Part shown: positions 1-55,196 of the stretch, piece after piece
Numbering within the stretch: the stretch's first letter is position 1
Layout: every line of letters begins with the position of its first letter
Source: a virus
Taxonomy: Duplodnaviria; Caudoviricetes
Direction: 5' to 3' (one strand)
Virus record (IMG/VR): IMGVR_UViG_3300033821_000049
Coordinates: 1 to 55,196 of that record
Length of the DNA stretch: 55,196 nt
Notes under the pieces: generated by a model
The model's database searches: none
What the model was told of the DNA's origin: nothing
The model's input: the letters and a program-made list of their open reading frames with translations, nothing else
Position numbers and translations under genes: made by a program

Positions 1-1
1 G

Positions 2-70
2 AAAATATTTAAAGCAAATACTGCAATTACACATCAGGAAGAGTTACGTACCCAGAATGTAAATCAATAA
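2..70 (+). CDS. 3' end of an upstream gene (partial)
   Basis: Frame 2 is open from the window edge (KIFKANTAITHQEELRTQNVNQ) to TAA at 68-70. Confidence 0.4.
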   Translation, partial: KIFKANTAITHQEELRTQNVNQ

Positions 71-129
71 ATAATCCAAATATTTTTAGATTTTAATTAA
101 AAACACTTGGATTATTAAATAATTTTTTG

Positions 130-137
130 TAACTTTG
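130..137 (+). promoter_or_regulatory. Bacteroidota-type sigma70 -7 element (TAnnTTTG)
   Basis: TAACTTTG, with CTTG about 20 nt upstream. The same arrangement recurs at several intergenic sites. Confidence 0.5.
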
Positions 138-208
138 ACAAGTTTTTCATTTAAACTTCAATGGTCTGTCCTTCGGACGAGATTAAACACATTCAAATTC
201 AAAACTTT

Positions 209-270
209 TTTAACTTCTGCGAATTTAAACAAAGATTACATTGTTTGTATTTAACTTCTTCGAATTTAAA
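209..270. repeat. Two 21-bp imperfect palindromic direct repeats (operator-like)
   Basis: TTTAACTTCTGCGAATTTAAA (209-229) and TTTAACTTCTTCGAATTTAAA (250-270), one mismatch. Confidence 0.6.
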
Positions 271-463
271 GAAAATTTGTATCACGGGATAAAAATTTCC
301 AATTTTTTTCAAAAATCGAATCACAGTTCAAATATAATCATTAATATGATAAGTTCAAAGACTTTCCAAATAAATTTTAAATAATTTGCATATGAAATTT
401 ATTTTATATATTTTTACACCCAATTAAATAAAATATTAGTTTTTTAAATTAAATCCAATTAAG

Positions 464-1999
464 ATGAATGAAAATTTAACATCAAATGAAAATTCAATTG
501 ATATACCAACAATTGAAATAAATCCTGAATTAAAAAGTTTAATTTATCCTTTATCATCTGAAGAATATGAGCTTCTTGAAAAGAGTATAATTGATGATGG
601 TTGTAGAGATGCACTTATTCTTTGGAATAAAACAATTGTTGATGGGCATAACAGATATGAAATATGTCTTAAACATAATATATTATTTAATACAACCCAA
701 AAAGAATTTGAAAATATTGAATATGCTAAAGAATGGATAATAATTAATCAATTTGGAAGAAGAAATATAAATGATTATGAACGTGCACATTTAGCCAATA
801 TACTTAAAGATATTGAACAAAAAAGATTTACAGAAAAACAAAATGAAATAAAAACTCAAATAGCTGAAGGGGGTCCGCAGATATCTGCGGACCGTACCAA
901 ATTGGTTACGATAAAAAAAGGAAAACATAAAGGTGAAGTTAAATTAGTAACAATAGATTCTCGTGATGAACTTGCTAAAAAAGCTGGTGTTTCATATTTT
1001 ACAATTGATGAAGTAAAAAAAATAGATAATAGTGGTGATGAAGTTATAATAGATGCTACAAAAGCTGGTTCAATTAAAATAAGTCAAGCTGCATTATTGG
1101 TTGATAAAGATACGGATAAAAAAACTTTACAAAAAGCTAAAGAAGCACTTGAATTAATTAATAATGAAGCCAATGATAAAACAGTAGAAGAATTAAGAGC
1201 AGGTAAGAAAAAACTTAATGAGACTCTTAAAGAAATAAAAGCAAAAAAGAAATCAAAAAAACTTCAAGCAAAGAAAGCTGAATATATTGAAAAATTCAAG
1301 GCAGATATGATAATTATACCTGAAGTACATTTAATGGATTGTAAGGACTTTCTTAATACTTTTGAAGACAACTCAATTGAACTTTTATACACTGACCCGC
1401 CATATATGACAGATATTCCAGAAGGTAAAGTTGGAGAATTCGTTGAAAGCTGGTTGAATTTAGCAATTCAAAAGACCAAAAAATCAGGTCGAATGCTCAT
1501 ATTTTCAGGTGCATATCCAATGGAAATTCAAGCATATTTGAATGTGCTTTTAAATCAAGATAAATTTATTGTTGACACTCCTTTGGTTTGGGTATTTAAT
1601 AACACTTTGGGAGTTACACCAAAAATGAAATATAATCTTAACTACCAATTAATATGGCATTTATATAGTAAAGATTCACCAGAATTGGATATTTCAATTA
1701 CTAATGACATGTTGTCGGCTCAAGTAGAAAATGCACCTGATGGTCGCCAAGCAAATAAATTACACACATGGCAGAAGCCAGATGATTTAGCAATAAAACA
1801 TATTACGCAAACCACTAAAGAAGGAGATTTAGTCGTTGACCCTTTCACTTGTACTGGTACTTTCTTAATTGCAGCCAGTAAATTAGGCAGAATTGGTAAA
1901 GGTTGTGATAACAACCAAGCCAATCTGGACATAGCAATTAGCAGAGGGTGTAAATTAATAATCAATGAAGAAATAAAAGAAGAAGATAATGGAAACTGA
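464..1999 (+). CDS. ParB/Srx N-terminal domain fused to an N6/N4 DNA methyltransferase
   Basis: N-terminal ParB motif LEKSI..DG..DALI....IVDGHNRY; C-terminal catalytic TDPPY, H..QKP and SAM-binding VVDPFTCTGT. Confidence 0.85.
   Translation: MNENLTSNENSIDIPTIEINPELKSLIYPLSSEEYELLEKSIIDDGCRDALILWNKTIVDGHNRYEICLKHNILFNTTQKEFENIEYAKEWIIINQFGRRNINDYERAHLANILKDIEQKRFTEKQNEIKTQIAEGGPQISADRTKLVTIKKGKHKGEVKLVTIDSRDELAKKAGVSYFTIDEVKKIDNSGDEVIIDATKAGSIKISQAALLVDKDTDKKTLQKAKEALELINNEANDKTVEELRAGKKKLNETLKEIKAKKKSKKLQAKKAEYIEKFKADMIIIPEVHLMDCKDFLNTFEDNSIELLYTDPPYMTDIPEGKVGEFVESWLNLAIQKTKKSGRMLIFSGAYPMEIQAYLNVLLNQDKFIVDTPLVWVFNNTLGVTPKMKYNLNYQLIWHLYSKDSPELDISITNDMLSAQVENAPDGRQANKLHTWQKPDDLAIKHITQTTKEGDLVVDPFTCTGTFLIAASKLGRIGKGCDNNQANLDIAISRGCKLIINEEIKEEDNGN
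872..893. repeat. Perfect 22-bp GC-rich palindrome inside the ParB-MTase gene
   Basis: GGTCCGCAGAT|ATCTGCGGACC. Confidence 0.9.
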
Positions 2000-2555
2000 T
2001 TCACAAGAAAAAGTAAAAAAAGATATTAAAGATACTGTCAGAGCAATTAGAAGTATAGAGAATCATGTTATTCCAAAATTAATATCTGGTACTATTATTG
2101 AAGTTGAATCAGAGAAAGATGAATTAAAAAAAACGCTTGACGTAAAGTCAGGCATTGATTATTTTCGAGAAGATCAATATGGTTTGCAGGGTATTGCATC
2201 AAGAGTACAGTTTGGATATATAAAAAATACGTTTACTATTAGAACTGAAAGAGAATCGGGTAACACTACTGAGTTAGAAAAAAGAATTTATGCAATTATA
2301 TATAGATATCTTTATCCTGAATTTACTTGGCAGGCGTATTTTGATAATTCAACTGATCTTAAATTATATAGTATTGCAATAATAAAAACAATTGATCTAT
2401 TTGGATATTATTTAACACATCCTAAAGAATTTAAAGAAAATGAATCAAATGCTAAATTTATATATATTGAGTGGGAGCGTTTAAAAGAAAAAAATCTCCG
2501 AATTAAGATTTATGAAGAAGCTAAAAAAGATTTTTATATAGATACACCTTTTTAA
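1989..2555 (+). CDS. Hypothetical protein, possibly a PD-(D/E)XK-like nuclease partner of the MTase
   Basis: Overlaps the MTase stop; LDVKSGIDYF...GIASRVQ resembles a restriction-endonuclease-like core. Confidence 0.45.
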   Translation: METDSQEKVKKDIKDTVRAIRSIENHVIPKLISGTIIEVESEKDELKKTLDVKSGIDYFREDQYGLQGIASRVQFGYIKNTFTIRTERESGNTTELEKRIYAIIYRYLYPEFTWQAYFDNSTDLKLYSIAIIKTIDLFGYYLTHPKEFKENESNAKFIYIEWERLKEKNLRIKIYEEAKKDFYIDTPF

Positions 2556-2597
2556 CATACCAGCATAACTTCACACTTTTTTAAATTTATATTTCAA

Positions 2598-2605
2598 GTA
2601 TTTAT
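2598..2605 (+). promoter_or_regulatory. Putative phage late-promoter motif GTATTTAT
   Basis: Lies just upstream of the ATG at 2620. Recurs intergenically at 17449, 18539, 22689, 24325, 30871, 31375, 36561, 47136 and 49135, and as CTATTTAT at 43651. Confidence 0.55.
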
Positions 2606-2619
2606 TTAAAAAAGTATTA

Positions 2620-5600
2620 ATGGCAAGTGATAACAGCATAAATCAACCACAGACAATTTTTGCAGGTGCTACTTCGGGTAATGATTTTAGTAACAATGGT
2701 GGCAATTCAAGATTGTTGGTTAATTCAGCTAATTTAAGAAATGTGCTGGAATCAAGAAATTTATATACTCCTGATGTTGAATATCCGCTTAATCCAAACA
2801 GCGTACAAAAAGTTATAAATGCTATTAGTAGTATTGGTTCGGCACTTGCTCCATTTAGTGGTTTTGATTTAAAAAATAGTGCAATTGGTAATGTTGCAAG
2901 TCTTATTGGTAATAGTACACCATTGAGTGAAATTGGTTTGGTGATGTTGGGTAAACAATTTGCAATGAATTTTTCTTCACATATTGCACAACAAACATTA
3001 CCACAAATTGATTTGGGCGGTTTTCTTAAAGGTGGACAATTATTTAGAAAGAATGTCGATTATAAAATAACTAAAGTACCACAATCAGGATTTCAAAACT
3101 TTCTCGATGACCTGATATTCAATAATCCAACAAATAAAAATCCTTTTACAAAAAATCCAACCAATGATGATTATATTAATAATACTGGTACTGGACAATT
3201 AGGAAAATTATATGATGCAATAAATCAGAACATATATAAAGAGAGCAAATTGGATAGTAGCACACTTTATAGTGCAGCAAGCGGTGCTGGTGCAAAAATA
3301 TTACCAAGAGGTATTGTTTTAGGTGGAAATGATAAACAAGTAGGTACTGGTCAAGACGATAAAAGATTTTTTAATTTTGATAATAAATATTTTAACGCTT
3401 ATTTATCACATGATTTTGTAAAAAGTAGTATATCAATTACTAATGCAAATATAAGTATGATCAGTGCATATATCAATGAAGAAGGTGACAGTCCTGAATA
3501 TGCTCCTAATCAAGATTTTATAGATAATAATTTTGGTACTACTGAAAAAACTGTTGATACTAATAATGTCTGGAATGATAATGCTCAAAATCCTTGGGTT
3601 AATAACAATAAAGAATTTGGCAATGATAATATAGGTAATAAACTTATCTGGGGTAGAGATGGAATTACTAATGATGCAAATAATAATATTAATGATTTAC
3701 GTGGAACATCCAATCATGCTGATGAACAGGTAAATCCTTCTGGTTCAATAAATGCTCAATATAATATACGTGCGGGATTATTAGAATATACTCGAAATTT
3801 ATTAAATGCGACAAACGGAAAGATTGTTGATATAACAAGAAAAGCATTTACAAAGAATGGTAAGGTTGATGGATTTAATGGTTCTGCATTATGGAAAGCT
3901 AATTCAAGTACATATGCAAGTGACCCGAATAATAATATTGCTGGTGTAACTGGTGTACGTCAACATAGTAGTTTAGATCAATATGATAGATTTGCAAAAG
4001 CAATTAGATTCGATGGTAATCAGGTTTATGGCGGAAATAAAGATTCTGTAATTTATAAGTCAGTAATACCACGTATTCATCCAACACTTGAGAAAGACGG
4101 AACAATTAATCCAAAAAACTTAATGTTTTCAATTGAAAATCTTGCAGTTAGGGTATTAAGTAAAGATACATATGGTATTATTGATGATGAATATGGTTCA
4201 CCAATACCTGCGTGTGAGGTCGGTCCGTTCAATGGGCGAATCATGTGGTTTCCTCCATATAATCTTGAAATTCAGGAAACAAGTAGTGCTAAATTCGAAC
4301 CAACAATGATAATTGGTAGAAATGAACCAATGTATAACTATATAAGTTCAGAAAGAGGGGCAACACTTAGTTTTACATTACTTGTTGATTATCCACAGCA
4401 ATTAAAGAATTATGCTAATACGACAGGCAAACAAAGAGAAATTGCTGAGTTTTTTGCATTTGGCGGTGACCCATTCGTTGATAAATTCGTATCAATTGAA
4501 AATTATGAGTTCAAAATTGCTAAATTACAAAGTGATATTGAGACAATAAAAGGAAAAACAAAACCTGCAGAACCAAATGATCTTCCAGAAACAAAAATTA
4601 CAATTGTATTTCCAAATGACGTACCTTCAGTAAATGATAATCTTAATACAATTATTGATGATTTATATACAAAATATACTTATGAAATTTACGATGGATT
4701 ACCTTCATCAGATATTACAAGTTGGGGGTTAAATATTGATAGTTATTTTAAAACAGGTATAACACAATCTGCAATTGTTAATGGAAACCAAACATATAAA
4801 TTGACAGGTGGGAGTTCACAATATACTTCAGTGGGACTTACTGATCAATTTGGTAATAATGTATTAAATAATGCACTTTTTAATATTTTTAATGATGAAA
4901 ATAATAGAATTGTTTATAGTGTTTATATTCATGGTGCTGCATCTAAATTATTTTTAGGTGCAGGTGGTGCACAATACAATTATTTGTTGGGTGAAAGAAG
5001 AGCGCAGGCAGTACAAAATTTAGTTAAAGCAAAATTGGTTGCAATGTTCGGAGAATCTATTGCTGATAATATTGAAGTTACTTGGGATACTGTGCTTGGT
5101 GAAAGCGTTGGTGATGTTCAGGCAAGCGATGCTACTGCTACAAAAGCAGCTATTCCATATAAAGAAACTAAACAAGCGAGATATGCAGAAATTGATATTC
5201 ATAAGAATGGTAGAACATTACCACCAGTAAAGGCAGATTTAAGTCCAACAGACACAACTAATATTTCAAAATTACAATCACAAATTGAAGCTACCAAGAC
5301 TCAGATCAGACAAATAAAAACCAGCTTATCTTGTGTATTAAATGAGAGAGGAACGACTACTGCAAATGGTACTACTGATACAGGAATTCTTCATGGTTTT
5401 GATTCAATTAGCGGTAATTATTATTATCCAGTATTTCATAGTCAAACACCTGAAGATATGCATAAAAGATTAACATTTTTACATCAATGTCAAAGACAAG
5501 GTGCTTCAAAAAGATGGAATAGTCCTGACCCTGCAAATGCTACAGGACCTGCCAGTATATCTGCAAAAAATTCAGTATTTGGTCGTCAGCCAATATGTAT

Positions 5601-5988
5601 TTTAAGGGTAGGTGACTTTTTTTACACAAAGGTTATAATTGAAAATTATACTATTGATTATTCTGATACTACTTGGGATATGAACCCAGAAGGTTTTGGT
5701 ATGCAACCAATGTTAGCAAAAGTTACTTTACAATTGAAGTTAATCGGTGGTCAATCATTAAAAGGACCGATTGATGCTTTGCAGAATGCAGTTACTTTCA
5801 ATTATTATGCAAACTCTTCTTATACAAATGCTGGTATGTATAAATTACCTTCAAAACAAGCTGATAAACAAGAGTCATTTATTAGAGAAATATTGACTGC
5901 CGAACAAGCACAAATGAAGACAATTGATGATGAGCGTACAGTAAAAGCAATAATTAATTCGGTAATACAAAACAATTTAATGGGTTAA
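2620..5988 (+). CDS. Large virion/baseplate-associated protein with an inserted OmpA-like peptidoglycan-binding domain
   Basis: Tube/baseplate-like segments (WFPPYNL...IIGRNEPMYNY...ERGATLSFTLLVDYP; FGRQPICILRVGDFF) flank an OmpA-like IHGAAS...YNYLLGERRAQAV...QARYAEI; next to a LysM-like gene. Confidence 0.55.
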   Translation: MASDNSINQPQTIFAGATSGNDFSNNGGNSRLLVNSANLRNVLESRNLYTPDVEYPLNPNSVQKVINAISSIGSALAPFSGFDLKNSAIGNVASLIGNSTPLSEIGLVMLGKQFAMNFSSHIAQQTLPQIDLGGFLKGGQLFRKNVDYKITKVPQSGFQNFLDDLIFNNPTNKNPFTKNPTNDDYINNTGTGQLGKLYDAINQNIYKESKLDSSTLYSAASGAGAKILPRGIVLGGNDKQVGTGQDDKRFFNFDNKYFNAYLSHDFVKSSISITNANISMISAYINEEGDSPEYAPNQDFIDNNFGTTEKTVDTNNVWNDNAQNPWVNNNKEFGNDNIGNKLIWGRDGITNDANNNINDLRGTSNHADEQVNPSGSINAQYNIRAGLLEYTRNLLNATNGKIVDITRKAFTKNGKVDGFNGSALWKANSSTYASDPNNNIAGVTGVRQHSSLDQYDRFAKAIRFDGNQVYGGNKDSVIYKSVIPRIHPTLEKDGTINPKNLMFSIENLAVRVLSKDTYGIIDDEYGSPIPACEVGPFNGRIMWFPPYNLEIQETSSAKFEPTMIIGRNEPMYNYISSERGATLSFTLLVDYPQQLKNYANTTGKQREIAEFFAFGGDPFVDKFVSIENYEFKIAKLQSDIETIKGKTKPAEPNDLPETKITIVFPNDVPSVNDNLNTIIDDLYTKYTYEIYDGLPSSDITSWGLNIDSYFKTGITQSAIVNGNQTYKLTGGSSQYTSVGLTDQFGNNVLNNALFNIFNDENNRIVYSVYIHGAASKLFLGAGGAQYNYLLGERRAQAVQNLVKAKLVAMFGESIADNIEVTWDTVLGESVGDVQASDATATKAAIPYKETKQARYAEIDIHKNGRTLPPVKADLSPTDTTNISKLQSQIEATKTQIRQIKTSLSCVLNERGTTTANGTTDTGILHGFDSISGNYYYPVFHSQTPEDMHKRLTFLHQCQRQGASKRWNSPDPANATGPASISAKNSVFGRQPICILRVGDFFYTKVIIENYTIDYSDTTWDMNPEGFGMQPMLAKVTLQLKLIGGQSLKGPIDALQNAVTFNYYANSSYTNAGMYKLPSKQADKQESFIREILTAEQAQMKTIDDERTVKAIINSVIQNNLMG

Positions 5989-6005
5989 TTTAAAATTATT
6001 TAATT

Positions 6006-6320
6006 ATGCCAAATATAGATTATGACAGATATGCAATATTAAGAAATGGTGATGGCACTGTTGATGCGATGCCATATGTTAATTTACCTGTAAATCCAAG
6101 TGATAAATATGAATATTGGAATTCGGATTTCAGCAGAATGGACAAACTTAGTCAAAAATATTATGGAAATCCGTTTTATGATTTCTTTATTTTATACGCA
6201 AATGGTCAATTTGCTTCAGAATTCGACATACCTGATGGCACACTGATTAGAATACCATTTCCTTTAACTAAGGTTAAGGGAGATTACGAAGCAATATTAA
6301 CTGCATATAAAATGCAATAA
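6006..6320 (+). CDS. LysM-like baseplate wedge protein (T4 gp53/P2 gpX-like)
   Basis: RMDKLSQKYYGNPFYDFFILYAN...IPDGTLIRIP pattern. Confidence 0.65.
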   Translation: MPNIDYDRYAILRNGDGTVDAMPYVNLPVNPSDKYEYWNSDFSRMDKLSQKYYGNPFYDFFILYANGQFASEFDIPDGTLIRIPFPLTKVKGDYEAILTAYKMQ

Positions 6321-6346
6321 CTCTTGACAATCTAAATTAAAATGAT

Positions 6347-6354
6347 TATGTTTG
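6347..6354 (+). promoter_or_regulatory. Bacteroidota-type sigma70 promoter
   Basis: CTTG at about 6323 and TATGTTTG at 6347-6354. Confidence 0.55.
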
Positions 6355-6374
6355 CAATTGCTAAAATTGTAAAC

Positions 6375-7448
6375 ATGAATTGGACAGATAATGAAATTCA
6401 ATTTCTAATAAATAATTATCCTGAAAATGGTATTCATTTTTGTGCACATAACTTAAATAAAACTAATATTTCAATTGAAAGAAAGGCAGGTCGTCTAAAA
6501 ATTTTTAAAAATTCAAGAAGTATTAGTTGGACTGAAAAAGATGAAAAATTTTTAATAAATAACTATTCAAAATATGGTGTAAAATTTTGTTCAGATAGTT
6601 TAAAGAGAACAGAGGGGGCAATAATAACGAAAGCAAGAAGATTAAAAATAAAATATAGAAAAAATTTAACAAAAGATGAATGTACTTTAATATGTAAAAA
6701 ATATAATAATTATACCGAATTTTATAAAAATGAATTCAAGTTATATAATTTTATATTTTTAAGAGGATGGTTGGATGAATTAACTCATCATATGATTAGA
6801 ATAAAAAATAAATCTATTTTTTGGACAAAAGAAGATTGCATTAAAGAATCTTCAAAATATAAAACAATTAAAGAATGGATTAAAAATTCAAGATCGTCAT
6901 ATAGAGCAGCACACATAAATAAATGGTTTGAAGAATGCTCTTCAAATATGATTAAATTAGGCAGTAGACAATTAAGAGCAATATACTCTTTTGAATTTAG
7001 TGACAATCATGTATATGTAGGATTAACATACTCACCTGAAATTAGAAAAAAATATCATTTAAATAATGAGAATAGTCCAATTTATCAACATATAATAAAA
7101 AGTAAAATAATTCCTGAGTTTAAAATATTAACAGATTATCTTGAAAGGGATATTGCATCAATTAAAGAGGGTGATATATTAAATGGTTATATTGGTTGTG
7201 GTTGGATAGCTTTAAATAAAGTTAAAACAGGTGGTTTGGGTGGTAATCGTCTTATTTGGAATAAAAATAATTGTATAATTGAAGCAAAAAAATATAAAAC
7301 AAGAAAAGAATTTAGTTTAAAAAACAATAGTGCATATGGTTCAGCAAGAAGAAATGGATGGTTAAACGACTGTTGTACTCATATGAAACCAATAAATTTT
7401 ATATATGAAAAAAAAGATTGTAGTAGTGTTTTCCTCACACTTGGGTGA
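6375..7448 (+). CDS. GIY-YIG-like homing endonuclease with helical WT..E repeats (start moved to ATG 6375)
   Basis: AIYSFEFSDNHVYVGLT...LNKVKTGGLGG catalytic region; repeated WT.E.C...A.KY..GWLDE units; the promoter overlaps the longer ORF start at 6342. Confidence 0.7.
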   Translation: MNWTDNEIQFLINNYPENGIHFCAHNLNKTNISIERKAGRLKIFKNSRSISWTEKDEKFLINNYSKYGVKFCSDSLKRTEGAIITKARRLKIKYRKNLTKDECTLICKKYNNYTEFYKNEFKLYNFIFLRGWLDELTHHMIRIKNKSIFWTKEDCIKESSKYKTIKEWIKNSRSSYRAAHINKWFEECSSNMIKLGSRQLRAIYSFEFSDNHVYVGLTYSPEIRKKYHLNNENSPIYQHIIKSKIIPEFKILTDYLERDIASIKEGDILNGYIGCGWIALNKVKTGGLGGNRLIWNKNNCIIEAKKYKTRKEFSLKNNSAYGSARRNGWLNDCCTHMKPINFIYEKKDCSSVFLTLG

Positions 7449-8718
7449 TGAAATTAATAATAAATTTATTAAACATATTGATGATACTATTGGTGTAAAT
7501 CATGAGGTTGTGTGTTATACCAATTATAATCAGTTTAGTCTTTCTGAAATATACAATAAAGCTATTAAAGAGCATAATAGTCCCGATGCAATTTTTGTAT
7601 TTTGTCACCCGGATATTGTTATTAAAACTCGCACGTGGGGTAGATTATTATTAAGTAAATTTAATAACAGTGATTTTAGCATAATTGGAGTAGCTGGCAC
7701 TACATTTTTGGACACTAATGCTCAGTGGTGGTCCTCTCGGTCAACCATGTGCGGAGTCGTAGAGCATACTGATGGCATTCAAACATGGGTAAGTGAATAT
7801 GCAGTACCAATTAAAGGATATACAAAACCAGTTGTTTTGGTTGATGGTGTGTTTATGGCTGTTGATTGTGATAGACTACAACATCAATGGGATGAAGATT
7901 TTAAAGGCTTCCATCTCTATGATTTAGGACTTTGCATTCCTAATTATTTGGACGGGTGTGAAATTGGTGTTACGACTGATATAAGAATATTACATCAGTC
8001 AGTAGGTATGGTAAATGAACAATGGGAAAATAATAGAAAACAGTTTGCAGAAAAATATAAAGATGAATTGCCACTTTATTACTCAGCAGGTGATGTTGAC
8101 GACATTCTTGTTAATATAATAACAAGAACGCATAATAGACATACAAATTTTATAATTTGTCGAGAATCAATATTACAACAGTCATATAAAAATATTAATC
8201 ATATTGTTGGCACAGATACTGAATGTGATTATTATAATGCAATTAAATTATCGCCTAAAGAAGTTCAACAGCCTCAATTAATGCCAGAGTATAAAACATA
8301 TCCAGCACCTTGGAATTTACATTTAAATGAATTAAATACTTATGTTAAAAATGGTTGGATAAGTTATTTGGATGATGATGATATGTTTAGTAATCGTAAT
8401 GCAGTTAAAATTATTGTAAATAATGTTGATAATGACGACCAACTTTTACTTTGGAGAGTAAATATTAAATTAAGTAACAATAGCTGGATTGTGCCAAGCA
8501 ATGAAGCATTTGGAAGAAAAATTGAAGCTGGAAATTTTTCAGGAATTGGCATGATGTTTCATAGCAAACATTTGCCAGTTGATTGGGGTTCATGGAGTTA
8601 TGGTGATTTCAGAGTAGTTAGTCAATTATTAGCAAAAAAATTAAAACCTAAATGGATTGATTTAGTTTTAACAGAAACTCAAGGCACACCAAATAATGGG
8701 AGAATACCAAATGTTTAA
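7405..8718 (+). CDS. Two-domain GT-A (family 2-like) glycosyltransferase
   Basis: VFCHPDI, DGVFMAV, WDEDFKGFHLYDL in the N-domain; IITRTHNR and YLDDDD in the C-domain. Confidence 0.8.
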   Translation: MKKKIVVVFSSHLGDEINNKFIKHIDDTIGVNHEVVCYTNYNQFSLSEIYNKAIKEHNSPDAIFVFCHPDIVIKTRTWGRLLLSKFNNSDFSIIGVAGTTFLDTNAQWWSSRSTMCGVVEHTDGIQTWVSEYAVPIKGYTKPVVLVDGVFMAVDCDRLQHQWDEDFKGFHLYDLGLCIPNYLDGCEIGVTTDIRILHQSVGMVNEQWENNRKQFAEKYKDELPLYYSAGDVDDILVNIITRTHNRHTNFIICRESILQQSYKNINHIVGTDTECDYYNAIKLSPKEVQQPQLMPEYKTYPAPWNLHLNELNTYVKNGWISYLDDDDMFSNRNAVKIIVNNVDNDDQLLLWRVNIKLSNNSWIVPSNEAFGRKIEAGNFSGIGMMFHSKHLPVDWGSWSYGDFRVVSQLLAKKLKPKWIDLVLTETQGTPNNGRIPNV

Positions 8719-8726
8719 ACCTTTTA

Positions 8727-9398
8727 ATGAATATATTTAATGTTGCAACATATAAAAGAGACACATGTTTATTTAAAACTATTGATTCAATATACAATCA
8801 AGCAGATGTTATTAATATTGCATTAAATTCACATAAGGAAGTGCCTGATAAATTACAGAACGATTCTAAGATTAATTGTTTTATTACAGATAATTCAATT
8901 GGTGACGGATTTAAGTTTTTAAAACTAGAAGAATCTGATGGTTATTTTTTTACAATAGATGACGATCTTATATATCCAAAAAACTATGCAGAATATTTAA
9001 TTGAGAAATTTGAATATTATAAAAGAAATTTTATTGTATCATTACATGGTAGAAACTTTTTACAACATCCAGTTCAATCGTATTATCGTTCTCAGCATGA
9101 GAATTACAGGTGCTTGGGCACTGTTTTAAATGATGTTATGGTTGAACTTGGTGGTACAGGAGTTATGATGTTTCATACTGATTTACTTAAATTCTCATAC
9201 AAAGATATTTTATCTGCCAATATGGGAGATATTTGGTTAGCAAAATTTGCACATGAAAAGAACATTAAAATTGTTTGTATTAAACACGATGAAAAGTATT
9301 TAGGTTATCAGAGTGAAGTTGGAAATGATACTATTTTTAATAAAAATGCATATAATGATAATGTACAAACTGAGCTTGTAAATAAAATTAAATTTTAA
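8727..9398 (+). CDS. GT-A glycosyltransferase
   Basis: VATYKR, FTIDDDLIYP, GGTGVM and NMGDIW motifs. Confidence 0.75.
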   Translation: MNIFNVATYKRDTCLFKTIDSIYNQADVINIALNSHKEVPDKLQNDSKINCFITDNSIGDGFKFLKLEESDGYFFTIDDDLIYPKNYAEYLIEKFEYYKRNFIVSLHGRNFLQHPVQSYYRSQHENYRCLGTVLNDVMVELGGTGVMMFHTDLLKFSYKDILSANMGDIWLAKFAHEKNIKIVCIKHDEKYLGYQSEVGNDTIFNKNAYNDNVQTELVNKIKF

Positions 9399-9412
9399 AA
9401 CTGTTAATTATA

Positions 9413-9973
9413 ATGAATAATAGTGAATTTAATAGTAAAGAATATTGGGAAAATAGATATAAATCTGGTGACGATTCGGGTATTGGCTCAAAAGGTATTA
9501 TTGCACAATATAAGGCAGCAATAATAAACAATTTTGTTAAAGAAAATAACGTTCAGACAGTTTGTGAACTTGGTTGTGGTGATATACAATTTAGTTTATA
9601 TAATGTGCCTGAGTTTACTGGTTATGATGTTAGTGATTTTGTTATTGAACGAAATAAAAAATTATACGAACATAAATTTACCACACTAATGAGTGATCTT
9701 ACGTCATATGATTTAACCATGTCATTGGATGTAATACTTCATTTAATTGAAGATGAGGTTTATTATCAATATATGAAAGACTTGTTTAGATTAAGTAAGA
9801 AATATGTAATTATTTATAGTCCTGACAGAGATCAAATTTTTTCTGGTATACATAATAAATTTAGAAAATTTACATCAGATGTACCAAAAGAATTTAAATT
9901 AATAGAGTTAATTAATAATCCATATAAGGGAGAATATACTCAAGCAGATTTTTATATTTTTAAAAAAGAATAA
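9413..9973 (+). CDS. Class I SAM-dependent methyltransferase
   Basis: YWENRY..G..SG.GS, VCELGCGD, GYDVS, SLDVILHL. Confidence 0.8.
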   Translation: MNNSEFNSKEYWENRYKSGDDSGIGSKGIIAQYKAAIINNFVKENNVQTVCELGCGDIQFSLYNVPEFTGYDVSDFVIERNKKLYEHKFTTLMSDLTSYDLTMSLDVILHLIEDEVYYQYMKDLFRLSKKYVIIYSPDRDQIFSGIHNKFRKFTSDVPKEFKLIELINNPYKGEYTQADFYIFKKE

Positions 9974-9976
9974 TTA

Positions 9977-10750
9977 ATGATATCAATAATAACAGCATAT
10001 TATAATAGAAAAAAGCAATTTTATGAAACTCTTAAATCGATTGCAAAATCAAAATATAAAGATTTTGAATTAATTGTTGTTGATGATGGGAGTCTGCCCG
10101 AACATCGCTTGGAAGAATATCTTACCTTGTTTTCGTTTTTAAAAATAATTAGAATTGAACCAAAAGATAAATGGTATGTAAATTCGTGCATACCCTTTAA
10201 TGTTGGCATACGTGCTGCTACTGGTAATATAATAATACTTCAAAATCCAGAGTGTTTACATGTACATGATATACTTACATATATTAATGAGAATATTAAT
10301 GATACTAATTATATTGCAATATCAACATATGCAATGGATGAAAATTTAACCAATAATTTACCAACATTATTAAATGATAATTTCATTCAATATTTTAAAT
10401 CATTACCACAAAAGTTTATTGGTGGCAATCCTTGGAATGGATGGTATTGCCATTCAAAATATAGACCAGAGTATTTTCATTTTTGTGCTGCAATAACTAA
10501 AAAAAACATGAAATTACTTAATGGTTTTGATGAAAGATATGCAAATGGTATTGCATGTGATGATGCTGAATTTGTTATTAGAGTTGGAAGATTAGGGTTA
10601 AATAAGATAATATGTGATGATCTTTCTGTAATACATCAATGGCATCCTACTTATTATTATGCACTTCCGAATGCAAGTAATTTGCGTGAAATAAATGGTG
10701 CTATGTTGAATATAACAAAAAATGAAACGGGATATAGGGTAAATAATTAA
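9977..10750 (+). CDS. Glycosyltransferase family 2
   Basis: ISIITAYYNR, IVVDDGS, GFDERY...DDAEF. Confidence 0.85.
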   Translation: MISIITAYYNRKKQFYETLKSIAKSKYKDFELIVVDDGSLPEHRLEEYLTLFSFLKIIRIEPKDKWYVNSCIPFNVGIRAATGNIIILQNPECLHVHDILTYINENINDTNYIAISTYAMDENLTNNLPTLLNDNFIQYFKSLPQKFIGGNPWNGWYCHSKYRPEYFHFCAAITKKNMKLLNGFDERYANGIACDDAEFVIRVGRLGLNKIICDDLSVIHQWHPTYYYALPNASNLREINGAMLNITKNETGYRVNN

Positions 10751-10763
10751 GAAATAAATTAAA

Positions 10764-12653
10764 ATGGGTGGCAAACAATCTGGATATATAAAAAAAAGTA
10801 AATATTTTAAATATGGTAAATCAATTATACCAGAAACTGCATCAATAATATCACAAACAATGAATGAAAGAGATAAATTAAGAATATACGGCAAAACATT
10901 ACCAGTCGTAAAGCCAGTAACACATAAAGCAATCAACCCAAATCAATCTTTTTCGTTGTCAAGACCAATACCAAAAAGAATATTTTTTTATTGGGGTGGT
11001 AGCGATATGTCTTGGATGAGATACATGACATTATATTCATTTAGAAAAATGAATCCTGATTGGGAAGTAATATTATATGTGTCAGATAATAATCAAAAAG
11101 AAAAAGGTTGGAAAAGTAAAGAAAACCAAGATTATCATCAATATAAAGGTGATAATTATTTTAATAAACTTAACGATTTAAATATAAAAATAGAAAAAGC
11201 CGAATTTCCTGAAGAAATACGAGAAAATTTAAAAAACATATCACCAATACATCAAAGTGATTTGTTTAGATATTATCAATTATATTTAAATGGTGGTTTT
11301 TATTGTGATATGGATGTGTTGTTTTTTAAACCAATAGATAAGTTTTATAATACAATAATCAGGGGTGGTTATGATACAATAATACACGAATATAAAACAT
11401 TATCCGGATATTCAAGAACGATTGGTTTTTTGGGTGCATCGGTAAATAATGAATATTATAAAAATTTATTCGAATTTGGAATTAATACATATAATAATAT
11501 TAATAATTTGGAATCTGACTATCAATCGATGGGAGTGGTTTTAATTAATAAAATGTTTAATAAGGAAGTATCTTCTTCGTTATTATTAGATAAAATAATT
11601 TTAAAATATCCTAATTTAAATTTTTATAATTTGCCAACAACATTAATATATAATTTTGATTTTACAGAAATAACAAAATGTTTCACCCAAAAAATTGGAA
11701 TAAATCAATTTAATTATAATTCAATTGGATATCACTGGTATGGCGGTGGTGTGGAATCACAGAAATACAACAGCATTTTAAATGAAAAAAATTATAAAGA
11801 ACATAATACAACATTTTCCACAATTGCTGATGAAGTAATTAATATGAAAGCAGATAATATAGTTCATATAGTGTTTAAAAATAGCGAATGTCCTAAAGTA
11901 TCAATAATACTAACATCATTTAATAGATCAAAATTATTAAATTTAGGATTATCTTCTATTGCTAAACAAAAAATTGATTATCCGTTAGAAATAGTTGTTA
12001 TAAATGATGGCATGGATGATGATACAGAAAATGTGTGTGATTTTCATAAAAATAATTTAAATATAAAATATATATTTTCTGGGCATAGGAATGTAAATGG
12101 TATAATATATCGTTCTTCGCCAATACCTATAAATATTGGTATTAAAAATTCTGAGGGAGATATCATTATATTATCTTGTGCAGAAATATTTCATCTTAAT
12201 GATAGTATAAATAAAATTATTAACCCATTATTTGAAAATCATAATTATTTAACAATACCAGAATCTATGTATTTTGATAATTCTAATCAATATACTGATG
12301 ATTTGGTAAAAAATAATACATCAACTAAATTAAATACTTGTGAACTTAGGACAGACTATGTGCAAATGCCGTTTTTAATGGGTATTTGGAAACAAAATGT
12401 AATGGATATTGGTGGATATGATGAAGATTTAATTGGATACGCTTCTGAGGATAACGATTTTGTTGATAGATTATTATTGAAGGGATGCAAACATTATAGA
12501 GTGGATGCTAAAATAATACATTTATATCACGGAAAGAGATGTTCAGGTGTTGCAGAATTAAATAACCCAAAATGGGTATATAATAATAAAATATATAAAG
12601 AAAGAAAGGGTATTTTAATTAGAAATACTGGTAGAGAATGGGGAGTAATGTAA
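10764..12653 (+). CDS. Fused GT32-like (DxD) and GT2 glycosyltransferase
   Basis: IPKRIFFYW...SDLFRY..LY..GGFYCDMD, then VSIILTSFNR, VINDG, GGYDED..GY.SEDND. Confidence 0.8.
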   Translation: MGGKQSGYIKKSKYFKYGKSIIPETASIISQTMNERDKLRIYGKTLPVVKPVTHKAINPNQSFSLSRPIPKRIFFYWGGSDMSWMRYMTLYSFRKMNPDWEVILYVSDNNQKEKGWKSKENQDYHQYKGDNYFNKLNDLNIKIEKAEFPEEIRENLKNISPIHQSDLFRYYQLYLNGGFYCDMDVLFFKPIDKFYNTIIRGGYDTIIHEYKTLSGYSRTIGFLGASVNNEYYKNLFEFGINTYNNINNLESDYQSMGVVLINKMFNKEVSSSLLLDKIILKYPNLNFYNLPTTLIYNFDFTEITKCFTQKIGINQFNYNSIGYHWYGGGVESQKYNSILNEKNYKEHNTTFSTIADEVINMKADNIVHIVFKNSECPKVSIILTSFNRSKLLNLGLSSIAKQKIDYPLEIVVINDGMDDDTENVCDFHKNNLNIKYIFSGHRNVNGIIYRSSPIPINIGIKNSEGDIIILSCAEIFHLNDSINKIINPLFENHNYLTIPESMYFDNSNQYTDDLVKNNTSTKLNTCELRTDYVQMPFLMGIWKQNVMDIGGYDEDLIGYASEDNDFVDRLLLKGCKHYRVDAKIIHLYHGKRCSGVAELNNPKWVYNNKIYKERKGILIRNTGREWGVM

Positions 12654-12666
12654 TTATTATGTTGAT

Positions 12667-13272
12667 ATGGACACAATGAAATTAAATATTAATGATAAAT
12701 ATATTGATGAATTCCCTGACGAATTTAAAAAATCTTATTTAGATTTTAAAAATGGTTTGTTCGATACTGAAGAATGGGGCAGTCATCAGCCATTATTAAT
12801 TCATTTAGTAAACACAATTACAGAAGGAAGCGTAATTGAACTTGGCATGGGAGATAATAGTACTCCATTATTGCATCTGTTGTGTGAAAAATTAAGAAGA
12901 AAATTATTTAGTTATGATTTTGATAATAATTGGTATAATAAATATAAATTATATGAAAATGATAATCACAAACTGTTTTTATTAGACGAAAATTTATTTC
13001 GTAATAACAAATATAATTTTGATAGAAGTACAATAATGTTTATTGACTCACATCCTGATTGGACAAGACAACACGCAATATATTTTTTAAGGAATTATGC
13101 TGATTATTTTATTGTGCACGACACTTCATATGTAAAAGATGGTGTTGTTTGTTCGGATAATAATTATGATTTTGACTTTTTTAAAAATGTCTTACATTTC
13201 AATAAAGTAAGCAGAGTATCAACTCTTTTTACAAATAAAGATATAACGGAAGAATTAAATAAAATTTTTTAA
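12667..13272 (+). CDS. Putative SAM-dependent methyltransferase
   Basis: VIELGMGDNST, FIDS, IVHDT. Confidence 0.55.
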   Translation: MDTMKLNINDKYIDEFPDEFKKSYLDFKNGLFDTEEWGSHQPLLIHLVNTITEGSVIELGMGDNSTPLLHLLCEKLRRKLFSYDFDNNWYNKYKLYENDNHKLFLLDENLFRNNKYNFDRSTIMFIDSHPDWTRQHAIYFLRNYADYFIVHDTSYVKDGVVCSDNNYDFDFFKNVLHFNKVSRVSTLFTNKDITEELNKIF

Positions 13273-13284
13273 TTAAATTGTTTT

Positions 13285-14067
13285 ATGAATAAAGTATTAG
13301 TGATAGGTGATGGTTGTAAAGATGTGTTTCAATATGGAAAGTGTGAAAGGTTAAGTCCTGAAGCACCTGTACCTATATTTAAACCGACAAAAGCCACAAA
13401 TAATGGTGGTATGGCAGTAAATGTGTATAATAATTTAATCGCATTGGGTGTTGACTGTGATATTTTAACCGAGAGTGGTATAACCAAAACTCGTTATGTT
13501 GATGAAGTCAGTAATCAGATGTTGCTTAGAGTTGATGAGAATGATGAAATTTTTGTTAGTCAAAATATGTACGATAAAATCAAGAATTTTGATTATAGTA
13601 TATATGATGCAATAGTTATATCTGATTATGATAAAGGGTTATTAAGTGAAAAAATGATAAAACGTATTGCAGATAATTATCCTTTAGTTTTTATGGACAC
13701 CAAGAAGAAAATTGATGAATGGGCATGGAATGTTAAATATATTAAAATAAATGAAAAAGAATTTAATCAAAATCAAGAATATTTAATGTATAAACATCCA
13801 AATGATGTAATTGTAACATTGGGTAAAAACGGTGCAAAACGTTATTGGAATTATAATGGTGAATGTAAAATTGATTCATTTCCAAATATAAGTGAGCATC
13901 CAGTACGTGATCTTACAGGTGCTGGTGATACTTTTTTTGCAGGACTTGTTGCAAAATTCATAGAAAATAACGATATTTGTGATGCAATTATTTTTGCCAA
14001 TAAGTGTGCTGCATGGGCAGTTACACAAAAAGGTGTGGCAGTGGTTGATAGATATAAAATTAAATAA
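13285..14067 (+). CDS. hldA: D-glycero-beta-D-manno-heptose-7-phosphate kinase (PfkB family, HldE/RfaE kinase domain)
   Basis: VLVIGD..D....G...RLSPEAPVP, ISDYDKG, DLTGAGDTF. Confidence 0.85.
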   Translation: MNKVLVIGDGCKDVFQYGKCERLSPEAPVPIFKPTKATNNGGMAVNVYNNLIALGVDCDILTESGITKTRYVDEVSNQMLLRVDENDEIFVSQNMYDKIKNFDYSIYDAIVISDYDKGLLSEKMIKRIADNYPLVFMDTKKKIDEWAWNVKYIKINEKEFNQNQEYLMYKHPNDVIVTLGKNGAKRYWNYNGECKIDSFPNISEHPVRDLTGAGDTFFAGLVAKFIENNDICDAIIFANKCAAWAVTQKGVAVVDRYKIK

Positions 14068-14068
14068 T

Positions 14069-14446
14069 ATGATAGACATTACACACATAAGTAATAAAAA
14101 TATTCATGTACCAAAAGCATGGGGTGAAGAAGTTGTTATTCATAATGGTGATGATTATTGTGGAAAATTATTACGTTTTAGAAAAGGTGGTATGTTCAGC
14201 ATGCATTTTCATTCACTAAAGACTGAATCATGGTATGTTAATTACGGTAATTTTGTTTTAGCATATATTGACACTAAAACTGCTGATAGAAGATTAACTA
14301 ATTTAGTTAAAGGCGATATCGTACATATTGAACGTAATACTCCACATCAACTTAAAGCACTTGAAGAAGGTGAAATATTTGAAGTTAGCACACCACATAT
14401 GGATGAAGATAGTTATAGAATAGAGAAAGGAGATAGCCAATTATAA
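14069..14446 (+). CDS. Cupin-domain protein (sugar isomerase-like); start moved to ATG 14069
   Basis: VPKAWGEE...YCGKLL...SMHFH..KTESWYV...PHQL...EVST; the ATG directly follows the kinase stop. Confidence 0.75.
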   Translation: MIDITHISNKNIHVPKAWGEEVVIHNGDDYCGKLLRFRKGGMFSMHFHSLKTESWYVNYGNFVLAYIDTKTADRRLTNLVKGDIVHIERNTPHQLKALEEGEIFEVSTPHMDEDSYRIEKGDSQL

Positions 14447-15387
14447 TGGTAATATTCGTTGACATAGATGGTACAATTTGTCATACTGAGGGCGGTTATG
14501 TAAATGCAATACCAATTGTAAGTGCAATTCATAAAATAAATCGTCTTTATGAAATGGGACATAACATAACTTATTGGACTGCAAGAGGAAAAAGTAGTGG
14601 TATTGATTGGTCTGAGTTAACGAAAGCACAGTTAAAAGAATGGGGATGTTTATATCATAAATTAAGTTTTGATAAACCTGCTTATGATTGCATTCTGGAT
14701 GACAAAGCACTTAAAATGAGAGATGTTAGATTAGGTGTTGTTGGTGGTGTATCTGGAATATATAAAATTGAATCAAAAACAGATTCAAATAAATTTTATA
14801 TTGGTAGTTCAAAAGATATAATTGAACGATGGAGTAATCATCTTTATCATTTAGAAAAAAATAAACACCATTCTTCAATTTTACAGAATCATTATAATGA
14901 ATATGGAAGAAATGATTTATTATTTTCAATTATTGAAGAATGTAATATTGAATGTTTAATTGATAAAGAACGTGAATATTTAAAAAATTTAAAACCATAT
15001 TTTAATATTTATCAAGAACCGGGCAGTCCTAAAAATCATCATTTTTCCGATGAAGCAAGAAAAAATATGGGTAAAGCACATCTTGGTAAAAAACAGTCAG
15101 AAAAAACGAAAAGAAAAAGAAGTTTGTCAATGATGGGTCATTCGGTAAGTAAAGAAACTATTACTAAAATTGTTGAAAAAAGAAAAAATTATAAGCATTC
15201 TGAGATAACAAGAAATAAATTAAGAATTACAAGTACTGGTAATAAAAATGCGGTGGGACATAAAATGACACCTGAACAGTTGGAAAAGAATAGAGAAAGA
15301 GGAAAGGAACAAATAAAAAACATTAAAAGAAACGATAAGGGACAATTAATGAAAAAAATTATAGTATTAACCAATATAAATCAATGA
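14446..15387 (+). CDS. HAD-family phosphatase fused in frame to a GIY-YIG/NUMOD3 homing endonuclease
   Basis: N-terminal FVDIDGTI...WTARG...KPAYD..LDDKA; then SGIYKI...FYIGSS and H.FS.E.R..M..AHLG NUMOD3-like repeats. Confidence 0.8.
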   Translation: MVIFVDIDGTICHTEGGYVNAIPIVSAIHKINRLYEMGHNITYWTARGKSSGIDWSELTKAQLKEWGCLYHKLSFDKPAYDCILDDKALKMRDVRLGVVGGVSGIYKIESKTDSNKFYIGSSKDIIERWSNHLYHLEKNKHHSSILQNHYNEYGRNDLLFSIIEECNIECLIDKEREYLKNLKPYFNIYQEPGSPKNHHFSDEARKNMGKAHLGKKQSEKTKRKRSLSMMGHSVSKETITKIVEKRKNYKHSEITRNKLRITSTGNKNAVGHKMTPEQLEKNRERGKEQIKNIKRNDKGQLMKKIIVLTNINQ

Positions 15388-15821
15388 ATATTTGGACAAA
15401 TGGATGCTTTGATATTTTACATACAGGGCACATAGATTTATTATGGTATGCGAAATTATTTAATCCTGAATTATTATTATTCCCAATACAAAGACCTATT
15501 TGGACAAATAAATTATTTGTTGGAATTGATAGTGATGAAAGAGTTAAGAAATTGAAAGGAGATAAACGACCAATTAATGACCTTAACACAAGGTTAACAA
15601 TAATACGCAATTTAAGAATGGTTGATAAAGTATTTATATTCAATACAGATGATGAATTGAGAGATTTAGTTAAAGCATTAAATATTGATATTATGATTGT
15701 TGGCGATCAATACAAGGATAAAGAAGTAATTGGATATGAAAACTCAAAATATGGTGTGATATATTATCCCGTTGATAGTCGTTCAACGACAAATATTATT
15801 GAAAAAATTAAGAACTTATGA
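15384..15821 (+). CDS. hldC: Heptose-1-phosphate adenylyltransferase (HldE/RfaE nucleotidyltransferase domain)
   Basis: TNGCFDILHTGH, VGIDSDERVKKLKG..RPIN, STTNII. Confidence 0.85.
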   Translation: MNIWTNGCFDILHTGHIDLLWYAKLFNPELLLFPIQRPIWTNKLFVGIDSDERVKKLKGDKRPINDLNTRLTIIRNLRMVDKVFIFNTDDELRDLVKALNIDIMIVGDQYKDKEVIGYENSKYGVIYYPVDSRSTTNIIEKIKNL

Positions 15822-16780
15822 TAGTTGTAACAGGTGGTGAAGGATTTATAGGTAAAAATCTTGTTAAAAAGTTAGAGAGACAAGGCTATGTCGGTGTTGT
15901 AAGTCTTGATACAAAAACTGAAAATCTTGGTTTTATTTATTCTTGGCTTTTAACCTATGCCGAGCAAATTGATTGTATATTTCATCTTGGAGCAATCACT
16001 GATACAACTGTTATGGACAAAAACTTGTTTGATGAATATAATGTTGAATCTTCAATTTTTATCTGGAATTTATGTTCAGATTGGGATATACCATTGATTT
16101 ATGCAAGTTCTGCAGCAACATATGGTGATGGTAAAGAAGGATTTGATGATGAAAAAAATATTCTTAATTTAAAACCTCTTAATCCATATGGCTGGTCAAA
16201 ACAACAATTTGATATATGGGTATTAGAGCAAAAACAACAACCACCAAACTGGTATGGTCTGAAATTTTTCAACGTATATGGTTATGGAGAAGCACATAAA
16301 GGTGATATGGCATCAGTTGTATATCAAAAATATCTTGAAATTAAGGCAAATGATAAAGAATTTGAACGTAAGGTTAATGAATACGGTGCATATAGTGGCT
16401 ATTATTTTGTAAATTTATTTAAATCACATCGTCCAGATTATGAAAATGGTGAACAAAAAAGAGATTTCATTTATGTTGATGACATAGTTGATGTTTGTTT
16501 ATTTTTATACAATAAAAAACCACTTTCTGGTATATATAATGTCGGTACAGGCAAAGCACGTACATTTAATGATTTGGTAAAAGCAGTATTTAAAAGTCTT
16601 GGCAGAGAACAAAATATTAAATATATTGACATCCCCAATAAAATCAGAGATAAATATCAATATTTTACTGAGGCAAAGACAGATAAATTGAGGTATACCG
16701 CAGGATACACAGCAATGTTTCATGAGTTAGAAGATGGAGTTTTGAAGTATATAAATAAATTAAAAAATGAAAATAGGTAA
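15818..16780 (+). CDS. rfaD: ADP-L-glycero-D-manno-heptose-6-epimerase
   Basis: IVVTGGEGFIG, FHLGAITDTT, YASSAATYG, PLNPYGWSK, FFNVYG..E.HKG.MASV, RDFIYV, YQYFTEA. Confidence 0.9.
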   Translation: MIVVTGGEGFIGKNLVKKLERQGYVGVVSLDTKTENLGFIYSWLLTYAEQIDCIFHLGAITDTTVMDKNLFDEYNVESSIFIWNLCSDWDIPLIYASSAATYGDGKEGFDDEKNILNLKPLNPYGWSKQQFDIWVLEQKQQPPNWYGLKFFNVYGYGEAHKGDMASVVYQKYLEIKANDKEFERKVNEYGAYSGYYFVNLFKSHRPDYENGEQKRDFIYVDDIVDVCLFLYNKKPLSGIYNVGTGKARTFNDLVKAVFKSLGREQNIKYIDIPNKIRDKYQYFTEAKTDKLRYTAGYTAMFHELEDGVLKYINKLKNENR

Positions 16781-17402
16781 CATCATTTACGAAAAAGAAC
16801 TGGTAAATCACACTCAGGTTGATTACATTAACTATTTCAATAAGCCACAAAATTACAATAGCGTTGATAAAACTTTGCCGACATTATATGTGGGATGGTC
16901 GTTCATGAAGGCTTGTAATGAATTTAATGATATTATTCAGAACGCCAATATTCTTCATAAGAAAATAATTGCAAATGAGTTATATTGGGAATGCAGTTTT
17001 GAAGAAAGTAAGTCGTCACATGTTAAGGGCATTGAAAAATTTGTTAGCTTAGTACCACAATTTTATTTTCAGCCGAAATATACATATATTAATTTAGACC
17101 CATTATTTTTTCAAATAACTGATATAGAAGGTTTAATGGATGTTCTCCCAAAAGAAATTGATTTTTTATATAATTTTAAAAATGAAATGATTTATTTATT
17201 GTCAGACAATAAAATCACAGGTATTGATTTGAAAATGTATCATTTTTATAAATTCAACACTTTTGAAATTCTTGCAAGAATACAAGAAAGAACAAAAAAA
17301 TATCAGAATGATTTAGATGGTAACACATATCTATCATATTATAAAATACTTCCAGATTTTTCTCACCTTAAAAGATATCTAATAGTTATATTGTCAAATT
17401 GA
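16767..17402 (+). CDS. Hypothetical phage protein
   Basis: 211-aa ORF overlapping the rfaD stop; LPTLYVGW motif, no recognised family. Confidence 0.6.
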   Translation: MKIGNIIYEKELVNHTQVDYINYFNKPQNYNSVDKTLPTLYVGWSFMKACNEFNDIIQNANILHKKIIANELYWECSFEESKSSHVKGIEKFVSLVPQFYFQPKYTYINLDPLFFQITDIEGLMDVLPKEIDFLYNFKNEMIYLLSDNKITGIDLKMYHFYKFNTFEILARIQERTKKYQNDLDGNTYLSYYKILPDFSHLKRYLIVILSN

Positions 17403-17468
17403 ATAATTGTTAACCGTATTTTTTAATATGAATTTCTTCAATTTCGGAGTATTTATATTAAAAACATT

Positions 17469-18527
17469 ATGAGAAAGAGTAGAAATTATTGGAATAAAAA
17501 GAATTCGTTTGAAATTGCACTAAAGTTTAATAATAAAAGAGATTTTAAAAAAGCGCATATTGCTGCCTATGAATTGTTAAGGAAGAACGGGTGGTTAGAT
17601 GTGGCATGCCTTCATATGAAAGATATTAGTCATCTAATAAAATGGACTTTTGAAAAATGTAAAGAAGAAGCGTTAAAGTATAATAAAAAAATAGAATTTA
17701 AAAACAAAAATAGTTGGGGTTATGCTATAGCTAAACAGAATGGATGGTTAGATGAAATAACATCACATATGATAAAATATAAACATGTAACTCCCATACA
17801 ATGGACTAAGGAAAAATGTCAGAGTGAAGCATTAAAATATAATAAAAGAATTGATTTTTATAGAAATTCTTCAAAAGCATATGCTGTTTGTGTTAGAAAT
17901 GGTTGGCTTAATGATGTTTGTCAACACATGAATGCGCCACATAGTAGTCAGTTTAAATGGACAAAAGAAAAATGTCGAATAATTGCATTAAAATATCAAT
18001 ATCGAAAAGAATTTCAGATGGGTGATAATAATGCATATTGCGCTGCTAAATATAATAAATGGTTAGATGAGATATGTCAACACATGACAAGATGTGGTGA
18101 TAGAAAACATAAATGCATTTATTCTTATGAATTTTCAGATAATCGTGTATATGTTGGTTTAACATATAACATTAATATTCGAGACAAAAGTAGAAGGTAT
18201 GAAGATAAAGATGCTGTTATTTTACATATAAATAAAACTGGTTTAATACCGAATTTAAAGCAATTAACAGATTATGTTCCTGTTACCGAAGCTATTGTTT
18301 TAGAAGGAAAATATTTACAAAAATATATTGATGAAGGATGGGTTATTTTAAATAGAACCAAAACTGGCGGAATCGGTGGTTATAATTCAGTATGGAATTT
18401 TAATCGAGTTAAAAAAATTACGTCAAAATACGAGAATTTGAAATCTTTTATGAGTAATGATAGTTATTTATATAAAATTGTAAAAAAAGAAGGATGGATA
18501 TATTCTTTATTTCCAAATGAAATTTAG
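17469..18527 (+). CDS. GIY-YIG-like homing endonuclease, paralog of 6375-7448
   Basis: Four WT.EKC..EALKY...GWL..C.HM repeats plus CIYSYEFSDNRVYVGLT...LNRTKTGGIGG. Confidence 0.7.
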   Translation: MRKSRNYWNKKNSFEIALKFNNKRDFKKAHIAAYELLRKNGWLDVACLHMKDISHLIKWTFEKCKEEALKYNKKIEFKNKNSWGYAIAKQNGWLDEITSHMIKYKHVTPIQWTKEKCQSEALKYNKRIDFYRNSSKAYAVCVRNGWLNDVCQHMNAPHSSQFKWTKEKCRIIALKYQYRKEFQMGDNNAYCAAKYNKWLDEICQHMTRCGDRKHKCIYSYEFSDNRVYVGLTYNINIRDKSRRYEDKDAVILHINKTGLIPNLKQLTDYVPVTEAIVLEGKYLQKYIDEGWVILNRTKTGGIGGYNSVWNFNRVKKITSKYENLKSFMSNDSYLYKIVKKEGWIYSLFPNEI

Positions 18528-18566
18528 ATAATTGTTGAGTATTTATAGTAAATAAATTAATTTATT

Positions 18567-18758
18567 ATGAAAGATAAAATAAAAAAAGCACTTGATGATT
18601 TTGTCAACCCTCCTGAGACTGAAGAAGAATTAGCTGAAAAGGCAAAAAATGAGAATGTAAAAAAAGTTGTTCTTGATGAACGTGAAGGTTTAATCGAGAG
18701 AGTGGACCGCATCTATGTAACCAAAGAGGGAAAACAACTTCTTCGTGAGATATACTAA
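18567..18758 (+). CDS. Small hypothetical protein
   Basis: 63-aa ORF after a GTATTTAT motif, with a good translation context. Confidence 0.6.
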   Translation: MKDKIKKALDDFVNPPETEEELAEKAKNENVKKVVLDEREGLIERVDRIYVTKEGKQLLREIY

Positions 18759-18770
18759 TAATATTCGACA

Positions 18771-19562
18771 ATGAAAAATGAAAAAAAAGATAATCTTTTA
18801 GCGGAACATCTAAGGAAGATTAAATATCGTGTTGGTTATAAAATCAACGAAACTCCTAAATATCGTCCACTGGTAAATGATAATGAGGAGTTTGATGCTG
18901 TTCCAGATAGTATATATGCTACGAAGGACGGTCAACCAGTTCCTACAAGTCAGGGATTAACTAATGAAGCTGGTGATCAAGAAGATGCTCCGAAACCAGA
19001 AGGACAAGAACCTCCTGCGCCTTCGAATGATCAACCACAAAATACAGATGCGCCACAAGCAGGTGCTCCAGTTGATGCTCCAGTGCCAGCATTTGATAAA
19101 ACAGGTGGCAACGATCAACTACCGCCACCAGAAGGCGATATACCTATTAATCCAATGGGTGATGATATGAATGCTCCTGACCCATCACAAGAAGTAAATA
19201 GAATGCAAAACGATATTATTAAACATAATATTGAAGCAATGAAAAGCATTCATGACCAATTAGAAAGTCTTAATGCAACTGTTCAGGCTTTAAACGCACA
19301 GTCAAAAACACTTAGTGCTGAAGTTGAAGAAGTTCGTGAACCTACAAATACTGAGAAACTTATGAGCAAGAAAAACGTAAGTTATCCTTATTATTTTAAT
19401 TTAAATGATTTCTGGAATGGTAACTGGTTTACAGAACAAAGAGAAAAAGAACATGAAAAAGGTATTAATGAATTACCAGACGGTACATTTGTTGCCGATT
19501 TCGATGATTTACCACAAAAATCTAAAATTGATGTACAAAACAGTTTTAATGAAATAAACTAA
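18771..19562 (+). CDS. Hypothetical acidic/Pro-rich coiled-coil protein (putative head/scaffold)
   Basis: Low-complexity P/D/E linker, coiled coil, SYPYYFNLNDFW motif. Confidence 0.55.
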   Translation: MKNEKKDNLLAEHLRKIKYRVGYKINETPKYRPLVNDNEEFDAVPDSIYATKDGQPVPTSQGLTNEAGDQEDAPKPEGQEPPAPSNDQPQNTDAPQAGAPVDAPVPAFDKTGGNDQLPPPEGDIPINPMGDDMNAPDPSQEVNRMQNDIIKHNIEAMKSIHDQLESLNATVQALNAQSKTLSAEVEEVREPTNTEKLMSKKNVSYPYYFNLNDFWNGNWFTEQREKEHEKGINELPDGTFVADFDDLPQKSKIDVQNSFNEIN

Positions 19563-19563
19563 T

Positions 19564-20046
19564 ATGAAAAAGGATGATAAAAGAAAACTGTTTGAAGTTT
19601 TTGAAAAAGTAAATAAAATCAATCTCAAAGAATGGTATGATGATGATTATGGTAAAGCACCACAAGCTCCAAAAGGTATTGGTAATTTTAATAATATTGA
19701 TTGGGTAGTATTACATGAACAATTAATGTTAAATACAAATATGATTAGGGCAGGTAATAAAAGTATAGAAAAACATTTAGCCTCTACTGTTAATGATTTA
19801 ACTGATGATGATGGCATGTTAAGTTTAGAAGAATTACAACACCTTGAAAATTTTGGTTTAATTAATATAAATGGTATGTTTTCAAATCTTGGTGGTCAAT
19901 TCCCAATAATTGAAGATAAAAAATATTTTGATTTTAATACGTTTAAAACAAAAGCTGCTGAAATCTGGAATAAAGAAGCACCAGTTCAACAAAGAAATAA
20001 TGATTCTGAAGCACCATATTTAAGAGGTAGAGAACCAGAAAGTTAA
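19564..20046 (+). CDS. Hypothetical protein (putative internal head protein)
   Basis: N-terminal KLFEVFEKVNK..LKE motif shared with the next two genes. Confidence 0.55.
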   Translation: MKKDDKRKLFEVFEKVNKINLKEWYDDDYGKAPQAPKGIGNFNNIDWVVLHEQLMLNTNMIRAGNKSIEKHLASTVNDLTDDDGMLSLEELQHLENFGLININGMFSNLGGQFPIIEDKKYFDFNTFKTKAAEIWNKEAPVQQRNNDSEAPYLRGREPES

Positions 20047-20048
20047 TA

Positions 20049-20495
20049 ATGAAAGTTTTTAATTCATACGGCACACCAGAAAGACTCTTTGAAATGATGA
20101 AAAGGGTTAATAAACTCAATGAAGAAATTCTCCCAACGGAGAAAAAAAATGAGGTTATTAAACAATTTATCGAGTTTCTTAAAGAAAAACTTGGTTTCGA
20201 TGACAATATGCCTGAAATAAAAATATCATATGACGAAAAAGAAGCACCGAGCATGAAGTCTTTCGGTAAATACACACCAGAAACCAATGAATTAAGAGTA
20301 GTTGCCGTAAATAGAAACTTGGCAGATGTATTGAGAACATTGGCACATGAATTAATACATCATATGCAACGTTTAAAAGGAGCATTAGGGCAGAACTCTA
20401 ATGATACTGGCAGTGAGCAAGAAAATGAAGCAAATGCTCTCGCAGGTGTATACATGAGGGAATTTGGAGCTAAGAATCCAATAATTTTTGAATAA
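20049..20495 (+). CDS. Zincin-like metallopeptidase (HExxH)
   Basis: RTLAHELIHHMQ...ENEANALAG. Confidence 0.7.
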   Translation: MKVFNSYGTPERLFEMMKRVNKLNEEILPTEKKNEVIKQFIEFLKEKLGFDDNMPEIKISYDEKEAPSMKSFGKYTPETNELRVVAVNRNLADVLRTLAHELIHHMQRLKGALGQNSNDTGSEQENEANALAGVYMREFGAKNPIIFE

Positions 20496-20506
20496 TAATT
20501 AAAAAA

Positions 20507-22630
20507 ATGAAAATATATAAACCAATTGGTAGTAAAGAGAGATTCGCTGAAATATTTCAGGGAGTAAATAAAGTTAAATTAAACGAAGGTTTCGGACAGA
20601 GTTATAATCCACAAGCTGTTCTTGAAATGTCATATGAAGGATTAAAAAATGGTACGCTTAATATTGTGCATAGCAATTCACAAGGAGAAGGCGAACAAAG
20701 TTTTATTGAACTGGTTTGTAAAGACAAACAAGGTAATAATATAACTTTTACATTTAAAACTTTATCAAGTGTTGGTGATCAGGAGGGTGTTTATAATATT
20801 GATAAAACTATAATGACGAATTTTTCATTTGATGACGAAACTGGTGAAGATAGTGTTGAAATGGATGAAAACGCATTAAAACAATTTAATGCACAACATG
20901 CCAATGATTTATTTGACGCAGTTAAACAATATATTGATGTTGAAGAAGAAGAACCAGCAATAGATGAATTATATGAAGATGCTGTTAGAAAAATTGATTC
21001 AAGTCCATTTGGTAAAGACAGTTTTGATAAACTGCAAACTGGCAAAGCATATGCTGATGAAAAACCAGTTAATCCTGCAATAAGAGTAAAATCTCCTGAG
21101 TTAGATAAATTTGTAAACGAAGACGATCTTGATAAGGAAGTATCTCTTGAAGGTAATAAAACCAGTACAAAAATACTTAGCACAGTATCACAGAAAGTAA
21201 AAGAACAAATTATTTTAGATGCTGCAAAAGTTGTGGACAGGGGATTGGAGAAACAAGGACTTAGCAGATATGATATGACTAAAGAAGCATATAATAAATT
21301 AATTAAACAAGTTGGTTTGATGATATTTGAAAGCTATTCTGCAGAGGTTAATGAAAATTTAAACGAAGAAGAAGAAAAAAATGATTATCCTGATCAATTA
21401 GGAAAAAAATTCAAACCAAAAACACATTATCCAAAGAAAAAAAGAAAACCGCAAAGTACTGTCAAATTAACTGAACAGGACGATGACGATGAAATATCTG
21501 ATTTAAATACTCCAGTTCCAATAGATAAAGGAGCGAAAAAAACAGCACAGTCCGATATACATAAAGAATTTAATCGTACAGTACCTTATGATACAAAATT
21601 TGACTTAAGTTTGGCTGAAAAAGCTGAAGAACCAAAAACTGGTGATGATAATGTTACGGATACTGAATTTATGGATACTGAACGTCAGGGACTTCAAGGT
21701 GGTGAAAAAGACGTACCTTCAGATACAACTAATGATGTTAATCCAGAAACAGAAGTGGGTACTGAAAAAGATATTAATACAGGTGATGAAATGGCAGTTG
21801 AACCAGATTTTGATAAAATGGGAATGGGAATTGGTAGTGATTGGGATAAGAAGACAAGAGGAACTGATAACGAACCAGCAAGTGACGAAATTGAAAAAAT
21901 TGCACAGGATAAAGAAGAAGCTGGCGAAATGATAGCAGGTGGTGAAGGTGAAGGAAAATCACCATTAGAATTCACACAAGATCAGATATTGAAAGGTATG
22001 AGAGTTGAAATGGAACATACTGATGACCCGATGGTTTCATTGGAGATTGCTCTTGATCATTTAACTGAAGACCCTGAATATTATGGTAATGATGAAGAAA
22101 ATCCAGAACTGATGGCACAAGCAAATGCAGCAGCAGATGTAGATAAACCAGAAAGTGAAGAAGATGACAAAGAAACAACAAACATGTTACTTGGCTTTAA
22201 ACCTCATAATGTTGGTGATGAAATTGAAGATGATGAAGAAGAAACTCCAAAAGAAACAGGCGTTGAAGATACAGGTGAAGTTCCTGCAGAAGAAAAACCT
22301 AAAGAAGTTGCTGAAGAATATGGTTTTGAAGAATATCAGGGTAATGTTGGTGACAGATATGCAGATGAAGATGGCAATGAATTTGTTGTTCATGACAAAG
22401 TAAAAGGTGGTGTGACATTAAAAACTCAAAGTGGTGAAATTGAAGTTGCAACAAGTGATTTAAAATTTTATAAAAAATTAAATGAAGGCGAAACTATAAA
22501 AAAAATAATTACTGAAGAACAAATTAAAACAGCAAAAAGAACCTTAAGCAATAGTAAAGTTCCAACTGGAATGACAAAAAAAGAAGCTGTACAGATTTTA
22601 ATGAATAATAATCTGAAGAAGATACTATAA
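20507..22630 (+). CDS. Large acidic protein with a DUF5661-like motif (putative head protein)
   Basis: GMRVEMEHTDDP..SLEIALDHLTEDPEYY; very D/E-rich; repeated [LVI]-x-E sites. Confidence 0.55.
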   Translation: MKIYKPIGSKERFAEIFQGVNKVKLNEGFGQSYNPQAVLEMSYEGLKNGTLNIVHSNSQGEGEQSFIELVCKDKQGNNITFTFKTLSSVGDQEGVYNIDKTIMTNFSFDDETGEDSVEMDENALKQFNAQHANDLFDAVKQYIDVEEEEPAIDELYEDAVRKIDSSPFGKDSFDKLQTGKAYADEKPVNPAIRVKSPELDKFVNEDDLDKEVSLEGNKTSTKILSTVSQKVKEQIILDAAKVVDRGLEKQGLSRYDMTKEAYNKLIKQVGLMIFESYSAEVNENLNEEEEKNDYPDQLGKKFKPKTHYPKKKRKPQSTVKLTEQDDDDEISDLNTPVPIDKGAKKTAQSDIHKEFNRTVPYDTKFDLSLAEKAEEPKTGDDNVTDTEFMDTERQGLQGGEKDVPSDTTNDVNPETEVGTEKDINTGDEMAVEPDFDKMGMGIGSDWDKKTRGTDNEPASDEIEKIAQDKEEAGEMIAGGEGEGKSPLEFTQDQILKGMRVEMEHTDDPMVSLEIALDHLTEDPEYYGNDEENPELMAQANAAADVDKPESEEDDKETTNMLLGFKPHNVGDEIEDDEEETPKETGVEDTGEVPAEEKPKEVAEEYGFEEYQGNVGDRYADEDGNEFVVHDKVKGGVTLKTQSGEIEVATSDLKFYKKLNEGETIKKIITEEQIKTAKRTLSNSKVPTGMTKKEAVQILMNNNLKKIL

Positions 22631-22651
22631 TAATTGCAACTTTTCAATAAT

Positions 22652-22679
22652 AAAAAGACTACCAAGTGTAGTCTTTTTT
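22652..22679 (+). terminator. Intrinsic terminator
   Basis: AAAAAGACTAC-CAAGT-GTAGTCTTTTTT. Confidence 0.8.
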
Positions 22680-22709
22680 GTTTATGCGGTATTTATATAG
22701 AAAAAGAAC

Positions 22710-24266
22710 ATGTCAATCTTTAGATCATACTTCTTAAAAAATAATACGCTGATAAGTAGCAACCTTACCAACAATTCGCAAAATCCTGTAACTGAAGTGT
22801 CATATGGTACATCAGAGAAAGAATTAAGCAGATTTATTTTTGATGTTGATTTAAAAGATTTAAAAGACAGAATTACACAAGGTTTGTTAGTTCCCAATAG
22901 TGGAATGACGCATATTTTACATATGACCAATACGATTAGATATTCACCAGACCGTCTTGGTAAAAAATCATATCTACCAAATATTAATAGAGCAAGTAGT
23001 TTTGACCTTCAATTATTTAATGTCAATCAGAATTGGGATGAAGGTAGCGGATATGAATTTGATTATGGTAAAAATTTATTTCAATTTAGCTTGCCCAATC
23101 AACCACCAAATTCATATTATGTAAGAAATGGGGTTATTTTATCTGGCACTACTGGTACTACTGGCAGTACAATAACTGGTGTTACAATAATATATAATAC
23201 TTCAGAATCATTAGATTTCGCATCAAATGTAGGAATATCTAACTGGCTTCAAGCAAGTGGAAATACTAATTGGACTAAAGCTGGCGCATACATTAGTGGT
23301 GTAACTCAAATAATAGGCAGCGAACATTTTGAAAAGGGTGATGAAAATATTGATGTTGATGTTACTGATTATATAAATCAAAGACTATTCGGTACTGGTT
23401 ATACTGGTACAACAGGATTTACTGGTAGTTCTTTTGGTATTGGTATTAAATTTCCAGACAGTTTTGAAGCACTTGACCCTGTATTAAGACAAGCTGTTGC
23501 ATTTTTTGCAAAGCATACTAATACTTATTACGAACCATATATTGAAACAACAATTGATGATAAAATAGTTGATGATAGAAATTATTTTTATTTGGACAAA
23601 AATAACGATTTATTTTTATATTTAAATGTCGGTAATGGCAATGTTTCATATACAGCAACTGTAAATAAAGTTGAAATTTTTGATCAGGATGATAATTTAG
23701 TTTCAGGATTTACTGGCAATTCAATTGTTAATATAAGCAAAGGCGTATATAAAGTAACTTCAAATCTTTCTTCAGTACTATATTCAGATGCTGTTTTATT
23801 CAAAGATAAATGGTCATTAACAATTAATGGCAGAAATATTGAATATGAAGGTGAGTTTTATCTTATATCACCGCATAAATATTATGCATTTAATAATTCT
23901 AACCAAATTAATTTTGAAAATTACTTCTTTTATTTCTGGGGAATTGGTGAAAAAGAGAACATTAGAGCAGGTGTAACAAAAAAAATTAAATTAACCATCA
24001 AAGAACTCTATGCAAATCAAAATAATTTCTTACCTTTGGATATTGAATATCGCTTATTTACAACAGTAGGAAAAAAATATGAACTTGATTTAATACCATT
24101 TACTTCAGTGAACAGAACAAATACGGGATACGAGTTCAATCTTGACACTTCATGGCTGATTCCACAGGATTATTTCTTGCAACTTAGAATGAAAAATGGT
24201 GATTATTATGAAAATAAACAAACACTTTCATTCACTGTTGTTTCTGATGGCAATATAAAATCATAA
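22710..24266 (+). CDS. Putative virion structural protein
   Basis: Beta-rich with WDEGSGY and TG.T repeats; preceded by the GTATTTAT motif. Confidence 0.55.
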   Translation: MSIFRSYFLKNNTLISSNLTNNSQNPVTEVSYGTSEKELSRFIFDVDLKDLKDRITQGLLVPNSGMTHILHMTNTIRYSPDRLGKKSYLPNINRASSFDLQLFNVNQNWDEGSGYEFDYGKNLFQFSLPNQPPNSYYVRNGVILSGTTGTTGSTITGVTIIYNTSESLDFASNVGISNWLQASGNTNWTKAGAYISGVTQIIGSEHFEKGDENIDVDVTDYINQRLFGTGYTGTTGFTGSSFGIGIKFPDSFEALDPVLRQAVAFFAKHTNTYYEPYIETTIDDKIVDDRNYFYLDKNNDLFLYLNVGNGNVSYTATVNKVEIFDQDDNLVSGFTGNSIVNISKGVYKVTSNLSSVLYSDAVLFKDKWSLTINGRNIEYEGEFYLISPHKYYAFNNSNQINFENYFFYFWGIGEKENIRAGVTKKIKLTIKELYANQNNFLPLDIEYRLFTTVGKKYELDLIPFTSVNRTNTGYEFNLDTSWLIPQDYFLQLRMKNGDYYENKQTLSFTVVSDGNIKS

Positions 24267-24345
24267 ATTTTTATTAAAATAGTAAATTTTTTTATTTTTA
24301 TTTAATCTAAATAAAAAAAGTCTTGTATTTATGAGAAATGAAGGC

Positions 24346-24353
24346 TATATTTG
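24346..24353 (+). promoter_or_regulatory. Bacteroidota-type sigma70 promoter for the replication module
   Basis: CTTG at about 24322 and TATATTTG at 24346-24353. Similar elements at 27918-27925 and 32966-32973. Confidence 0.55.
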
Positions 24354-24403
24354 TAGCATAATTTTTATAATTGAAAAATAACTTTACTGTAAATTAAATT
24401 AAA

Positions 24404-25633
24404 ATGGAAAACCAAAATGAAACGACAAACCCACAAGGTGGTAATTTGTCAGATTTGAAAAAAATGTACGCTCACTATCAAAGTGAACAAAGACAAGCAA
24501 GACGTAAAACAAGTGAGGAAATCTTAGCGAAATATTTCGTTCCTCGTAAAAACAAAGAGATTTTTAGAATCCTCCCTCCAAAACCGAACAAGAAACACAT
24601 TGAAGAAGCATTCTTTCATGTTGTGATTACTAATGCTTCGGGTGGAAAGAAAAAACACGGAACTGTCATCTATTGTCCTGCACATAATGACGCAAAAGTT
24701 CCAAGGCTCGACAAAAATGGTCAGCCATTATTAGACACTAATGGTCAAAAGATCATGACTCCACCTCCATGTCCTTTATGTGATAAAGCAAAAAAAATGC
24801 TTATACAGCAAAATCCCTCATTAAAAGGTAGAAAAAAAGAAACTTTGAATGCAAGTGAATTAATAATTTACGAAAAAAACAAAGCAATTTTTACTGAAGC
24901 TAATAAATGGGACGCTAAGAAATTCTACATTGTTCGTGGAATTGATAAAGGTACGGAAAAAGATGGTGTTAAATTCTGGAGATTTAAACACAATTTCAAA
25001 AGTCAAGGTACTCTTGATAAATTACTTCCTATATTACAAGAGTATACAGACATGTATCAAGTTGATTTTGCAGACCCAAAATTTGGAACTGATTTAAGCA
25101 TTACAACGAATGATAGTGAATTCAATGGACATGTTTACAAGCAGATATCTGCAATTAATTTCCGTGGTAAATCATTATTAAGTAATGATTCAGTTGTTAT
25201 GCAATCATGGCTTGAGGATAATACTACATGGAGAGATGTTTTTCTTCCAAAGAAAGCACCGAACATTACATCTTTTGAATTTCTTGAAATGGTTGTAAGT
25301 GGTACTAATCCTTATTGGGATGATACTGATTCAAACAACAAGCATTGGGTATTCCCGGGTCGTCCTGATTTGGAAGAAGCTGCAAATACTCGTACACGTA
25401 ATAATGATGCTGATGAAGATGCAGCATTTGAACAGGCATCTGATTTAATTGATGACGAATATCCACGTGTTACTGTTAGTAATATGACTGCTGACAAAGT
25501 TGGTACATATGAAGATAATGCAGTGAATGTAGGAAATCAAGTGTTAAGTAATGCATCTGCAGCACCTGAAACAAATGTAACTGAACAAGGAGAAAATGTC
25601 CCTGATAAGAATTATGACGACCTCCCCTTCTAA
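24404..25633 (+). CDS. ssDNA-binding protein (T4 gp32-like)
   Basis: FRILPP, Zn ligands H...C...CPLC, VKFWRF, D...GTDL, acidic tail ending DDLPF; precedes recA. Confidence 0.75.
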   Translation: MENQNETTNPQGGNLSDLKKMYAHYQSEQRQARRKTSEEILAKYFVPRKNKEIFRILPPKPNKKHIEEAFFHVVITNASGGKKKHGTVIYCPAHNDAKVPRLDKNGQPLLDTNGQKIMTPPPCPLCDKAKKMLIQQNPSLKGRKKETLNASELIIYEKNKAIFTEANKWDAKKFYIVRGIDKGTEKDGVKFWRFKHNFKSQGTLDKLLPILQEYTDMYQVDFADPKFGTDLSITTNDSEFNGHVYKQISAINFRGKSLLSNDSVVMQSWLEDNTTWRDVFLPKKAPNITSFEFLEMVVSGTNPYWDDTDSNNKHWVFPGRPDLEEAANTRTRNNDADEDAAFEQASDLIDDEYPRVTVSNMTADKVGTYEDNAVNVGNQVLSNASAAPETNVTEQGENVPDKNYDDLPF

Positions 25634-25647
25634 AAATTAAAAATCCG

Positions 25648-25677
25648 TAAAGGGGAAATGTAAAAGTTTCCCCTTTA
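25648..25677 (+). terminator. Hairpin/terminator
   Basis: TAAAGGGGAAA-TGTAAAAG-TTTCCCCTTTA. Confidence 0.65.
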
Positions 25678-25701
25678 TTATATCATTAAACAATTTAAAC
25701 T

Positions 25702-26838
25702 ATGGCAAAAACAACAGAAGAAGTACCTTCAAATGATAAGGTACGTAAACCAATACCCAAAAAGAATTTTTCATTAGAAAATTTCAAGAAAAAAGTAGGA
25801 GTTGATGATGTTCCAGATAAACCATTGATTTGGATATCAATGTCTGAAGGCTTCAGAAAAGCATGTGGTCTACCCGGTTTTGCCAAAGGTTATGTTAATC
25901 AAGTACGTGGACATACAAATACAGGTAAATCAACAGCAATCTGTGAAGTGCTTGTAGAAGCACAAAAAATGGGCATTTTGCCAATTCTTATTGATACTGA
26001 AAATAACATGGGAAGGGGTAGTTACAGATTAACTGAATTAGGTTTTGATTTTGATAATTATATCAGAATTGATAATGATTTTTTACTTCAGAAGTTTGGT
26101 AAAATACAAGATAAAGACAGAAAAGAAGCTGCAATTGAAGACCTTGCAAAATGTTTTTATTATTTTCTTGATCAACAAGCAAACGGTGAATTACCATTTG
26201 ATTTATTATTTGCAATTGATTCAATAGGTACATTGAATTGTATTCAAACAATTAATGCACAAGTAAAAGATGATTCTCAAAATAACATGTGGAATGCTGG
26301 TGCATATGAAAAAGCATTTATGTATTTGTTAAACAACACAATACCAAGCAGCAGAAAGATTAATAAACCATACACCAATACAGTTGTTGCAACTCAAAAA
26401 ATCTGGATTGATAATATGAACAAAGGAGTGGTTAAACACAAAGGTGGCGAAACATGGAATCTTGGTGCAAGACTTATATATCATTTTGGTGGTATTATAA
26501 CACATGGAACAAAAGCTGCAACTGCTGATAGTAAAAAACGTACTGTTAGTTATGGTATTGAAACCAAAATTAGTGTTGCTAAGAATCACGTGGACGGTCC
26601 GCTTGGGGGAATATCAATGCAAGGCATTATTATTTCAACACCACTTGGTTTTGTAAATCCTGATGATATTGATGCATTCAAAAAGAAACATATACTTTAT
26701 TTTCGTAATTTATTTGAAGATGATAGTATTAATGCTGATGAACTCACATTATCAACAAAAAATATTGATGTTAATGGGAAAATTTCATTTGAAGATGAAT
26801 TAATTGAAAGAAGTCCAGAATTACCAGAAGTTGTATAA
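25702..26838 (+). CDS. uvsX: RecA/UvsX-like recombinase
   Basis: Walker A GHTNTGKST, LIDTEN, Walker B FAIDSIG, KGG, VAKNH. Confidence 0.85.
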   Translation: MAKTTEEVPSNDKVRKPIPKKNFSLENFKKKVGVDDVPDKPLIWISMSEGFRKACGLPGFAKGYVNQVRGHTNTGKSTAICEVLVEAQKMGILPILIDTENNMGRGSYRLTELGFDFDNYIRIDNDFLLQKFGKIQDKDRKEAAIEDLAKCFYYFLDQQANGELPFDLLFAIDSIGTLNCIQTINAQVKDDSQNNMWNAGAYEKAFMYLLNNTIPSSRKINKPYTNTVVATQKIWIDNMNKGVVKHKGGETWNLGARLIYHFGGIITHGTKAATADSKKRTVSYGIETKISVAKNHVDGPLGGISMQGIIISTPLGFVNPDDIDAFKKKHILYFRNLFEDDSINADELTLSTKNIDVNGKISFEDELIERSPELPEVV

Positions 26839-27881
26839 TGAAAACCCGTACTTTATTAGTTGATGCCTCATATTTGCTTCAACGTTCTTTTCATGGAGCA
26901 AAGGATGTTTACACACAATCTTTTGGACATATTGGAGCACTTTACAGTTTTTTAACCACTGTTCGTAAAATGATTAAAGAACATATGATCAATAAGGTAA
27001 TACTTGTATGGGATGGTGAAGGCGGTGGTGTTCAACGTTATCGTATTGACAATAAATATAAAGCTAATCGTAAAAATAAAGAATGGTATAAGAAAATTGA
27101 ATTAAGTGATAGAGATATTGAAAAAGAGAATAAAAAGAGAGACTCAATTCTTAAACAAAGACAGCATATAAAAGCATATGCAGAAGAATTGTTTTTAAGA
27201 CAAATTGAAATACAGGACGTTGAAGCAGATGATATAATTGCTGCTTATTGCTTGAAATATGATAACAAAGAAGAAATTTTTCTTTATTCGAGTGATAGAG
27301 ATTTTGCACAATTATTGGATTTAAATTTAAATATAATATTTCCAAACATTGAACAACCAGTAAATAAAACAAATTATATGATGAATTTTAATCATCATTA
27401 TTCAAATGCATTAATATTAAAAATAATATGTGGCGATACTTCTGATAATATTGATGGTATTGAGGGTATGGGAGAAGATACGCTTTTGAAATATTTTCCA
27501 GAATTGAAATTTAAACATTTAACTGTGAGGGAAATTTGCAAAAAAGCGGATGAACTTAATCAAGAAAGAGTTTTAAATAAAAAGAAACCTTTAAAGGCAC
27601 TTGAAAATCTTTTAAACAATATAGACAGACTAAAAATTAATTTTCAGTTAGTTAATTTGAGAGAACCAATGATCAATGATGAAGTGAGAACAGAACTGGA
27701 TAATATCGATTCACCATTGTCACTTGAGGACAGAGGTAGCAAAAATCTCATAAAAATGATGAAAGATGATGAATTTTTAACGGTTTACGGTAGTACATTT
27801 GTTCAATATGTAGAACCGTTTTATACTGTAATCATGTGTGAAAGAGATTTATACCAAAGAAGTATCAGCAAGAAAAAATAG
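26838..27881 (+). CDS. 5'-3' exonuclease (T4 RNase H / PolI 5' nuclease family)
   Basis: LLVDAS, VWDG, YKANR, EADDIIA, SSDRDF.QL, GDTSDNIDGI.G.GE.T. Confidence 0.9.
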   Translation: MKTRTLLVDASYLLQRSFHGAKDVYTQSFGHIGALYSFLTTVRKMIKEHMINKVILVWDGEGGGVQRYRIDNKYKANRKNKEWYKKIELSDRDIEKENKKRDSILKQRQHIKAYAEELFLRQIEIQDVEADDIIAAYCLKYDNKEEIFLYSSDRDFAQLLDLNLNIIFPNIEQPVNKTNYMMNFNHHYSNALILKIICGDTSDNIDGIEGMGEDTLLKYFPELKFKHLTVREICKKADELNQERVLNKKKPLKALENLLNNIDRLKINFQLVNLREPMINDEVRTELDNIDSPLSLEDRGSKNLIKMMKDDEFLTVYGSTFVQYVEPFYTVIMCERDLYQRSISKKK

Positions 27882-27956
27882 TTTTTAAAAACCCTTCCTA
27901 TTTAAAAAGATTCTAAATATATTTGTATAGTTTATTAACAATTAAAAATTTATAAA

Positions 27957-28595
27957 ATGAACGAAAAAGAACATAGTAATTTATTTAGGTTTTCATTAAC
28001 CCAACAGGATGTACTGTTATGTGAAAAAATATTTGATGCTGATCAGTTTAATCCTTTTACGAGATATTCTATTGATATCAGGGATGTGTTGCCAAGGGTA
28101 ATTACTAAACTCCAGAAGACACTTTCCCGTAGAAGTTACATAACATTTAAACTCAAAAACGACAGTGATGCTCCTGAATTGGGATTGAATCGTGAGTATG
28201 ATTATTATGGGTATCGTCAGAAAATGGTTAGTGCATATCCGAAAGAGAAAAGAGAAGGGATGTATTATAATCCCCAGCCAATAGTTCAACAGATTGAAGA
28301 AAAAACAATTCGTGGAGTTGAATGTAAAATTGGTTTTTATATCAATAATAAACCGATTGTTGAGAGAATGTTTTATGTTGATGGGTTTAATCCGATAGCA
28401 AGATGGTCAGTTGAATTAATTGATGAAGTATGTGATACTGCAAACATAATTAAAAATAAAATTTTACATACTGATGTTAAAAATATGTGGGATGATTACG
28501 ATTTAATTAATATCAAGGGATTATCAATCACACAGATCAGAGAACTTTCTCCTTCTAAAAGAGAAGAAATGTTAAGACGACTTAGACGAAATTAA
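27957..28595 (+). CDS. Hypothetical protein in the replication module
   Basis: 212-aa ORF with an internal repeat (FNP..R.S.D/E); has its own promoter. Confidence 0.6.
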   Translation: MNEKEHSNLFRFSLTQQDVLLCEKIFDADQFNPFTRYSIDIRDVLPRVITKLQKTLSRRSYITFKLKNDSDAPELGLNREYDYYGYRQKMVSAYPKEKREGMYYNPQPIVQQIEEKTIRGVECKIGFYINNKPIVERMFYVDGFNPIARWSVELIDEVCDTANIIKNKILHTDVKNMWDDYDLINIKGLSITQIRELSPSKREEMLRRLRRN

Positions 28596-28705
28596 GTTGG
28601 ACAAAAATATGAGCAGTTGTTGGAAATTCTTTCCTTTTATTTTCTTTCTTATTATTATTTTTTCTTTTTTCTCCGACAACTGCTTTCCTTTAACAAATAT
28701 TTTAA

Positions 28706-30832
28706 ATGAGCGAAAATACTGAAAATACCCTAACTTCGTACTTAGGTCCTGAATTTCAACAACGTTTAATGTGGCAATTATTGGTTGAACCAGAATTTGC
28801 AGAAAAAACGATTCCTAATTTAGCTGTTGAATATTTTGATGACCCAAATTTAAAAAGACTTTTTATAATAATATTGGAATTCTATAAAGAATTTAATAAA
28901 GTCCCAAATCTTCAGAATCAAAGTATATTACAAGCAATTAACAAATATAAAAGTCCAAATAATATTATTGAGGAAGAATCATTATTTGCTGTAATAAAAC
29001 GTATTGAATTATGGAATGAAAGAATTATTAACAAACAATTATTATATGATGGTGATGTTGTACAAAAGCAAACCACATCATTTATAAAACAACAGGAATA
29101 TAGAAAAATTGGAGAATATATACTTGGTAAAACAAAGAATGGTGAAATAAAAAGTAAATATGTTATTACTGATATTGAAGATAAATTTCAAAAAGTTGCA
29201 CATATTGGAGATGAAGAAGACTATGGGACTGATGTGTTTGATAATATCGATCATGCATTGAGGAAAGAATTCAGACAAACAATACCCACAAGCATTTTTG
29301 CTATTGACACATTAACAGGTGGTGGACTTGGTAAAGGCGAAATTGGGGTTATTCTAACTCCTTCTGGTGTTGGAAAGACAACAATGCTTACCGTAATTGC
29401 AAACAGTGCATATGAAGAAGAAAAAAATGTTGCTCAGATAGTATTTGAGGATACTATCGAACAGATTCAACGTAAGCATTTTACTATATGGTCAAAAGTT
29501 CCGTTAAGCAAAATTGATATTCCTGAACAAAACGTCATAGTTAATAGAATTGCACACGAGAAAGCAATTAATATGAGGGGTAAAGGTAATCTTGTTATTA
29601 AGAAGTTTAGTCAGGAGAATACCACAATGATGGATATTCGCAAATGGATGATAGGTTATGAGAAAAAATATGGCATTAAATTTGACATACTTGTGCTTGA
29701 CTATTTGGACTGTCTTGAATCTCATAAAAAATCTCCTGACAGAAATGAAGCCGAACTTGTAATCATAAAATCTTTTGAAGCATTGGCTGCAGACTTTAAT
29801 ATACCAGCATGGACTGCAATTCAAACAAATAGAAGTGGTTTTAATGCTGAATATGTTGAAGCATATCAAACTGGTGGTAGTATTAAAAGAGTACAGAAAG
29901 CACATTTTTTTATGAGTGTTGCCAAAACGAAAGATCAACAGGAAGCAAGTTTAGCCAATATTAGAATTATTAAAGCAAGATTTGCAAAAGATGGTCAGGC
30001 ATTTAATGACTGTGTGTTTAATAATGATACATTAGAAATCAAAATTGAAGACCCTAAATATCCTTTACAAACAAAAGGACTAAAACATCATGACAGTGAA
30101 GATATTAATAAACTTGATGAAAGTATTGTTGAAATACAGAAAAAATCATCTGAATATGGACTGCATCTTGCAATTAGTCGTGAAATGAGTTTAACTGAAA
30201 TGGTAAATGACCCAAGTGTTAATGACCATATACCTGACAAGGAAGCACCAATAGATATTGATCAATTTACTCCAAAGACTGATGATGCAGAAATTGTAAA
30301 TATGCATATTGAAACAACCAGAACTGATTTATCTGAAACTGAAATAAAACAAATATATAATATTGCAAAAGAGGCAATTACTGAAACAAAGAAGAGTGAT
30401 GGACTTATTGAAATAGATGAAACTGTAGAAATAAAGACTGTAAATGAGGGTGTAAATATAGGTTTACCATCACCAATAGGTAAAATATGTTATATTGAAC
30501 CTAAGAAAAAAGATGATTTATTGGAATTAAGTGGCGATACTATAATCAGAAAAGTAATTGAAGTTGAGGTAAAATTAGAAGATTTACCATCAAAAGGAAT
30601 GAATCTTGAAAAAAATATTATACTGGAAGAAGTAAAACTTTCAACACCAAAAGTGATAATAAACTCAGAAAAAAAAGAAATAATTTCTTCGAAAGCAATT
30701 TTAAATAAAGAACAACTTGAAGAATTTGAAAAAGGACTAAAAAATCCAGATGCCTTACCAGTTGAGCAAATGGGATTGCATGAAAAATTAAATTTGATCA
30801 TGAAGAAGCAAGATATTTTCAATAAAAAATAA
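28706..30832 (+). CDS. dnaB: Replicative DnaB-like helicase with a long C-terminal extension
   Basis: GGGLGKGE, Walker A PSGVGKT, LVLDYLD, WTAIQTNR, IIKARF. Confidence 0.88.
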   Translation: MSENTENTLTSYLGPEFQQRLMWQLLVEPEFAEKTIPNLAVEYFDDPNLKRLFIIILEFYKEFNKVPNLQNQSILQAINKYKSPNNIIEEESLFAVIKRIELWNERIINKQLLYDGDVVQKQTTSFIKQQEYRKIGEYILGKTKNGEIKSKYVITDIEDKFQKVAHIGDEEDYGTDVFDNIDHALRKEFRQTIPTSIFAIDTLTGGGLGKGEIGVILTPSGVGKTTMLTVIANSAYEEEKNVAQIVFEDTIEQIQRKHFTIWSKVPLSKIDIPEQNVIVNRIAHEKAINMRGKGNLVIKKFSQENTTMMDIRKWMIGYEKKYGIKFDILVLDYLDCLESHKKSPDRNEAELVIIKSFEALAADFNIPAWTAIQTNRSGFNAEYVEAYQTGGSIKRVQKAHFFMSVAKTKDQQEASLANIRIIKARFAKDGQAFNDCVFNNDTLEIKIEDPKYPLQTKGLKHHDSEDINKLDESIVEIQKKSSEYGLHLAISREMSLTEMVNDPSVNDHIPDKEAPIDIDQFTPKTDDAEIVNMHIETTRTDLSETEIKQIYNIAKEAITETKKSDGLIEIDETVEIKTVNEGVNIGLPSPIGKICYIEPKKKDDLLELSGDTIIRKVIEVEVKLEDLPSKGMNLEKNIILEEVKLSTPKVIINSEKKEIISSKAILNKEQLEEFEKGLKNPDALPVEQMGLHEKLNLIMKKQDIFNKK

Positions 30833-30926
30833 TTATTTTATAAAATTTATAACTTTTTTATTTTTATTACGTATTTATTAATCCGAACGACAGTGAAAAA
30901 ATTTTTTAAAAATATTTTGGAAAATA

Positions 30927-30958
30927 CTTGTATATTAAAAATATCTTTATTACGTTTG
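30927..30958 (+). promoter_or_regulatory. Bacteroidota-type promoter driving the ncRNA cluster
   Basis: CTTG (30927-30930) and TACGTTTG (30951-30958). Confidence 0.6.
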
Positions 30959-30975
30959 CATCGTCTTAGGATAAG

Positions 30976-30986
30976 TGTTCTTTAAA
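30976..30986 (+). promoter_or_regulatory. boxA-like antitermination element (1 of 3)
   Basis: TGTTCTTTAAA; also TGTTCTTTGAAA at 31337-31348 and CGTTCTTTAAAA at 32356-32367. Resembles rrn boxA TGCTCTTTAACA. Confidence 0.55.
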
Positions 30987-31003
30987 TAATTGAAATTAAA
31001 AAC

Positions 31004-31136
31004 GGGGAAGTATGCGAATAAAATTCAAAAATACTATCGTAATACTCCTTACTGGAGAACTGATTGTGTTTACAGAAAAAGTACAGCAAATTGTCGTTCA
31101 AACAGTTGATTGGTGACTCGATATCACCCTTCCCCA
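31004..31136 (+). ncRNA. tRNA-like RNA E1 (acceptor stem + T-arm) carrying the conserved stem module
   Basis: GGGGAAG/CTTCCCC+A 7-bp stem; GGTGA-CTCGATA-TCACC T-arm; internal GGAGAACTGATTGTGTTTACAG. Confidence 0.6.
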
Positions 31137-31141
31137 CAAAG

Positions 31142-31267
31142 AAATGGAAACGGCTTGTTATTACAGTAAACAATTAGCTCAGTGATAGAGCGTCCGCATT
31201 CAAAGCAGAAGGTCGGGGTGTCGAAACCCCATCATGTAAAACAACATAACAAACAAATTATCCATTT
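31142..31267 (+). ncRNA. Y-RNA-like RNA E2 with an embedded tRNA body (UCA anticodon)
   Basis: Terminal stems AAATGGA/TCCATTT and TTGTTAT/ATAACAA enclose a D-arm (GCTC/GAGC), anticodon arm (loop ATTCAAA), AGGTC and a T-arm (GGGGT/ACCCC). Confidence 0.6.
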
Positions 31268-31279
31268 TCCTTATAACAT

Positions 31280-31328
31280 GCCAGTTCCCTTACTCATAAG
31301 AACAAGGCGCATAGAACTGGCTTTTTTT
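31280..31328 (+). terminator. Hairpin with U-tract (terminator or processing signal)
   Basis: GCCAGTTC...GAACTGGC followed by TTTTTTT. Confidence 0.55.
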
Positions 31329-31387
31329 GAAATTAATGTTCTTTGAAAACTATAGTTCGATTTAAAAGTCCGCAGTATTTATAATAA

Positions 31388-32152
31388 ATGTGTATTATGA
31401 ATAATTGTTTAAATTGTGGAAAATTTGTAAACAATAAATTTTGTAATGTTTCTTGTCAAAATGAATTTCAAAACACTGGAAGAAATGATAAAAAATATGG
31501 AAAATTTGTTGATTATTTGGTTAAATGTAATTCATGTGATAAAATTTTTATTGTAAATGAACGTGAAAAATTATATCCACAAAAGAAAAAATATTATTGC
31601 TCACGAAGTTGTGCAAATAAAAGAAAGCATTCACAGAAAACCAAAGATAAACTTTCTTTGAAAAATAAAAGAGTTAAATTTGTTAATTGTGAATATTGTG
31701 GAAATAGTTTTGAGCAGAAAAAAATAGATCAAAGATTTTGTGGACATTCATGTTCTACTAAATCTCGAATGCCACTAAAAGGATATGAAAGAATTGGTGG
31801 CTTGTGCTCTGTGAAATCACAAAATAAAAGAGGTAAAAATGAAATATATTTTGCTAAACTATGTTGTGATAAATTTAAATCTGTTCTTTGCAATAAACAA
31901 ATTTTTAATGGATGGGATGCTGATGTTATTATTGAAGATTATAAAATTGCAATATTATGGAATGGTATTTGGCACTATAAAAAAATATCAAAAAATCATT
32001 CTTTAATACAAACAAAGAATAGAGATATTTTAAAAATTAAAGAGATTATTAATTGTGGATACGAACCATATGTAATAAAAGATTTAGGAAGATTTGATAA
32101 AACCTTTGTTATGAAGGAATTTGAAAATTTTAGAAAACACATAGCGGGGTAG
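31388..32152 (+). CDS. Zn-ribbon repeat protein with a C-terminal PD-(D/E)XK (Vsr/DUF559-like) endonuclease; probable homing endonuclease
   Basis: Repeated CxxC...(F/Y)CxxSC units; WDADVII....IAILWNGIWHY...RD..K. Confidence 0.65.
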   Translation: MCIMNNCLNCGKFVNNKFCNVSCQNEFQNTGRNDKKYGKFVDYLVKCNSCDKIFIVNEREKLYPQKKKYYCSRSCANKRKHSQKTKDKLSLKNKRVKFVNCEYCGNSFEQKKIDQRFCGHSCSTKSRMPLKGYERIGGLCSVKSQNKRGKNEIYFAKLCCDKFKSVLCNKQIFNGWDADVIIEDYKIAILWNGIWHYKKISKNHSLIQTKNRDILKIKEIINCGYEPYVIKDLGRFDKTFVMKEFENFRKHIAG

Positions 32153-32215
32153 AGAAGCGGCATCTCACGAGCCTCATAAGCTCGGAATCACAGGTTCGAG
32201 TCCTGTCCAACGCTA
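32143..32215 (+). tRNA. tRNA-Met (CAT), initiator-like, with an imperfect acceptor stem
   Basis: AGCGGGG TA GAGA/TCTC, CGAGC-CTCATAA-GCTCG, ACAGG-TTCGAGT-CCTGT, CCAACGCT A; no encoded CCA. Confidence 0.8.
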
Positions 32216-32220
32216 CAAAA

Positions 32221-32300
32221 TGAAGAACTGGTGGTTTTTACAGTAAAATAAATTTAAGCCAAATGTAAAGTTACCAAACAAAAACCAACGAAATTCTTCA
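32221..32300 (+). ncRNA. Y-RNA-like RNA E3 (conserved stem, unstructured A-rich insert)
   Basis: TGAAGAA/TTCTTCA and TGGTTTTT/AAAAACCA stems; GAAGAAC...TTTACAGTAA motif. Confidence 0.55.
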
Positions 32301-32373
32301 AATTTATAAAAAGTAATTCCCCGTTGTCCCTGTGGCAACACAAACTTCGGGGTATCGTTCTTTAAAAATGCAA

Positions 32374-32511
32374 AGGGAAAACTTAAAGTGTTTACAGCAA
32401 TTTCGGTGGTTCGAATCCATCATCCTGCCAATGGCAGAATTAGACAAGCGGTTAAGTCAAAACTCTATGAAAGTTTCAAAACAATTCAAAAATACTTTTA
32501 AACTGTTCCCT
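32374..32511 (+). ncRNA. YrlA-like RNA E4 with a circularly permuted tRNA-His-like domain
   Basis: AGGGAA/TTCCCT and AAAGTGTTT/AAATACTTT stems enclose T-arm, loop-closed acceptor stem, D-arm and anticodon arm, in that order. Confidence 0.7.
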
Positions 32512-32726
32512 AAGTTTTAAAACGGAAATGGGTGAAGATAAATTATTTTCAATAAAATTAAACCCAACCCGTTTAATACCTAACATTTGAAGCATGTTGC
32601 AACGTGCGTGGTTAAGAATGGTTTTTATCAGCAGAAGTGCTGAGTTTTTTCAAAAATAAAGAAATAGTTATTGTGTCTAAGTTAAGCCAGATCGCAAGAT
32701 AGGACTTTTTTTCGGCAGTAATAAAA

Positions 32727-32821
32727 AGAAGAACTTGTTGTGTATACAGTAGATTGAAAAATGTAATCCCCCTCATATGAGAAGGGGGACAAACTTACCA
32801 AAATACAACTAAACTTCTTCT
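32727..32821 (+). ncRNA. Y-RNA-like RNA E5 (conserved stem plus GC-rich hairpin)
   Basis: AGAAGAA/TTCTTCT and GTTGTGT/ATACAAC stems; GAAGAAC...TATACAGTAG; insert TCCCCCTCATATGAGAAGGGGGA. Confidence 0.55.
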
Positions 32822-32850
32822 CTTATTTGAGAAGTGTTTGTTTTTCTTAC

Positions 32851-32900
32851 AAAAAATGGGTGGGGACTTGATGTAGAAATATATCACCTCACCCATTTTT
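32851..32900 (+). terminator. Terminator closing the ncRNA cluster
   Basis: AAAAATGGGTGGGG...CCTCACCCATTTTT followed by a U-rich tract. Confidence 0.7.
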
Positions 32901-32981
32901 ATTTTTTATTCTAAATTATTTTTATTTTTTTATTCTAATTTATTTTTTATATTAATTTATTATTATATATTTGCACATTAA

Positions 32982-33692
32982 ATGGAAAATGAAGTAAAAA
33001 TATATACATTATCACACCCAATAACTAATGAAGTTAGATATGTGGGTAAAACGGTTGAATCTTTGGAAGAAAGATTACGTAAACACATATCAAGAAGAGA
33101 TAATACATATAAAAGTAATTGGATTATTTCTTTGAAAAAGGAAGGCTTAACTCCAAATATTGAGTTACTTGATGAATGTTCTTTGGTTGATTGGCATTGG
33201 CTTGAAAAATATTGGATTTTACAATTTAAATGTTGGAATTTTAAATTAACGAATATTTGTGAGGGTGGTAAAGGAAGTGATGGATTGAAACATTCTATTG
33301 AAAGTAAAGAAAAAATGAGTCAACGACAAAAAGGTAAACAATGGAGATTAGGTGCTGTTCTTACTGATGAAACCAAAGAAAAAATTAGATTAGGTAATTT
33401 AAATAAAAAAAGAAATCCTGATTCAGTAAAAAAAATGATAATAACAAAAACTGGCATGTCAACTGGCGTTGGAAGAAAACATACTATGACACATATAAAC
33501 AATATTAGTAATGGTATGATTAAAATAAAAGGAAAATCAGTGTCACAATATGATTTAAATATGAATTTTATTAAAGATTGGGCATCAATATCAACTGCCT
33601 CAAAAACACTAAAAATACCTAATAGTAATATTGTTAATGTTTGTAAGGGTAATAGAAAAACGGCAAAAAATTTTATTTGGATATATAATTAA
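32982..33692 (+). CDS. GIY-YIG homing endonuclease with NUMOD3/NUMOD1 motifs
   Basis: KIYTL...VRYVGKT...RLRKH...LEKYWI...LTN..EGG; KHSIESKEKMS; V.QYDL. Confidence 0.85.
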   Translation: MENEVKIYTLSHPITNEVRYVGKTVESLEERLRKHISRRDNTYKSNWIISLKKEGLTPNIELLDECSLVDWHWLEKYWILQFKCWNFKLTNICEGGKGSDGLKHSIESKEKMSQRQKGKQWRLGAVLTDETKEKIRLGNLNKKRNPDSVKKMIITKTGMSTGVGRKHTMTHINNISNGMIKIKGKSVSQYDLNMNFIKDWASISTASKTLKIPNSNIVNVCKGNRKTAKNFIWIYN

Positions 33693-33705
33693 AAATTGTA
33701 AAATT

Positions 33706-35346
33706 ATGGAAAATTTAGTACTAACAAAATCAAGTTTAGATTTAATTAAATCTTCAATTATTCAAGGACTTGAAACAGCGAGTGGAAGTCGTAGTTCTGC
33801 AACTTACTACCATTCAAGAGACGAACAAATGAAGGCTATACATGGTCAGATTGACAAGTTGTATAAACTTTCAAAGGAACTTCCATTGATCATAGCTGCT
33901 CAGAAAGGTGCTACAGGTCAATTCGTTTCAGAAGTGTTGCTTAATGAATTTAAGCAAACATTAAAGGGCGGAGCATGTAATATTGTGAATCCAATCGACT
34001 GGTATGACAATGGTATCAGTGACAAGGCAGTGCTTAGTGCATTAAACAACCTTGCTAATGATAATGGTTTTCCATATGCATTACGTCTTTTTGTTGATAT
34101 GAAGAATCAGAAAATTAACAATGAGAGATCAAGAAAAATTATACTTGGTTTTCTTTGGGGACAAGCAAATATGGAATTCTATGCAATGAAGTACCGTAAC
34201 AAAATTGCAAAAATTTTGAAACATGTATATGGTCAGAAAAAGACCAGCATATTGCTTTCTATTGCACAGAAACAAGTTGCAATTAATAACACTGTTCTTT
34301 TCAATAATGTTTATACTGAAAAAGAAGCAAAAATTGTTAATGAATGTATTACAAAATATTACAATGGTGATGCATCAAAAGCATTTAAATTGTTACTTTT
34401 CTTATTTAAGAAAGATAATGGTGTTAATTTTTACGATTTACCACTTTTAACTGAATATGAAACAGCAAAAGTTGACATCAGGAATATTAAGAATGTTCCA
34501 GAAGAAGTTTTGCTTGGCTTAATTTCATCTGTAAAACATCCACAGTATCATTCAATGTGGTCAACTGATCTTCAGAGAGAAACCACAAAGGGTATAATCA
34601 GAGCAACAGTTCAGGTAACCTCTGTGAACCAACAGGTTCGTCAGACCAAATCAACTGCAAAGTTGGGTGTTGAAAAACATGTTGACTTGGAAAAAGCAAC
34701 TGATTTTATGGCTCTTTACAAAACTGGTTACGAAACCACTTTTACTGATGAATTGAAAATGGCTATTGGTAAACTTGCTGTTGCTAAGAGAATTCAGGGA
34801 TTCTTCTACCAAAATATTGGTATTATAGTTGACGACAGTATTTCAATGACTGGTCATAAGGCAGAATCAAAGAATACTCCAAGGGCAATTGCTGATTTTA
34901 CAGCTATAGTACTTGCAGCTTCAGTAACTGAAGTTGTAGTTGTAAGAACAAGTGGTTTTGAAAGTGATTTGGCAAGTTCATTTATTGAACTATTAAAAGA
35001 TCAGAATCCAGCAAAACCTTACGATGCTATTTTCATCTTAACTGATGGTTACGAAAATGCTTATGATGGATTGACTAACGAAGTTATTTCAATCTGGAAA
35101 ACAGAATCAGGCAGTATAACACCTATCTTTCAGATTTCACCAATTACTGGTGCTGAAACAGGTGGTAATGTAAGAGCATTAGGTGTTGGAGTAGTTACAA
35201 TGGCGATTAACAATCCTATTGCAATTCAGACACAAATCAATGCAAGATTGCTTGAAATTGACACAAAACGTTGGTTAGAAAATCAGGTTCATGCTCTTGA
35301 AGCTGCTCCTGTTAAGAGAACAAAAAAAATTACTATTAACGCTTAA
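33706..35346 (+). CDS. TROVE/Ro60-like helical protein with a C-terminal vWA (MIDAS) domain; start moved to ATG 33706
   Basis: 546 aa, basic alpha-helical N-region; vWA motifs IGIIVDDSISM (DxSxS), SDLA and IFILTDGYEN; architecture and size match Ro60/Rsr. The vWA call is firm; TROVE is inferred. Confidence 0.6.
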   Translation: MENLVLTKSSLDLIKSSIIQGLETASGSRSSATYYHSRDEQMKAIHGQIDKLYKLSKELPLIIAAQKGATGQFVSEVLLNEFKQTLKGGACNIVNPIDWYDNGISDKAVLSALNNLANDNGFPYALRLFVDMKNQKINNERSRKIILGFLWGQANMEFYAMKYRNKIAKILKHVYGQKKTSILLSIAQKQVAINNTVLFNNVYTEKEAKIVNECITKYYNGDASKAFKLLLFLFKKDNGVNFYDLPLLTEYETAKVDIRNIKNVPEEVLLGLISSVKHPQYHSMWSTDLQRETTKGIIRATVQVTSVNQQVRQTKSTAKLGVEKHVDLEKATDFMALYKTGYETTFTDELKMAIGKLAVAKRIQGFFYQNIGIIVDDSISMTGHKAESKNTPRAIADFTAIVLAASVTEVVVVRTSGFESDLASSFIELLKDQNPAKPYDAIFILTDGYENAYDGLTNEVISIWKTESGSITPIFQISPITGAETGGNVRALGVGVVTMAINNPIAIQTQINARLLEIDTKRWLENQVHALEAAPVKRTKKITINA

Positions 35347-35357
35347 AATATCATATT

Positions 35358-36479
35358 ATGATTACAAGAGAACTTACAGAAATGTTAAAAGGTTGCCGTC
35401 CTGTCAAAGACAAAGATGGTAACATCGTGGTACAGTCAATAATGAACATGCAAGTTGTATGCTTGACAACTGAGAAAGAAAACTCATTGGATGATCGCTT
35501 TGCGAATCCATTGACTTCATTAGTATCAAGTAATCAATCTTACGGACAGATTACGTTCAGTAATAAAGAGAACAAAGAAGTTATTTTTCCAGTTCAAATG
35601 GCTGTATTGACCAAACAACAGGCACAAAATCATGGTATGGTAAAAGCTGGTTATGTTGAACCTAAAGCAAATACAACATTTCATGACGCAGGTTGTGTTC
35701 AAGGTGGACAGACTGGATATTTTCAGGGTACTCAGGAGTTCAGAATGATTCCTGTTAGCATGCGTGAAATGTTGTTTGATAAGGTTGGTCAGACATCTGG
35801 CTATCAGAATATTTATCCTGCAATCCAGAAACTCGGTCAGGATACTAAATCTGGTACTGGTAATTATCTGAACATTTACTTTGAAAAGTTTGACAAGAAA
35901 CTTGATCAGTTTATTGCACACTTTGAACGTCCAAAGAATCTTATTGGTATCATTGTATTGATTGATGGTGAAATTGTTGCGATAGATAAATTCCCTTCAT
36001 TTACATACGCTGAACAGGTATGGGATTTGATGATCAGGGATTGCTATGGTTCACTTGCAATCATAAGTGAATTGCAGAACAAAACTGCAGGTAAGGTATT
36101 TACTGAAGCATATGAAGATGTTAAAAAGGGCACAGATAAATATGCTGTTGCAGGTAAGTATTCTATCGTTGATTTGCTCGAACAAGCATTGAAGAAAACC
36201 AAGAAATCGATTACTGATGATGTTAATGAGAGAATTCAGGAAGTTCTTGATCTCACATTTGATGCTACTATTGACACTGAAGGTAATCCTTCTGCAAACA
36301 GCAGAGCACCTAAGAGTTATATTCTTAAAACTGAAGGTTATATTGGTCAGGTAATTACTGAAAACGAATTTAATCATTTGGTGTCAATTATCAAAAGAGA
36401 GAGATTCAATCCAAATGCTTTCAGACAAGTAAGTGAACTTAGAAATAAGGCACGTAAAATGACACCATTCAAAATATAA
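35358..36479 (+). CDS. ARPP-like (DUF6569-related) protein, partner of the vWA protein
   Basis: VLTKQQAQNH...AGCVQGGQ.G...LDQFIAHFE...GIIVLIDGEIVAID recalls ARPP-type domains (recall only); starts 11 nt after the vWA gene. Confidence 0.5.
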   Translation: MITRELTEMLKGCRPVKDKDGNIVVQSIMNMQVVCLTTEKENSLDDRFANPLTSLVSSNQSYGQITFSNKENKEVIFPVQMAVLTKQQAQNHGMVKAGYVEPKANTTFHDAGCVQGGQTGYFQGTQEFRMIPVSMREMLFDKVGQTSGYQNIYPAIQKLGQDTKSGTGNYLNIYFEKFDKKLDQFIAHFERPKNLIGIIVLIDGEIVAIDKFPSFTYAEQVWDLMIRDCYGSLAIISELQNKTAGKVFTEAYEDVKKGTDKYAVAGKYSIVDLLEQALKKTKKSITDDVNERIQEVLDLTFDATIDTEGNPSANSRAPKSYILKTEGYIGQVITENEFNHLVSIIKRERFNPNAFRQVSELRNKARKMTPFKI

Positions 36480-36498
36480 TTTATTAATTTATTAGATG

Positions 36499-36530
36499 AA
36501 AAACCATAAGATTATTCTTATGGTTTTTTT
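36499..36530 (+). terminator. Intrinsic terminator
   Basis: AAAAACCATAAGA-TTAT-TCTTATGGTTTTTTT. Confidence 0.8.
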
Positions 36531-36632
36531 ATTTTATGTGAATTTTAATCTATTTCTTTTGTATTTATTATAAATATAATCAGTAAATCTGATTTATTTT
36601 TTTAACTGATTGGACGGCTTATAAGTTATGAA

Positions 36633-37535
36633 ATGGAAAGATTGACAACATATAAATTTATTGAAAGAGCAAAATTAATACATGATAATAAATATGATTA
36701 TTCGTGCAGTGATTATATTAATAATCGTAGTAAAACAAAAATAATTTGTTTAGAACATGGAATTTTTGAACAAAAGGCTGAAAATCACTTAAATGGTTAT
36801 GGTTGTCCTAAATGTAATGGTGGTAAACGTGTAAATAGCACAAAAAAATTTATTGATTTAGCAAAATTAAAACATGGAAACAAATATGATTATTCATTAG
36901 TAAATTATATTAAGTGTAATTTTAAAATAAAAATAATATGTCCTAAACATGGAGTTTTTGAACAAACACCAAATGGTCATTTAAATGGAGATGGATGCAT
37001 TTTATGTTATAATGAAAATCGTGTTAATTCAATTGATGATTTTATAATAAAAGCTAATAATATTCATCATTTTAAATATAATTATTCCTTAGTTGATTAT
37101 CTGAATATTAGAGATAAAATAAAAATAATATGCCCAGAACATGGCATTTTTGAACAAACTCCAAATTCCCACTTAAACAGTCGTGGTTGTCCCAAATGTA
37201 TGGAATCAAAAGGTGAATTATTTATTACTAATTGGTTAAATCAAAATAATATTGATTTTGAAACACAAAAAACATTTCCTAAATGTAAAAATCAAAGAAA
37301 ATTAAGATATGATTTCTATTTACCCAATCAAAATTTATTAATTGAATATGATGGTCAGCAACATTATATGCCTATTAATTATTTTGGTGGTAAGTATATT
37401 TTTGAATATTTAAAAGAAAATGATAAAATAAAAACAGAATACGCATTAAACAATAACATTAAATTATTACGTATTCCAGATACTGAAAGAAAAAATCTTT
37501 CAAATATATTAAAAAATAATATTATAATTACTTAA
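36633..37535 (+). CDS. DUF723-like Zn repeats with a PD-(D/E)XK endonuclease (probable homing endonuclease)
   Basis: Three H..KYDYS...Y......I.IIC..HG.FEQ....HL.G.GC..C repeats; SKGE...LRYDFYLP..NLLIEYDG.QH. Confidence 0.75.
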   Translation: MERLTTYKFIERAKLIHDNKYDYSCSDYINNRSKTKIICLEHGIFEQKAENHLNGYGCPKCNGGKRVNSTKKFIDLAKLKHGNKYDYSLVNYIKCNFKIKIICPKHGVFEQTPNGHLNGDGCILCYNENRVNSIDDFIIKANNIHHFKYNYSLVDYLNIRDKIKIICPEHGIFEQTPNSHLNSRGCPKCMESKGELFITNWLNQNNIDFETQKTFPKCKNQRKLRYDFYLPNQNLLIEYDGQQHYMPINYFGGKYIFEYLKENDKIKTEYALNNNIKLLRIPDTERKNLSNILKNNIIIT

Positions 37536-37546
37536 TAATCAAATAT

Positions 37547-38695
37547 ATGGCTTTCTTCAGTCGTCCTATATTGGACAATATTCAATTTAAGCAACTAACT
37601 GGTTCAACACTTACCATGTCAGGCACTACTGATTTTAGTGGTGTTTTAAAATCTAAAGGAGTTGAAATCGATGCTACTGCTACTGGTGCAACTGCTGGTG
37701 ATGCACTGGTATTTGACGGTACTAAAATTGTGCTGACACCAATATCTGGTGGTAGTAGTGGTATGTATTATGGTAATACTCCTGCTTCAATAACATTAGG
37801 TGGTATTAGTGGTGGAACTACACTCACTGGTAAAACACTATCAAAAATAATTGAAGAATTATTAGTTCCAGCAGTACATCCAAGCATAACACCACCTTCA
37901 GAATTTGCATTTATTATTACTCCTTCTACTTCAGTATATGAAGTTGGTACGAGTATATTAATCACAGCAATGTCATGTTTTAGCAGTGGTAGTATTAGTC
38001 CTCAATATCATGGTGCAAGCTCATGTAGAAGCGGATTACCATATTCTTATAATAATACTGATTTTGGTGTTTCACAAACACCTATTTTATCGTCATCATG
38101 TTCCAATTTACATTCACTTGCTGCACATATAATTACCAACGGTAATAATACCCTATCTGCAACGGTTACATATTTATCTGGTGCAACTCCAGCATATAAT
38201 AGTGATGGTAGTGTATTTGCAACAGCATTACCAACAGGAACAACATTACCACAATCATGTATAATTTGTGGTTTATTTCCATATTTCTATGGTAAAATTG
38301 CAAGTGGTGGAGCACCTGCTGGTGGTAATAGACCTGACCCAAATACTACTATTCGTAATTGTATAATCGCATTAGACTTAAGTAGAGCTACTGGTATTGT
38401 TGTTACAGACAGTACAGGTGCAATTGACATTAATTGGAATAGTGATTCTGATGATTATATTTGGTTTGCAACACCAGTTGCTTCAGCAATAAAAGTTAAA
38501 TGGGCAGATACTGTTGTTACTGTCAACAATGGTTCAATTGGTGGTGCAGTAAGTGCAGGTGGTAATTTATTTCCTGACCCAGCATCAATAGTAAATATTA
38601 GTGCTGTATGTTGGGCAACACCACAAACATATAATGTTTATGTAAGTAATTATCAAACAAAATCAACCAACATAATGGTGTTAACTAATAGTTAA
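37547..38695 (+). CDS. Tail/fibre-associated structural protein (type A)
   Basis: G/S/T-rich; C-terminal half is paralogous to 40433-42835. Confidence 0.6.
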   Translation: MAFFSRPILDNIQFKQLTGSTLTMSGTTDFSGVLKSKGVEIDATATGATAGDALVFDGTKIVLTPISGGSSGMYYGNTPASITLGGISGGTTLTGKTLSKIIEELLVPAVHPSITPPSEFAFIITPSTSVYEVGTSILITAMSCFSSGSISPQYHGASSCRSGLPYSYNNTDFGVSQTPILSSSCSNLHSLAAHIITNGNNTLSATVTYLSGATPAYNSDGSVFATALPTGTTLPQSCIICGLFPYFYGKIASGGAPAGGNRPDPNTTIRNCIIALDLSRATGIVVTDSTGAIDINWNSDSDDYIWFATPVASAIKVKWADTVVTVNNGSIGGAVSAGGNLFPDPASIVNISAVCWATPQTYNVYVSNYQTKSTNIMVLTNS

Positions 38696-38706
38696 AATTA
38701 AAAAAT

Positions 38707-40419
38707 ATGGCAATAATATTAAATGACAATCTTCAAATAAACGCAGGTAAACCAATTGATTCAAGATATTTAACAACTGGAAATACTGTATATGCTTCAA
38801 CTGGTGCAACCAATTCAGCAATTCCTGTTCCTTTAAGATATACTGGCTTAACAGTTAATGTTTTAGGTACTGAATATTGGTATAAAACTGGTGTTGCTGA
38901 CATTAATTTAATTCAGAAAAAATATGATACTGTGTTACCAACAGGCAGTTTTGTTACTGGTGCTACTAATATTGGATATTTTAGTGGATATACAAGTGTA
39001 CAAATATTACCAATAACAAATTTACCCGATAATAATTATAATGGTAATTATTATTCAATTTATAATTATTATTATAGAGGTATTGACGGTAAAATACATG
39101 TTGGTGTACCAAATGATGGTATACCAAAAAGAGGTTATGTAAAAACATCTGGTATTACAAAGTCATGGCTTTGGAATGAATATACTGGCAGTTCAAATAT
39201 ATTAGGTTGGATTTTAGTCAATGGTGATATTTCACAACAAATTGGAATATTTGCAAATGGTTACAAATATTATACTGGTTCGTCTCAAGTATATACTGAA
39301 AGTGGATGGACTACTGGAAATATATATACTAATGGTTCAAGTTTGGTTATTAGTACTGTTCTTGGTAGTTTAACAAGTGGTACAACTTTAATAATTGGTG
39401 GACCGTTTTTTGCTACTAAAACCAATAATGCGCTGAATTTTAGAACATTAATAACAAAAACTCCAACTTTATTGAGTGTTTCTTATGATGAAGCATTTGT
39501 TTATATATCTGGTAATACTGGTAGTGCACTTATTACTGCATCAAATGGGTTGACGAAAATTGGTCAGGATGTTAGACTTGGCGGTACATTAATAAGTGGT
39601 ACAACAATTATAACTGATTCACGTGCAACACCAGTAGGTATTCAATATGCTGCTGATTATTCAGCAAGTTTTACTGATCGTTCATTAATTGACAAAGGAT
39701 ATCTTACCAGTATATCTGCATTAGGTGGAGAAAGAATTTTTAAAACTATTTATCAAACTTCACACGGATTTAGTATTGGTCAAGTAGTTGGTTGGAGTGG
39801 TTGTACATATAATTTACCAATTGCAACAGGTTTATATGATGGTGAAGTTATTGGTATTGTAACTAATTGTTTTAATCCTAATTCTTTTGAAGTAACACAA
39901 GCAGGTTTTGTTAGTGGTATAACAGTAGGTGGTGGATTAATTACAAATTGTACATATTTTCTTAGTGCTACTGTTGCTGGATGTTTAACTACATGTGAGC
40001 CAATAACTCCTAATTATCTTAGTAAATCAATGTTAATTGCTACTTCGGCATGTAGCGGTTGGGTTTTACCTTATGCTGGATATGTAATAACAAGTGGTAT
40101 TACTCAAGGTGGAGCATTAATAAGAAATGTATGTAATATATCAGCATCACCATACGTAGTAACACCTTCAGATTTTTATATTGGTGCAAAAGGTGGTGAT
40201 ATTGTTCAATTAAACAGTTTACATGTAAATGGTCAGGTAATTGTTGTTGATGATGTTTGTGGTAACGCTGCAATTGGTTGTGAAATTCAGGTTAGTGGTG
40301 TATTTTTCGGTGGAAGTAGTACCGCATGCATTAATACTGCATATGGTTCAATGACATTTATATATAATGGTGGAAAAGCATGTTGGTCAGCAATTGGATT
40401 CTCTACAGCACCTTATTAA
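38707..40419 (+). CDS. Tail-fibre-associated protein (type B)
   Basis: MAI.L.DN.Q.NA.KP.DSRYL N-terminus shared with 42847; NGLTK...LGG repeat. Confidence 0.6.
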   Translation: MAIILNDNLQINAGKPIDSRYLTTGNTVYASTGATNSAIPVPLRYTGLTVNVLGTEYWYKTGVADINLIQKKYDTVLPTGSFVTGATNIGYFSGYTSVQILPITNLPDNNYNGNYYSIYNYYYRGIDGKIHVGVPNDGIPKRGYVKTSGITKSWLWNEYTGSSNILGWILVNGDISQQIGIFANGYKYYTGSSQVYTESGWTTGNIYTNGSSLVISTVLGSLTSGTTLIIGGPFFATKTNNALNFRTLITKTPTLLSVSYDEAFVYISGNTGSALITASNGLTKIGQDVRLGGTLISGTTIITDSRATPVGIQYAADYSASFTDRSLIDKGYLTSISALGGERIFKTIYQTSHGFSIGQVVGWSGCTYNLPIATGLYDGEVIGIVTNCFNPNSFEVTQAGFVSGITVGGGLITNCTYFLSATVAGCLTTCEPITPNYLSKSMLIATSACSGWVLPYAGYVITSGITQGGALIRNVCNISASPYVVTPSDFYIGAKGGDIVQLNSLHVNGQVIVVDDVCGNAAIGCEIQVSGVFFGGSSTACINTAYGSMTFIYNGGKACWSAIGFSTAPY

Positions 40420-40432
40420 TAATTAATATAAT

Positions 40433-42835
40433 ATGATTAAAAAATATGGTACAAATCAAGCATTAATTGGTAGTGGTTTTAATCAACCTGCAGGTACTGG
40501 TTTCACATTAACACTATCAGGTAATACTATTATTGCAAGTAGTGGAACATTTAAATACGCAACAAACAGAAGTGCTTATTTTAATGTTACTCCACGTGCT
40601 GTGCCTGATGTAGCATATGTAACTGGTCAAACTCTAAATATTCGTCATATTGGTTCTGTTGGTCAAATTATATATAGAGGTATTAGTGGAATTACAGGTG
40701 CTACTGGTTTTATATATGATAAAGCAACATCTGGGGTCACAGTACCTAATTTAACAATTTCAACAACGCCCGTAACTGATTTATCTCTTGATTGGTTATT
40801 ATCATGGGATTGTAATACTGGAAAAGTAAAAAAAATATGTTATGCAAGTGCTGTTGGTTTAACTTGTGCAGAAAATGGTTTAACTTCAGTAGGTGGTCTT
40901 GTTTGTCTTGGTGGTAATTTATGTACTGATACTATAATAAATGGTTTAGATTTATATGCAATACGTTTTTGTAATTTATGCAGTGCGTGTATAACAACCA
41001 CAGTAGGTAATATTGTTCTTGATAGTCGTTGTAATAGTGGGGGTGTATATTTAAAATCACAAAATGGTGCAATAAATAGTCCAGTAGGTAATTACGCAAA
41101 TTCTGTTGGTGTTGCAATGGATTATCCATCTAATATTTTTAAAATATATGATAATCGAATAGGTGCTAATCAAAAGGGTATTGAATATGATAATAATTAT
41201 AGTGCATTTTTTACTCCACGTTCACTTGTTGATAAATCATATGTAGATGCTATTGCTGCAGGTCTTCAACCCCATCCTGCCGTACTCGTTGCAACATCAG
41301 GGGTAAGCGATAATAGAGCATTAACAGGATTAACAGGAACAACAATTGTTGATGGAGTTGTTTTAAGTCAAGGAGATAGAGTTTTAATAAAAAATCAAAC
41401 TGATGCTAAACAAAATGGTATATATATTTTAACTGGTACTACATTTACCCGTGCAATTGATTTTGATCAAAGCAGTGAAAGCGTTCAAGGAGCATATACT
41501 TTTGTATTATCAGGTAATACATGGCAATATACTTCATGGATTTTATCAACACCAAACCCAATAACAATTAATGTAACACCATTAACGTTTAGTTTATTTG
41601 CTCAAGTTACTGATATTCTTGCTGGTACAGGAATAACCATTACAAAATATTATGGTCAGGATACTGTTTCTGTTAATGGTTCAGTTCTTGCAGGTAATTC
41701 GATATTATGGACAGGAAATACATTTAATGTCGATATTAATGGTGGAACGTTAGCAATTGCATTAAGTCAGACAATTACAGGTGGTACAAATGGTTTAATA
41801 AAATCTGGACAACAATTAAAACTTGGCGGGACTTTGACTGGTTCAACAGTAATAACTGATAGTCGTTTGGTTAAAAAGGGTATTGAATATGGTGGAAATT
41901 ATAGTTCAGGATTTACTAATTGTTCTCTTATAACAAAAGAATATGTTCAATCACAAATATCCAGTGGTGGAACATATAATCTTCAATCACCAGCAGCAAT
42001 ATGTGTTGGTGGAATTTGTGTTGGTTATGTTTTAACTGGTAAAACTGCATTTCAAATATTTCAAGATTTATTAGTACCAACATTATATCCTGCGTTTGTT
42101 GCACCAAGTGAAAGTGCTTCAATATCACCTTCAGGTACGTTTGAGATTGGATGTAGTATTGCAACATTATGTATTACTGGTACTTTTAATAGAGGCACGA
42201 TAATTCCAGCATATGGAACTGATGGATTTAGAAGCGGTCCTGCAACTTGTTATGTATTTACTGGTTGTCAAATTGCTGCTTCATATGCATGTAATGCATC
42301 ATCATTGACTAAATGCGCAACAAGTTATGTTGTTTGTGCAAGTCAAACTTGGACTGTTTCTACCTGTTTTTCTGCTGGTTGTCAACCAAAAGATAGTAAA
42401 GGCGGGAATTATGGTTCAGTATGCGGTCCGGGTCAAACAAGTGCACCAACTGCTACAATTACTGGTATTTATCCATATTATTATGGAAAACTTACAAGTG
42501 GCAGTCGTCCAGCAGTAACAAATGCTCTTGTAACAGCAGGTTGTATATCAAAATGTGTTTTAAGCAGTACGGGTACAGTAACAGTTAGTTTCGGAAGTTC
42601 AGCAAGCGAATATACTTGGCTTGCAATTCCTCAGACTTCAACATCAAAAATTTGTTGGTATGTTAATGCTCTCGATAATGGAAAAATTAATAGTTCTCCA
42701 AGTGATAAATATCCTGATGAATGTGTAATAGCAATTACTTCGGCAGAAGGATGTTGGGCAGGTATAAATTATAAGGTTTACATGAGTGGTGCTGTTGGAG
42801 CAATTAGTGCTTCAATGGAATTTAGAAATAGTTAA
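40433..42835 (+). CDS. Tail fibre protein (type A', Cys-rich)
   Basis: Tail-fibre motif VDGV.L..GDRVLIKNQT...NGIY...RA.DFD; NGL...LGG repeats. Confidence 0.65.
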   Translation: MIKKYGTNQALIGSGFNQPAGTGFTLTLSGNTIIASSGTFKYATNRSAYFNVTPRAVPDVAYVTGQTLNIRHIGSVGQIIYRGISGITGATGFIYDKATSGVTVPNLTISTTPVTDLSLDWLLSWDCNTGKVKKICYASAVGLTCAENGLTSVGGLVCLGGNLCTDTIINGLDLYAIRFCNLCSACITTTVGNIVLDSRCNSGGVYLKSQNGAINSPVGNYANSVGVAMDYPSNIFKIYDNRIGANQKGIEYDNNYSAFFTPRSLVDKSYVDAIAAGLQPHPAVLVATSGVSDNRALTGLTGTTIVDGVVLSQGDRVLIKNQTDAKQNGIYILTGTTFTRAIDFDQSSESVQGAYTFVLSGNTWQYTSWILSTPNPITINVTPLTFSLFAQVTDILAGTGITITKYYGQDTVSVNGSVLAGNSILWTGNTFNVDINGGTLAIALSQTITGGTNGLIKSGQQLKLGGTLTGSTVITDSRLVKKGIEYGGNYSSGFTNCSLITKEYVQSQISSGGTYNLQSPAAICVGGICVGYVLTGKTAFQIFQDLLVPTLYPAFVAPSESASISPSGTFEIGCSIATLCITGTFNRGTIIPAYGTDGFRSGPATCYVFTGCQIAASYACNASSLTKCATSYVVCASQTWTVSTCFSAGCQPKDSKGGNYGSVCGPGQTSAPTATITGIYPYYYGKLTSGSRPAVTNALVTAGCISKCVLSSTGTVTVSFGSSASEYTWLAIPQTSTSKICWYVNALDNGKINSSPSDKYPDECVIAITSAEGCWAGINYKVYMSGAVGAISASMEFRNS

Positions 42836-42846
42836 AAATATTAGAT

Positions 42847-43614
42847 ATGGCAATAGTTTTAAGTGATAATATTCAAGTTAATGCTCCGAAACCCGTAGAC
42901 AGTAGGTATTTAAATATTCTTGTGCCATTTTCAAGTACAACTATTGCCAATACTACAATTGTTAGTGGTGTAAGATTCATAGGTTTAACTGTTAATATTA
43001 ATAGCTCTGAATATTGGTATAAAAACGGTATTTTAGATACAGATTTAATTATTAAATTAGGTGGTGGAAGTGCAATTACTGGTGCAACAAATGGTCTGAC
43101 AATATCTAATAATAATGTTATTCTTGGTGGTACATTACTTACTGCAACAACAATAAATGGTGGTGGACAAACATTAAATATTAATGTTAATGATTTTAAT
43201 CTTAGTGGTACAACTCTTAATATTACTGGTATTGTAACATTACAATCAACACCAACAGGTGGAACAACTTCAGATGCAATACTTGTTTGGAATTCAATAG
43301 ATAAAAAAATTAAACAGGTTTCGCCAAATATTATTAATGTTTGTAATATTAGTGGAGTATATTCTGCAACAACAAACAATAGTTTCATCGGTGCAAATGC
43401 TGGTTCAACAATATATTTACCACCTGCTCCTAATTGCGGACAAAAAATTTCAATAGCTGATTGTTCAGGTAATGCATTAGCAAATAATATTTATGTTTGT
43501 AGTACAACCTGTTGTATACTTAATTGTAATATGGCTATAATTAACACAGATTATGGTTCAATGTCATTCATATTTAATAATACTTTTTGGAGTGCAGTTG
43601 CATTCACCAATTAA
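42847..43614 (+). CDS. Tail-fibre-associated protein (type B')
   Basis: Shares N- and C-termini with 38707-40419 (INT.YGSM.FI.N...WSA). Confidence 0.6.
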   Translation: MAIVLSDNIQVNAPKPVDSRYLNILVPFSSTTIANTTIVSGVRFIGLTVNINSSEYWYKNGILDTDLIIKLGGGSAITGATNGLTISNNNVILGGTLLTATTINGGGQTLNINVNDFNLSGTTLNITGIVTLQSTPTGGTTSDAILVWNSIDKKIKQVSPNIINVCNISGVYSATTNNSFIGANAGSTIYLPPAPNCGQKISIADCSGNALANNIYVCSTTCCILNCNMAIINTDYGSMSFIFNNTFWSAVAFTN

Positions 43615-43697
43615 TATATTGAGAATATAATAATTTACTTGAGATTAAAACTATTTATAAGTAGATAATAACAGAAAAAATATAAAAATATAAAATT

Positions 43698-46600
43698 ATG
43701 GCATTCAATACAAAAATAGACCTATATGATAGTAAGGTAATTCAATGTGCTAATCAAACATTGACCTTATCTGGAAAAACTGTCATTGCTACATCAGGTG
43801 ATTTAAGATATCAAACACATCCAACATTTACTGGTGCTACTCAGATTGTAGATAAATGTTATGTTGATACAGCTACTGGTGGTATTTGTGCAAATAATGG
43901 TTTAACAAAAAGAGGTAGTTTTATTACTCTTGGTGGCGCATTAACTGGCGATACTACAATTGGAAGCAGCACATGTGCATTAAAAATAAATGTTAATACA
44001 CTTAGTTTAAGTGGTAATACTGCATTTAATTTAAGTACTGGTAATGGTGTAATAACAGATACTGGTAACAAAGGTGGTTTACAGTATGCAACATGTTATG
44101 ATGCATGTGTTGTTAAACTTTCAATACCAAATGCTGGTTGGGTAACTGGAAAAACAAGTACTTCTGGAATACAAACTGCTGGTAATGGTTTAACTAAAAC
44201 ATTGACAAATGTCACATTAGGTGGTACAATATCAGGTGCTACTGTAATTACAGATTCACGTGGTGCTGGTTTAACACTTGGTATTCAATATGGTGGTGAT
44301 TATTCTTGTGGCTATAATGCACGTTCACTTGTTGATGCTGGCTATGTAACTGGAAAAACAAGTACTTCTGGAATACAAACCGTTAATAATGGTTTAACAA
44401 AACACGGAACAAATGCGGTTCTTGGCGGTGCATTAACAGGTGATACTACAATTGGAAGTGGTTCATGTGTTCTTGGTGTAAATGTAAATACTGTTAATTT
44501 ATGTGGTTGTGTAACATTAAAATCAACTCCACCTAATCTTGTTGCAGATATTCTTACACGTAATACAAGTACAGGTGAAATTTCAAAAACAACATTAAGT
44601 TCTCTTGGTGGTTTAACTGGTGCGACAAATGGCATTGGTATTACAGGTCAAAAAGTTTGTCTTGGCGGTGCTTTAATTGCAGGTACTTCAATAACTGGTG
44701 CTCAAGCATTATGTTTAGGTACTGCTGCAAGTAAATTAGCATCATTAGATTTACGTCCTGCAGGTGCTCTCACTATAGTTGCTGGTACATTACCAATATC
44801 TTCAAGTGGTGCAACATTTACTGATTTGTGCACAATACCACATGGTATTCAATATGGTGGTGATTATAGTACATCTTTCTGTGGTAATTCATTGGTTAGT
44901 AAAATATATGTTGATAGCGTTGCAACAGGATTGCACGTTAAAGCAGCAGCAATTGTTGCAACAACAGCACCCATTACTTTAAGTGGTAATCAAACAATTG
45001 ATGGCGTTTTGACAACAACTGGTATGAGAGTATTGGTTAAAAATCAAGCAGACGCTACAACTAATGGTATATATAGTGCAAATACTGGTAGTTGGGGTCG
45101 TACAAGTGATTACATTAATAATACTCAGGTTACTAATGGTGATTTAATTCCAGTTACATCAGGTTCAACTCAAAATAGTTCAATTTGGGCATTAATTACA
45201 CCAGACCCGATTATAGTTGGTGTGACTTCATTAGATTATACTGAGTTCTCAACAATTATAGATGTTCAAGGTGGACAAGGTATTTGTATAACTCAAGTTG
45301 GTGGTACACATACTGTTTGTGTTAATCCTGTAAGTGGATGTGGATTATGTGTTGACCCTTCTGGATTATGTATTAATAATAGTATTGGTGGTAATGGTTT
45401 AACTTATAGTGGTGGTGTAATTAATGCTAATGCATGTAGTTGTGGTGCAGTTGCAGCAATAAATGTTGGATATAATGGTAGTGATAATCTTATTGTTGCA
45501 TGTTCGGATATTACAAATATGTCTGCTATTGTTACTGGTGCAATAAATGGTTTAACAAAAACAGGTCAAAATATAGGATTGGGTGGTACTTTAACAGGTT
45601 CAACAGTAATAACTGATTCACGTGTAACACCATTAGGTATTCAATACGCTGCTGATTATACTACAACATTTGTTAACGAATCTCTTATAACAAAACGTTA
45701 TGTTCATTCTTATGTTACTGGTGGTACAACCGTATTAACAGCAAATAATGGTTTAACGAAACAAGCAAATAATAATGTTGTATTAGGTGGTGCATTAACA
45801 GGCAATACTTTAATTAGTGGTGCATATACACTTTCACTTTGTAATGGTGCTTTATTAAATACTCAGTGTGGTTATCAAATAAGTGGTTGTACAATACTTC
45901 AAACAGACAAAGGATTATCAGTACTTATTGGTCCTAAAGCTGGTAATCTTTTAAGTACTGGTAATGCTAATATTAATATTGGTATTTGTACATCTGTAGC
46001 TCTTAATGTTGGTTGTAATAATATTGCAATTGGTTGTCAAGCATTTAATGCTGCAATAAATTCATGTTGTGAAATTGCAATTGGTGTTCAAGCACTTTTA
46101 AATGCATGTTGCCGAAATTCTGATATTGCAATTGGTACTTGTGCACTTTACAAAGCTGCAAGTGGTGTTGGTTGTAGTATTGCAATTGGTTATAAAGCAG
46201 GTTTTTGTTCAATTAATGGTGTTAGAAACGTTATGATTGGTTATTGTGCAGGTTATTTGGAACTGAATTCTGATAAGTTGTATATTGCAAACTCAGGCAC
46301 TATTACTCCATTAATTTATGGTGATTTCAATACATCTGCAGTAACATTAAATGCTAAGTTAACTCTTGGCGTTGTACCTACTACTGGTGCATTAACTGAT
46401 GTAGTTCTTGTAAGAAATTCTGGTGGTGAAGTTAGAACAGTTACTGTTGCAACAATTACTGGTGCAACCGCAATAAGTGCAATTAATGGTTTAACAAAAA
46501 CTGGAAATCAAATTAAATTAGGTGGTACTTTGACTGGCATAACAACAATTAATGGTGGTCAGACATTAAACATTAATCAGACAGTTTTAAATTTAAGCGG

Positions 46601-47048
46601 TAATACATCTGTTAATATCACTGGTACTGCTGTAACTCTTCAAACAACTCCACCTGCTGGTTTAACTTCAGATGCGGTATTAGTATGGAATAGTGGTGAT
46701 AAAAAGATTAAAACTGTTAGTGGTGCTGCTCTTGGTGATAAGAATAATATTTATTCACATTCAGCAGTTACAACTTCAGTATTATTAACAACGGGCAGTT
46801 CATATGTAATTTTAGTTAATAATAGTGCCCCTGTAACAATTACATTACCAGCGACTCCGATTAATGGACAAGTATTTAAAATTAAAAACGTAAGTGGTAC
46901 AGCAGTAACAAATATTATTACAGTTGCAGGTAATGGTAAAAATATTGATGGTTCAGCAAGTGGCTTAATTAATACTGATTATGGTGCACTTGAACTAATA
47001 TATGATACCACATTAACAGCATGGTATACTTTGGCTTTCATTAATTAA
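43698..47048 (+). CDS. Long tail fibre protein
   Basis: Multiple NGLTK....LGG.LTG.T repeats, IDGV....GMRVLVKNQ....NGIY, N.AIG..A adhesin-like repeats, C-terminal TITLPA.P..G domain. Confidence 0.7.
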   Translation: MAFNTKIDLYDSKVIQCANQTLTLSGKTVIATSGDLRYQTHPTFTGATQIVDKCYVDTATGGICANNGLTKRGSFITLGGALTGDTTIGSSTCALKINVNTLSLSGNTAFNLSTGNGVITDTGNKGGLQYATCYDACVVKLSIPNAGWVTGKTSTSGIQTAGNGLTKTLTNVTLGGTISGATVITDSRGAGLTLGIQYGGDYSCGYNARSLVDAGYVTGKTSTSGIQTVNNGLTKHGTNAVLGGALTGDTTIGSGSCVLGVNVNTVNLCGCVTLKSTPPNLVADILTRNTSTGEISKTTLSSLGGLTGATNGIGITGQKVCLGGALIAGTSITGAQALCLGTAASKLASLDLRPAGALTIVAGTLPISSSGATFTDLCTIPHGIQYGGDYSTSFCGNSLVSKIYVDSVATGLHVKAAAIVATTAPITLSGNQTIDGVLTTTGMRVLVKNQADATTNGIYSANTGSWGRTSDYINNTQVTNGDLIPVTSGSTQNSSIWALITPDPIIVGVTSLDYTEFSTIIDVQGGQGICITQVGGTHTVCVNPVSGCGLCVDPSGLCINNSIGGNGLTYSGGVINANACSCGAVAAINVGYNGSDNLIVACSDITNMSAIVTGAINGLTKTGQNIGLGGTLTGSTVITDSRVTPLGIQYAADYTTTFVNESLITKRYVHSYVTGGTTVLTANNGLTKQANNNVVLGGALTGNTLISGAYTLSLCNGALLNTQCGYQISGCTILQTDKGLSVLIGPKAGNLLSTGNANINIGICTSVALNVGCNNIAIGCQAFNAAINSCCEIAIGVQALLNACCRNSDIAIGTCALYKAASGVGCSIAIGYKAGFCSINGVRNVMIGYCAGYLELNSDKLYIANSGTITPLIYGDFNTSAVTLNAKLTLGVVPTTGALTDVVLVRNSGGEVRTVTVATITGATAISAINGLTKTGNQIKLGGTLTGITTINGGQTLNINQTVLNLSGNTSVNITGTAVTLQTTPPAGLTSDAVLVWNSGDKKIKTVSGAALGDKNNIYSHSAVTTSVLLTTGSSYVILVNNSAPVTITLPATPINGQVFKIKNVSGTAVTNIITVAGNGKNIDGSASGLINTDYGALELIYDTTLTAWYTLAFIN
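44142..44380 (+). repeat. 35-bp exact intragenic direct repeat
   Basis: GTAACTGGAAAAACAAGTACTTCTGGAATACAAAC at 44142-44176 and 44346-44380. Confidence 0.8.
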
Positions 47049-47072
47049 TAATAATAGTTAATTACAATATTT

Positions 47073-47104
47073 AAAGATGAGAATTAATTTTCTCATTTTT
47101 TTTT
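47073..47104 (+). terminator. Intrinsic terminator
   Basis: ATGAGAA-TTAATT-TTCTCAT followed by a long T run. Confidence 0.6.
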
Positions 47105-47170
47105 CTTGTAAATCGAGATTTTTGTGATTATCTTCGTATTTATAAAAAAATATAAAAATTTATAATATTC

Positions 47171-48112
47171 GTGATTAAGAAAGTTTACATATATACACTA
47201 ACAAATCCATTAAATAATGAAGTTTTTTATATTGGATATACATATAATTTAAAAAAGAGGTTATATGAACACTTATATAGTTATAATTTAAAGGATAATA
47301 GATATAAAAAATTGATTATTGAAAAAATATTAAGTGCGGGATTAAAACCAGAAATAAATGCAATTGATGAATGTGAATATGTTTTTAATCAAGAACAGAA
47401 TATATTTGAACATGAAAGATTAGAAATTTATTATATAAAAAAATATCGAAAAGAAGGAATTAGATTGACTAACTTAACTGAAGGTGGAAAAAATCCTCCA
47501 ATTTCAAAAACAAAAAGAGTTGTATATCAATACGATAAAAATTTAAATTTTATTAACAAATACGAATCAATAACAGAAGCAGCAATTGCCGTAGAAACAC
47601 AAGCGACACATATTTGTAGGGCATTAGATCAAAAAGTAAATTTATCGTCTAAGGGTTACTATTGGTTATCCTCAAATAATTTAATTAACATTAGAACCGA
47701 AAAAAAGAAACCAATCATATTAAAAGAAAGAGAAAAGCATACAATACCAATAGTACAATATAGTTTGAATGGTATTTTTTTAAATGAATATTTGGGTCAA
47801 AGTGATGCCGAAAAAATCACTGGAATTAATTCAAAATTAATTAATAAATGTTTAAAGATGAGTAATTATAATCAAACTGGTGGTTATATGTGGTTTTATA
47901 AAGATAAAATCCCCCTAAATATTGAAAAATATAAAAGAAGAGGTGTTTCTCGTAAAATATTAACATATGATTTAACTGGAAATTATGTTGCAGAATATAA
48001 TTCAATTAGAGAGGGGTCAAAAGATTTAAATATTGATGAAACGTCTATTTGTAAAAATTTAAAAGGATGTATATCAAGAGCAGGAAATTACAGATTTACA
48101 TATAATAATTAA
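47171..48112 (+). CDS. GIY-YIG homing endonuclease with three NUMOD1 repeats
   Basis: YIYTL...VFYIGYT..LKKRL..H...LEIYYI...LTNLTEGG; repeated V.QY..NG.F..EY.S..EA units. Confidence 0.85.
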   Translation: MIKKVYIYTLTNPLNNEVFYIGYTYNLKKRLYEHLYSYNLKDNRYKKLIIEKILSAGLKPEINAIDECEYVFNQEQNIFEHERLEIYYIKKYRKEGIRLTNLTEGGKNPPISKTKRVVYQYDKNLNFINKYESITEAAIAVETQATHICRALDQKVNLSSKGYYWLSSNNLINIRTEKKKPIILKEREKHTIPIVQYSLNGIFLNEYLGQSDAEKITGINSKLINKCLKMSNYNQTGGYMWFYKDKIPLNIEKYKRRGVSRKILTYDLTGNYVAEYNSIREGSKDLNIDETSICKNLKGCISRAGNYRFTYNN

Positions 48113-48139
48113 AAATAATTAAAATTTAAAACAAAATTT

Positions 48140-49048
48140 ATGGTAACAGACAGTAAAATAAGTAGTAATGATAAATATATAATATTTGAAAGCCAAGGCG
48201 GTCATGGTAAACAAATTTGCGCAACCGCAGTAATTCGTGCAATAAAAAAAGCATATCCAGATAGAAAGTTGATATGGATTACCCCTTGGGACGGACCCGC
48301 ATTTTATAATCCAGATATATTTCGTTTTTTTGTGTTCAATCAAATACCGCAATATTTCAAAGATGATTATCTCAAAGAAGACACGATTATAATGAAACAC
48401 GACCCTTATAATGAAACTAATCATATATTAAGAAAAGAACATCTGACTGAAACTTGGTGTAAAATGTTTAATATACCTTATGATGGGTATAAACCAAAAA
48501 TCTATTTAAACCCCAGAGAGATCGAAATAGCAAGAGATAAGATAAAACCAGATAATAGACCAATCATGTTATTACAAACACATGGCGGAAGTAATCAACA
48601 ATATTCGAAAAAATCATGGTATAGGGATATGCCTGTGGAGATAAGTCAGAAATTGGTTGATTATTTTAGTAAATCATATCGTATTTTACATATTAAAGCA
48701 CCAGAACAACTAAATTTACGTGGTGTTGAACCATTATTATTACCACATAGAGAATTATATGCAGTATTTACTTTTAGTACCAAGAGATTATTCATAGATT
48801 CATTTGCACAACATGTCGCTGCAGCATTAGATTTACAGAGCACAGTTGTTTGGATTGGTAATTCACCTAAAGTGTTTGGTTATCCAGAACATATAAATGT
48901 ATTGCCTAATGCTAATATTATAAATAATTTTGATAAATTTACATATTTACAGGATGATATTTCAGGACAAATTCAAGCCTTTCCGTATGATACAGTAAAT
49001 GTCTTTGACATAAATAAAATTATTGAAGCAGTTAATAAACAAAAATAA
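48140..49048 (+). CDS. GT-B glycosyltransferase, GT9 (ADP-heptose heptosyltransferase)-like
   Basis: GGHGKQICATAVIRAIKKAYPDRKL, LLQTHGG, RDMP, LFIDSFAQHVAAALD...VVW (GT9 DS...H.AAA motif). Confidence 0.7.
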   Translation: MVTDSKISSNDKYIIFESQGGHGKQICATAVIRAIKKAYPDRKLIWITPWDGPAFYNPDIFRFFVFNQIPQYFKDDYLKEDTIIMKHDPYNETNHILRKEHLTETWCKMFNIPYDGYKPKIYLNPREIEIARDKIKPDNRPIMLLQTHGGSNQQYSKKSWYRDMPVEISQKLVDYFSKSYRILHIKAPEQLNLRGVEPLLLPHRELYAVFTFSTKRLFIDSFAQHVAAALDLQSTVVWIGNSPKVFGYPEHINVLPNANIINNFDKFTYLQDDISGQIQAFPYDTVNVFDINKIIEAVNKQK

Positions 49049-49070
49049 TTTCTATATTTTTTATTTTTTG

Positions 49071-49096
49071 AACCCACTTTAACAGGTGGGTTTTTT
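49071..49096 (+). terminator. Intrinsic terminator
   Basis: AACCCACTT-TAAC-AGGTGGGTT followed by T run. Confidence 0.75.
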
Positions 49097-49178
49097 ATTT
49101 TTATAATGCTTGAAGATTAAGTCTGAGTTTTTAAGTATTTATCTTAAAGTAATAATATTAAATAAATAATATAACATC

Positions 49179-49463
49179 ATGGCACTTCAAATGAATTATT
49201 ATCATCAACCTACAGATACAACATTTATGAACGCATATTGGAGAATAAATCCAAATTTTGGCATTATTGGTGGAAAGAATATTATAAAATATACCATTGA
49301 AGTTTTTAAAAATGTTAATATGGCACATCAGGAAAATTTTAAATGCATTAAAGGATTTACATATTCATTTACGCCTAATATTAAAAAGAATGCGCCTAAT
49401 TTCATTGAACAGGCATATAATCACGCAAAAGCCACTAATTATAGCGGTAGTGTTGATGTATAA
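49179..49463 (+). CDS. Small tail-fibre-associated protein (possible chaperone)
   Basis: MALQ...NAYWRI...QAY..AK pattern; directly precedes the large fibre gene. Confidence 0.5.
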   Translation: MALQMNYYHQPTDTTFMNAYWRINPNFGIIGGKNIIKYTIEVFKNVNMAHQENFKCIKGFTYSFTPNIKKNAPNFIEQAYNHAKATNYSGSVDV

Positions 49464-49484
49464 TTTTATAATTAAGTAACTAAA

Positions 49485-52400
49485 ATGGCTCAAACTAAAC
49501 TTGACTTAAGCGATAATAAATTTGAACAACTTTCGAATGAAATTCTGCATTTATCTGGGTGTACTCATGTATTTGGACAATTTCAATTAGAAAGCGGTTC
49601 AACATTATCAATATTGCCAAATCATGATACTGGTAAAGTTCTGACTTCAAATTCTGGTGGTACAGCAACATGGCAAGTCATTCCTACTATTATTATTCCT
49701 ATTACTGGTGCAACAAATGGTTTGAGTGTTACAGATAAAAAAATTAAATTAGGTGGTCAATTAACTGGAAATACGACTATAGATATTCTTACTTCTGATT
49801 TAAATTTATGTTCAAGTACAAATATAAATAGAGGTATCTCTCTCAATCAAACTGGTAATGAACTTAAATTATCATGGGGAGATGCTTCATCTGCTTGTAC
49901 TGCCAGTATAAGTGTCAATGATTTAAATGTATCATTATCATCAGTTTATTCTGGTGGCGGATGTGCTGCTGGACTTGAGATTACACATGTTGATAACAGA
50001 ATTTGTCTTAGTTCTACTGGTAGTAATAAAACATATCATGATAACAGAGGTTTTCATTATGTTTGTGATTATTCTGGTGGTGCTGATAGTAGATGGCTTC
50101 CAGATAAAGGATATGTTGATTCTAAATTAAGTGGCAATACATCGGCTTCTGGAGAAAGAATTACTAAATTAATATGTCAAGTTTCACATGGATTCAATGT
50201 TAAAGATATAATTGGTTGGAGTGGTGGAACATATAATAAAGCAATTGCTAATGGTTTATATGATGGTGAAGTTATTGGTATTGTAAGTAAATGTTATAAT
50301 GCCAATTGTTTTGATTTAACACAATCAGGTTATATTACTGGATTAACAGGATTGACTACAAGTACCACATATTTTTTAAGTGATGTTACTGCAGGTTTAT
50401 TAACTTCAATTGAACCAACTGGTAATACGCATATTAGTAAATCAGTATTAATTGCTAATTCAAGTACAAGTGGCTGGGTATTACCATATGCTGGATATGT
50501 AATAACAACTGGTGCAAGTGCTGGTGGTACTTGGGGGAGCATAACTGGTATACTTAGTGATCAATGTGATTTACAAACTTGTTTAAATGGAAAACTTGCC
50601 AGTGGTGGTACTGCTTTATGTGCAACAACTGCAGGTAATGCTTTAAAATTAAATAATCAAACAGCAAGTTTTTATCTCAATACTGGTTCTACAGCAATAT
50701 GTGCAACTTGTGCTGGTAACGCATCAACTTTAGTAGGTTGTACACCATCATGTTTTCTTGGAGTAAATGCAACTGCAGTGTGTGCAACCTGTGCAATTGG
50801 TGCTAAAAATCTCTGTGGTTGTGTACCAGCAAGTTTTCTTTTATCAGGTGGTACGGCTGTAAATTCATCGAAATTAGGTGGTCAGTTACCAGCATATTAT
50901 CTTAATACTGGTAGTACAGCACTATGTTCAACTTCAAGTATTGATTCAAAAGGTTTGTGTGGTTGTGTACCAACATGCTTCTTGGGTGTAAGTGCAACTG
51001 CCGTTTGTGCTACTTGTGCTATTGGTTCTAAAAACCTTTGTGGATGCGTACCAGCAAGTTTTCTTTTATCGGGTGGAACTGCAGTATGTGCTACTTGTGC
51101 AGGTAATTCATCAACATTAGTTGGTTGTACCCCTTCATGTTTTTTAGGTACAACTGCATGTGCTTGTGATTCAAAATGTTTAGGTGGTCATTTACCTGCT
51201 TATTATATTAATACAGGTACTACTATTACTTGTGCTGCTGATAGTGCAAAATTAAATAATAAATTACCTGCATACTATCTTAACACTGGTTCTACTGCTT
51301 TGTGTGCTACTTGTGCTGGAAATGCAAGTACTTTAGTTGGCTGTACGCCATCATGTTTCTTAGGTGCTACTGCTACTGCTGTTTGTGCAACATGTGCAAT
51401 AGGTGCTAAAAACCTTTGTGGATGTGTTCCAGCTTCATTCTTATTATCTGGTGGTACTGCCGTATGTTCAACCTGTGCAGGAAATGCAAGTACTGTGGCT
51501 GGTTGTACTCCTTCATGCTTCTTGGGTGCTACTGCTTGTGCATGTGATTCAAAATGTTTGGGTACACATTTACCAGCATATTATCTTACAAGTGGTGGTA
51601 CTGCTGTATGTGCAACCTGTGCAATTAGTTCAAAAGCATTGTGTGGTTGTGTACCAGCATCATTCTTATTAAGTGGTGGTACTGCAGTGTGTTCAACAAC
51701 TGCGGGAAATTCATTAAAATTAGGCAATCAATTACCAGCATATTATTTAAATACTGGTAGTACAATTACAGCAACTAATGCATTATGTTTAGGTGGAGTA
51801 TTAGCAGCAGGATATCTTCTTAGTGGTGGTACTGCTAAAAATTCATTATGTTTAAATGGTCATACTGAAGCAGCTTTATCAGTTTGTAATGCAGTGTGCG
51901 TTAATGGTCATGCTGAAGCAAATTTAAGTGTTGCAAATAGTGCTTGTCTTGGTGGTAATTTAGCTAATACTTATTTATCAACAACAGGTTGCGCTTGTGA
52001 TTCAAAATGTTTTAATGCAAAATTACCAGCATATTACCTTAATACTGGCAGTACGGCTATATGTTCAACTTGTGCAATAGGTGCTAAAAATCTTTGTGGT
52101 TGTGTACCTGCATCATTCTTACTCTCAGGAGGTACGGCAGTGTGTGCCACTTGTGCTGTTGGTGCTAAAAATCTTTGTGGTTGTGTACCAGCATCATTTC
52201 TTTTGTCTGGTGGAACTGCTCTTTGTGCAACAACTGCTGGTAATGCTTTATGTTTAGGTGGTAATTTGGCTAATACATATCTTTCAACAAGTGGTTGTGC
52301 TTGTGATAGTAAATGTTTAGGTGGTCATTTACCTGCATACTATCTTAATACAGGTAGTACTATTACATGTGCAGCAGATTCCGCTAAATTAAATAACAAG

Positions 52401-54248
52401 TTACCTACATATTATCTCAATACAGGTAGTACTGCTTTATGTGCAACAACTGCAGGTAATGCTCTTGCTCTTTGTAGTTGTGTACCATCGTGTTTTTTAG
52501 GTGCAACTGCTTGTGCTGCCGATAGTGCAAAATTAAATAATAAATCTGCAAGTTTTTATCTTAACACTGGTAGTACTGCTTTATGTGCAACAACTGCAGG
52601 TAATGCTTTGTGTTTAGGTGGTAATTTGGCTAATACTTATGCTCCACTTGCTTCACCTAATTTTACTACCTGTACTTGTGCTCCGATTGTTTGTGCAACT
52701 ACTTGTTTTAAAGGTTCTGGTGCTGGTTTAACTGGTACTGCAGCTTCATTAAAATCAAATGATTCTTCTTGTTTAAATGGAGTATTAGCAGCAGGTTATC
52801 TTTTATCTGGTGGTACTGCTGTTTGTACAACAACTGCTGGAAATGCTTTATGTTTAGGTGGAGTTTTACCCGCAGGTTATCTTTTAAGTGGTGGTACTGC
52901 TAAAAATTCATTATGTTTAGGTGGTGCTTTAGCTAATACTTATGCTCCATTAGCAAGTCCTAATTTCACAACTTGTACTTGCGCTCCAATTGTATGTGCT
53001 ACAACATGCTTTGTTGGTAGTGGCGCAGGTTTAACAGGAACTGCAGGTAGTTTAAAGGTTAATGATTCCAGTTGTTTAAATGGAGTTTTAGCAGCAGGAT
53101 ATCTTTTATCAGGTGGTACAGCTAAAAATTCATTATGTTTAGGTGGTGCTTTAGCTAACACTTTTGCTCCACTTGCATCACCTAATTTTACTACTTGTAC
53201 TTGTGCACCTATTGTTTGTGCAACTACTTGTTTTAAAGGTTCTGGTGCTGGTTTAACTGGTACTGCAGCTTCATTAAAATCAAATGATTCCAGTTGTTTA
53301 GGTGGAGTTTTACCCGCAGGTTATCTTCTTAGTGGTGGTACTGCAAAAAATAGTTTATGTTTAAATGGTCACACTGAAGCAGCACTGTCTGTTTGTAATT
53401 CAGTTTGTGTCAATGGTCATGCAGAAGCAAATTTAAGTGTTGCAAATAGTGCGTGTTTAGGTGGTAATTTAGCAAATACATATGCACCAATAGCATCACC
53501 GAGTTTTACAACTAAAGCAACAGCACCTATTCTCAGTGGTACTACTTGTGTTATATCACCTATTGTTTGTGCTTCAAGTTGTTTTGTTGGTGGTCAGGTT
53601 AAAGGTACAATTATAACTGGTAGTACATGTATTGAGTCACCAGTTATTCGATTAACAACAGGTGCTGGAGCAGGATGTGTTTTTACCAGTAATGCTGCTG
53701 GTTGTGGTATTTGGTGTAGTCCTGCTGCTGGTGGTCTTGCATGGAGTGGTACAACCGCTAATGGTGTTGGCACTTATGTTAGTGCCTCATGCATCAAGAG
53801 TAATCCTAACATGACTTTTGATGGCACAAAATTGGGTGTAACAGGAAATATATGCGCAAGTACATGTTTATGTTCGCCAATTACGATTGGTAGTACGTGC
53901 ATTTGTGGTGCAAATCTTAAATTAACAAGTGTTGCAGCAAGAAGTAGTGAAACCGCAATAACATATTTTAAATCAGATGGTACATTATTATCTGGTACAT
54001 CAAAATATGTTACCGTAACATTAAGTGCAAGTGGATGGACTGGTAGTACTAAACAAATAAAAGTTACTGTTGTTGGTGTGACTACAACAAACACTATTAC
54101 CGTATATCCACCATCAACAAGAGCAAGTTTTTTGGCATATGGAAATTCACAAATAAATTGTATTACACAAGGTACAAATACATTAACTTTTGAAAGTTCT
54201 AATATTCCAATAGTAGATTTAATTGTAAATATATTAATAGTAACATAA
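49485..54248 (+). CDS. Very large Cys-rich repetitive tail fibre protein
   Basis: N-terminal modules shared with the other fibres, followed by many approx. 27-aa A.C..A.N...L.G..P..[YF]L.[ST]G.T repeats. Confidence 0.7.
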   Translation: MAQTKLDLSDNKFEQLSNEILHLSGCTHVFGQFQLESGSTLSILPNHDTGKVLTSNSGGTATWQVIPTIIIPITGATNGLSVTDKKIKLGGQLTGNTTIDILTSDLNLCSSTNINRGISLNQTGNELKLSWGDASSACTASISVNDLNVSLSSVYSGGGCAAGLEITHVDNRICLSSTGSNKTYHDNRGFHYVCDYSGGADSRWLPDKGYVDSKLSGNTSASGERITKLICQVSHGFNVKDIIGWSGGTYNKAIANGLYDGEVIGIVSKCYNANCFDLTQSGYITGLTGLTTSTTYFLSDVTAGLLTSIEPTGNTHISKSVLIANSSTSGWVLPYAGYVITTGASAGGTWGSITGILSDQCDLQTCLNGKLASGGTALCATTAGNALKLNNQTASFYLNTGSTAICATCAGNASTLVGCTPSCFLGVNATAVCATCAIGAKNLCGCVPASFLLSGGTAVNSSKLGGQLPAYYLNTGSTALCSTSSIDSKGLCGCVPTCFLGVSATAVCATCAIGSKNLCGCVPASFLLSGGTAVCATCAGNSSTLVGCTPSCFLGTTACACDSKCLGGHLPAYYINTGTTITCAADSAKLNNKLPAYYLNTGSTALCATCAGNASTLVGCTPSCFLGATATAVCATCAIGAKNLCGCVPASFLLSGGTAVCSTCAGNASTVAGCTPSCFLGATACACDSKCLGTHLPAYYLTSGGTAVCATCAISSKALCGCVPASFLLSGGTAVCSTTAGNSLKLGNQLPAYYLNTGSTITATNALCLGGVLAAGYLLSGGTAKNSLCLNGHTEAALSVCNAVCVNGHAEANLSVANSACLGGNLANTYLSTTGCACDSKCFNAKLPAYYLNTGSTAICSTCAIGAKNLCGCVPASFLLSGGTAVCATCAVGAKNLCGCVPASFLLSGGTALCATTAGNALCLGGNLANTYLSTSGCACDSKCLGGHLPAYYLNTGSTITCAADSAKLNNKLPTYYLNTGSTALCATTAGNALALCSCVPSCFLGATACAADSAKLNNKSASFYLNTGSTALCATTAGNALCLGGNLANTYAPLASPNFTTCTCAPIVCATTCFKGSGAGLTGTAASLKSNDSSCLNGVLAAGYLLSGGTAVCTTTAGNALCLGGVLPAGYLLSGGTAKNSLCLGGALANTYAPLASPNFTTCTCAPIVCATTCFVGSGAGLTGTAGSLKVNDSSCLNGVLAAGYLLSGGTAKNSLCLGGALANTFAPLASPNFTTCTCAPIVCATTCFKGSGAGLTGTAASLKSNDSSCLGGVLPAGYLLSGGTAKNSLCLNGHTEAALSVCNSVCVNGHAEANLSVANSACLGGNLANTYAPIASPSFTTKATAPILSGTTCVISPIVCASSCFVGGQVKGTIITGSTCIESPVIRLTTGAGAGCVFTSNAAGCGIWCSPAAGGLAWSGTTANGVGTYVSASCIKSNPNMTFDGTKLGVTGNICASTCLCSPITIGSTCICGANLKLTSVAARSSETAITYFKSDGTLLSGTSKYVTVTLSASGWTGSTKQIKVTVVGVTTTNTITVYPPSTRASFLAYGNSQINCITQGTNTLTFESSNIPIVDLIVNILIVT
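50596..53500 (+). repeat. Degenerate approx. 81-bp (27-aa) tandem repeat array in the fibre gene
   Basis: Recurring units such as CATCAIGAKNLCGCVPASFLLSGGTAV and CAADSAKLNNKLPAYYLNTGSTAL. Confidence 0.8.
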
Positions 54249-54263
54249 AAATATTAAAATAAT

Positions 54264-55196
54264 ATGATAAATAATCCATTGGTAATAACATCCCTAACTC
54301 CAATTTCCCTTACTCCATCAGTATGGCAACCACAACCAGATTGGGTTAGTGTATCAGGTGTTAGTAGTAATGAAATTAATCTTTTAGTTACTCAAGGTAC
54401 TGGTATTGCTTTTTCAGTATGGTTACCAACTGGAACATATAGTATTAATTGGGGTGATGGTACAATTGTTAGTGGTTGTGTATCTGGAACAACATATCAA
54501 CATCAACATACAATAAGTGGCACTTCATGTTCACAAGGTTATAATACTTGGAAAGTAAGAATTTATGGTGCTGGTTCACAAATAACCAGATGGCTGGTTA
54601 CACCTCATACATTTAGTTTGACTGGTCAACATCATCCAATTTTATGGGCAGTATTTGGTACAACAGGAATGACAAGATGTGATAATATGTTTACGACTCC
54701 TTCTCAAAGTGTTCAAACAACTGATTTACAAGCATGTAATATTGCAAGTTTCGCAAATTGTACTACTACTTTACAAATGTTTTTTGGCTGTAATACACTT
54801 CAATATGTAAAAATGCCATCATCTTGGGGTAGTGTTACGAATGCTACACAAATGTTTCAGCAAACTGCTTTATCATCAATAACATTACCAACATCTTGGG
54901 GAAGTAATGCTTTGAATCTTACAAGTATGTTTTATCTCTGTACTGCTTTAGTATCAATAACATTACCAACATCTTGGGGTGGTGTTACGAATCTTACAAG
55001 TATGTTTAATAGTTGTCGTGCTTTACCATCGGTAGCATTACCTTTATCATGGTCTGGTGTTACGAATACTACAAGTATGTTTTATAATTGTACTTTATTG
55101 TATACTATAACATTACCAACATCTTGGGGTAGTGTTACAACCATAACAACTATGTTTTATGGTTGTGCTGCTTTAACCAGTATAAATTTGGGAACG
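54264..55196 (+). CDS. BspA-type leucine-rich repeat protein with a PKD-like N-domain (partial; absent from the ORF track)
   Basis: ATG 54264 reads MINNPLVITS...SINWGDGT..., then approx. 25-aa repeats such as TSMFYLCTALVSITLPTSWGGVTNL, open to the window end. Confidence 0.7.
   Translation, partial: MINNPLVITSLTPISLTPSVWQPQPDWVSVSGVSSNEINLLVTQGTGIAFSVWLPTGTYSINWGDGTIVSGCVSGTTYQHQHTISGTSCSQGYNTWKVRIYGAGSQITRWLVTPHTFSLTGQHHPILWAVFGTTGMTRCDNMFTTPSQSVQTTDLQACNIASFANCTTTLQMFFGCNTLQYVKMPSSWGSVTNATQMFQQTALSSITLPTSWGSNALNLTSMFYLCTALVSITLPTSWGGVTNLTSMFNSCRALPSVALPLSWSGVTNTTSMFYNCTLLYTITLPTSWGSVTTITTMFYGCAALTSINLGT

What the first reader, a model, noticed from the sequence alone, without database searches (positions are those of the whole stretch)
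31004..31136. 133-nt RNA with real tRNA ends and the conserved motif in the anticodon position (E1)
Seen: perfect GGGGAAG/CTTCCCC acceptor stem plus discriminator A, directly preceded by a 5-bp/7-nt T-arm. Inside are an enlarged D-like region, a CTCC-TTACT-GGAG hairpin and the shared motif in a stem (AACTG/CAGTT, or GAAC/GTTC with TGTGTTT/AAGTACA). This is a third topology: tRNA ends outside, protein-binding module inside. Such ends could be matured by RNase P/Z and CCA addition, as for the tmRNA tRNA-like domain, and could also cut the polycistronic transcript into units (inference).
Basis: partly seen in the sequence, partly recalled or inferred. Interest (0 to 1): 0.7.

Follow-up and report, generated by a model that had tools for sequence, protein, structure and literature searches.

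The report
tRNA-shaped partner RNA of phage Ro60-like protein
This 133-base stretch of a huge uncultured phage encodes a conserved RNA folded like a whole tRNA, with a large conserved "handle" inserted in one loop; it most likely partners the Ro60-like ring protein encoded just downstream.

Summary
E1 (31004-31136, + strand) is real. The 7-bp acceptor stem, discriminator A, abutting 5-bp/7-nt T arm and CTCC/GGAG hairpin are all present. They are conserved in 70 distinct homologues: 97.2% of cells paired, 22 of 28 pairs with compensatory changes.

The motif GUGUUU instead pairs with AAAUAC upstream.

The handle is not in the anticodon position. E1 reads as a full cloverleaf:
- a short D stem closing a roughly 70-nt D loop that carries the handle;
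- a 5-bp anticodon-like arm with a 7-nt loop of variable sequence;
- a 5-nt variable loop, then T arm and acceptor.

No tRNA, tmRNA or YrlA model matches it.

E1 always lies between a DnaB-like gene and a 546-aa protein plus an ARPP-1 protein. The 546-aa protein has no Pfam hit, but its model (pLDDT 92.5) matches Ro60 at Z 18.4. E1 is found in 14 of 17 loci with that protein and in 0 of 11 without it.

Best reading: a Y-RNA-like partner RNA with true tRNA ends. Binding, RNase P/Z processing and CCA addition are inferred, not shown.

This scan has already found the same Ro60-like/handle-RNA system on other DNA (e1-5772232, e1-5790182, e1-5782824, e1-5924251). The open-ended, D-loop-insert topology is the new point here.

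The parts
30977..30986 (+). Upstream conserved motif GTTCTTTAAA. Either a promoter element or a boxA-like leader site; which one is undecided.
   Evidence: GTTC[TA]T lies within 50 nt upstream of 58 of 70 homologues, ending 8-24 nt before the 5' end, against 5% of random 50-mers. There are 3 exact GTTCTTTRAA sites in the window, all on + and all in the RNA gaps; 0.82 are expected.
31004..31010 (+). Acceptor stem, 5' strand (positions 1-7).
   Evidence: Perfect 7 bp with 31129-31135. 99.6% of cells paired and 6 of 7 pairs compensated in 70 homologues.
31013..31015 (+). D-stem-like 5' strand (UGC) following U8 A9.
   Evidence: Pairs with GCA at 31086-31088 in the MFE. A 2-4 bp closing helix is seen in 66 of 68 homologues, with strand pairs such as GAUU/AAUC, GAUC/GAUC, GUGA/ACAC and GCAA/AUGC. 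Summed contiguous pairs are 170 against 138.8 +/- 3.2 in shuffles, with 0 of 1000 as high.
31029..31034 (+). Handle, upper stem, 5' strand (AAAUAC).
   Evidence: Pairs with 31066-31071. 98.5% paired and 4 of 6 pairs compensated. RNAalifold extends it to 9 bp.
31035..31044 (+). Handle, internal loop, 5' side.
   Evidence: Unpaired in the consensus structure. In one subgroup it is also complementary to nucleotides 5-10; this is unexplained.
31045..31057 (+). Handle, lower stem capped by a loop (CUCC-UUACU-GGAG).
   Evidence: 99.3% paired and 3 of 4 pairs compensated. Loop length varies from 2 to 14 nt among the 70 homologues.
31055..31061 (+). Near-invariant GAGAACU (lower-stem 3' strand plus internal loop), the core of the motif shared with the neighbouring elements.
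   Evidence: Consensus GAGAACT at 90% or more in 70 homologues. It resembles, but does not match, the Ro60-contact motifs GNCGAAN0-1G and CGAA reported for bacterial and phage Y RNAs (PMC4201824, PMC12135203, passages read).
31066..31075 (+). Handle, upper stem 3' strand GUGUUU, then unpaired ACAG.
   Evidence: GTKTWTACAG occurs 4 times in the window, all on + and all in the two RNA gaps. 0.70 are expected, and 0 of 100 shuffles reach 4. CAG is conserved at 90% or more in homologues.
31081..31088 (+). D-loop remnant (G)GUA-like, then the D-stem 3' strand (GCA).
   Evidence: Family consensus GgTAaAgc. The window has AGUACAGCA. Pairing to 31013-31015 is seen.
31090..31106 (+). Anticodon-like arm: 5-bp stem, 7-nt loop.
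   Evidence: The 5 inner pairs are paired in nearly all cells, and 4 of the 6 modelled pairs are compensated. The loop is 7 nt in 63 of 70 homologues but its sequence varies (35 different loops; the commonest, GTTGAAA, occurs 22 times). The window has G where a tRNA has U33.
31107..31111 (+). Variable-loop equivalent (5 nt including position 44).
   Evidence: The linker after the 26/44 position is 4 nt in 67 of 70 homologues, GATT in 34 of 70.
31112..31128 (+). T arm (5 bp, 7-nt loop).
   Evidence: 100% paired and 5 of 5 pairs compensated. Loops are TTCGANT or TTCAANT in most homologues. The window has CTCGATA, seen once among the 70.
31129..31136 (+). Acceptor 3' strand plus discriminator A.
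   Evidence: Discriminator is A in 54, G in 14 and U in 2 of 70. The next base is C in 70 of 70. CCA is encoded in 8 of 70; the window has CAA.
31146..31267 (+). Context, not part of E1.
   Evidence: A module-like start lies 7-14 nt downstream in 35 of 70 homologues, against 1% of random 50-mers. Its core scores as Rfam tRNA at 33.7 bits, 31170-31238.
33706..35346 (+). 546-aa Ro60-fold protein (helical-repeat ring plus vWA domain with DxSxS), the inferred partner.
   Evidence: No Pfam family and no TROVE HMM match. Model pLDDT 92.5, pTM 0.90. The 12 best Foldseek entries are all Ro60/Rsr/TROVE. VIA-align gives Z 18.4, rmsd 4.1 A over 407 residues to 2i91_A, and the top 10 entries are all Ro60-type. 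D376 is invariant and S378 and S380 nearly invariant in 75 sequences.
35358..36479 (+). ARPP-1 domain protein, always downstream of the Ro60-fold gene.
   Evidence: Pfam PF20208, E 6.9e-15. It follows the 546-aa gene in every locus long enough to show it.

Best explanation
E1 is a stable non-coding RNA of a huge uncultured phage. It folds as a complete tRNA-like cloverleaf:
- a 7-bp acceptor stem;
- a 2-4 bp D stem;
- a 5-bp anticodon-like arm with a 7-nt loop;
- a 5-nt variable loop, a T arm and a discriminator.

Its D loop is expanded to about 70 nt by a conserved 'handle'. The handle has a capped lower stem, an internal loop with invariant AACU, the upper stem AAAUAC/GUGUUU, and then unpaired ACAG.

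The same handle is carried in other topologies by four neighbouring RNAs. I read it as the docking site for the Ro60-fold protein encoded 2.6 kb downstream. That makes E1 a Y-RNA analogue.

The tRNA-shaped body would do three things. It would give the RNA its ends, through RNase P at 31003/31004, 3' trimming after 31136 and CCA addition. It would protect the RNA from exonucleases. It would present a tRNA-like surface to a further partner.

Shown: the structure, its conservation, its co-occurrence with the protein, and the protein's fold.

Inferred: binding, processing, CCA addition, and what the particle does.
For: Structure:
- MFE z = -2.81.
- 70 distinct homologues with 97.2% paired cells and 22 of 28 compensated pairs.
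- An independent RNAalifold run recovers the helices.
- The D-stem test is positive.

RNA rather than protein constraint: E1 is about 90% identical in loci whose DnaB-like protein is only 52-77% identical.

Shared handle: GTKTWTACAG occurs 4 times, all in the RNA gaps, with 0.70 expected.

Association:
- The order is 5'-3' exonuclease, a 212-aa protein, DnaB-like, E1 (1-3 copies), the 546-aa protein, ARPP-1 in all loci long enough.
- Among 53 DnaB loci, E1 at 80 bits or more is in 14 of 17 with the 546-aa gene.
- It is in 0 of 11 loci that have 6 kb or more downstream without that gene.

Protein:
- Ro60 fold at Z 18.4 over 407 residues; the 10 best entries are all Ro60/Rsr/TROVE.
- A MIDAS-type DxSxS motif is conserved.

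Wider family:
- Phage loci with 39-48% identical relatives of the protein carry complete tRNAs (Rfam 47.8 and 49 bits) with a 65-75-nt insert in the variable region. By eye, that insert holds the handle motif in one of them and a diverged form in the other.
- A 31% relative's locus has sub-threshold YrlA matches (37.3 and 34.3 bits, cut-off 69).

Precedent, from passages read:
- Y RNAs lie next to Ro60 genes in bacteria and phages and mimic tRNA.
- M. smegmatis YrlA is cut by RNase P and receives CCA (PMC4201824).
- Thermus phage phiLo Ro60 binds two upstream Y-like RNAs (PMC12135203).

3' end: C follows the discriminator in 70 of 70 homologues.
Against: - No binding data exist.
- The protein matches no TROVE model by sequence, so 'Ro60-like' rests on a predicted fold.
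- The handle does not contain the published Ro60 contact motif. It has GAGAAC where YrlA has GNCGAA.
- No Rfam Y_RNA or YrlA match reaches E <= 10 on E1.
- E1 is 0.4-2.5 kb from the protein gene, with mobile endonuclease genes sometimes in between.
- 3 of 17 loci with the protein lack a strong E1.
- Contigs from RNA libraries run across both predicted ends and show no CCA. They are contigs, so they say little either way.
- The window's copy has a weakened elbow: C54, an A53-U61 pair, and AG in place of GG.
- All covariation counts use related sequences, and an alignment fitted to the model leans towards it.
Confidence: 0.6

Rival explanations
1. The tRNA shape serves only as processing punctuation and a stabiliser. 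The handle binds some other factor, such as the ARPP-1 protein, the 212-aa protein or a host protein, and not the Ro60-fold protein.
For: ARPP-1 co-occurs just as strictly as the Ro60-fold gene. A second module RNA follows E1 by 7-14 nt in 35 of 70 homologues. The handle lacks the published Ro60 contact motif (PMC4201824, passages read).
Against: Across life, RNAs that combine a stem/internal-loop/stem handle with tRNA mimicry and sit beside a Ro60-type gene are Ro60 ligands (PMC4201824, PMC12135203, passages read). ARPP is predicted to be an enzyme acting on ribose moieties, with no RNA-binding domain noted (PMC9503650, passages read).
Confidence: 0.15
2. E1 is a decoy or bait tRNA. Its tRNA body draws host tRNA-targeting defence nucleases or tRNA-handling enzymes, with or without the Ro60-fold protein.
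For: The cloverleaf geometry is complete and conserved while the anticodon-like loop is free to vary. Relatives of the protein gene sit in large phage tRNA arrays: 73 tRNA matches and 1 tmRNA match in 15 distant loci. Phage tRNAs and RNA repair as counter-defence are described in PMC7824862 and PMC9503650 (passages read).
Against: A decoy for anticodon nucleases would be expected to keep a specific anticodon loop, yet 35 different loops occur in 70 homologues. This reading does not explain why the handle is the most conserved part.
Confidence: 0.1
3. E1 is a cis-acting or switching leader element of the RNA/protein operon. Alternative pairing of its 5' strand would control processing or read-through.
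For: In one subgroup, nucleotides 5-10 are also complementary to the segment just 3' of AAAUAC, with a few double changes: 85.4% paired in 47 sequences, and 2 of 500 shuffles as high. A boxA-like GTTCTTTAAA lies upstream.
Against: With 70 sequences the alternative helix does barely better than shuffles on paired cells (79.0% against 77.7%, 10 of 500 as high), and its covariation score does not exceed them. The window's subgroup cannot form it in that register. The cloverleaf explains nearly all conserved pairing.
Confidence: 0.07
4. E1 is a working, decoding tRNA with an unusually large D-loop insert, or a tmRNA-like rescue RNA.
For: Acceptor stem, T arm, 5-bp arm with a 7-nt loop, 5-nt variable loop and discriminator are all in tRNA register. 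One homologue, L183, passes the Rfam tRNA cut-off (34 bits against 29).
Against: - ARAGORN finds nothing.
- Rfam tRNA and tmRNA give no match on E1 even at E <= 10.
- The anticodon-like loop is not conserved, and the window has G at position 33.
- The 3-70 pair is G-C in 63 of 70 and G-U in 1, so the alanine/tmRNA mark is absent.
- No conserved reading frame is seen by eye.
- The insert is the best-conserved part.
Confidence: 0.04

Closest known systems
YrlA-type bacterial and phage Y RNAs with Ro60/Rsr (Rfam RF02553; Chen et al. 2014, PMC4201824, passages read)
   Same: A small RNA encoded beside a Ro60-type gene. It combines a stem/internal-loop/stem handle with a tRNA-like domain that has a canonical T arm. 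One member (M. smegmatis YrlA) has a 7-bp acceptor stem, is cut by RNase P and gains CCA.
   Different: - YrlA is permuted: T arm, closed acceptor hairpin, D arm, with the RNA ends in the handle.
- E1 has free acceptor ends, its own anticodon-like arm, and the handle capped and inserted in the D loop.
- The handle sequence differs (GAGAAC...GUGUUU-ACAG, not GNCGAA).
- There is no RF02553 match.
- The protein is not recognised by the TROVE HMM.
Thermus phage phiLo Ro60 with Yrl1/Yrl2 (PMC12135203, abstract and passages read; PDB 9L5Y, 9KOP)
   Same: A phage-encoded Ro60-fold protein with more than one Y-like RNA gene just upstream. Both structures are among the matches to the model: 9kop at Z 15.3 and 9l5y_B at Z 14.8.
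   Different: The phiLo RNAs are described as simple stem-bulge-stem RNAs with a CGAA motif. No tRNA-like part appears in the passages I read (0 occurrences of 'tRNA-like'). Here there is an array of five RNAs with tRNA parts, plus an ARPP-1 partner gene.
tRNA (Rfam RF00005)
   Same: Acceptor, T arm, 5-bp arm with a 7-nt loop, 5-nt variable loop and discriminator in standard register. U8 and A9 are invariant in the first 12-sequence alignment. One homologue scores above the cut-off.
   Different: A D loop of about 70 nt, a D stem of only 2-4 bp, no conserved anticodon or U33, and no model match for the window's copy.
tmRNA tRNA-like domain (Rfam RF00023)
   Same: A long RNA whose two ends form an acceptor stem stacked on a T arm, with a large functional insert in between. 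Processed like a tRNA, from established knowledge.
   Different: No G3-U70 pair, no tag reading frame, no pseudoknots, less than half the length, and no model match.
Phage T4 stable RNAs 'species 1 and 2' in the tRNA cluster (recalled from memory; no paper read here)
   Same: As I recall, these are phage RNAs of 120-140 nt with tRNA-like termini, processed together with tRNAs.
   Different: I know of no Ro60-type partner or shared handle for them. This comparison is a lead only.

Membership tests
tRNA (RF00005) | 7-bp acceptor stem stacked on a 5-bp T arm with a 7-nt T loop | tested here: met
   for the window. 99.6% and 100% of cells paired, with covariation, in 70 homologues.
tRNA (RF00005) | D arm with a 3-4 bp stem and a 7-11 nt loop containing GG | tested here: inconclusive
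   A 2-4 bp closing stem is supported, but the loop is about 70 nt. GG is present in most homologues; the window has AG.
tRNA (RF00005) | Anticodon loop with U33 and an anticodon conserved among orthologues | tested here: not met
   The loop is 7 nt in 63 of 70, but there are 35 different sequences. The window has G at position 33.
tRNA (RF00005) | Detected by tRNA finders or the covariance model | tested here: not met
   ARAGORN finds 0 genes. No RF00005 match on 30990-31150 at E <= 10. One distant homologue, L183, scores 34 bits against a cut-off of 29.
YrlA / bacterial Y RNA (RF02553) | Encoded next to a Ro60 (TROVE + vWA) gene | tested here: met
   Met at the level of fold: Z 18.4 to Ro60, conserved synteny, and co-occurrence in 14 of 17 against 0 of 11 loci. 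The TROVE HMM itself does not match.
YrlA / bacterial Y RNA (RF02553) | Terminal stem formed by the 5' and 3' ends, enclosing T arm, closed acceptor hairpin and D arm | tested here: not met
   E1's ends form the acceptor stem, and the handle is internal and capped.
YrlA / bacterial Y RNA (RF02553) | Conserved GNCGAAN0-1G motif in the handle (PMC4201824) | tested here: not met
   The invariant handle sequence is GAGAACU. It is similar but does not fit the pattern.
YrlA / bacterial Y RNA (RF02553) | Covariance-model score | tested here: not met
   No match at E <= 10. Sub-threshold matches (37.3 and 34.3 bits, cut-off 69) occur only in a distant relative's locus, L206.
Y RNA in the functional sense | Bound by Ro60 in vivo or in vitro | not testable with these tools
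   No RNA-protein prediction or binding assay was available.
tmRNA (RF00023) | G3-U70 pair, tag reading frame, model match | tested here: not met
   The 3-70 pair is G-C in 63 of 70 and G-U in 1. No conserved frame is seen by eye. No model match.
Ro60/TROVE (for the 546-aa partner) | Pfam TROVE domain (PF05731) | tested here: not met
   No family at E <= 0.01. The HMM search of the record found nothing while its controls rang. 10 distant relatives also lack it.
Ro60/TROVE (for the 546-aa partner) | Helical-repeat ring followed by a vWA domain with a MIDAS DxSxS motif | tested here: met
   Model pLDDT 92.5. Full-length alignment to Ro60 covers residues 16-515 against 28-537. D376 is invariant and S378 and S380 are conserved at 90% or more.

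The most novel reading that the evidence does not exclude
E1-type RNAs are matured like tRNAs and receive CCA, and possibly an amino acid. They then act as adaptors that carry the phage's Ro60-fold/ARPP-1 particle to tRNA-handling machinery (EF-Tu, ribosome, synthetases, or tRNA repair or defence nucleases). The array of five handle RNAs with different tRNA topologies would then be a set of interchangeable adaptors for one protein ring.
Probability: 0.15. Interest if true: 0.85.

Novelty: new variant of a known kind. Interest (0 to 1): 0.6.

Why it matters
Y RNAs that mimic tRNA are known. In those RNAs the tRNA part is a sealed, permuted imitation.

E1 differs. It has a whole cloverleaf with free, processable ends, and it carries the protein-docking handle in its D loop. 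It belongs to a family of at least 70 distinct sequences in uncultured huge phages. It sits beside a Ro60-fold protein that sequence models miss.

If the RNA is processed and CCA-tailed, it would be a direct physical link between an RNA-surveillance ring and the tRNA world. It would also give a concrete, testable substrate (RNA, protein and ARPP-1 enzyme) for asking what phage Ro60 particles do.

It also shows that tRNA finders and Rfam overlook a recurrent class of tRNA-derived phage RNAs.

Tried and rejected
Known RNA families. ARAGORN found nothing. Rfam at gathering scores gave no match on E1. Rfam at E <= 10 gave nothing on E1 either, on 8 kb and on 161 nt. On the neighbouring E4 (32340-32540), 9 weak matches appeared and none was YrlA.

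AACTG/CAGTT, GAAC/GTTC and TGTGTTT/AAGTACA are not conserved.

My own early D-stem ideas. UGCG/CGUA occurs in one subgroup only and never varies there. GCAA/UUGC clashes with the covarying lower stem. I dropped both after reading the alignments.

tmRNA idea. A frame from GCA to a stop is open in the window and in two relatives, but not in others (by eye), so I dropped it.

Alternative pairing of nucleotides 5-10 with the segment after AAAUAC. It looked promising in 47 sequences. With 70 sequences it was hardly above shuffles, so I leave it unexplained.

Sigma-70 promoter scan. 16 sites against 13.1 expected, which is uninformative.

Sequence-level link of the 546-aa protein to Ro60. I tried Pfam, the TROVE HMM, phmmer against PDB chains and two profile searches. 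None found Ro60; only a weak vWA hit appeared (E 0.44). The first structure model, from a shallow alignment, was poor (pLDDT 66), although its best Foldseek matches were already Ro60.

Expression. One search for runs and one laying. Only Logan contigs of four peat metatranscriptome runs were available.
- Two contigs of run X1 bridge the predicted 5' end (30883-31032) and 3' end (31058-31373).
- A contig of X4 also crosses the 5' end (30893-31043).
- One X3 contig covers 30984-31089 and then continues unlike the window.
- Depths are 5-15.
This shows neither transcription for certain nor processing nor CCA. Uncovered parts mean nothing.

GenBank phages. There is no DNA match to E1 at E <= 1. The protein has one 26% match, in an unannotated 462-kb uncultured phage. 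The 3-kb DNA query found only a 302-nt, 73.6% match to Prevotella phage Lak-C1 inside the 254-aa ORF, plus tRNA-like hits. I therefore do not call this phage a Lak phage.

Pattern search. Of the 76 stretches found, I scanned 60 (the other 16 lie on contigs already held). 41 matches of 80 bits or more came from 35 of those loci. The remaining loci are probably chance matches of a 17-base AT-rich pattern.

Literature. Four searches found no paper describing tRNA-shaped Y-like RNAs with a D-loop handle, or this protein family, in huge phages. 6 papers hold both 'YrlA' and 'phage', and none is on huge phages. Supplementary tables of PMC4201824 (lists of phage YrlA RNAs) and of PMC9503650 (ARPP contexts) were not open to me and could bear on novelty.
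Full report
WHAT THE WINDOW IS. The window is a whole IMG/VR virus record of 55,196 bases, rated about 12% complete. GC content is 26-38% and all long ORFs lie on the + strand. Table 11 ORFs of 100 aa or more cover 93.5% of it. Relatives lie on contigs of up to 362-435 kb, so this is a fragment of a huge phage. The only GenBank-phage DNA similarity near E1 is a 302-nt, 73.6% match to Prevotella phage Lak-C1 inside a neighbouring ORF. I do not call it a Lak phage.

THE OBSERVATION.
- a perfect 7-bp acceptor stem and discriminator A;
- a 5-bp/7-nt T arm directly abutting the acceptor 3' strand;
- the hairpin CTCC-TTACT-GGAG.

The RNA folds to -32.4 kcal/mol, z = -2.81, and 0 of 200 shuffles fold as well. 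ARAGORN finds no tRNA in the window. Rfam gives nothing on E1 at gathering scores, or at E <= 10 even when only 161 nt are searched.

HOMOLOGUES.
- Relatives of the upstream DnaB-like protein gave 53 viral loci.
- E1 is about 90% identical in loci whose helicase is only 52-77% identical.
- A covariance model built from 12 sequences found 18 matches of 84 bits or more in the window plus those 53 loci.
- It found 41 matches of 80 bits or more in 60 further loci fetched with a motif pattern.
- It found 36 matches of 83 bits or more in 47 loci fetched through the downstream protein.
- A final search of 57 sources gave 70 matches at E <= 1e-8, all distinct.

STRUCTURE. On the 70 sequences, 97.2% of cells are paired, against 46-55% when partners are slid by 1-3 columns. 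22 of 28 pairs change on both sides:
- acceptor, 6 of 7 pairs;
- AAAUAC/GUGUUU, 4 of 6 pairs;
- capped lower stem, 3 of 4 pairs;
- the hairpin before the T arm, 4 of 6 pairs;
- T arm, 5 of 5 pairs.

That alignment is fitted to the model. RNAalifold on an independent MAFFT alignment of 28 sequences finds the same helices and extends the upper stem to 9 bp. 15 of its 27 pairs are compensated.

E1 IS A WHOLE CLOVERLEAF. The hairpin before the T arm has a 5-bp stem with an often mismatched outer 26/44-like pair, and a loop of 7 nt in 63 of 70 homologues. Four further nucleotides follow it before the T stem in 67 of 70. That is the geometry of an anticodon arm plus a 5-nt variable loop.

After the acceptor come U8 A9 and a G-C-rich strand. 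Just before the anticodon-like arm comes the consensus GgUAaAgc. This reads like the G18 G19 U20 A21 end of a D loop plus the 3' strand of a D stem.

The two strands pair over 2-4 bp in 66 of 68 sequences. Their partners change together: GCAA/AAGC, UGCG/AGCA, GCAA/AUGC, GAUU/AAUC, GAUC/GAUC, GUGA/ACAC. Summed contiguous pairs are 170, against 138.8 +/- 3.2 in shuffles given the same freedom of register, and 0 of 1000 shuffles reach 170. A stricter fixed-column count gives 142 of 268 against 130.5 +/- 2.2.

The single-sequence MFE of the window's copy already contains this closure (UGC/GCA). It differs from the strict cloverleaf by only 1.2 kcal/mol.

So the conserved handle sits in a D loop of about 70 nt, not in the anticodon position. 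The handle consists of the upper stem, an internal loop with invariant AACU, the capped lower stem, and then unpaired ACAG.

The anticodon-like loop is not conserved. There are 35 different loops, and the window has G where a tRNA has U33. Decoding is therefore unlikely.

The window's copy also departs from the family at the elbow. Its T loop is CUCGAUA, it has an A-U pair at 53-61, and it has AG in place of GG.

CONTEXT IN THE WINDOW. GTKTWTACAG occurs four times, all on + and all in the two non-coding gaps (31066, 32234, 32388, 32740). 0.70 are expected and 0 of 100 shuffles reach four. A fifth variant lies at 31156.

By eye, the neighbours carry the same handle as their terminal stem, with other interiors. 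One has a tRNA body without a good acceptor stem (Rfam tRNA 33.7 bits at 31170-31238). One runs T arm, closed acceptor hairpin, D arm. That one shares a 14-nt exact stretch with E1 but gives no YrlA match. I checked these neighbours only lightly.

THE PARTNER PROTEIN. In every locus long enough, the order is: 5'-3' exonuclease, a 212-aa protein, DnaB-like, E1 (1-3 copies), a 546-aa protein, an ARPP-1 protein. The 254-aa ORF and the GIY-YIG endonuclease seen in the window are sporadic.

Among the 53 DnaB loci, 17 hold the 546-aa gene and 14 of those have E1 at 80 bits or more. 11 loci have 6 kb or more downstream without the gene, and none of them has E1.

At the sequence level the protein is unrecognised:
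- It has no Pfam family and no TROVE HMM match, although that search's controls rang.
- It has no PDB relative by sequence or by profile.
- It is nonetheless very conserved: the best 120 of 365 hits are 72% identical or more.
- It has 307 representatives at E <= 0.001 in the 50% library.

At the fold level it is a Ro60-type protein:
- With a 75-sequence alignment, the model reaches pLDDT 92.5 and pTM 0.90.
- The 12 best Foldseek entries are all Ro60, Rsr or TROVE structures, best E 6.8e-6.
- VIA-align gives Z 18.4, rmsd 4.1 A over 407 residues, spanning 16-515 of the model and 28-537 of Xenopus Ro60.
- All ten top VIA-align entries are Ro60-type. vWA/MIDAS domains alone follow at Z 12.
- The DxSxS motif is conserved.

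I therefore call it Ro60-fold, not a TROVE-family member by sequence.

WIDER FAMILY. Phage loci with 39-48% identical relatives of the protein carry complete tRNAs by the Rfam model (47.8 and 49 bits) just upstream of the gene. These have a 65-75-nt insert in the variable region. By eye, the insert of L189 holds the handle motif (AGAACU ... GUUAUUUCAG), and that of L194 a more diverged form.

The locus of a 31% relative has a 146-nt tRNA with an 88-nt insert, and two sub-threshold YrlA matches (37.3 and 34.3 bits against a cut-off of 69; E 8.5e-5 and 6.5e-4). One of these may be the known tandem-tRNA artefact that Chen et al. warn of.

Distant relatives of the gene sit in phage tRNA arrays: 73 tRNA matches and 1 tmRNA match in 15 loci.

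So grafting this handle onto tRNA bodies at different sites is a recurring theme around this protein family.

ENDS AND FLANKS.
- The base after the discriminator is C in 70 of 70 homologues. The next three bases are CAA in 42 and CCA in 8.
- Another handle-bearing RNA starts 7-14 nt downstream in 35 of 70, against 1% of random 50-mers. E1 is therefore probably co-transcribed and cut out.
- GTTC[TA]T lies 8-24 nt upstream in 58 of 70, against 5% of random 50-mers.
- In the window, GTTCTTTRAA occurs three times, all in the RNA gaps.

From memory the E. coli boxA is similar. I cannot decide between a promoter element and a transcribed antitermination site. The latter would imply a 5' leader that RNase P must remove.

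EXPRESSION. Only assembled contigs of four peat metatranscriptome runs could be laid. They cover parts of 30883-31373 and bridge both predicted ends at depths of 5-15. This shows neither processing nor CCA, and DNA carry-over cannot be excluded.

HOW IT MOST LIKELY WORKS. By analogy with Ro60 and Y RNAs (PMC4201824 and PMC12135203, passages read), the handle docks on the Ro60-fold protein. The tRNA body gives defined, protected ends and a tRNA-like face for a further partner.

The ARPP-1 neighbour is predicted in PMC9503650 (passages read) to be an enzyme acting on ribose moieties. Those passages mention no link to Ro60.

Structure, conservation, co-occurrence and protein fold are shown here. 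Binding, processing and function are inferred.

COMPARISON AND NOVELTY. E1 works like a tRNA-mimicking Y RNA but fails the membership tests for YrlA (topology, motif, model score), for tRNA (anticodon loop, model score) and for tmRNA.

I found no paper describing it.

This scan has already reported the Ro60-like protein with handle RNAs, and its ARPP-1 coupling, on other DNA. What this finding adds is the open-ended cloverleaf with the handle in the D loop. I rate it a new variant of a known kind, with interest 0.6.

Noticed in passing
window 32144-32214: An Rfam tRNA match (44 bits, anticodon CAU) with an imperfect acceptor stem. ARAGORN does not call it. Its first bases overlap the end of the 254-aa ORF (31388-32152).
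   Followed up: no
window 31170-31238 (within 31146-31267): A tRNA body (Rfam 33.7 bits, anticodon-position UCA) whose acceptor stem is poor. Its flanks instead form the shared handle stem. It starts 10 nt after E1.
   Followed up: partly
window 32376-32511: By eye: T arm, closed acceptor hairpin (one mismatch) and D arm, enclosed by the handle stem, which is the YrlA topology. It shares a 14-nt exact stretch with E1. No Rfam YrlA match at E <= 10.
   Followed up: partly
window 30977, 31338, 32357: GTTCTTTRAA occurs three times, all on + and all in the RNA gaps. The same motif lies upstream of 58 of 70 E1 homologues. It may be a promoter element or a boxA-like site.
   Followed up: partly
window 31388-32152 and 32982-33692: The 254-aa zinc-finger-like ORF (no Pfam) and the GIY-YIG/NUMOD endonuclease interrupt the RNA array here. 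They are present in only a few related loci, so they are probably mobile homing-type insertions.
   Followed up: partly
window 31004-31044 and homologues: In the GGGGAGA subgroup, nucleotides 5-10 are also complementary to the segment just after AAAUAC, with a few double changes. With 70 sequences the signal is weak. A possible alternative fold that would free the 3' end.
   Followed up: partly
L189:2754-2889 and L194:2764-2909: Complete tRNAs with the handle inserted in the variable region. By eye, their anticodon loops are 8 nt rather than 7.
   Followed up: no
window 33706-35346: The Ro60-fold protein is far better conserved than its neighbours. The best 120 database clusters are 72-96% identical, while the DnaB-like protein of the same loci is 52-77% identical.
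   Followed up: partly
window 32664-32725: One RNA-library contig of run X3 skips 60 nt here, with one other letter in between. This is probably a strain variant of the array.
   Followed up: no
L203:302-660: A full tmRNA (Rfam 106.3 bits) lies about 3.3 kb upstream of the distant Ro60-fold gene in another huge-phage contig, among tRNAs.
   Followed up: no

What the first reader, a model, noticed from the sequence alone, without database searches (positions are those of the whole stretch)
31142..31267. tRNA body with a UCA (opal-reading) anticodon whose acceptor stem is replaced by the conserved stem (E2)
Seen: TA-GCTC-AGTGATA-GAGC D-arm, TCCGC-ATTCAAA-GCAGA anticodon arm (TCA at 31200-31202, one mismatch), canonical AGGTC variable loop and GGGGT-GTCGAA-ACCCC T-arm, in normal order. 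There is no good 7-bp acceptor stem; the ends run into the shared terminal stem instead. This is a second, different way of fusing tRNA mimic and stem. A UCA anticodon is complementary to the UGA stop codon, so it might engage ribosomes at UGA, or be a degenerate Trp/suppressor tRNA recruited as a Y-like RNA (inference).
Basis: partly seen in the sequence, partly recalled or inferred. Interest (0 to 1): 0.72.

Follow-up and report, generated by a model that had tools for sequence, protein, structure and literature searches.

The report
Phage Y-like RNA mimicking tRNA
This is a small phage RNA shaped like a tRNA whose two ends are locked into a conserved stem, most likely a partner RNA of a Ro60-type ring protein encoded nearby and not a reader of the UGA stop codon.

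Summary
At 31142-31267 a D arm, anticodon arm, variable loop and T arm lie in tRNA order. There is no 7-bp acceptor stem; both ends run into a two-helix stem.

Rfam's tRNA model scores it 33.7 bits (cut-off 29). ARAGORN calls nothing.

In 48 distinct orthologues the loop takes 28 forms and 17 triplets, with TCA in 13. TGA ends 7 of 44 long ORFs in the window. A complete relative carries about 50 better-scoring tRNA-model matches elsewhere.

The Y-like reading is supported:
- Arms and stem covary.
- Five paralogous RNAs share the stem.
- The gene at 33706-35346 models as a Ro60 ring (Z 18.3), although Pfam TROVE misses it.
- An ARPP-1 gene follows it in 55 of 61 cellular loci.

Handle-plus-tRNA RNAs of the E2 type lie just upstream of this gene pair in Planctomycetota, Myxococcota and other cellular loci, often inside large tRNA arrays.

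Binding and function are inferred, not shown.

This scan had already noted the same system in at least 28 other genomes. My literature searches found no description of it.

The parts
31142..31148 (+). E2 handle, helix P1, 5' strand (AAATGGA)
   Evidence: Pairs with 31261-31267. One pair covaries within the phages (AU 41, UA 6, GC 1). 7 of 7 pairs covary across phages and cellular loci.
31149..31151 (+). Invariant AAC of the internal loop, 5' side
   Evidence: Entropy 0.00 in 48 orthologues. Part of the motif shared by E1-E5.
31152..31161 (+). E2 handle, helix P2, 5' strand (GGCTTGTTAT)
   Evidence: Pairs with 31246-31255. 9 of 10 pairs covary across phyla.
31162..31169 (+). Junction TACAG-TAA; the W-C-A-G motif is conserved from phages to bacteria
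   Evidence: [AT]T[ATC]CAG is present in 31 of 40 cellular hits (one of them a spurious hit); the others carry near variants.
31170..31174 (+). Residual acceptor-like strand (ACAAT)
   Evidence: A 4-5 bp stem in most orthologues (ACAAT/ATTGT, GAAAT/ATTTC); weak in the window copy.
31175..31230 (+). tRNA-like body: U8-A9, D arm, anticodon arm (loop 31198-31204, TCA 31200-31202), variable loop, T arm
   Evidence: Rfam tRNA 33.7 bits. The D, anticodon and T stems covary.
31231..31245 (+). 3' acceptor-like remnant and A/C-rich junction (ATCATGTAAAACAAC)
31246..31267 (+). Handle 3' strands: P2 (ATAACAAACA), internal loop AATTA, P1 (TCCATTT)
   Evidence: Among the lowest-entropy segments (0.10-0.17 for the two helix strands).
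31280..31328 (+). Terminator-like hairpin (GCCAGTTC...GAACTGGC) followed by T7, just after E2
   Evidence: MFE -15.2 kcal/mol, z -3.0. Conserved in 4 related loci (T1 rows).
31004..31136 (+). E1: acceptor stem (GGGGAAG/CTTCCCC) and T arm, with the handle inserted as a hairpin
32144..32214 (+). tRNA-like gene with anticodon CAU, inside the cluster
   Evidence: Rfam 44 bits. Not called by ARAGORN.
32221..32299 (+). E3: handle with a small hairpin
32374..32511 (+). E4: handle carrying a circularly permuted tRNA-like body
32728..32820 (+). E5: handle with a GC-rich hairpin
33706..35346 (+). Ro60-fold protein (helical ring plus vWA/MIDAS domain); presumed binder of the handle
   Evidence: AF2 pLDDT 93.6. 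The top 12 Foldseek PDB hits are all Ro60/TROVE. VIA Z 18.3, rmsd 4.3 A, 407 residues aligned. No Pfam match.
35358..36479 (+). ARPP-1 domain protein, constant partner of the Ro60-fold gene
   Evidence: Pfam PF20208, E 6.9e-15. Adjacent in 55 of 61 cellular loci. Fused in P0263.

Best explanation
E2 is a non-coding RNA of about 126 nt, of the Y-RNA kind. Its 5' and 3' ends pair into a conserved handle: P1, an asymmetric internal loop with invariant AAC, P2, and a UACAG / A-C-rich junction.

The handle takes the place of the tRNA acceptor stem. It carries an L-shaped tRNA mimic made of D, anticodon and T arms.

The handle is the docking site for the Ro60-fold ring protein encoded at 33706-35346, which works with the adjacent ARPP-1 protein. 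The tRNA-like module is presented to some tRNA-recognising factor, as a tether, gate or bait. The anticodon triplet is not used for decoding.

Shown: the anatomy, conservation and covariation of the RNA; its five-fold paralogy; the Ro60 fold of the neighbouring protein; and the recurrence of the RNA / Ro60-fold / ARPP-1 trio in phages and distant bacteria.

Inferred: that the protein binds the handle, and what the particle does.
For: (1) Structure. Rfam tRNA 33.7 bits. Among 48 phage orthologues, 94.1% of cells are paired and 14 of 36 pairs change on both sides, 0 of 500 shuffles. Among 39 sequences from phages and cellular loci, 34 of 36 pairs change on both sides, including 7 of 7 in P1 and 9 of 10 in P2; 92% of cells are paired against 36-43% when the partners are slid.

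(2) The handle is the most conserved part and the anticodon the least.

(3) The same handle occurs five times here and only inside the cluster: 5 in the window, 4 in G001 and 5 in G002, with 0 controls and 0 elsewhere in those 363-kb and 299-kb genomes. E2 to E5 each pair best with their own 3' strand.

(4) The neighbouring protein has the Ro60 fold.

(5) Co-occurrence. The RNAs and the protein are both present in G001, G002 and G004. In G003 and Lak-C1 the protein is absent and the motif scan found no handles (G004 was not in that scan and its elements come).

(6) Distant cellular relatives of the protein carry an E2-type RNA (handle, WCAG, then a tRNA body with a variable loop) directly upstream on the same strand. 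There are 40 full-length model hits in 49 loci, and 30 of the 49 loci have one upstream by my hand tally.

(7) Known Ro60 proteins, including phage ones, bind Y RNAs encoded next to them. D. radiodurans Yrn1 has the same topology, with the terminal stem at the acceptor position plus an anticodon-like arm (passages of PMC4201824; PMC12135203).

(8) E2 lies in contigs of RNA libraries from 2 studies (X15 31058-31373; X17 31156-31306). This is weak, because DNA carry-over is not excluded and one sample may be the source of the window.
Against: - No binding was tested.
- The YrlA/Yrl recognition motif GNCGAAN0-1G (or CGAA) on the 5' strand is absent from E2.
- No Rfam Y-RNA-type family matches at E up to 10.
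- Pfam TROVE does not see the protein. A PDB sequence-profile search finds no Ro60. The link rests on a predicted fold.
- E2 is 2.4 kb from the protein gene, separated from it by two endonuclease-like ORFs and a terminator-like hairpin.
- The handle could instead be a processing or stability element.
- The covariation alignments were fitted to the model, and the sequences are related by descent.
Confidence: 0.62

Rival explanations
1. A stand-alone tRNA decoy or bait. The tRNA-like body soaks up or senses a tRNA-directed nuclease or modifying enzyme. The handle only closes and stabilises the RNA, or marks processing sites, and the Ro60-fold protein is not its binder.
For: - The L-shape features are kept while the loop triplet changes fast.
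- The module sits in or beside tRNA arrays. A listed abstract calls the tRNA arrays of mycobacteria a putative anti-defence system (PMC12803027; abstract only).
- RNA ligase genes are present in G001 and G002.
Against: - The near-invariant handle sequence, shared by five otherwise different RNAs, points to one common sequence-specific binder.
- The RNA is coupled to the Ro60-fold / ARPP-1 pair across phyla.
Confidence: 0.17
2. An opal-reading (UGA) suppressor, or a ribosome-engaging tRNA mimic.
For: - TCA at 34-36 with U33 and A37 in the window copy.
- TCA is the commonest triplet, at 13 of 48.
Against: - There are 17 different triplets among 48 orthologues, including TTA, TTC, CAA, GTC and CAT.
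- The ends are sealed in a two-helix handle. There is no CCA and no 7-bp acceptor stem.
- ARAGORN is negative.
- TGA ends 7 of 44 long ORFs, and the standard code gives 93% coverage.
- The complete relative G001 has 55 tRNA-model matches. Most are at 195-237 kb and score 42-75 bits, against 37.5 bits for its E2 orthologue.
Confidence: 0.03
3. A precursor of an unusual but functional tRNA, which is cut out of the handle by RNase P/Z or by phage enzymes.
For: - A complete D, anticodon and T cloverleaf core, with U8, A14, G15-C48, U33 and A37.
- It lies in a cluster with another tRNA-like gene.
Against: - The acceptor-like stem has only 3-5 bp. In cellular homologues the D arm follows CAG almost directly.
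- The identity of the 'anticodon' is not conserved.
- In cellular homologues many loops lack U33 or R37.
Confidence: 0.05
4. A decayed tRNA pseudogene left over from a tRNA array, with no function.
For: - The low tRNA score, the 6-nt T loop and a D loop without GG in the window copy.
- The homologous endonuclease gene of Lak-C1 sits in a true tRNA array.
Against: - 48 distinct orthologues with compensatory changes in every arm.
- The handle has near-zero entropy.
- The architecture is conserved in bacteria.
Confidence: 0.02
5. A cis-acting leader or regulatory structure of the operon, rather than a free RNA.
For: In cellular loci the E2-type element lies about 140-570 nt upstream of the Ro60-fold gene on the same strand.
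Against: In the phage, five copies are spread over 1.8 kb. A terminator-like hairpin follows E2, and two inserted ORFs lie before the protein gene.
Confidence: 0.05

Closest known systems
Deinococcus radiodurans Y RNA Yrn1 with Rsr (Chen et al. 2014, PMC4201824; passages read)
   Same: - The 5' and 3' ends form the protein-binding stem.
- D-like and T-like arms.
- The hairpin between them occupies the anticodon-arm position, so the terminal stem stands where the acceptor stem would be. This is the topology of E2.
- Encoded near the Ro60 gene.
   Different: - Yrn1's anticodon-like loop has 6 nt and it has no variable arm. E2 has a 7-nt loop and a 5-nt variable loop.
- E2's handle sequence is unrelated.
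- The protein here is not recognised by Pfam TROVE, and it is coupled to ARPP-1.
YrlA RNAs of Salmonella, M. smegmatis and mycobacteriophages (PMC4201824 passages; bioRxiv 10.1101/312249, abstract only)
   Same: A modular Y RNA: a Ro-binding stem plus a close tRNA mimic with D and T arms and no free CCA end.
   Different: - In YrlA the acceptor-like stem is closed by a loop and the Ro-binding stem continues from the anticodon-stem position. In E2 it is the reverse.
- YrlA carries GNCGAAN0-1G near its 5' end. E2 does not.
- No Rfam match other than tRNA.
Thermus phage phiLo Ro60 with Yrl1 and Yrl2 (PMC12135203, passages; PDB 9KOP, 9L5Y)
   Same: - A phage-encoded Ro60 ring with several Y-like RNAs encoded upstream of its gene.
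- A stem, internal loop, stem handle.
- A structural match to the window's protein: Z 14.6-14.9, rmsd 5.2-5.4 A.
   Different: - The phiLo RNAs were picked by a CGAA motif, and the passages I read do not describe them as tRNA-shaped.
- No ARPP-1 partner is mentioned in those passages.
- About 12-13% sequence identity.
Suppressor tRNAs of stop-codon-recoded phages (recalled, not from a call)
   Same: A tRNA-shaped gene with a stop-complementary triplet in a large AT-rich phage.
   Different: - Such tRNAs need an acceptor stem, a free 3' end, a conserved anticodon and in-frame recoded stops.
- None of these is seen here.
Horizontally spread long tRNA arrays (L-arrays) with homing endonucleases (PMC8421152, passages)
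   Same: - The cellular relatives of the module sit within arrays of up to 37 tRNA genes in about 9 kb.
- Endonuclease genes interrupt the phage cluster.
   Different: - Those papers describe arrays of functional tRNAs.
- The passages read do not mention the handle RNAs or the Ro60-fold / ARPP-1 pair.

Membership tests
Functional (decoding or suppressor) tRNA | Cloverleaf core with D, anticodon and T arms that scores above the Rfam tRNA threshold | tested here: met
   33.7 bits against a cut-off of 29.
Functional (decoding or suppressor) tRNA | 7-bp acceptor stem with a free 3' end | tested here: not met
   Only 2-3 pairs in the window copy and 4-5 in orthologues. Both ends are enclosed by P1 and P2. 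ARAGORN finds 0 genes.
Functional (decoding or suppressor) tRNA | Anticodon conserved among orthologues | tested here: not met
   17 triplets and 28 loop heptamers in 48 distinct orthologues.
Functional (decoding or suppressor) tRNA | For a suppressor: the genome reads the stop as sense | tested here: not met
   TGA ends 7 of 44 ORFs of at least 150 aa. The standard code covers 93% of the window.
YrlA-type Y RNA | Encoded next to a Ro60 (TROVE) gene | tested here: inconclusive
   A Ro60-fold protein lies 2.4 kb downstream (Z 18.3). Pfam TROVE matches 0 of 5 records and 0 of 10 distant family members.
YrlA-type Y RNA | GNCGAAN0-1G motif near the 5' end (Chen et al. 2014) | tested here: not met
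   The 5' strand reads AAATGGAAACGGCTTGTTATTACAG, with no such motif. CGAA occurs only on the 3' strand of some orthologues.
YrlA-type Y RNA | tRNA-like D and T arms | tested here: met
YrlA-type Y RNA | Ro-binding stem at the anticodon-stem position, with the acceptor-like stem closed by a loop | tested here: not met
   E2 has a full anticodon arm, and the handle sits at the acceptor position.
YrlA-type Y RNA | Match to a curated covariance model | tested here: inconclusive
   No Y-RNA-type Rfam match at E up to 10. That Rfam holds a YrlA model is recalled, not checked.
Y RNA in the broad sense (partner RNA of Ro60) | 5' and 3' ends form a conserved bulged stem | tested here: met
Y RNA in the broad sense (partner RNA of Ro60) | Bound by the Ro60 protein | not testable with these tools
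   No tool for RNA-protein complexes was available. This needs RIP or EMSA.
Ro60/TROVE proteins (the neighbouring gene 33706-35346) | Helical-repeat ring closed by a vWA domain with a MIDAS motif | tested here: met
   Model pLDDT 93.6. Ro60 chains give Z 12.3-18.3 over residues 12-532, and the next non-Ro hits (vWA only) give Z about 10. DxSxS (DDSISM) is seen, and D376, S378 and S380 are conserved.
Ro60/TROVE proteins (the neighbouring gene 33706-35346) | Sequence-level membership (Pfam PF05731) | tested here: not met
   The PDB profile search also finds no Ro60.

The most novel reading that the evidence does not exclude
The anticodon loop of E2-type RNAs is a fast-evolving specificity element. 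In this reading the Ro60-fold / ARPP-1 particle displays interchangeable tRNA mimics in order to sense, bait or neutralise anticodon-directed attacks on particular tRNAs, or to aim the ARPP-1 enzyme at particular tRNA-binding factors. That would make it a programmable tRNA-surveillance particle that travels with tRNA arrays in bacteria and with huge phages.
Probability: 0.2. Interest if true: 0.9.

Novelty: new variant of a known kind. Interest (0 to 1): 0.66.

Why it matters
Ro60 with Y RNAs is a conserved RNA-surveillance machine. Its bacterial and phage roles are poorly understood.

E2 shows a second, sequence-unrelated branch of that machine:
- a very diverged Ro60-fold protein that the sequence libraries miss;
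- a constant ARPP-1 partner of unknown chemistry;
- partner RNAs that mount tRNA mimics on one handle.

The E2 layout is the one shared by huge phages and distant bacteria, where it sits inside horizontally spread tRNA arrays. This ties three open questions together and makes them testable:
- what bacterial Y RNAs do with their tRNA-like domains;
- what ARPP-1 does;
- why supernumerary tRNA arrays exist.

Cultured hosts such as Stieleria, Thalassoglobus and Minicystis carry the module.

It also corrects an attractive but wrong reading: this is not an opal suppressor.

Tried and rejected
- **Pfam TROVE (PF05731).** The search of the window and four related virus records gave 0 of 5. Pfam at E up to 10 on the 546-aa protein gave only a chance DUF1689 hit. 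A PDB sequence-profile search found no Ro60; the best hit had E 2.1 and was unrelated. I therefore relied on the predicted fold.
- **First AF2 model.** It used 29 close homologues and was poor (pLDDT 66). It gave Ro60 hits with TM of only 0.21-0.27. A second model from 118 diverse sequences superseded it.
- **Rfam.** At E up to 10 there was no Y RNA or YrlA-type hit, only tRNA and chance matches.
- **The E2 covariance model R1 in Lak-C1.** It matched 7 places in locus L055 at 32-51 bits. These are ordinary tRNAs of an 18-tRNA array whose AT-rich flanks were forced onto the handle. They are not members. R1 scores below about 55 bits therefore need the handle to be checked separately.
- **Reading the window with TGA=W or TAG=Q.** This lengthens no major ORF.
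- **Promoter scan.** It was not above chance: 16 found against 13.1 +/- 4.3 expected. The terminator scan did not list the 31280 hairpin, because of its long inner loop. I folded that hairpin separately.
- **RtcB (PF01139).** 0 of 2 complete relatives.
- **RNA-library contigs.** In the four RNA runs laid, no contig covered 30300-30727, and only a trace (0.23, one run) lay on 30728-30834. Nothing covered 32226-32332 (most of E3) or 32975-33188. These were contigs, so no RNA ends, strand or level could be read.
- **Complex prediction, Ro60-fold protein with ARPP-1.** The verdict was weak support only: score 0.59, best of 3 controls 0.01. The mark was reached by 58 of 80 solved complexes and 2 of 110 mismatched pairs. 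At 0.60 or under it was reached by only 7 of those 80 solved complexes and by both mismatches that passed. The runs agree in at least 87% of contacts, and the partner's pLDDT is at least 83. My own alignments were used, so the counts hold only roughly.
- **Bacterial anticodon loops.** My automatic parse is rough. 37 of 39 hits reached 8 of 9 stem pairs, but about five are visibly mis-registered.
- **Supplementary files.** They may bear on the membership rows.
Full report
**Context**

The window is an IMG/VR virus record of 55,196 bp. It is estimated 12% complete, so it is a fragment of a very large phage. It is AT-rich, 23-38% G+C.

Runs that hold the stretch are labelled peat metagenome.

Under the standard code, stop-to-stop frames of at least 150 aa cover 93% of the window. 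The two largest gaps are 30830-31387 and 32150-32981. These are the two non-coding blocks that hold the elements discussed here.

**Observation**

- U8-A9 at 31175-31176.
- D arm at 31177-31191.
- Anticodon arm at 31193-31209, with one C.A mismatch. TCA is at 31200-31202, flanked by U33 and A37.
- Variable loop AGGTC.
- T arm at 31215-31230, with a 6-nt loop.

Rfam's tRNA model matches 31170-31238 at 33.7 bits, against a cut-off of 29. ARAGORN calls no tRNA in the window.

The acceptor position has only 2-3 possible pairs. Instead the ends form two helices separated by an asymmetric internal loop:
- P1: 31142-31148 with 31261-31267.
- P2: 31152-31161 with 31246-31255.

These helices appear in the consensus fold of 14 orthologues. 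E2's 5' strand with its own 3' strand gives -11.9 kcal/mol, against -4.9 +/- 1.7 for shuffles, 0 of 200.

A terminator-like hairpin plus T7 follows at 31280-31328.

**The shared stem**

A 5' motif, RAAC-N11-ACAG, occurs five times on the + strand: at 31057, 31148, 32225, 32379 and 32731.
- It occurs nowhere else in the window, and the control pattern gives 0 matches.
- In two near-complete relatives (363 kb and 299 kb) it occurs 4 and 5 times, again only in the homologous cluster.
- Each 5' strand has a complementary 3' strand with the same P1, loop, P2 layout.
- E2 to E5 each pair best with their own partner.
- In E1 the handle is a capped hairpin inserted between an acceptor stem and a T arm.
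- E4 carries a circularly permuted tRNA-like body.
- E3 and E5 carry small hairpins.

**Orthologues**

The cluster lies downstream of a DnaB-like helicase (Pfam).
- Of 53 IMG/VR loci fetched with that helicase, BLAST found E2 in 21.
- A pattern scan of IMG/VR for E2's 5' strand gave 73 stretches. From these and the earlier loci I got 47 distinct full-length copies.
- A covariance model built from 14 of them (R1) aligned 48 distinct copies at 100-155 bits.

On that alignment:
- 94.1% of cells pair.
- 14 of 36 pairs change on both sides.
- 134 cells carry double changes, against 40 +/- 5 in shuffles (0 of 500).
- Slid controls pair at 41-58%.

The alignment is fitted to the model and the sequences are related, so these figures lean towards the structure.

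D-loop and T-loop types change together. Copies have either GG with a 7-nt TTCRANY loop, or a short D loop with a 6-nt GTCRAA loop. This suggests that the elbow contact is maintained.

**The anticodon**

The handle is the most conserved part:
- Entropy is 0.10-0.17 for the 3' strands of P1 and P2.
- Entropy is 0.00 for the AAC of the internal loop.

The anticodon loop behaves differently:
- It has 28 different heptamers in 48 copies.
- It has 17 triplets at positions 34-36: TCA 13, TTC 7, CAA 5, TTA 4, GTC 4, and others.
- U33 (42/48), A37 (47/48) and A38 (44/48) are kept.

So the loop keeps its tRNA-like frame but not its 'codon'.

Three more facts argue against UGA reading:
- TGA ends 7 of 44 long ORFs.
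- The RNA ends are sealed.
- The complete relative G001 has 55 tRNA-model matches. Most lie at 195-237 kb and score 42-75 bits, while its E2 orthologue scores 37.5 bits.

**The neighbouring protein**

Sequence methods do not see this:
- Pfam finds nothing.
- A PDB profile search finds nothing.

The protein ends in a vWA-like domain with a DxSxS motif.

A model from 29 close homologues was poor (pLDDT 66). A model from 118 diverse family members reached pLDDT 93.6 and pTM 0.91. With that second model:
- The 12 best Foldseek PDB hits are all Ro60/TROVE chains, with E 2.9e-6 to 1.3e-2 and TM up to 0.50-0.51.
- VIA-align gives Z 18.3, rmsd 4.3 A and 407 aligned residues for Xenopus Ro60.
- It gives Z 14.6-14.9 for Thermus phage phiLo Ro60 and Z 12.6 for D. 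radiodurans Rsr.
- The next non-Ro hits, which are vWA domains only, stand at Z about 10.

I therefore take the Ro60 fold as established for the model, and sequence-level family membership as not met.

**The ARPP-1 partner**

The next gene carries Pfam ARPP-1.
- One distant family member, P0263 of 884 aa, is a fusion of the Ro60-fold protein with ARPP-1/ARPP-2.
- ARPP was described as an uncharacterised, probably enzymatic domain of ADP-ribose-related conflict systems (PMC9503650, passages).
- A complex prediction gave weak support only: 0.59 against a best control of 0.01. Full counts are under Tried and rejected.

**Co-occurrence and spread**

- The protein is present next to the RNA cluster in G001, G002 and G004.
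- In G003 (66% complete) and Prevotella phage Lak-C1 the protein is absent, and the handle-motif scan found nothing in either. G004 was not in that motif scan; its E1-E5 copies were found by BLAST (locus L007).
- This is a small sample and the genomes are not independent.

The family has 350 representatives at E up to 0.001 among 1.84 billion cluster representatives.

A scan of species-representative genomes gave 62 loci. One is the contig of G001, and the other 61 are labelled Planctomycetota, Myxococcota, Bacteroidota, other bacteria and a few archaeal bins.
- An ARPP homologue lies directly downstream on the same strand in 55 of the 61 loci.
- That is 54 of the 56 loci that have at least 1 kb of room downstream.

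In 14 of 15 such loci scanned with Rfam there are tRNA matches. There are 108 in 141 kb, and all are on the gene's strand. ARAGORN finds up to 37 tRNA genes, plus a spurious tmRNA call, in 9.4 kb. The module therefore sits inside tRNA arrays.

**E2 is the shared form**

An alignment of the region upstream of the gene in seven Pirellulaceae loci shows the same architecture as E2:
- P1 (TTCGAGG/CCTCGAA).
- An internal loop.
- P2 (GTCAT/ATGAC).
- ATTACAG.
- Then directly the D arm, an anticodon arm whose loop differs between close relatives, the T arm and an A-rich junction.

R1 finds 47 hits at E up to 1e-4 in 49 cellular loci, and 40 of them are full length. By my hand tally, 30 of the 49 loci have a full-length hit upstream of the gene.

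Of those 40 hits, 39 have a handle duplex of -11.7 to -33.4 kcal/mol.

In a joint alignment of 12 phage and 27 cellular copies:
- 34 of 36 pairs change on both sides, including all 7 of P1 and 9 of 10 of P2.
- 92% of cells pair, against 36-43% when the partners are slid.
- 0 of 500 shuffles match this.

This alignment is again fitted to the model.

**Expression**

Contigs of RNA libraries cover E2: X15 at 31058-31373 and X17 at 31156-31306. They come from two studies, and one sample may be the source of the window.

These are contigs, and DNA carry-over is not excluded. This is a weak hint of transcription and says nothing about RNA ends.

**Mechanism**

The best-supported reading is a Y-RNA-like particle.
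- The handle docks on the Ro60-fold ring.
- The tRNA-like body projects as a mimic for a tRNA-recognising factor.
- ARPP-1 is part of the same unit.

What the particle does is open. The association with tRNA arrays, the RNA ligase genes in the relatives and the fast-changing loop all point to conflicts over tRNA. That is inference.

**Comparison with the known**

- The topology equals that described for D. radiodurans Yrn1, and is the reverse of YrlA (PMC4201824).
- The YrlA/Yrl motif GNCGAA or CGAA on the 5' strand is absent.
- Phage Ro60 with upstream Y-like RNAs is known from phiLo (PMC12135203) and from mycobacteriophages. A jumbo-phage survey also notes TROVE proteins with a tRNA-like partner (PMC7824862).

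**Literature**

- No paper in the searched library holds both 'tRNA array' and 'Ro60'.
- The three papers that hold ARPP, tRNA and vWA do not describe this module by their titles and abstracts.
- 'tRNA array' with 'von Willebrand' gave three unrelated papers.
- Subscription journals and supplementary files were not searched.

**Earlier notes of this scan**

Other agents reported the same trio in at least 28 other genomes. I reached the Ro60 fold, the ARPP coupling and the tRNA-array context from my own calls before reading those notes. They agree with my results, but they are not independent evidence.

**Verdict**

- The opal-reading idea is rejected.
- The Y-like reading is supported.
- E2 is a new variant of a known kind, and the archetype RNA of a Ro60-like branch that my literature searches did not find described.

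Noticed in passing
window 32144-32214: A second tRNA-like gene (anticodon CAU, Rfam 44 bits). ARAGORN does not call it, and its acceptor stem has two mismatches. It overlaps the end of ORF 31388-32152. It is 100% identical over 76 nt in loci L031, L032, L033 and L035.
   Followed up: partly
window 31388-32152 and 32982-33692: Two free-standing endonuclease-like ORFs interrupt the RNA cluster. The first has no Pfam match, but it is 74% identical at DNA level to a stretch of Prevotella phage Lak-C1 that lies inside an 18-tRNA array. The second is GIY-YIG with NUMOD domains.
   Followed up: partly
window 30977, 31338, 32357: A GTTCTTTRAAA decamer recurs three times at the borders of the RNA blocks (repeat family D9). 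I did not test this.
   Followed up: no
L123 (minus strand, match at offset 6178 of the reverse complement): One IMG/VR contig has E2's 5' handle strand followed by a GC-rich cargo that is not tRNA-like. This may be another cargo type on the same handle.
   Followed up: no
P0263 (884 aa): A natural fusion of the Ro60-fold family with ARPP-1/ARPP-2 domains.
   Followed up: partly
L134 (Stieleria magnilauensis chromosome) 1017-9388: Around the bacterial module lie an SPFH/Band-7 gene, an endonuclease V gene and a HIT-PLD-helicase fusion, plus a DDE transposase. This context resembles a conflict or RNA-repair island.
   Followed up: no
L125 = contig of G001 (362,763 bp): IMG/VR classes this contig as a 100% complete virus. 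GenBank holds the same contig as a scaffold of a 'Candidatus Paceibacterota bacterium' MAG, so it is probably a phage binned into a bacterial MAG.
   Followed up: no
window 32664-32725: One RNA-library contig (X17, depth 25) joins 32664 to 32725 and skips 60 nt just upstream of E5. This may be a strain variant or a deletion.
   Followed up: no
window 7405-16780: A run of glycosyltransferase, PfkB kinase, cytidylyltransferase-like and epimerase genes, which looks like a sugar-nucleotide or glycosylation cluster.
   Followed up: no
Cellular loci L134, L135, L144, L151: A tRNA-Cys (GCA) gene lies immediately upstream of the E2-type RNA in several Pirellulaceae. The E2-type RNA itself is called by ARAGORN as tRNA-Lys, tRNA-Leu or tRNA-His, depending on its loop.
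   Followed up: partly
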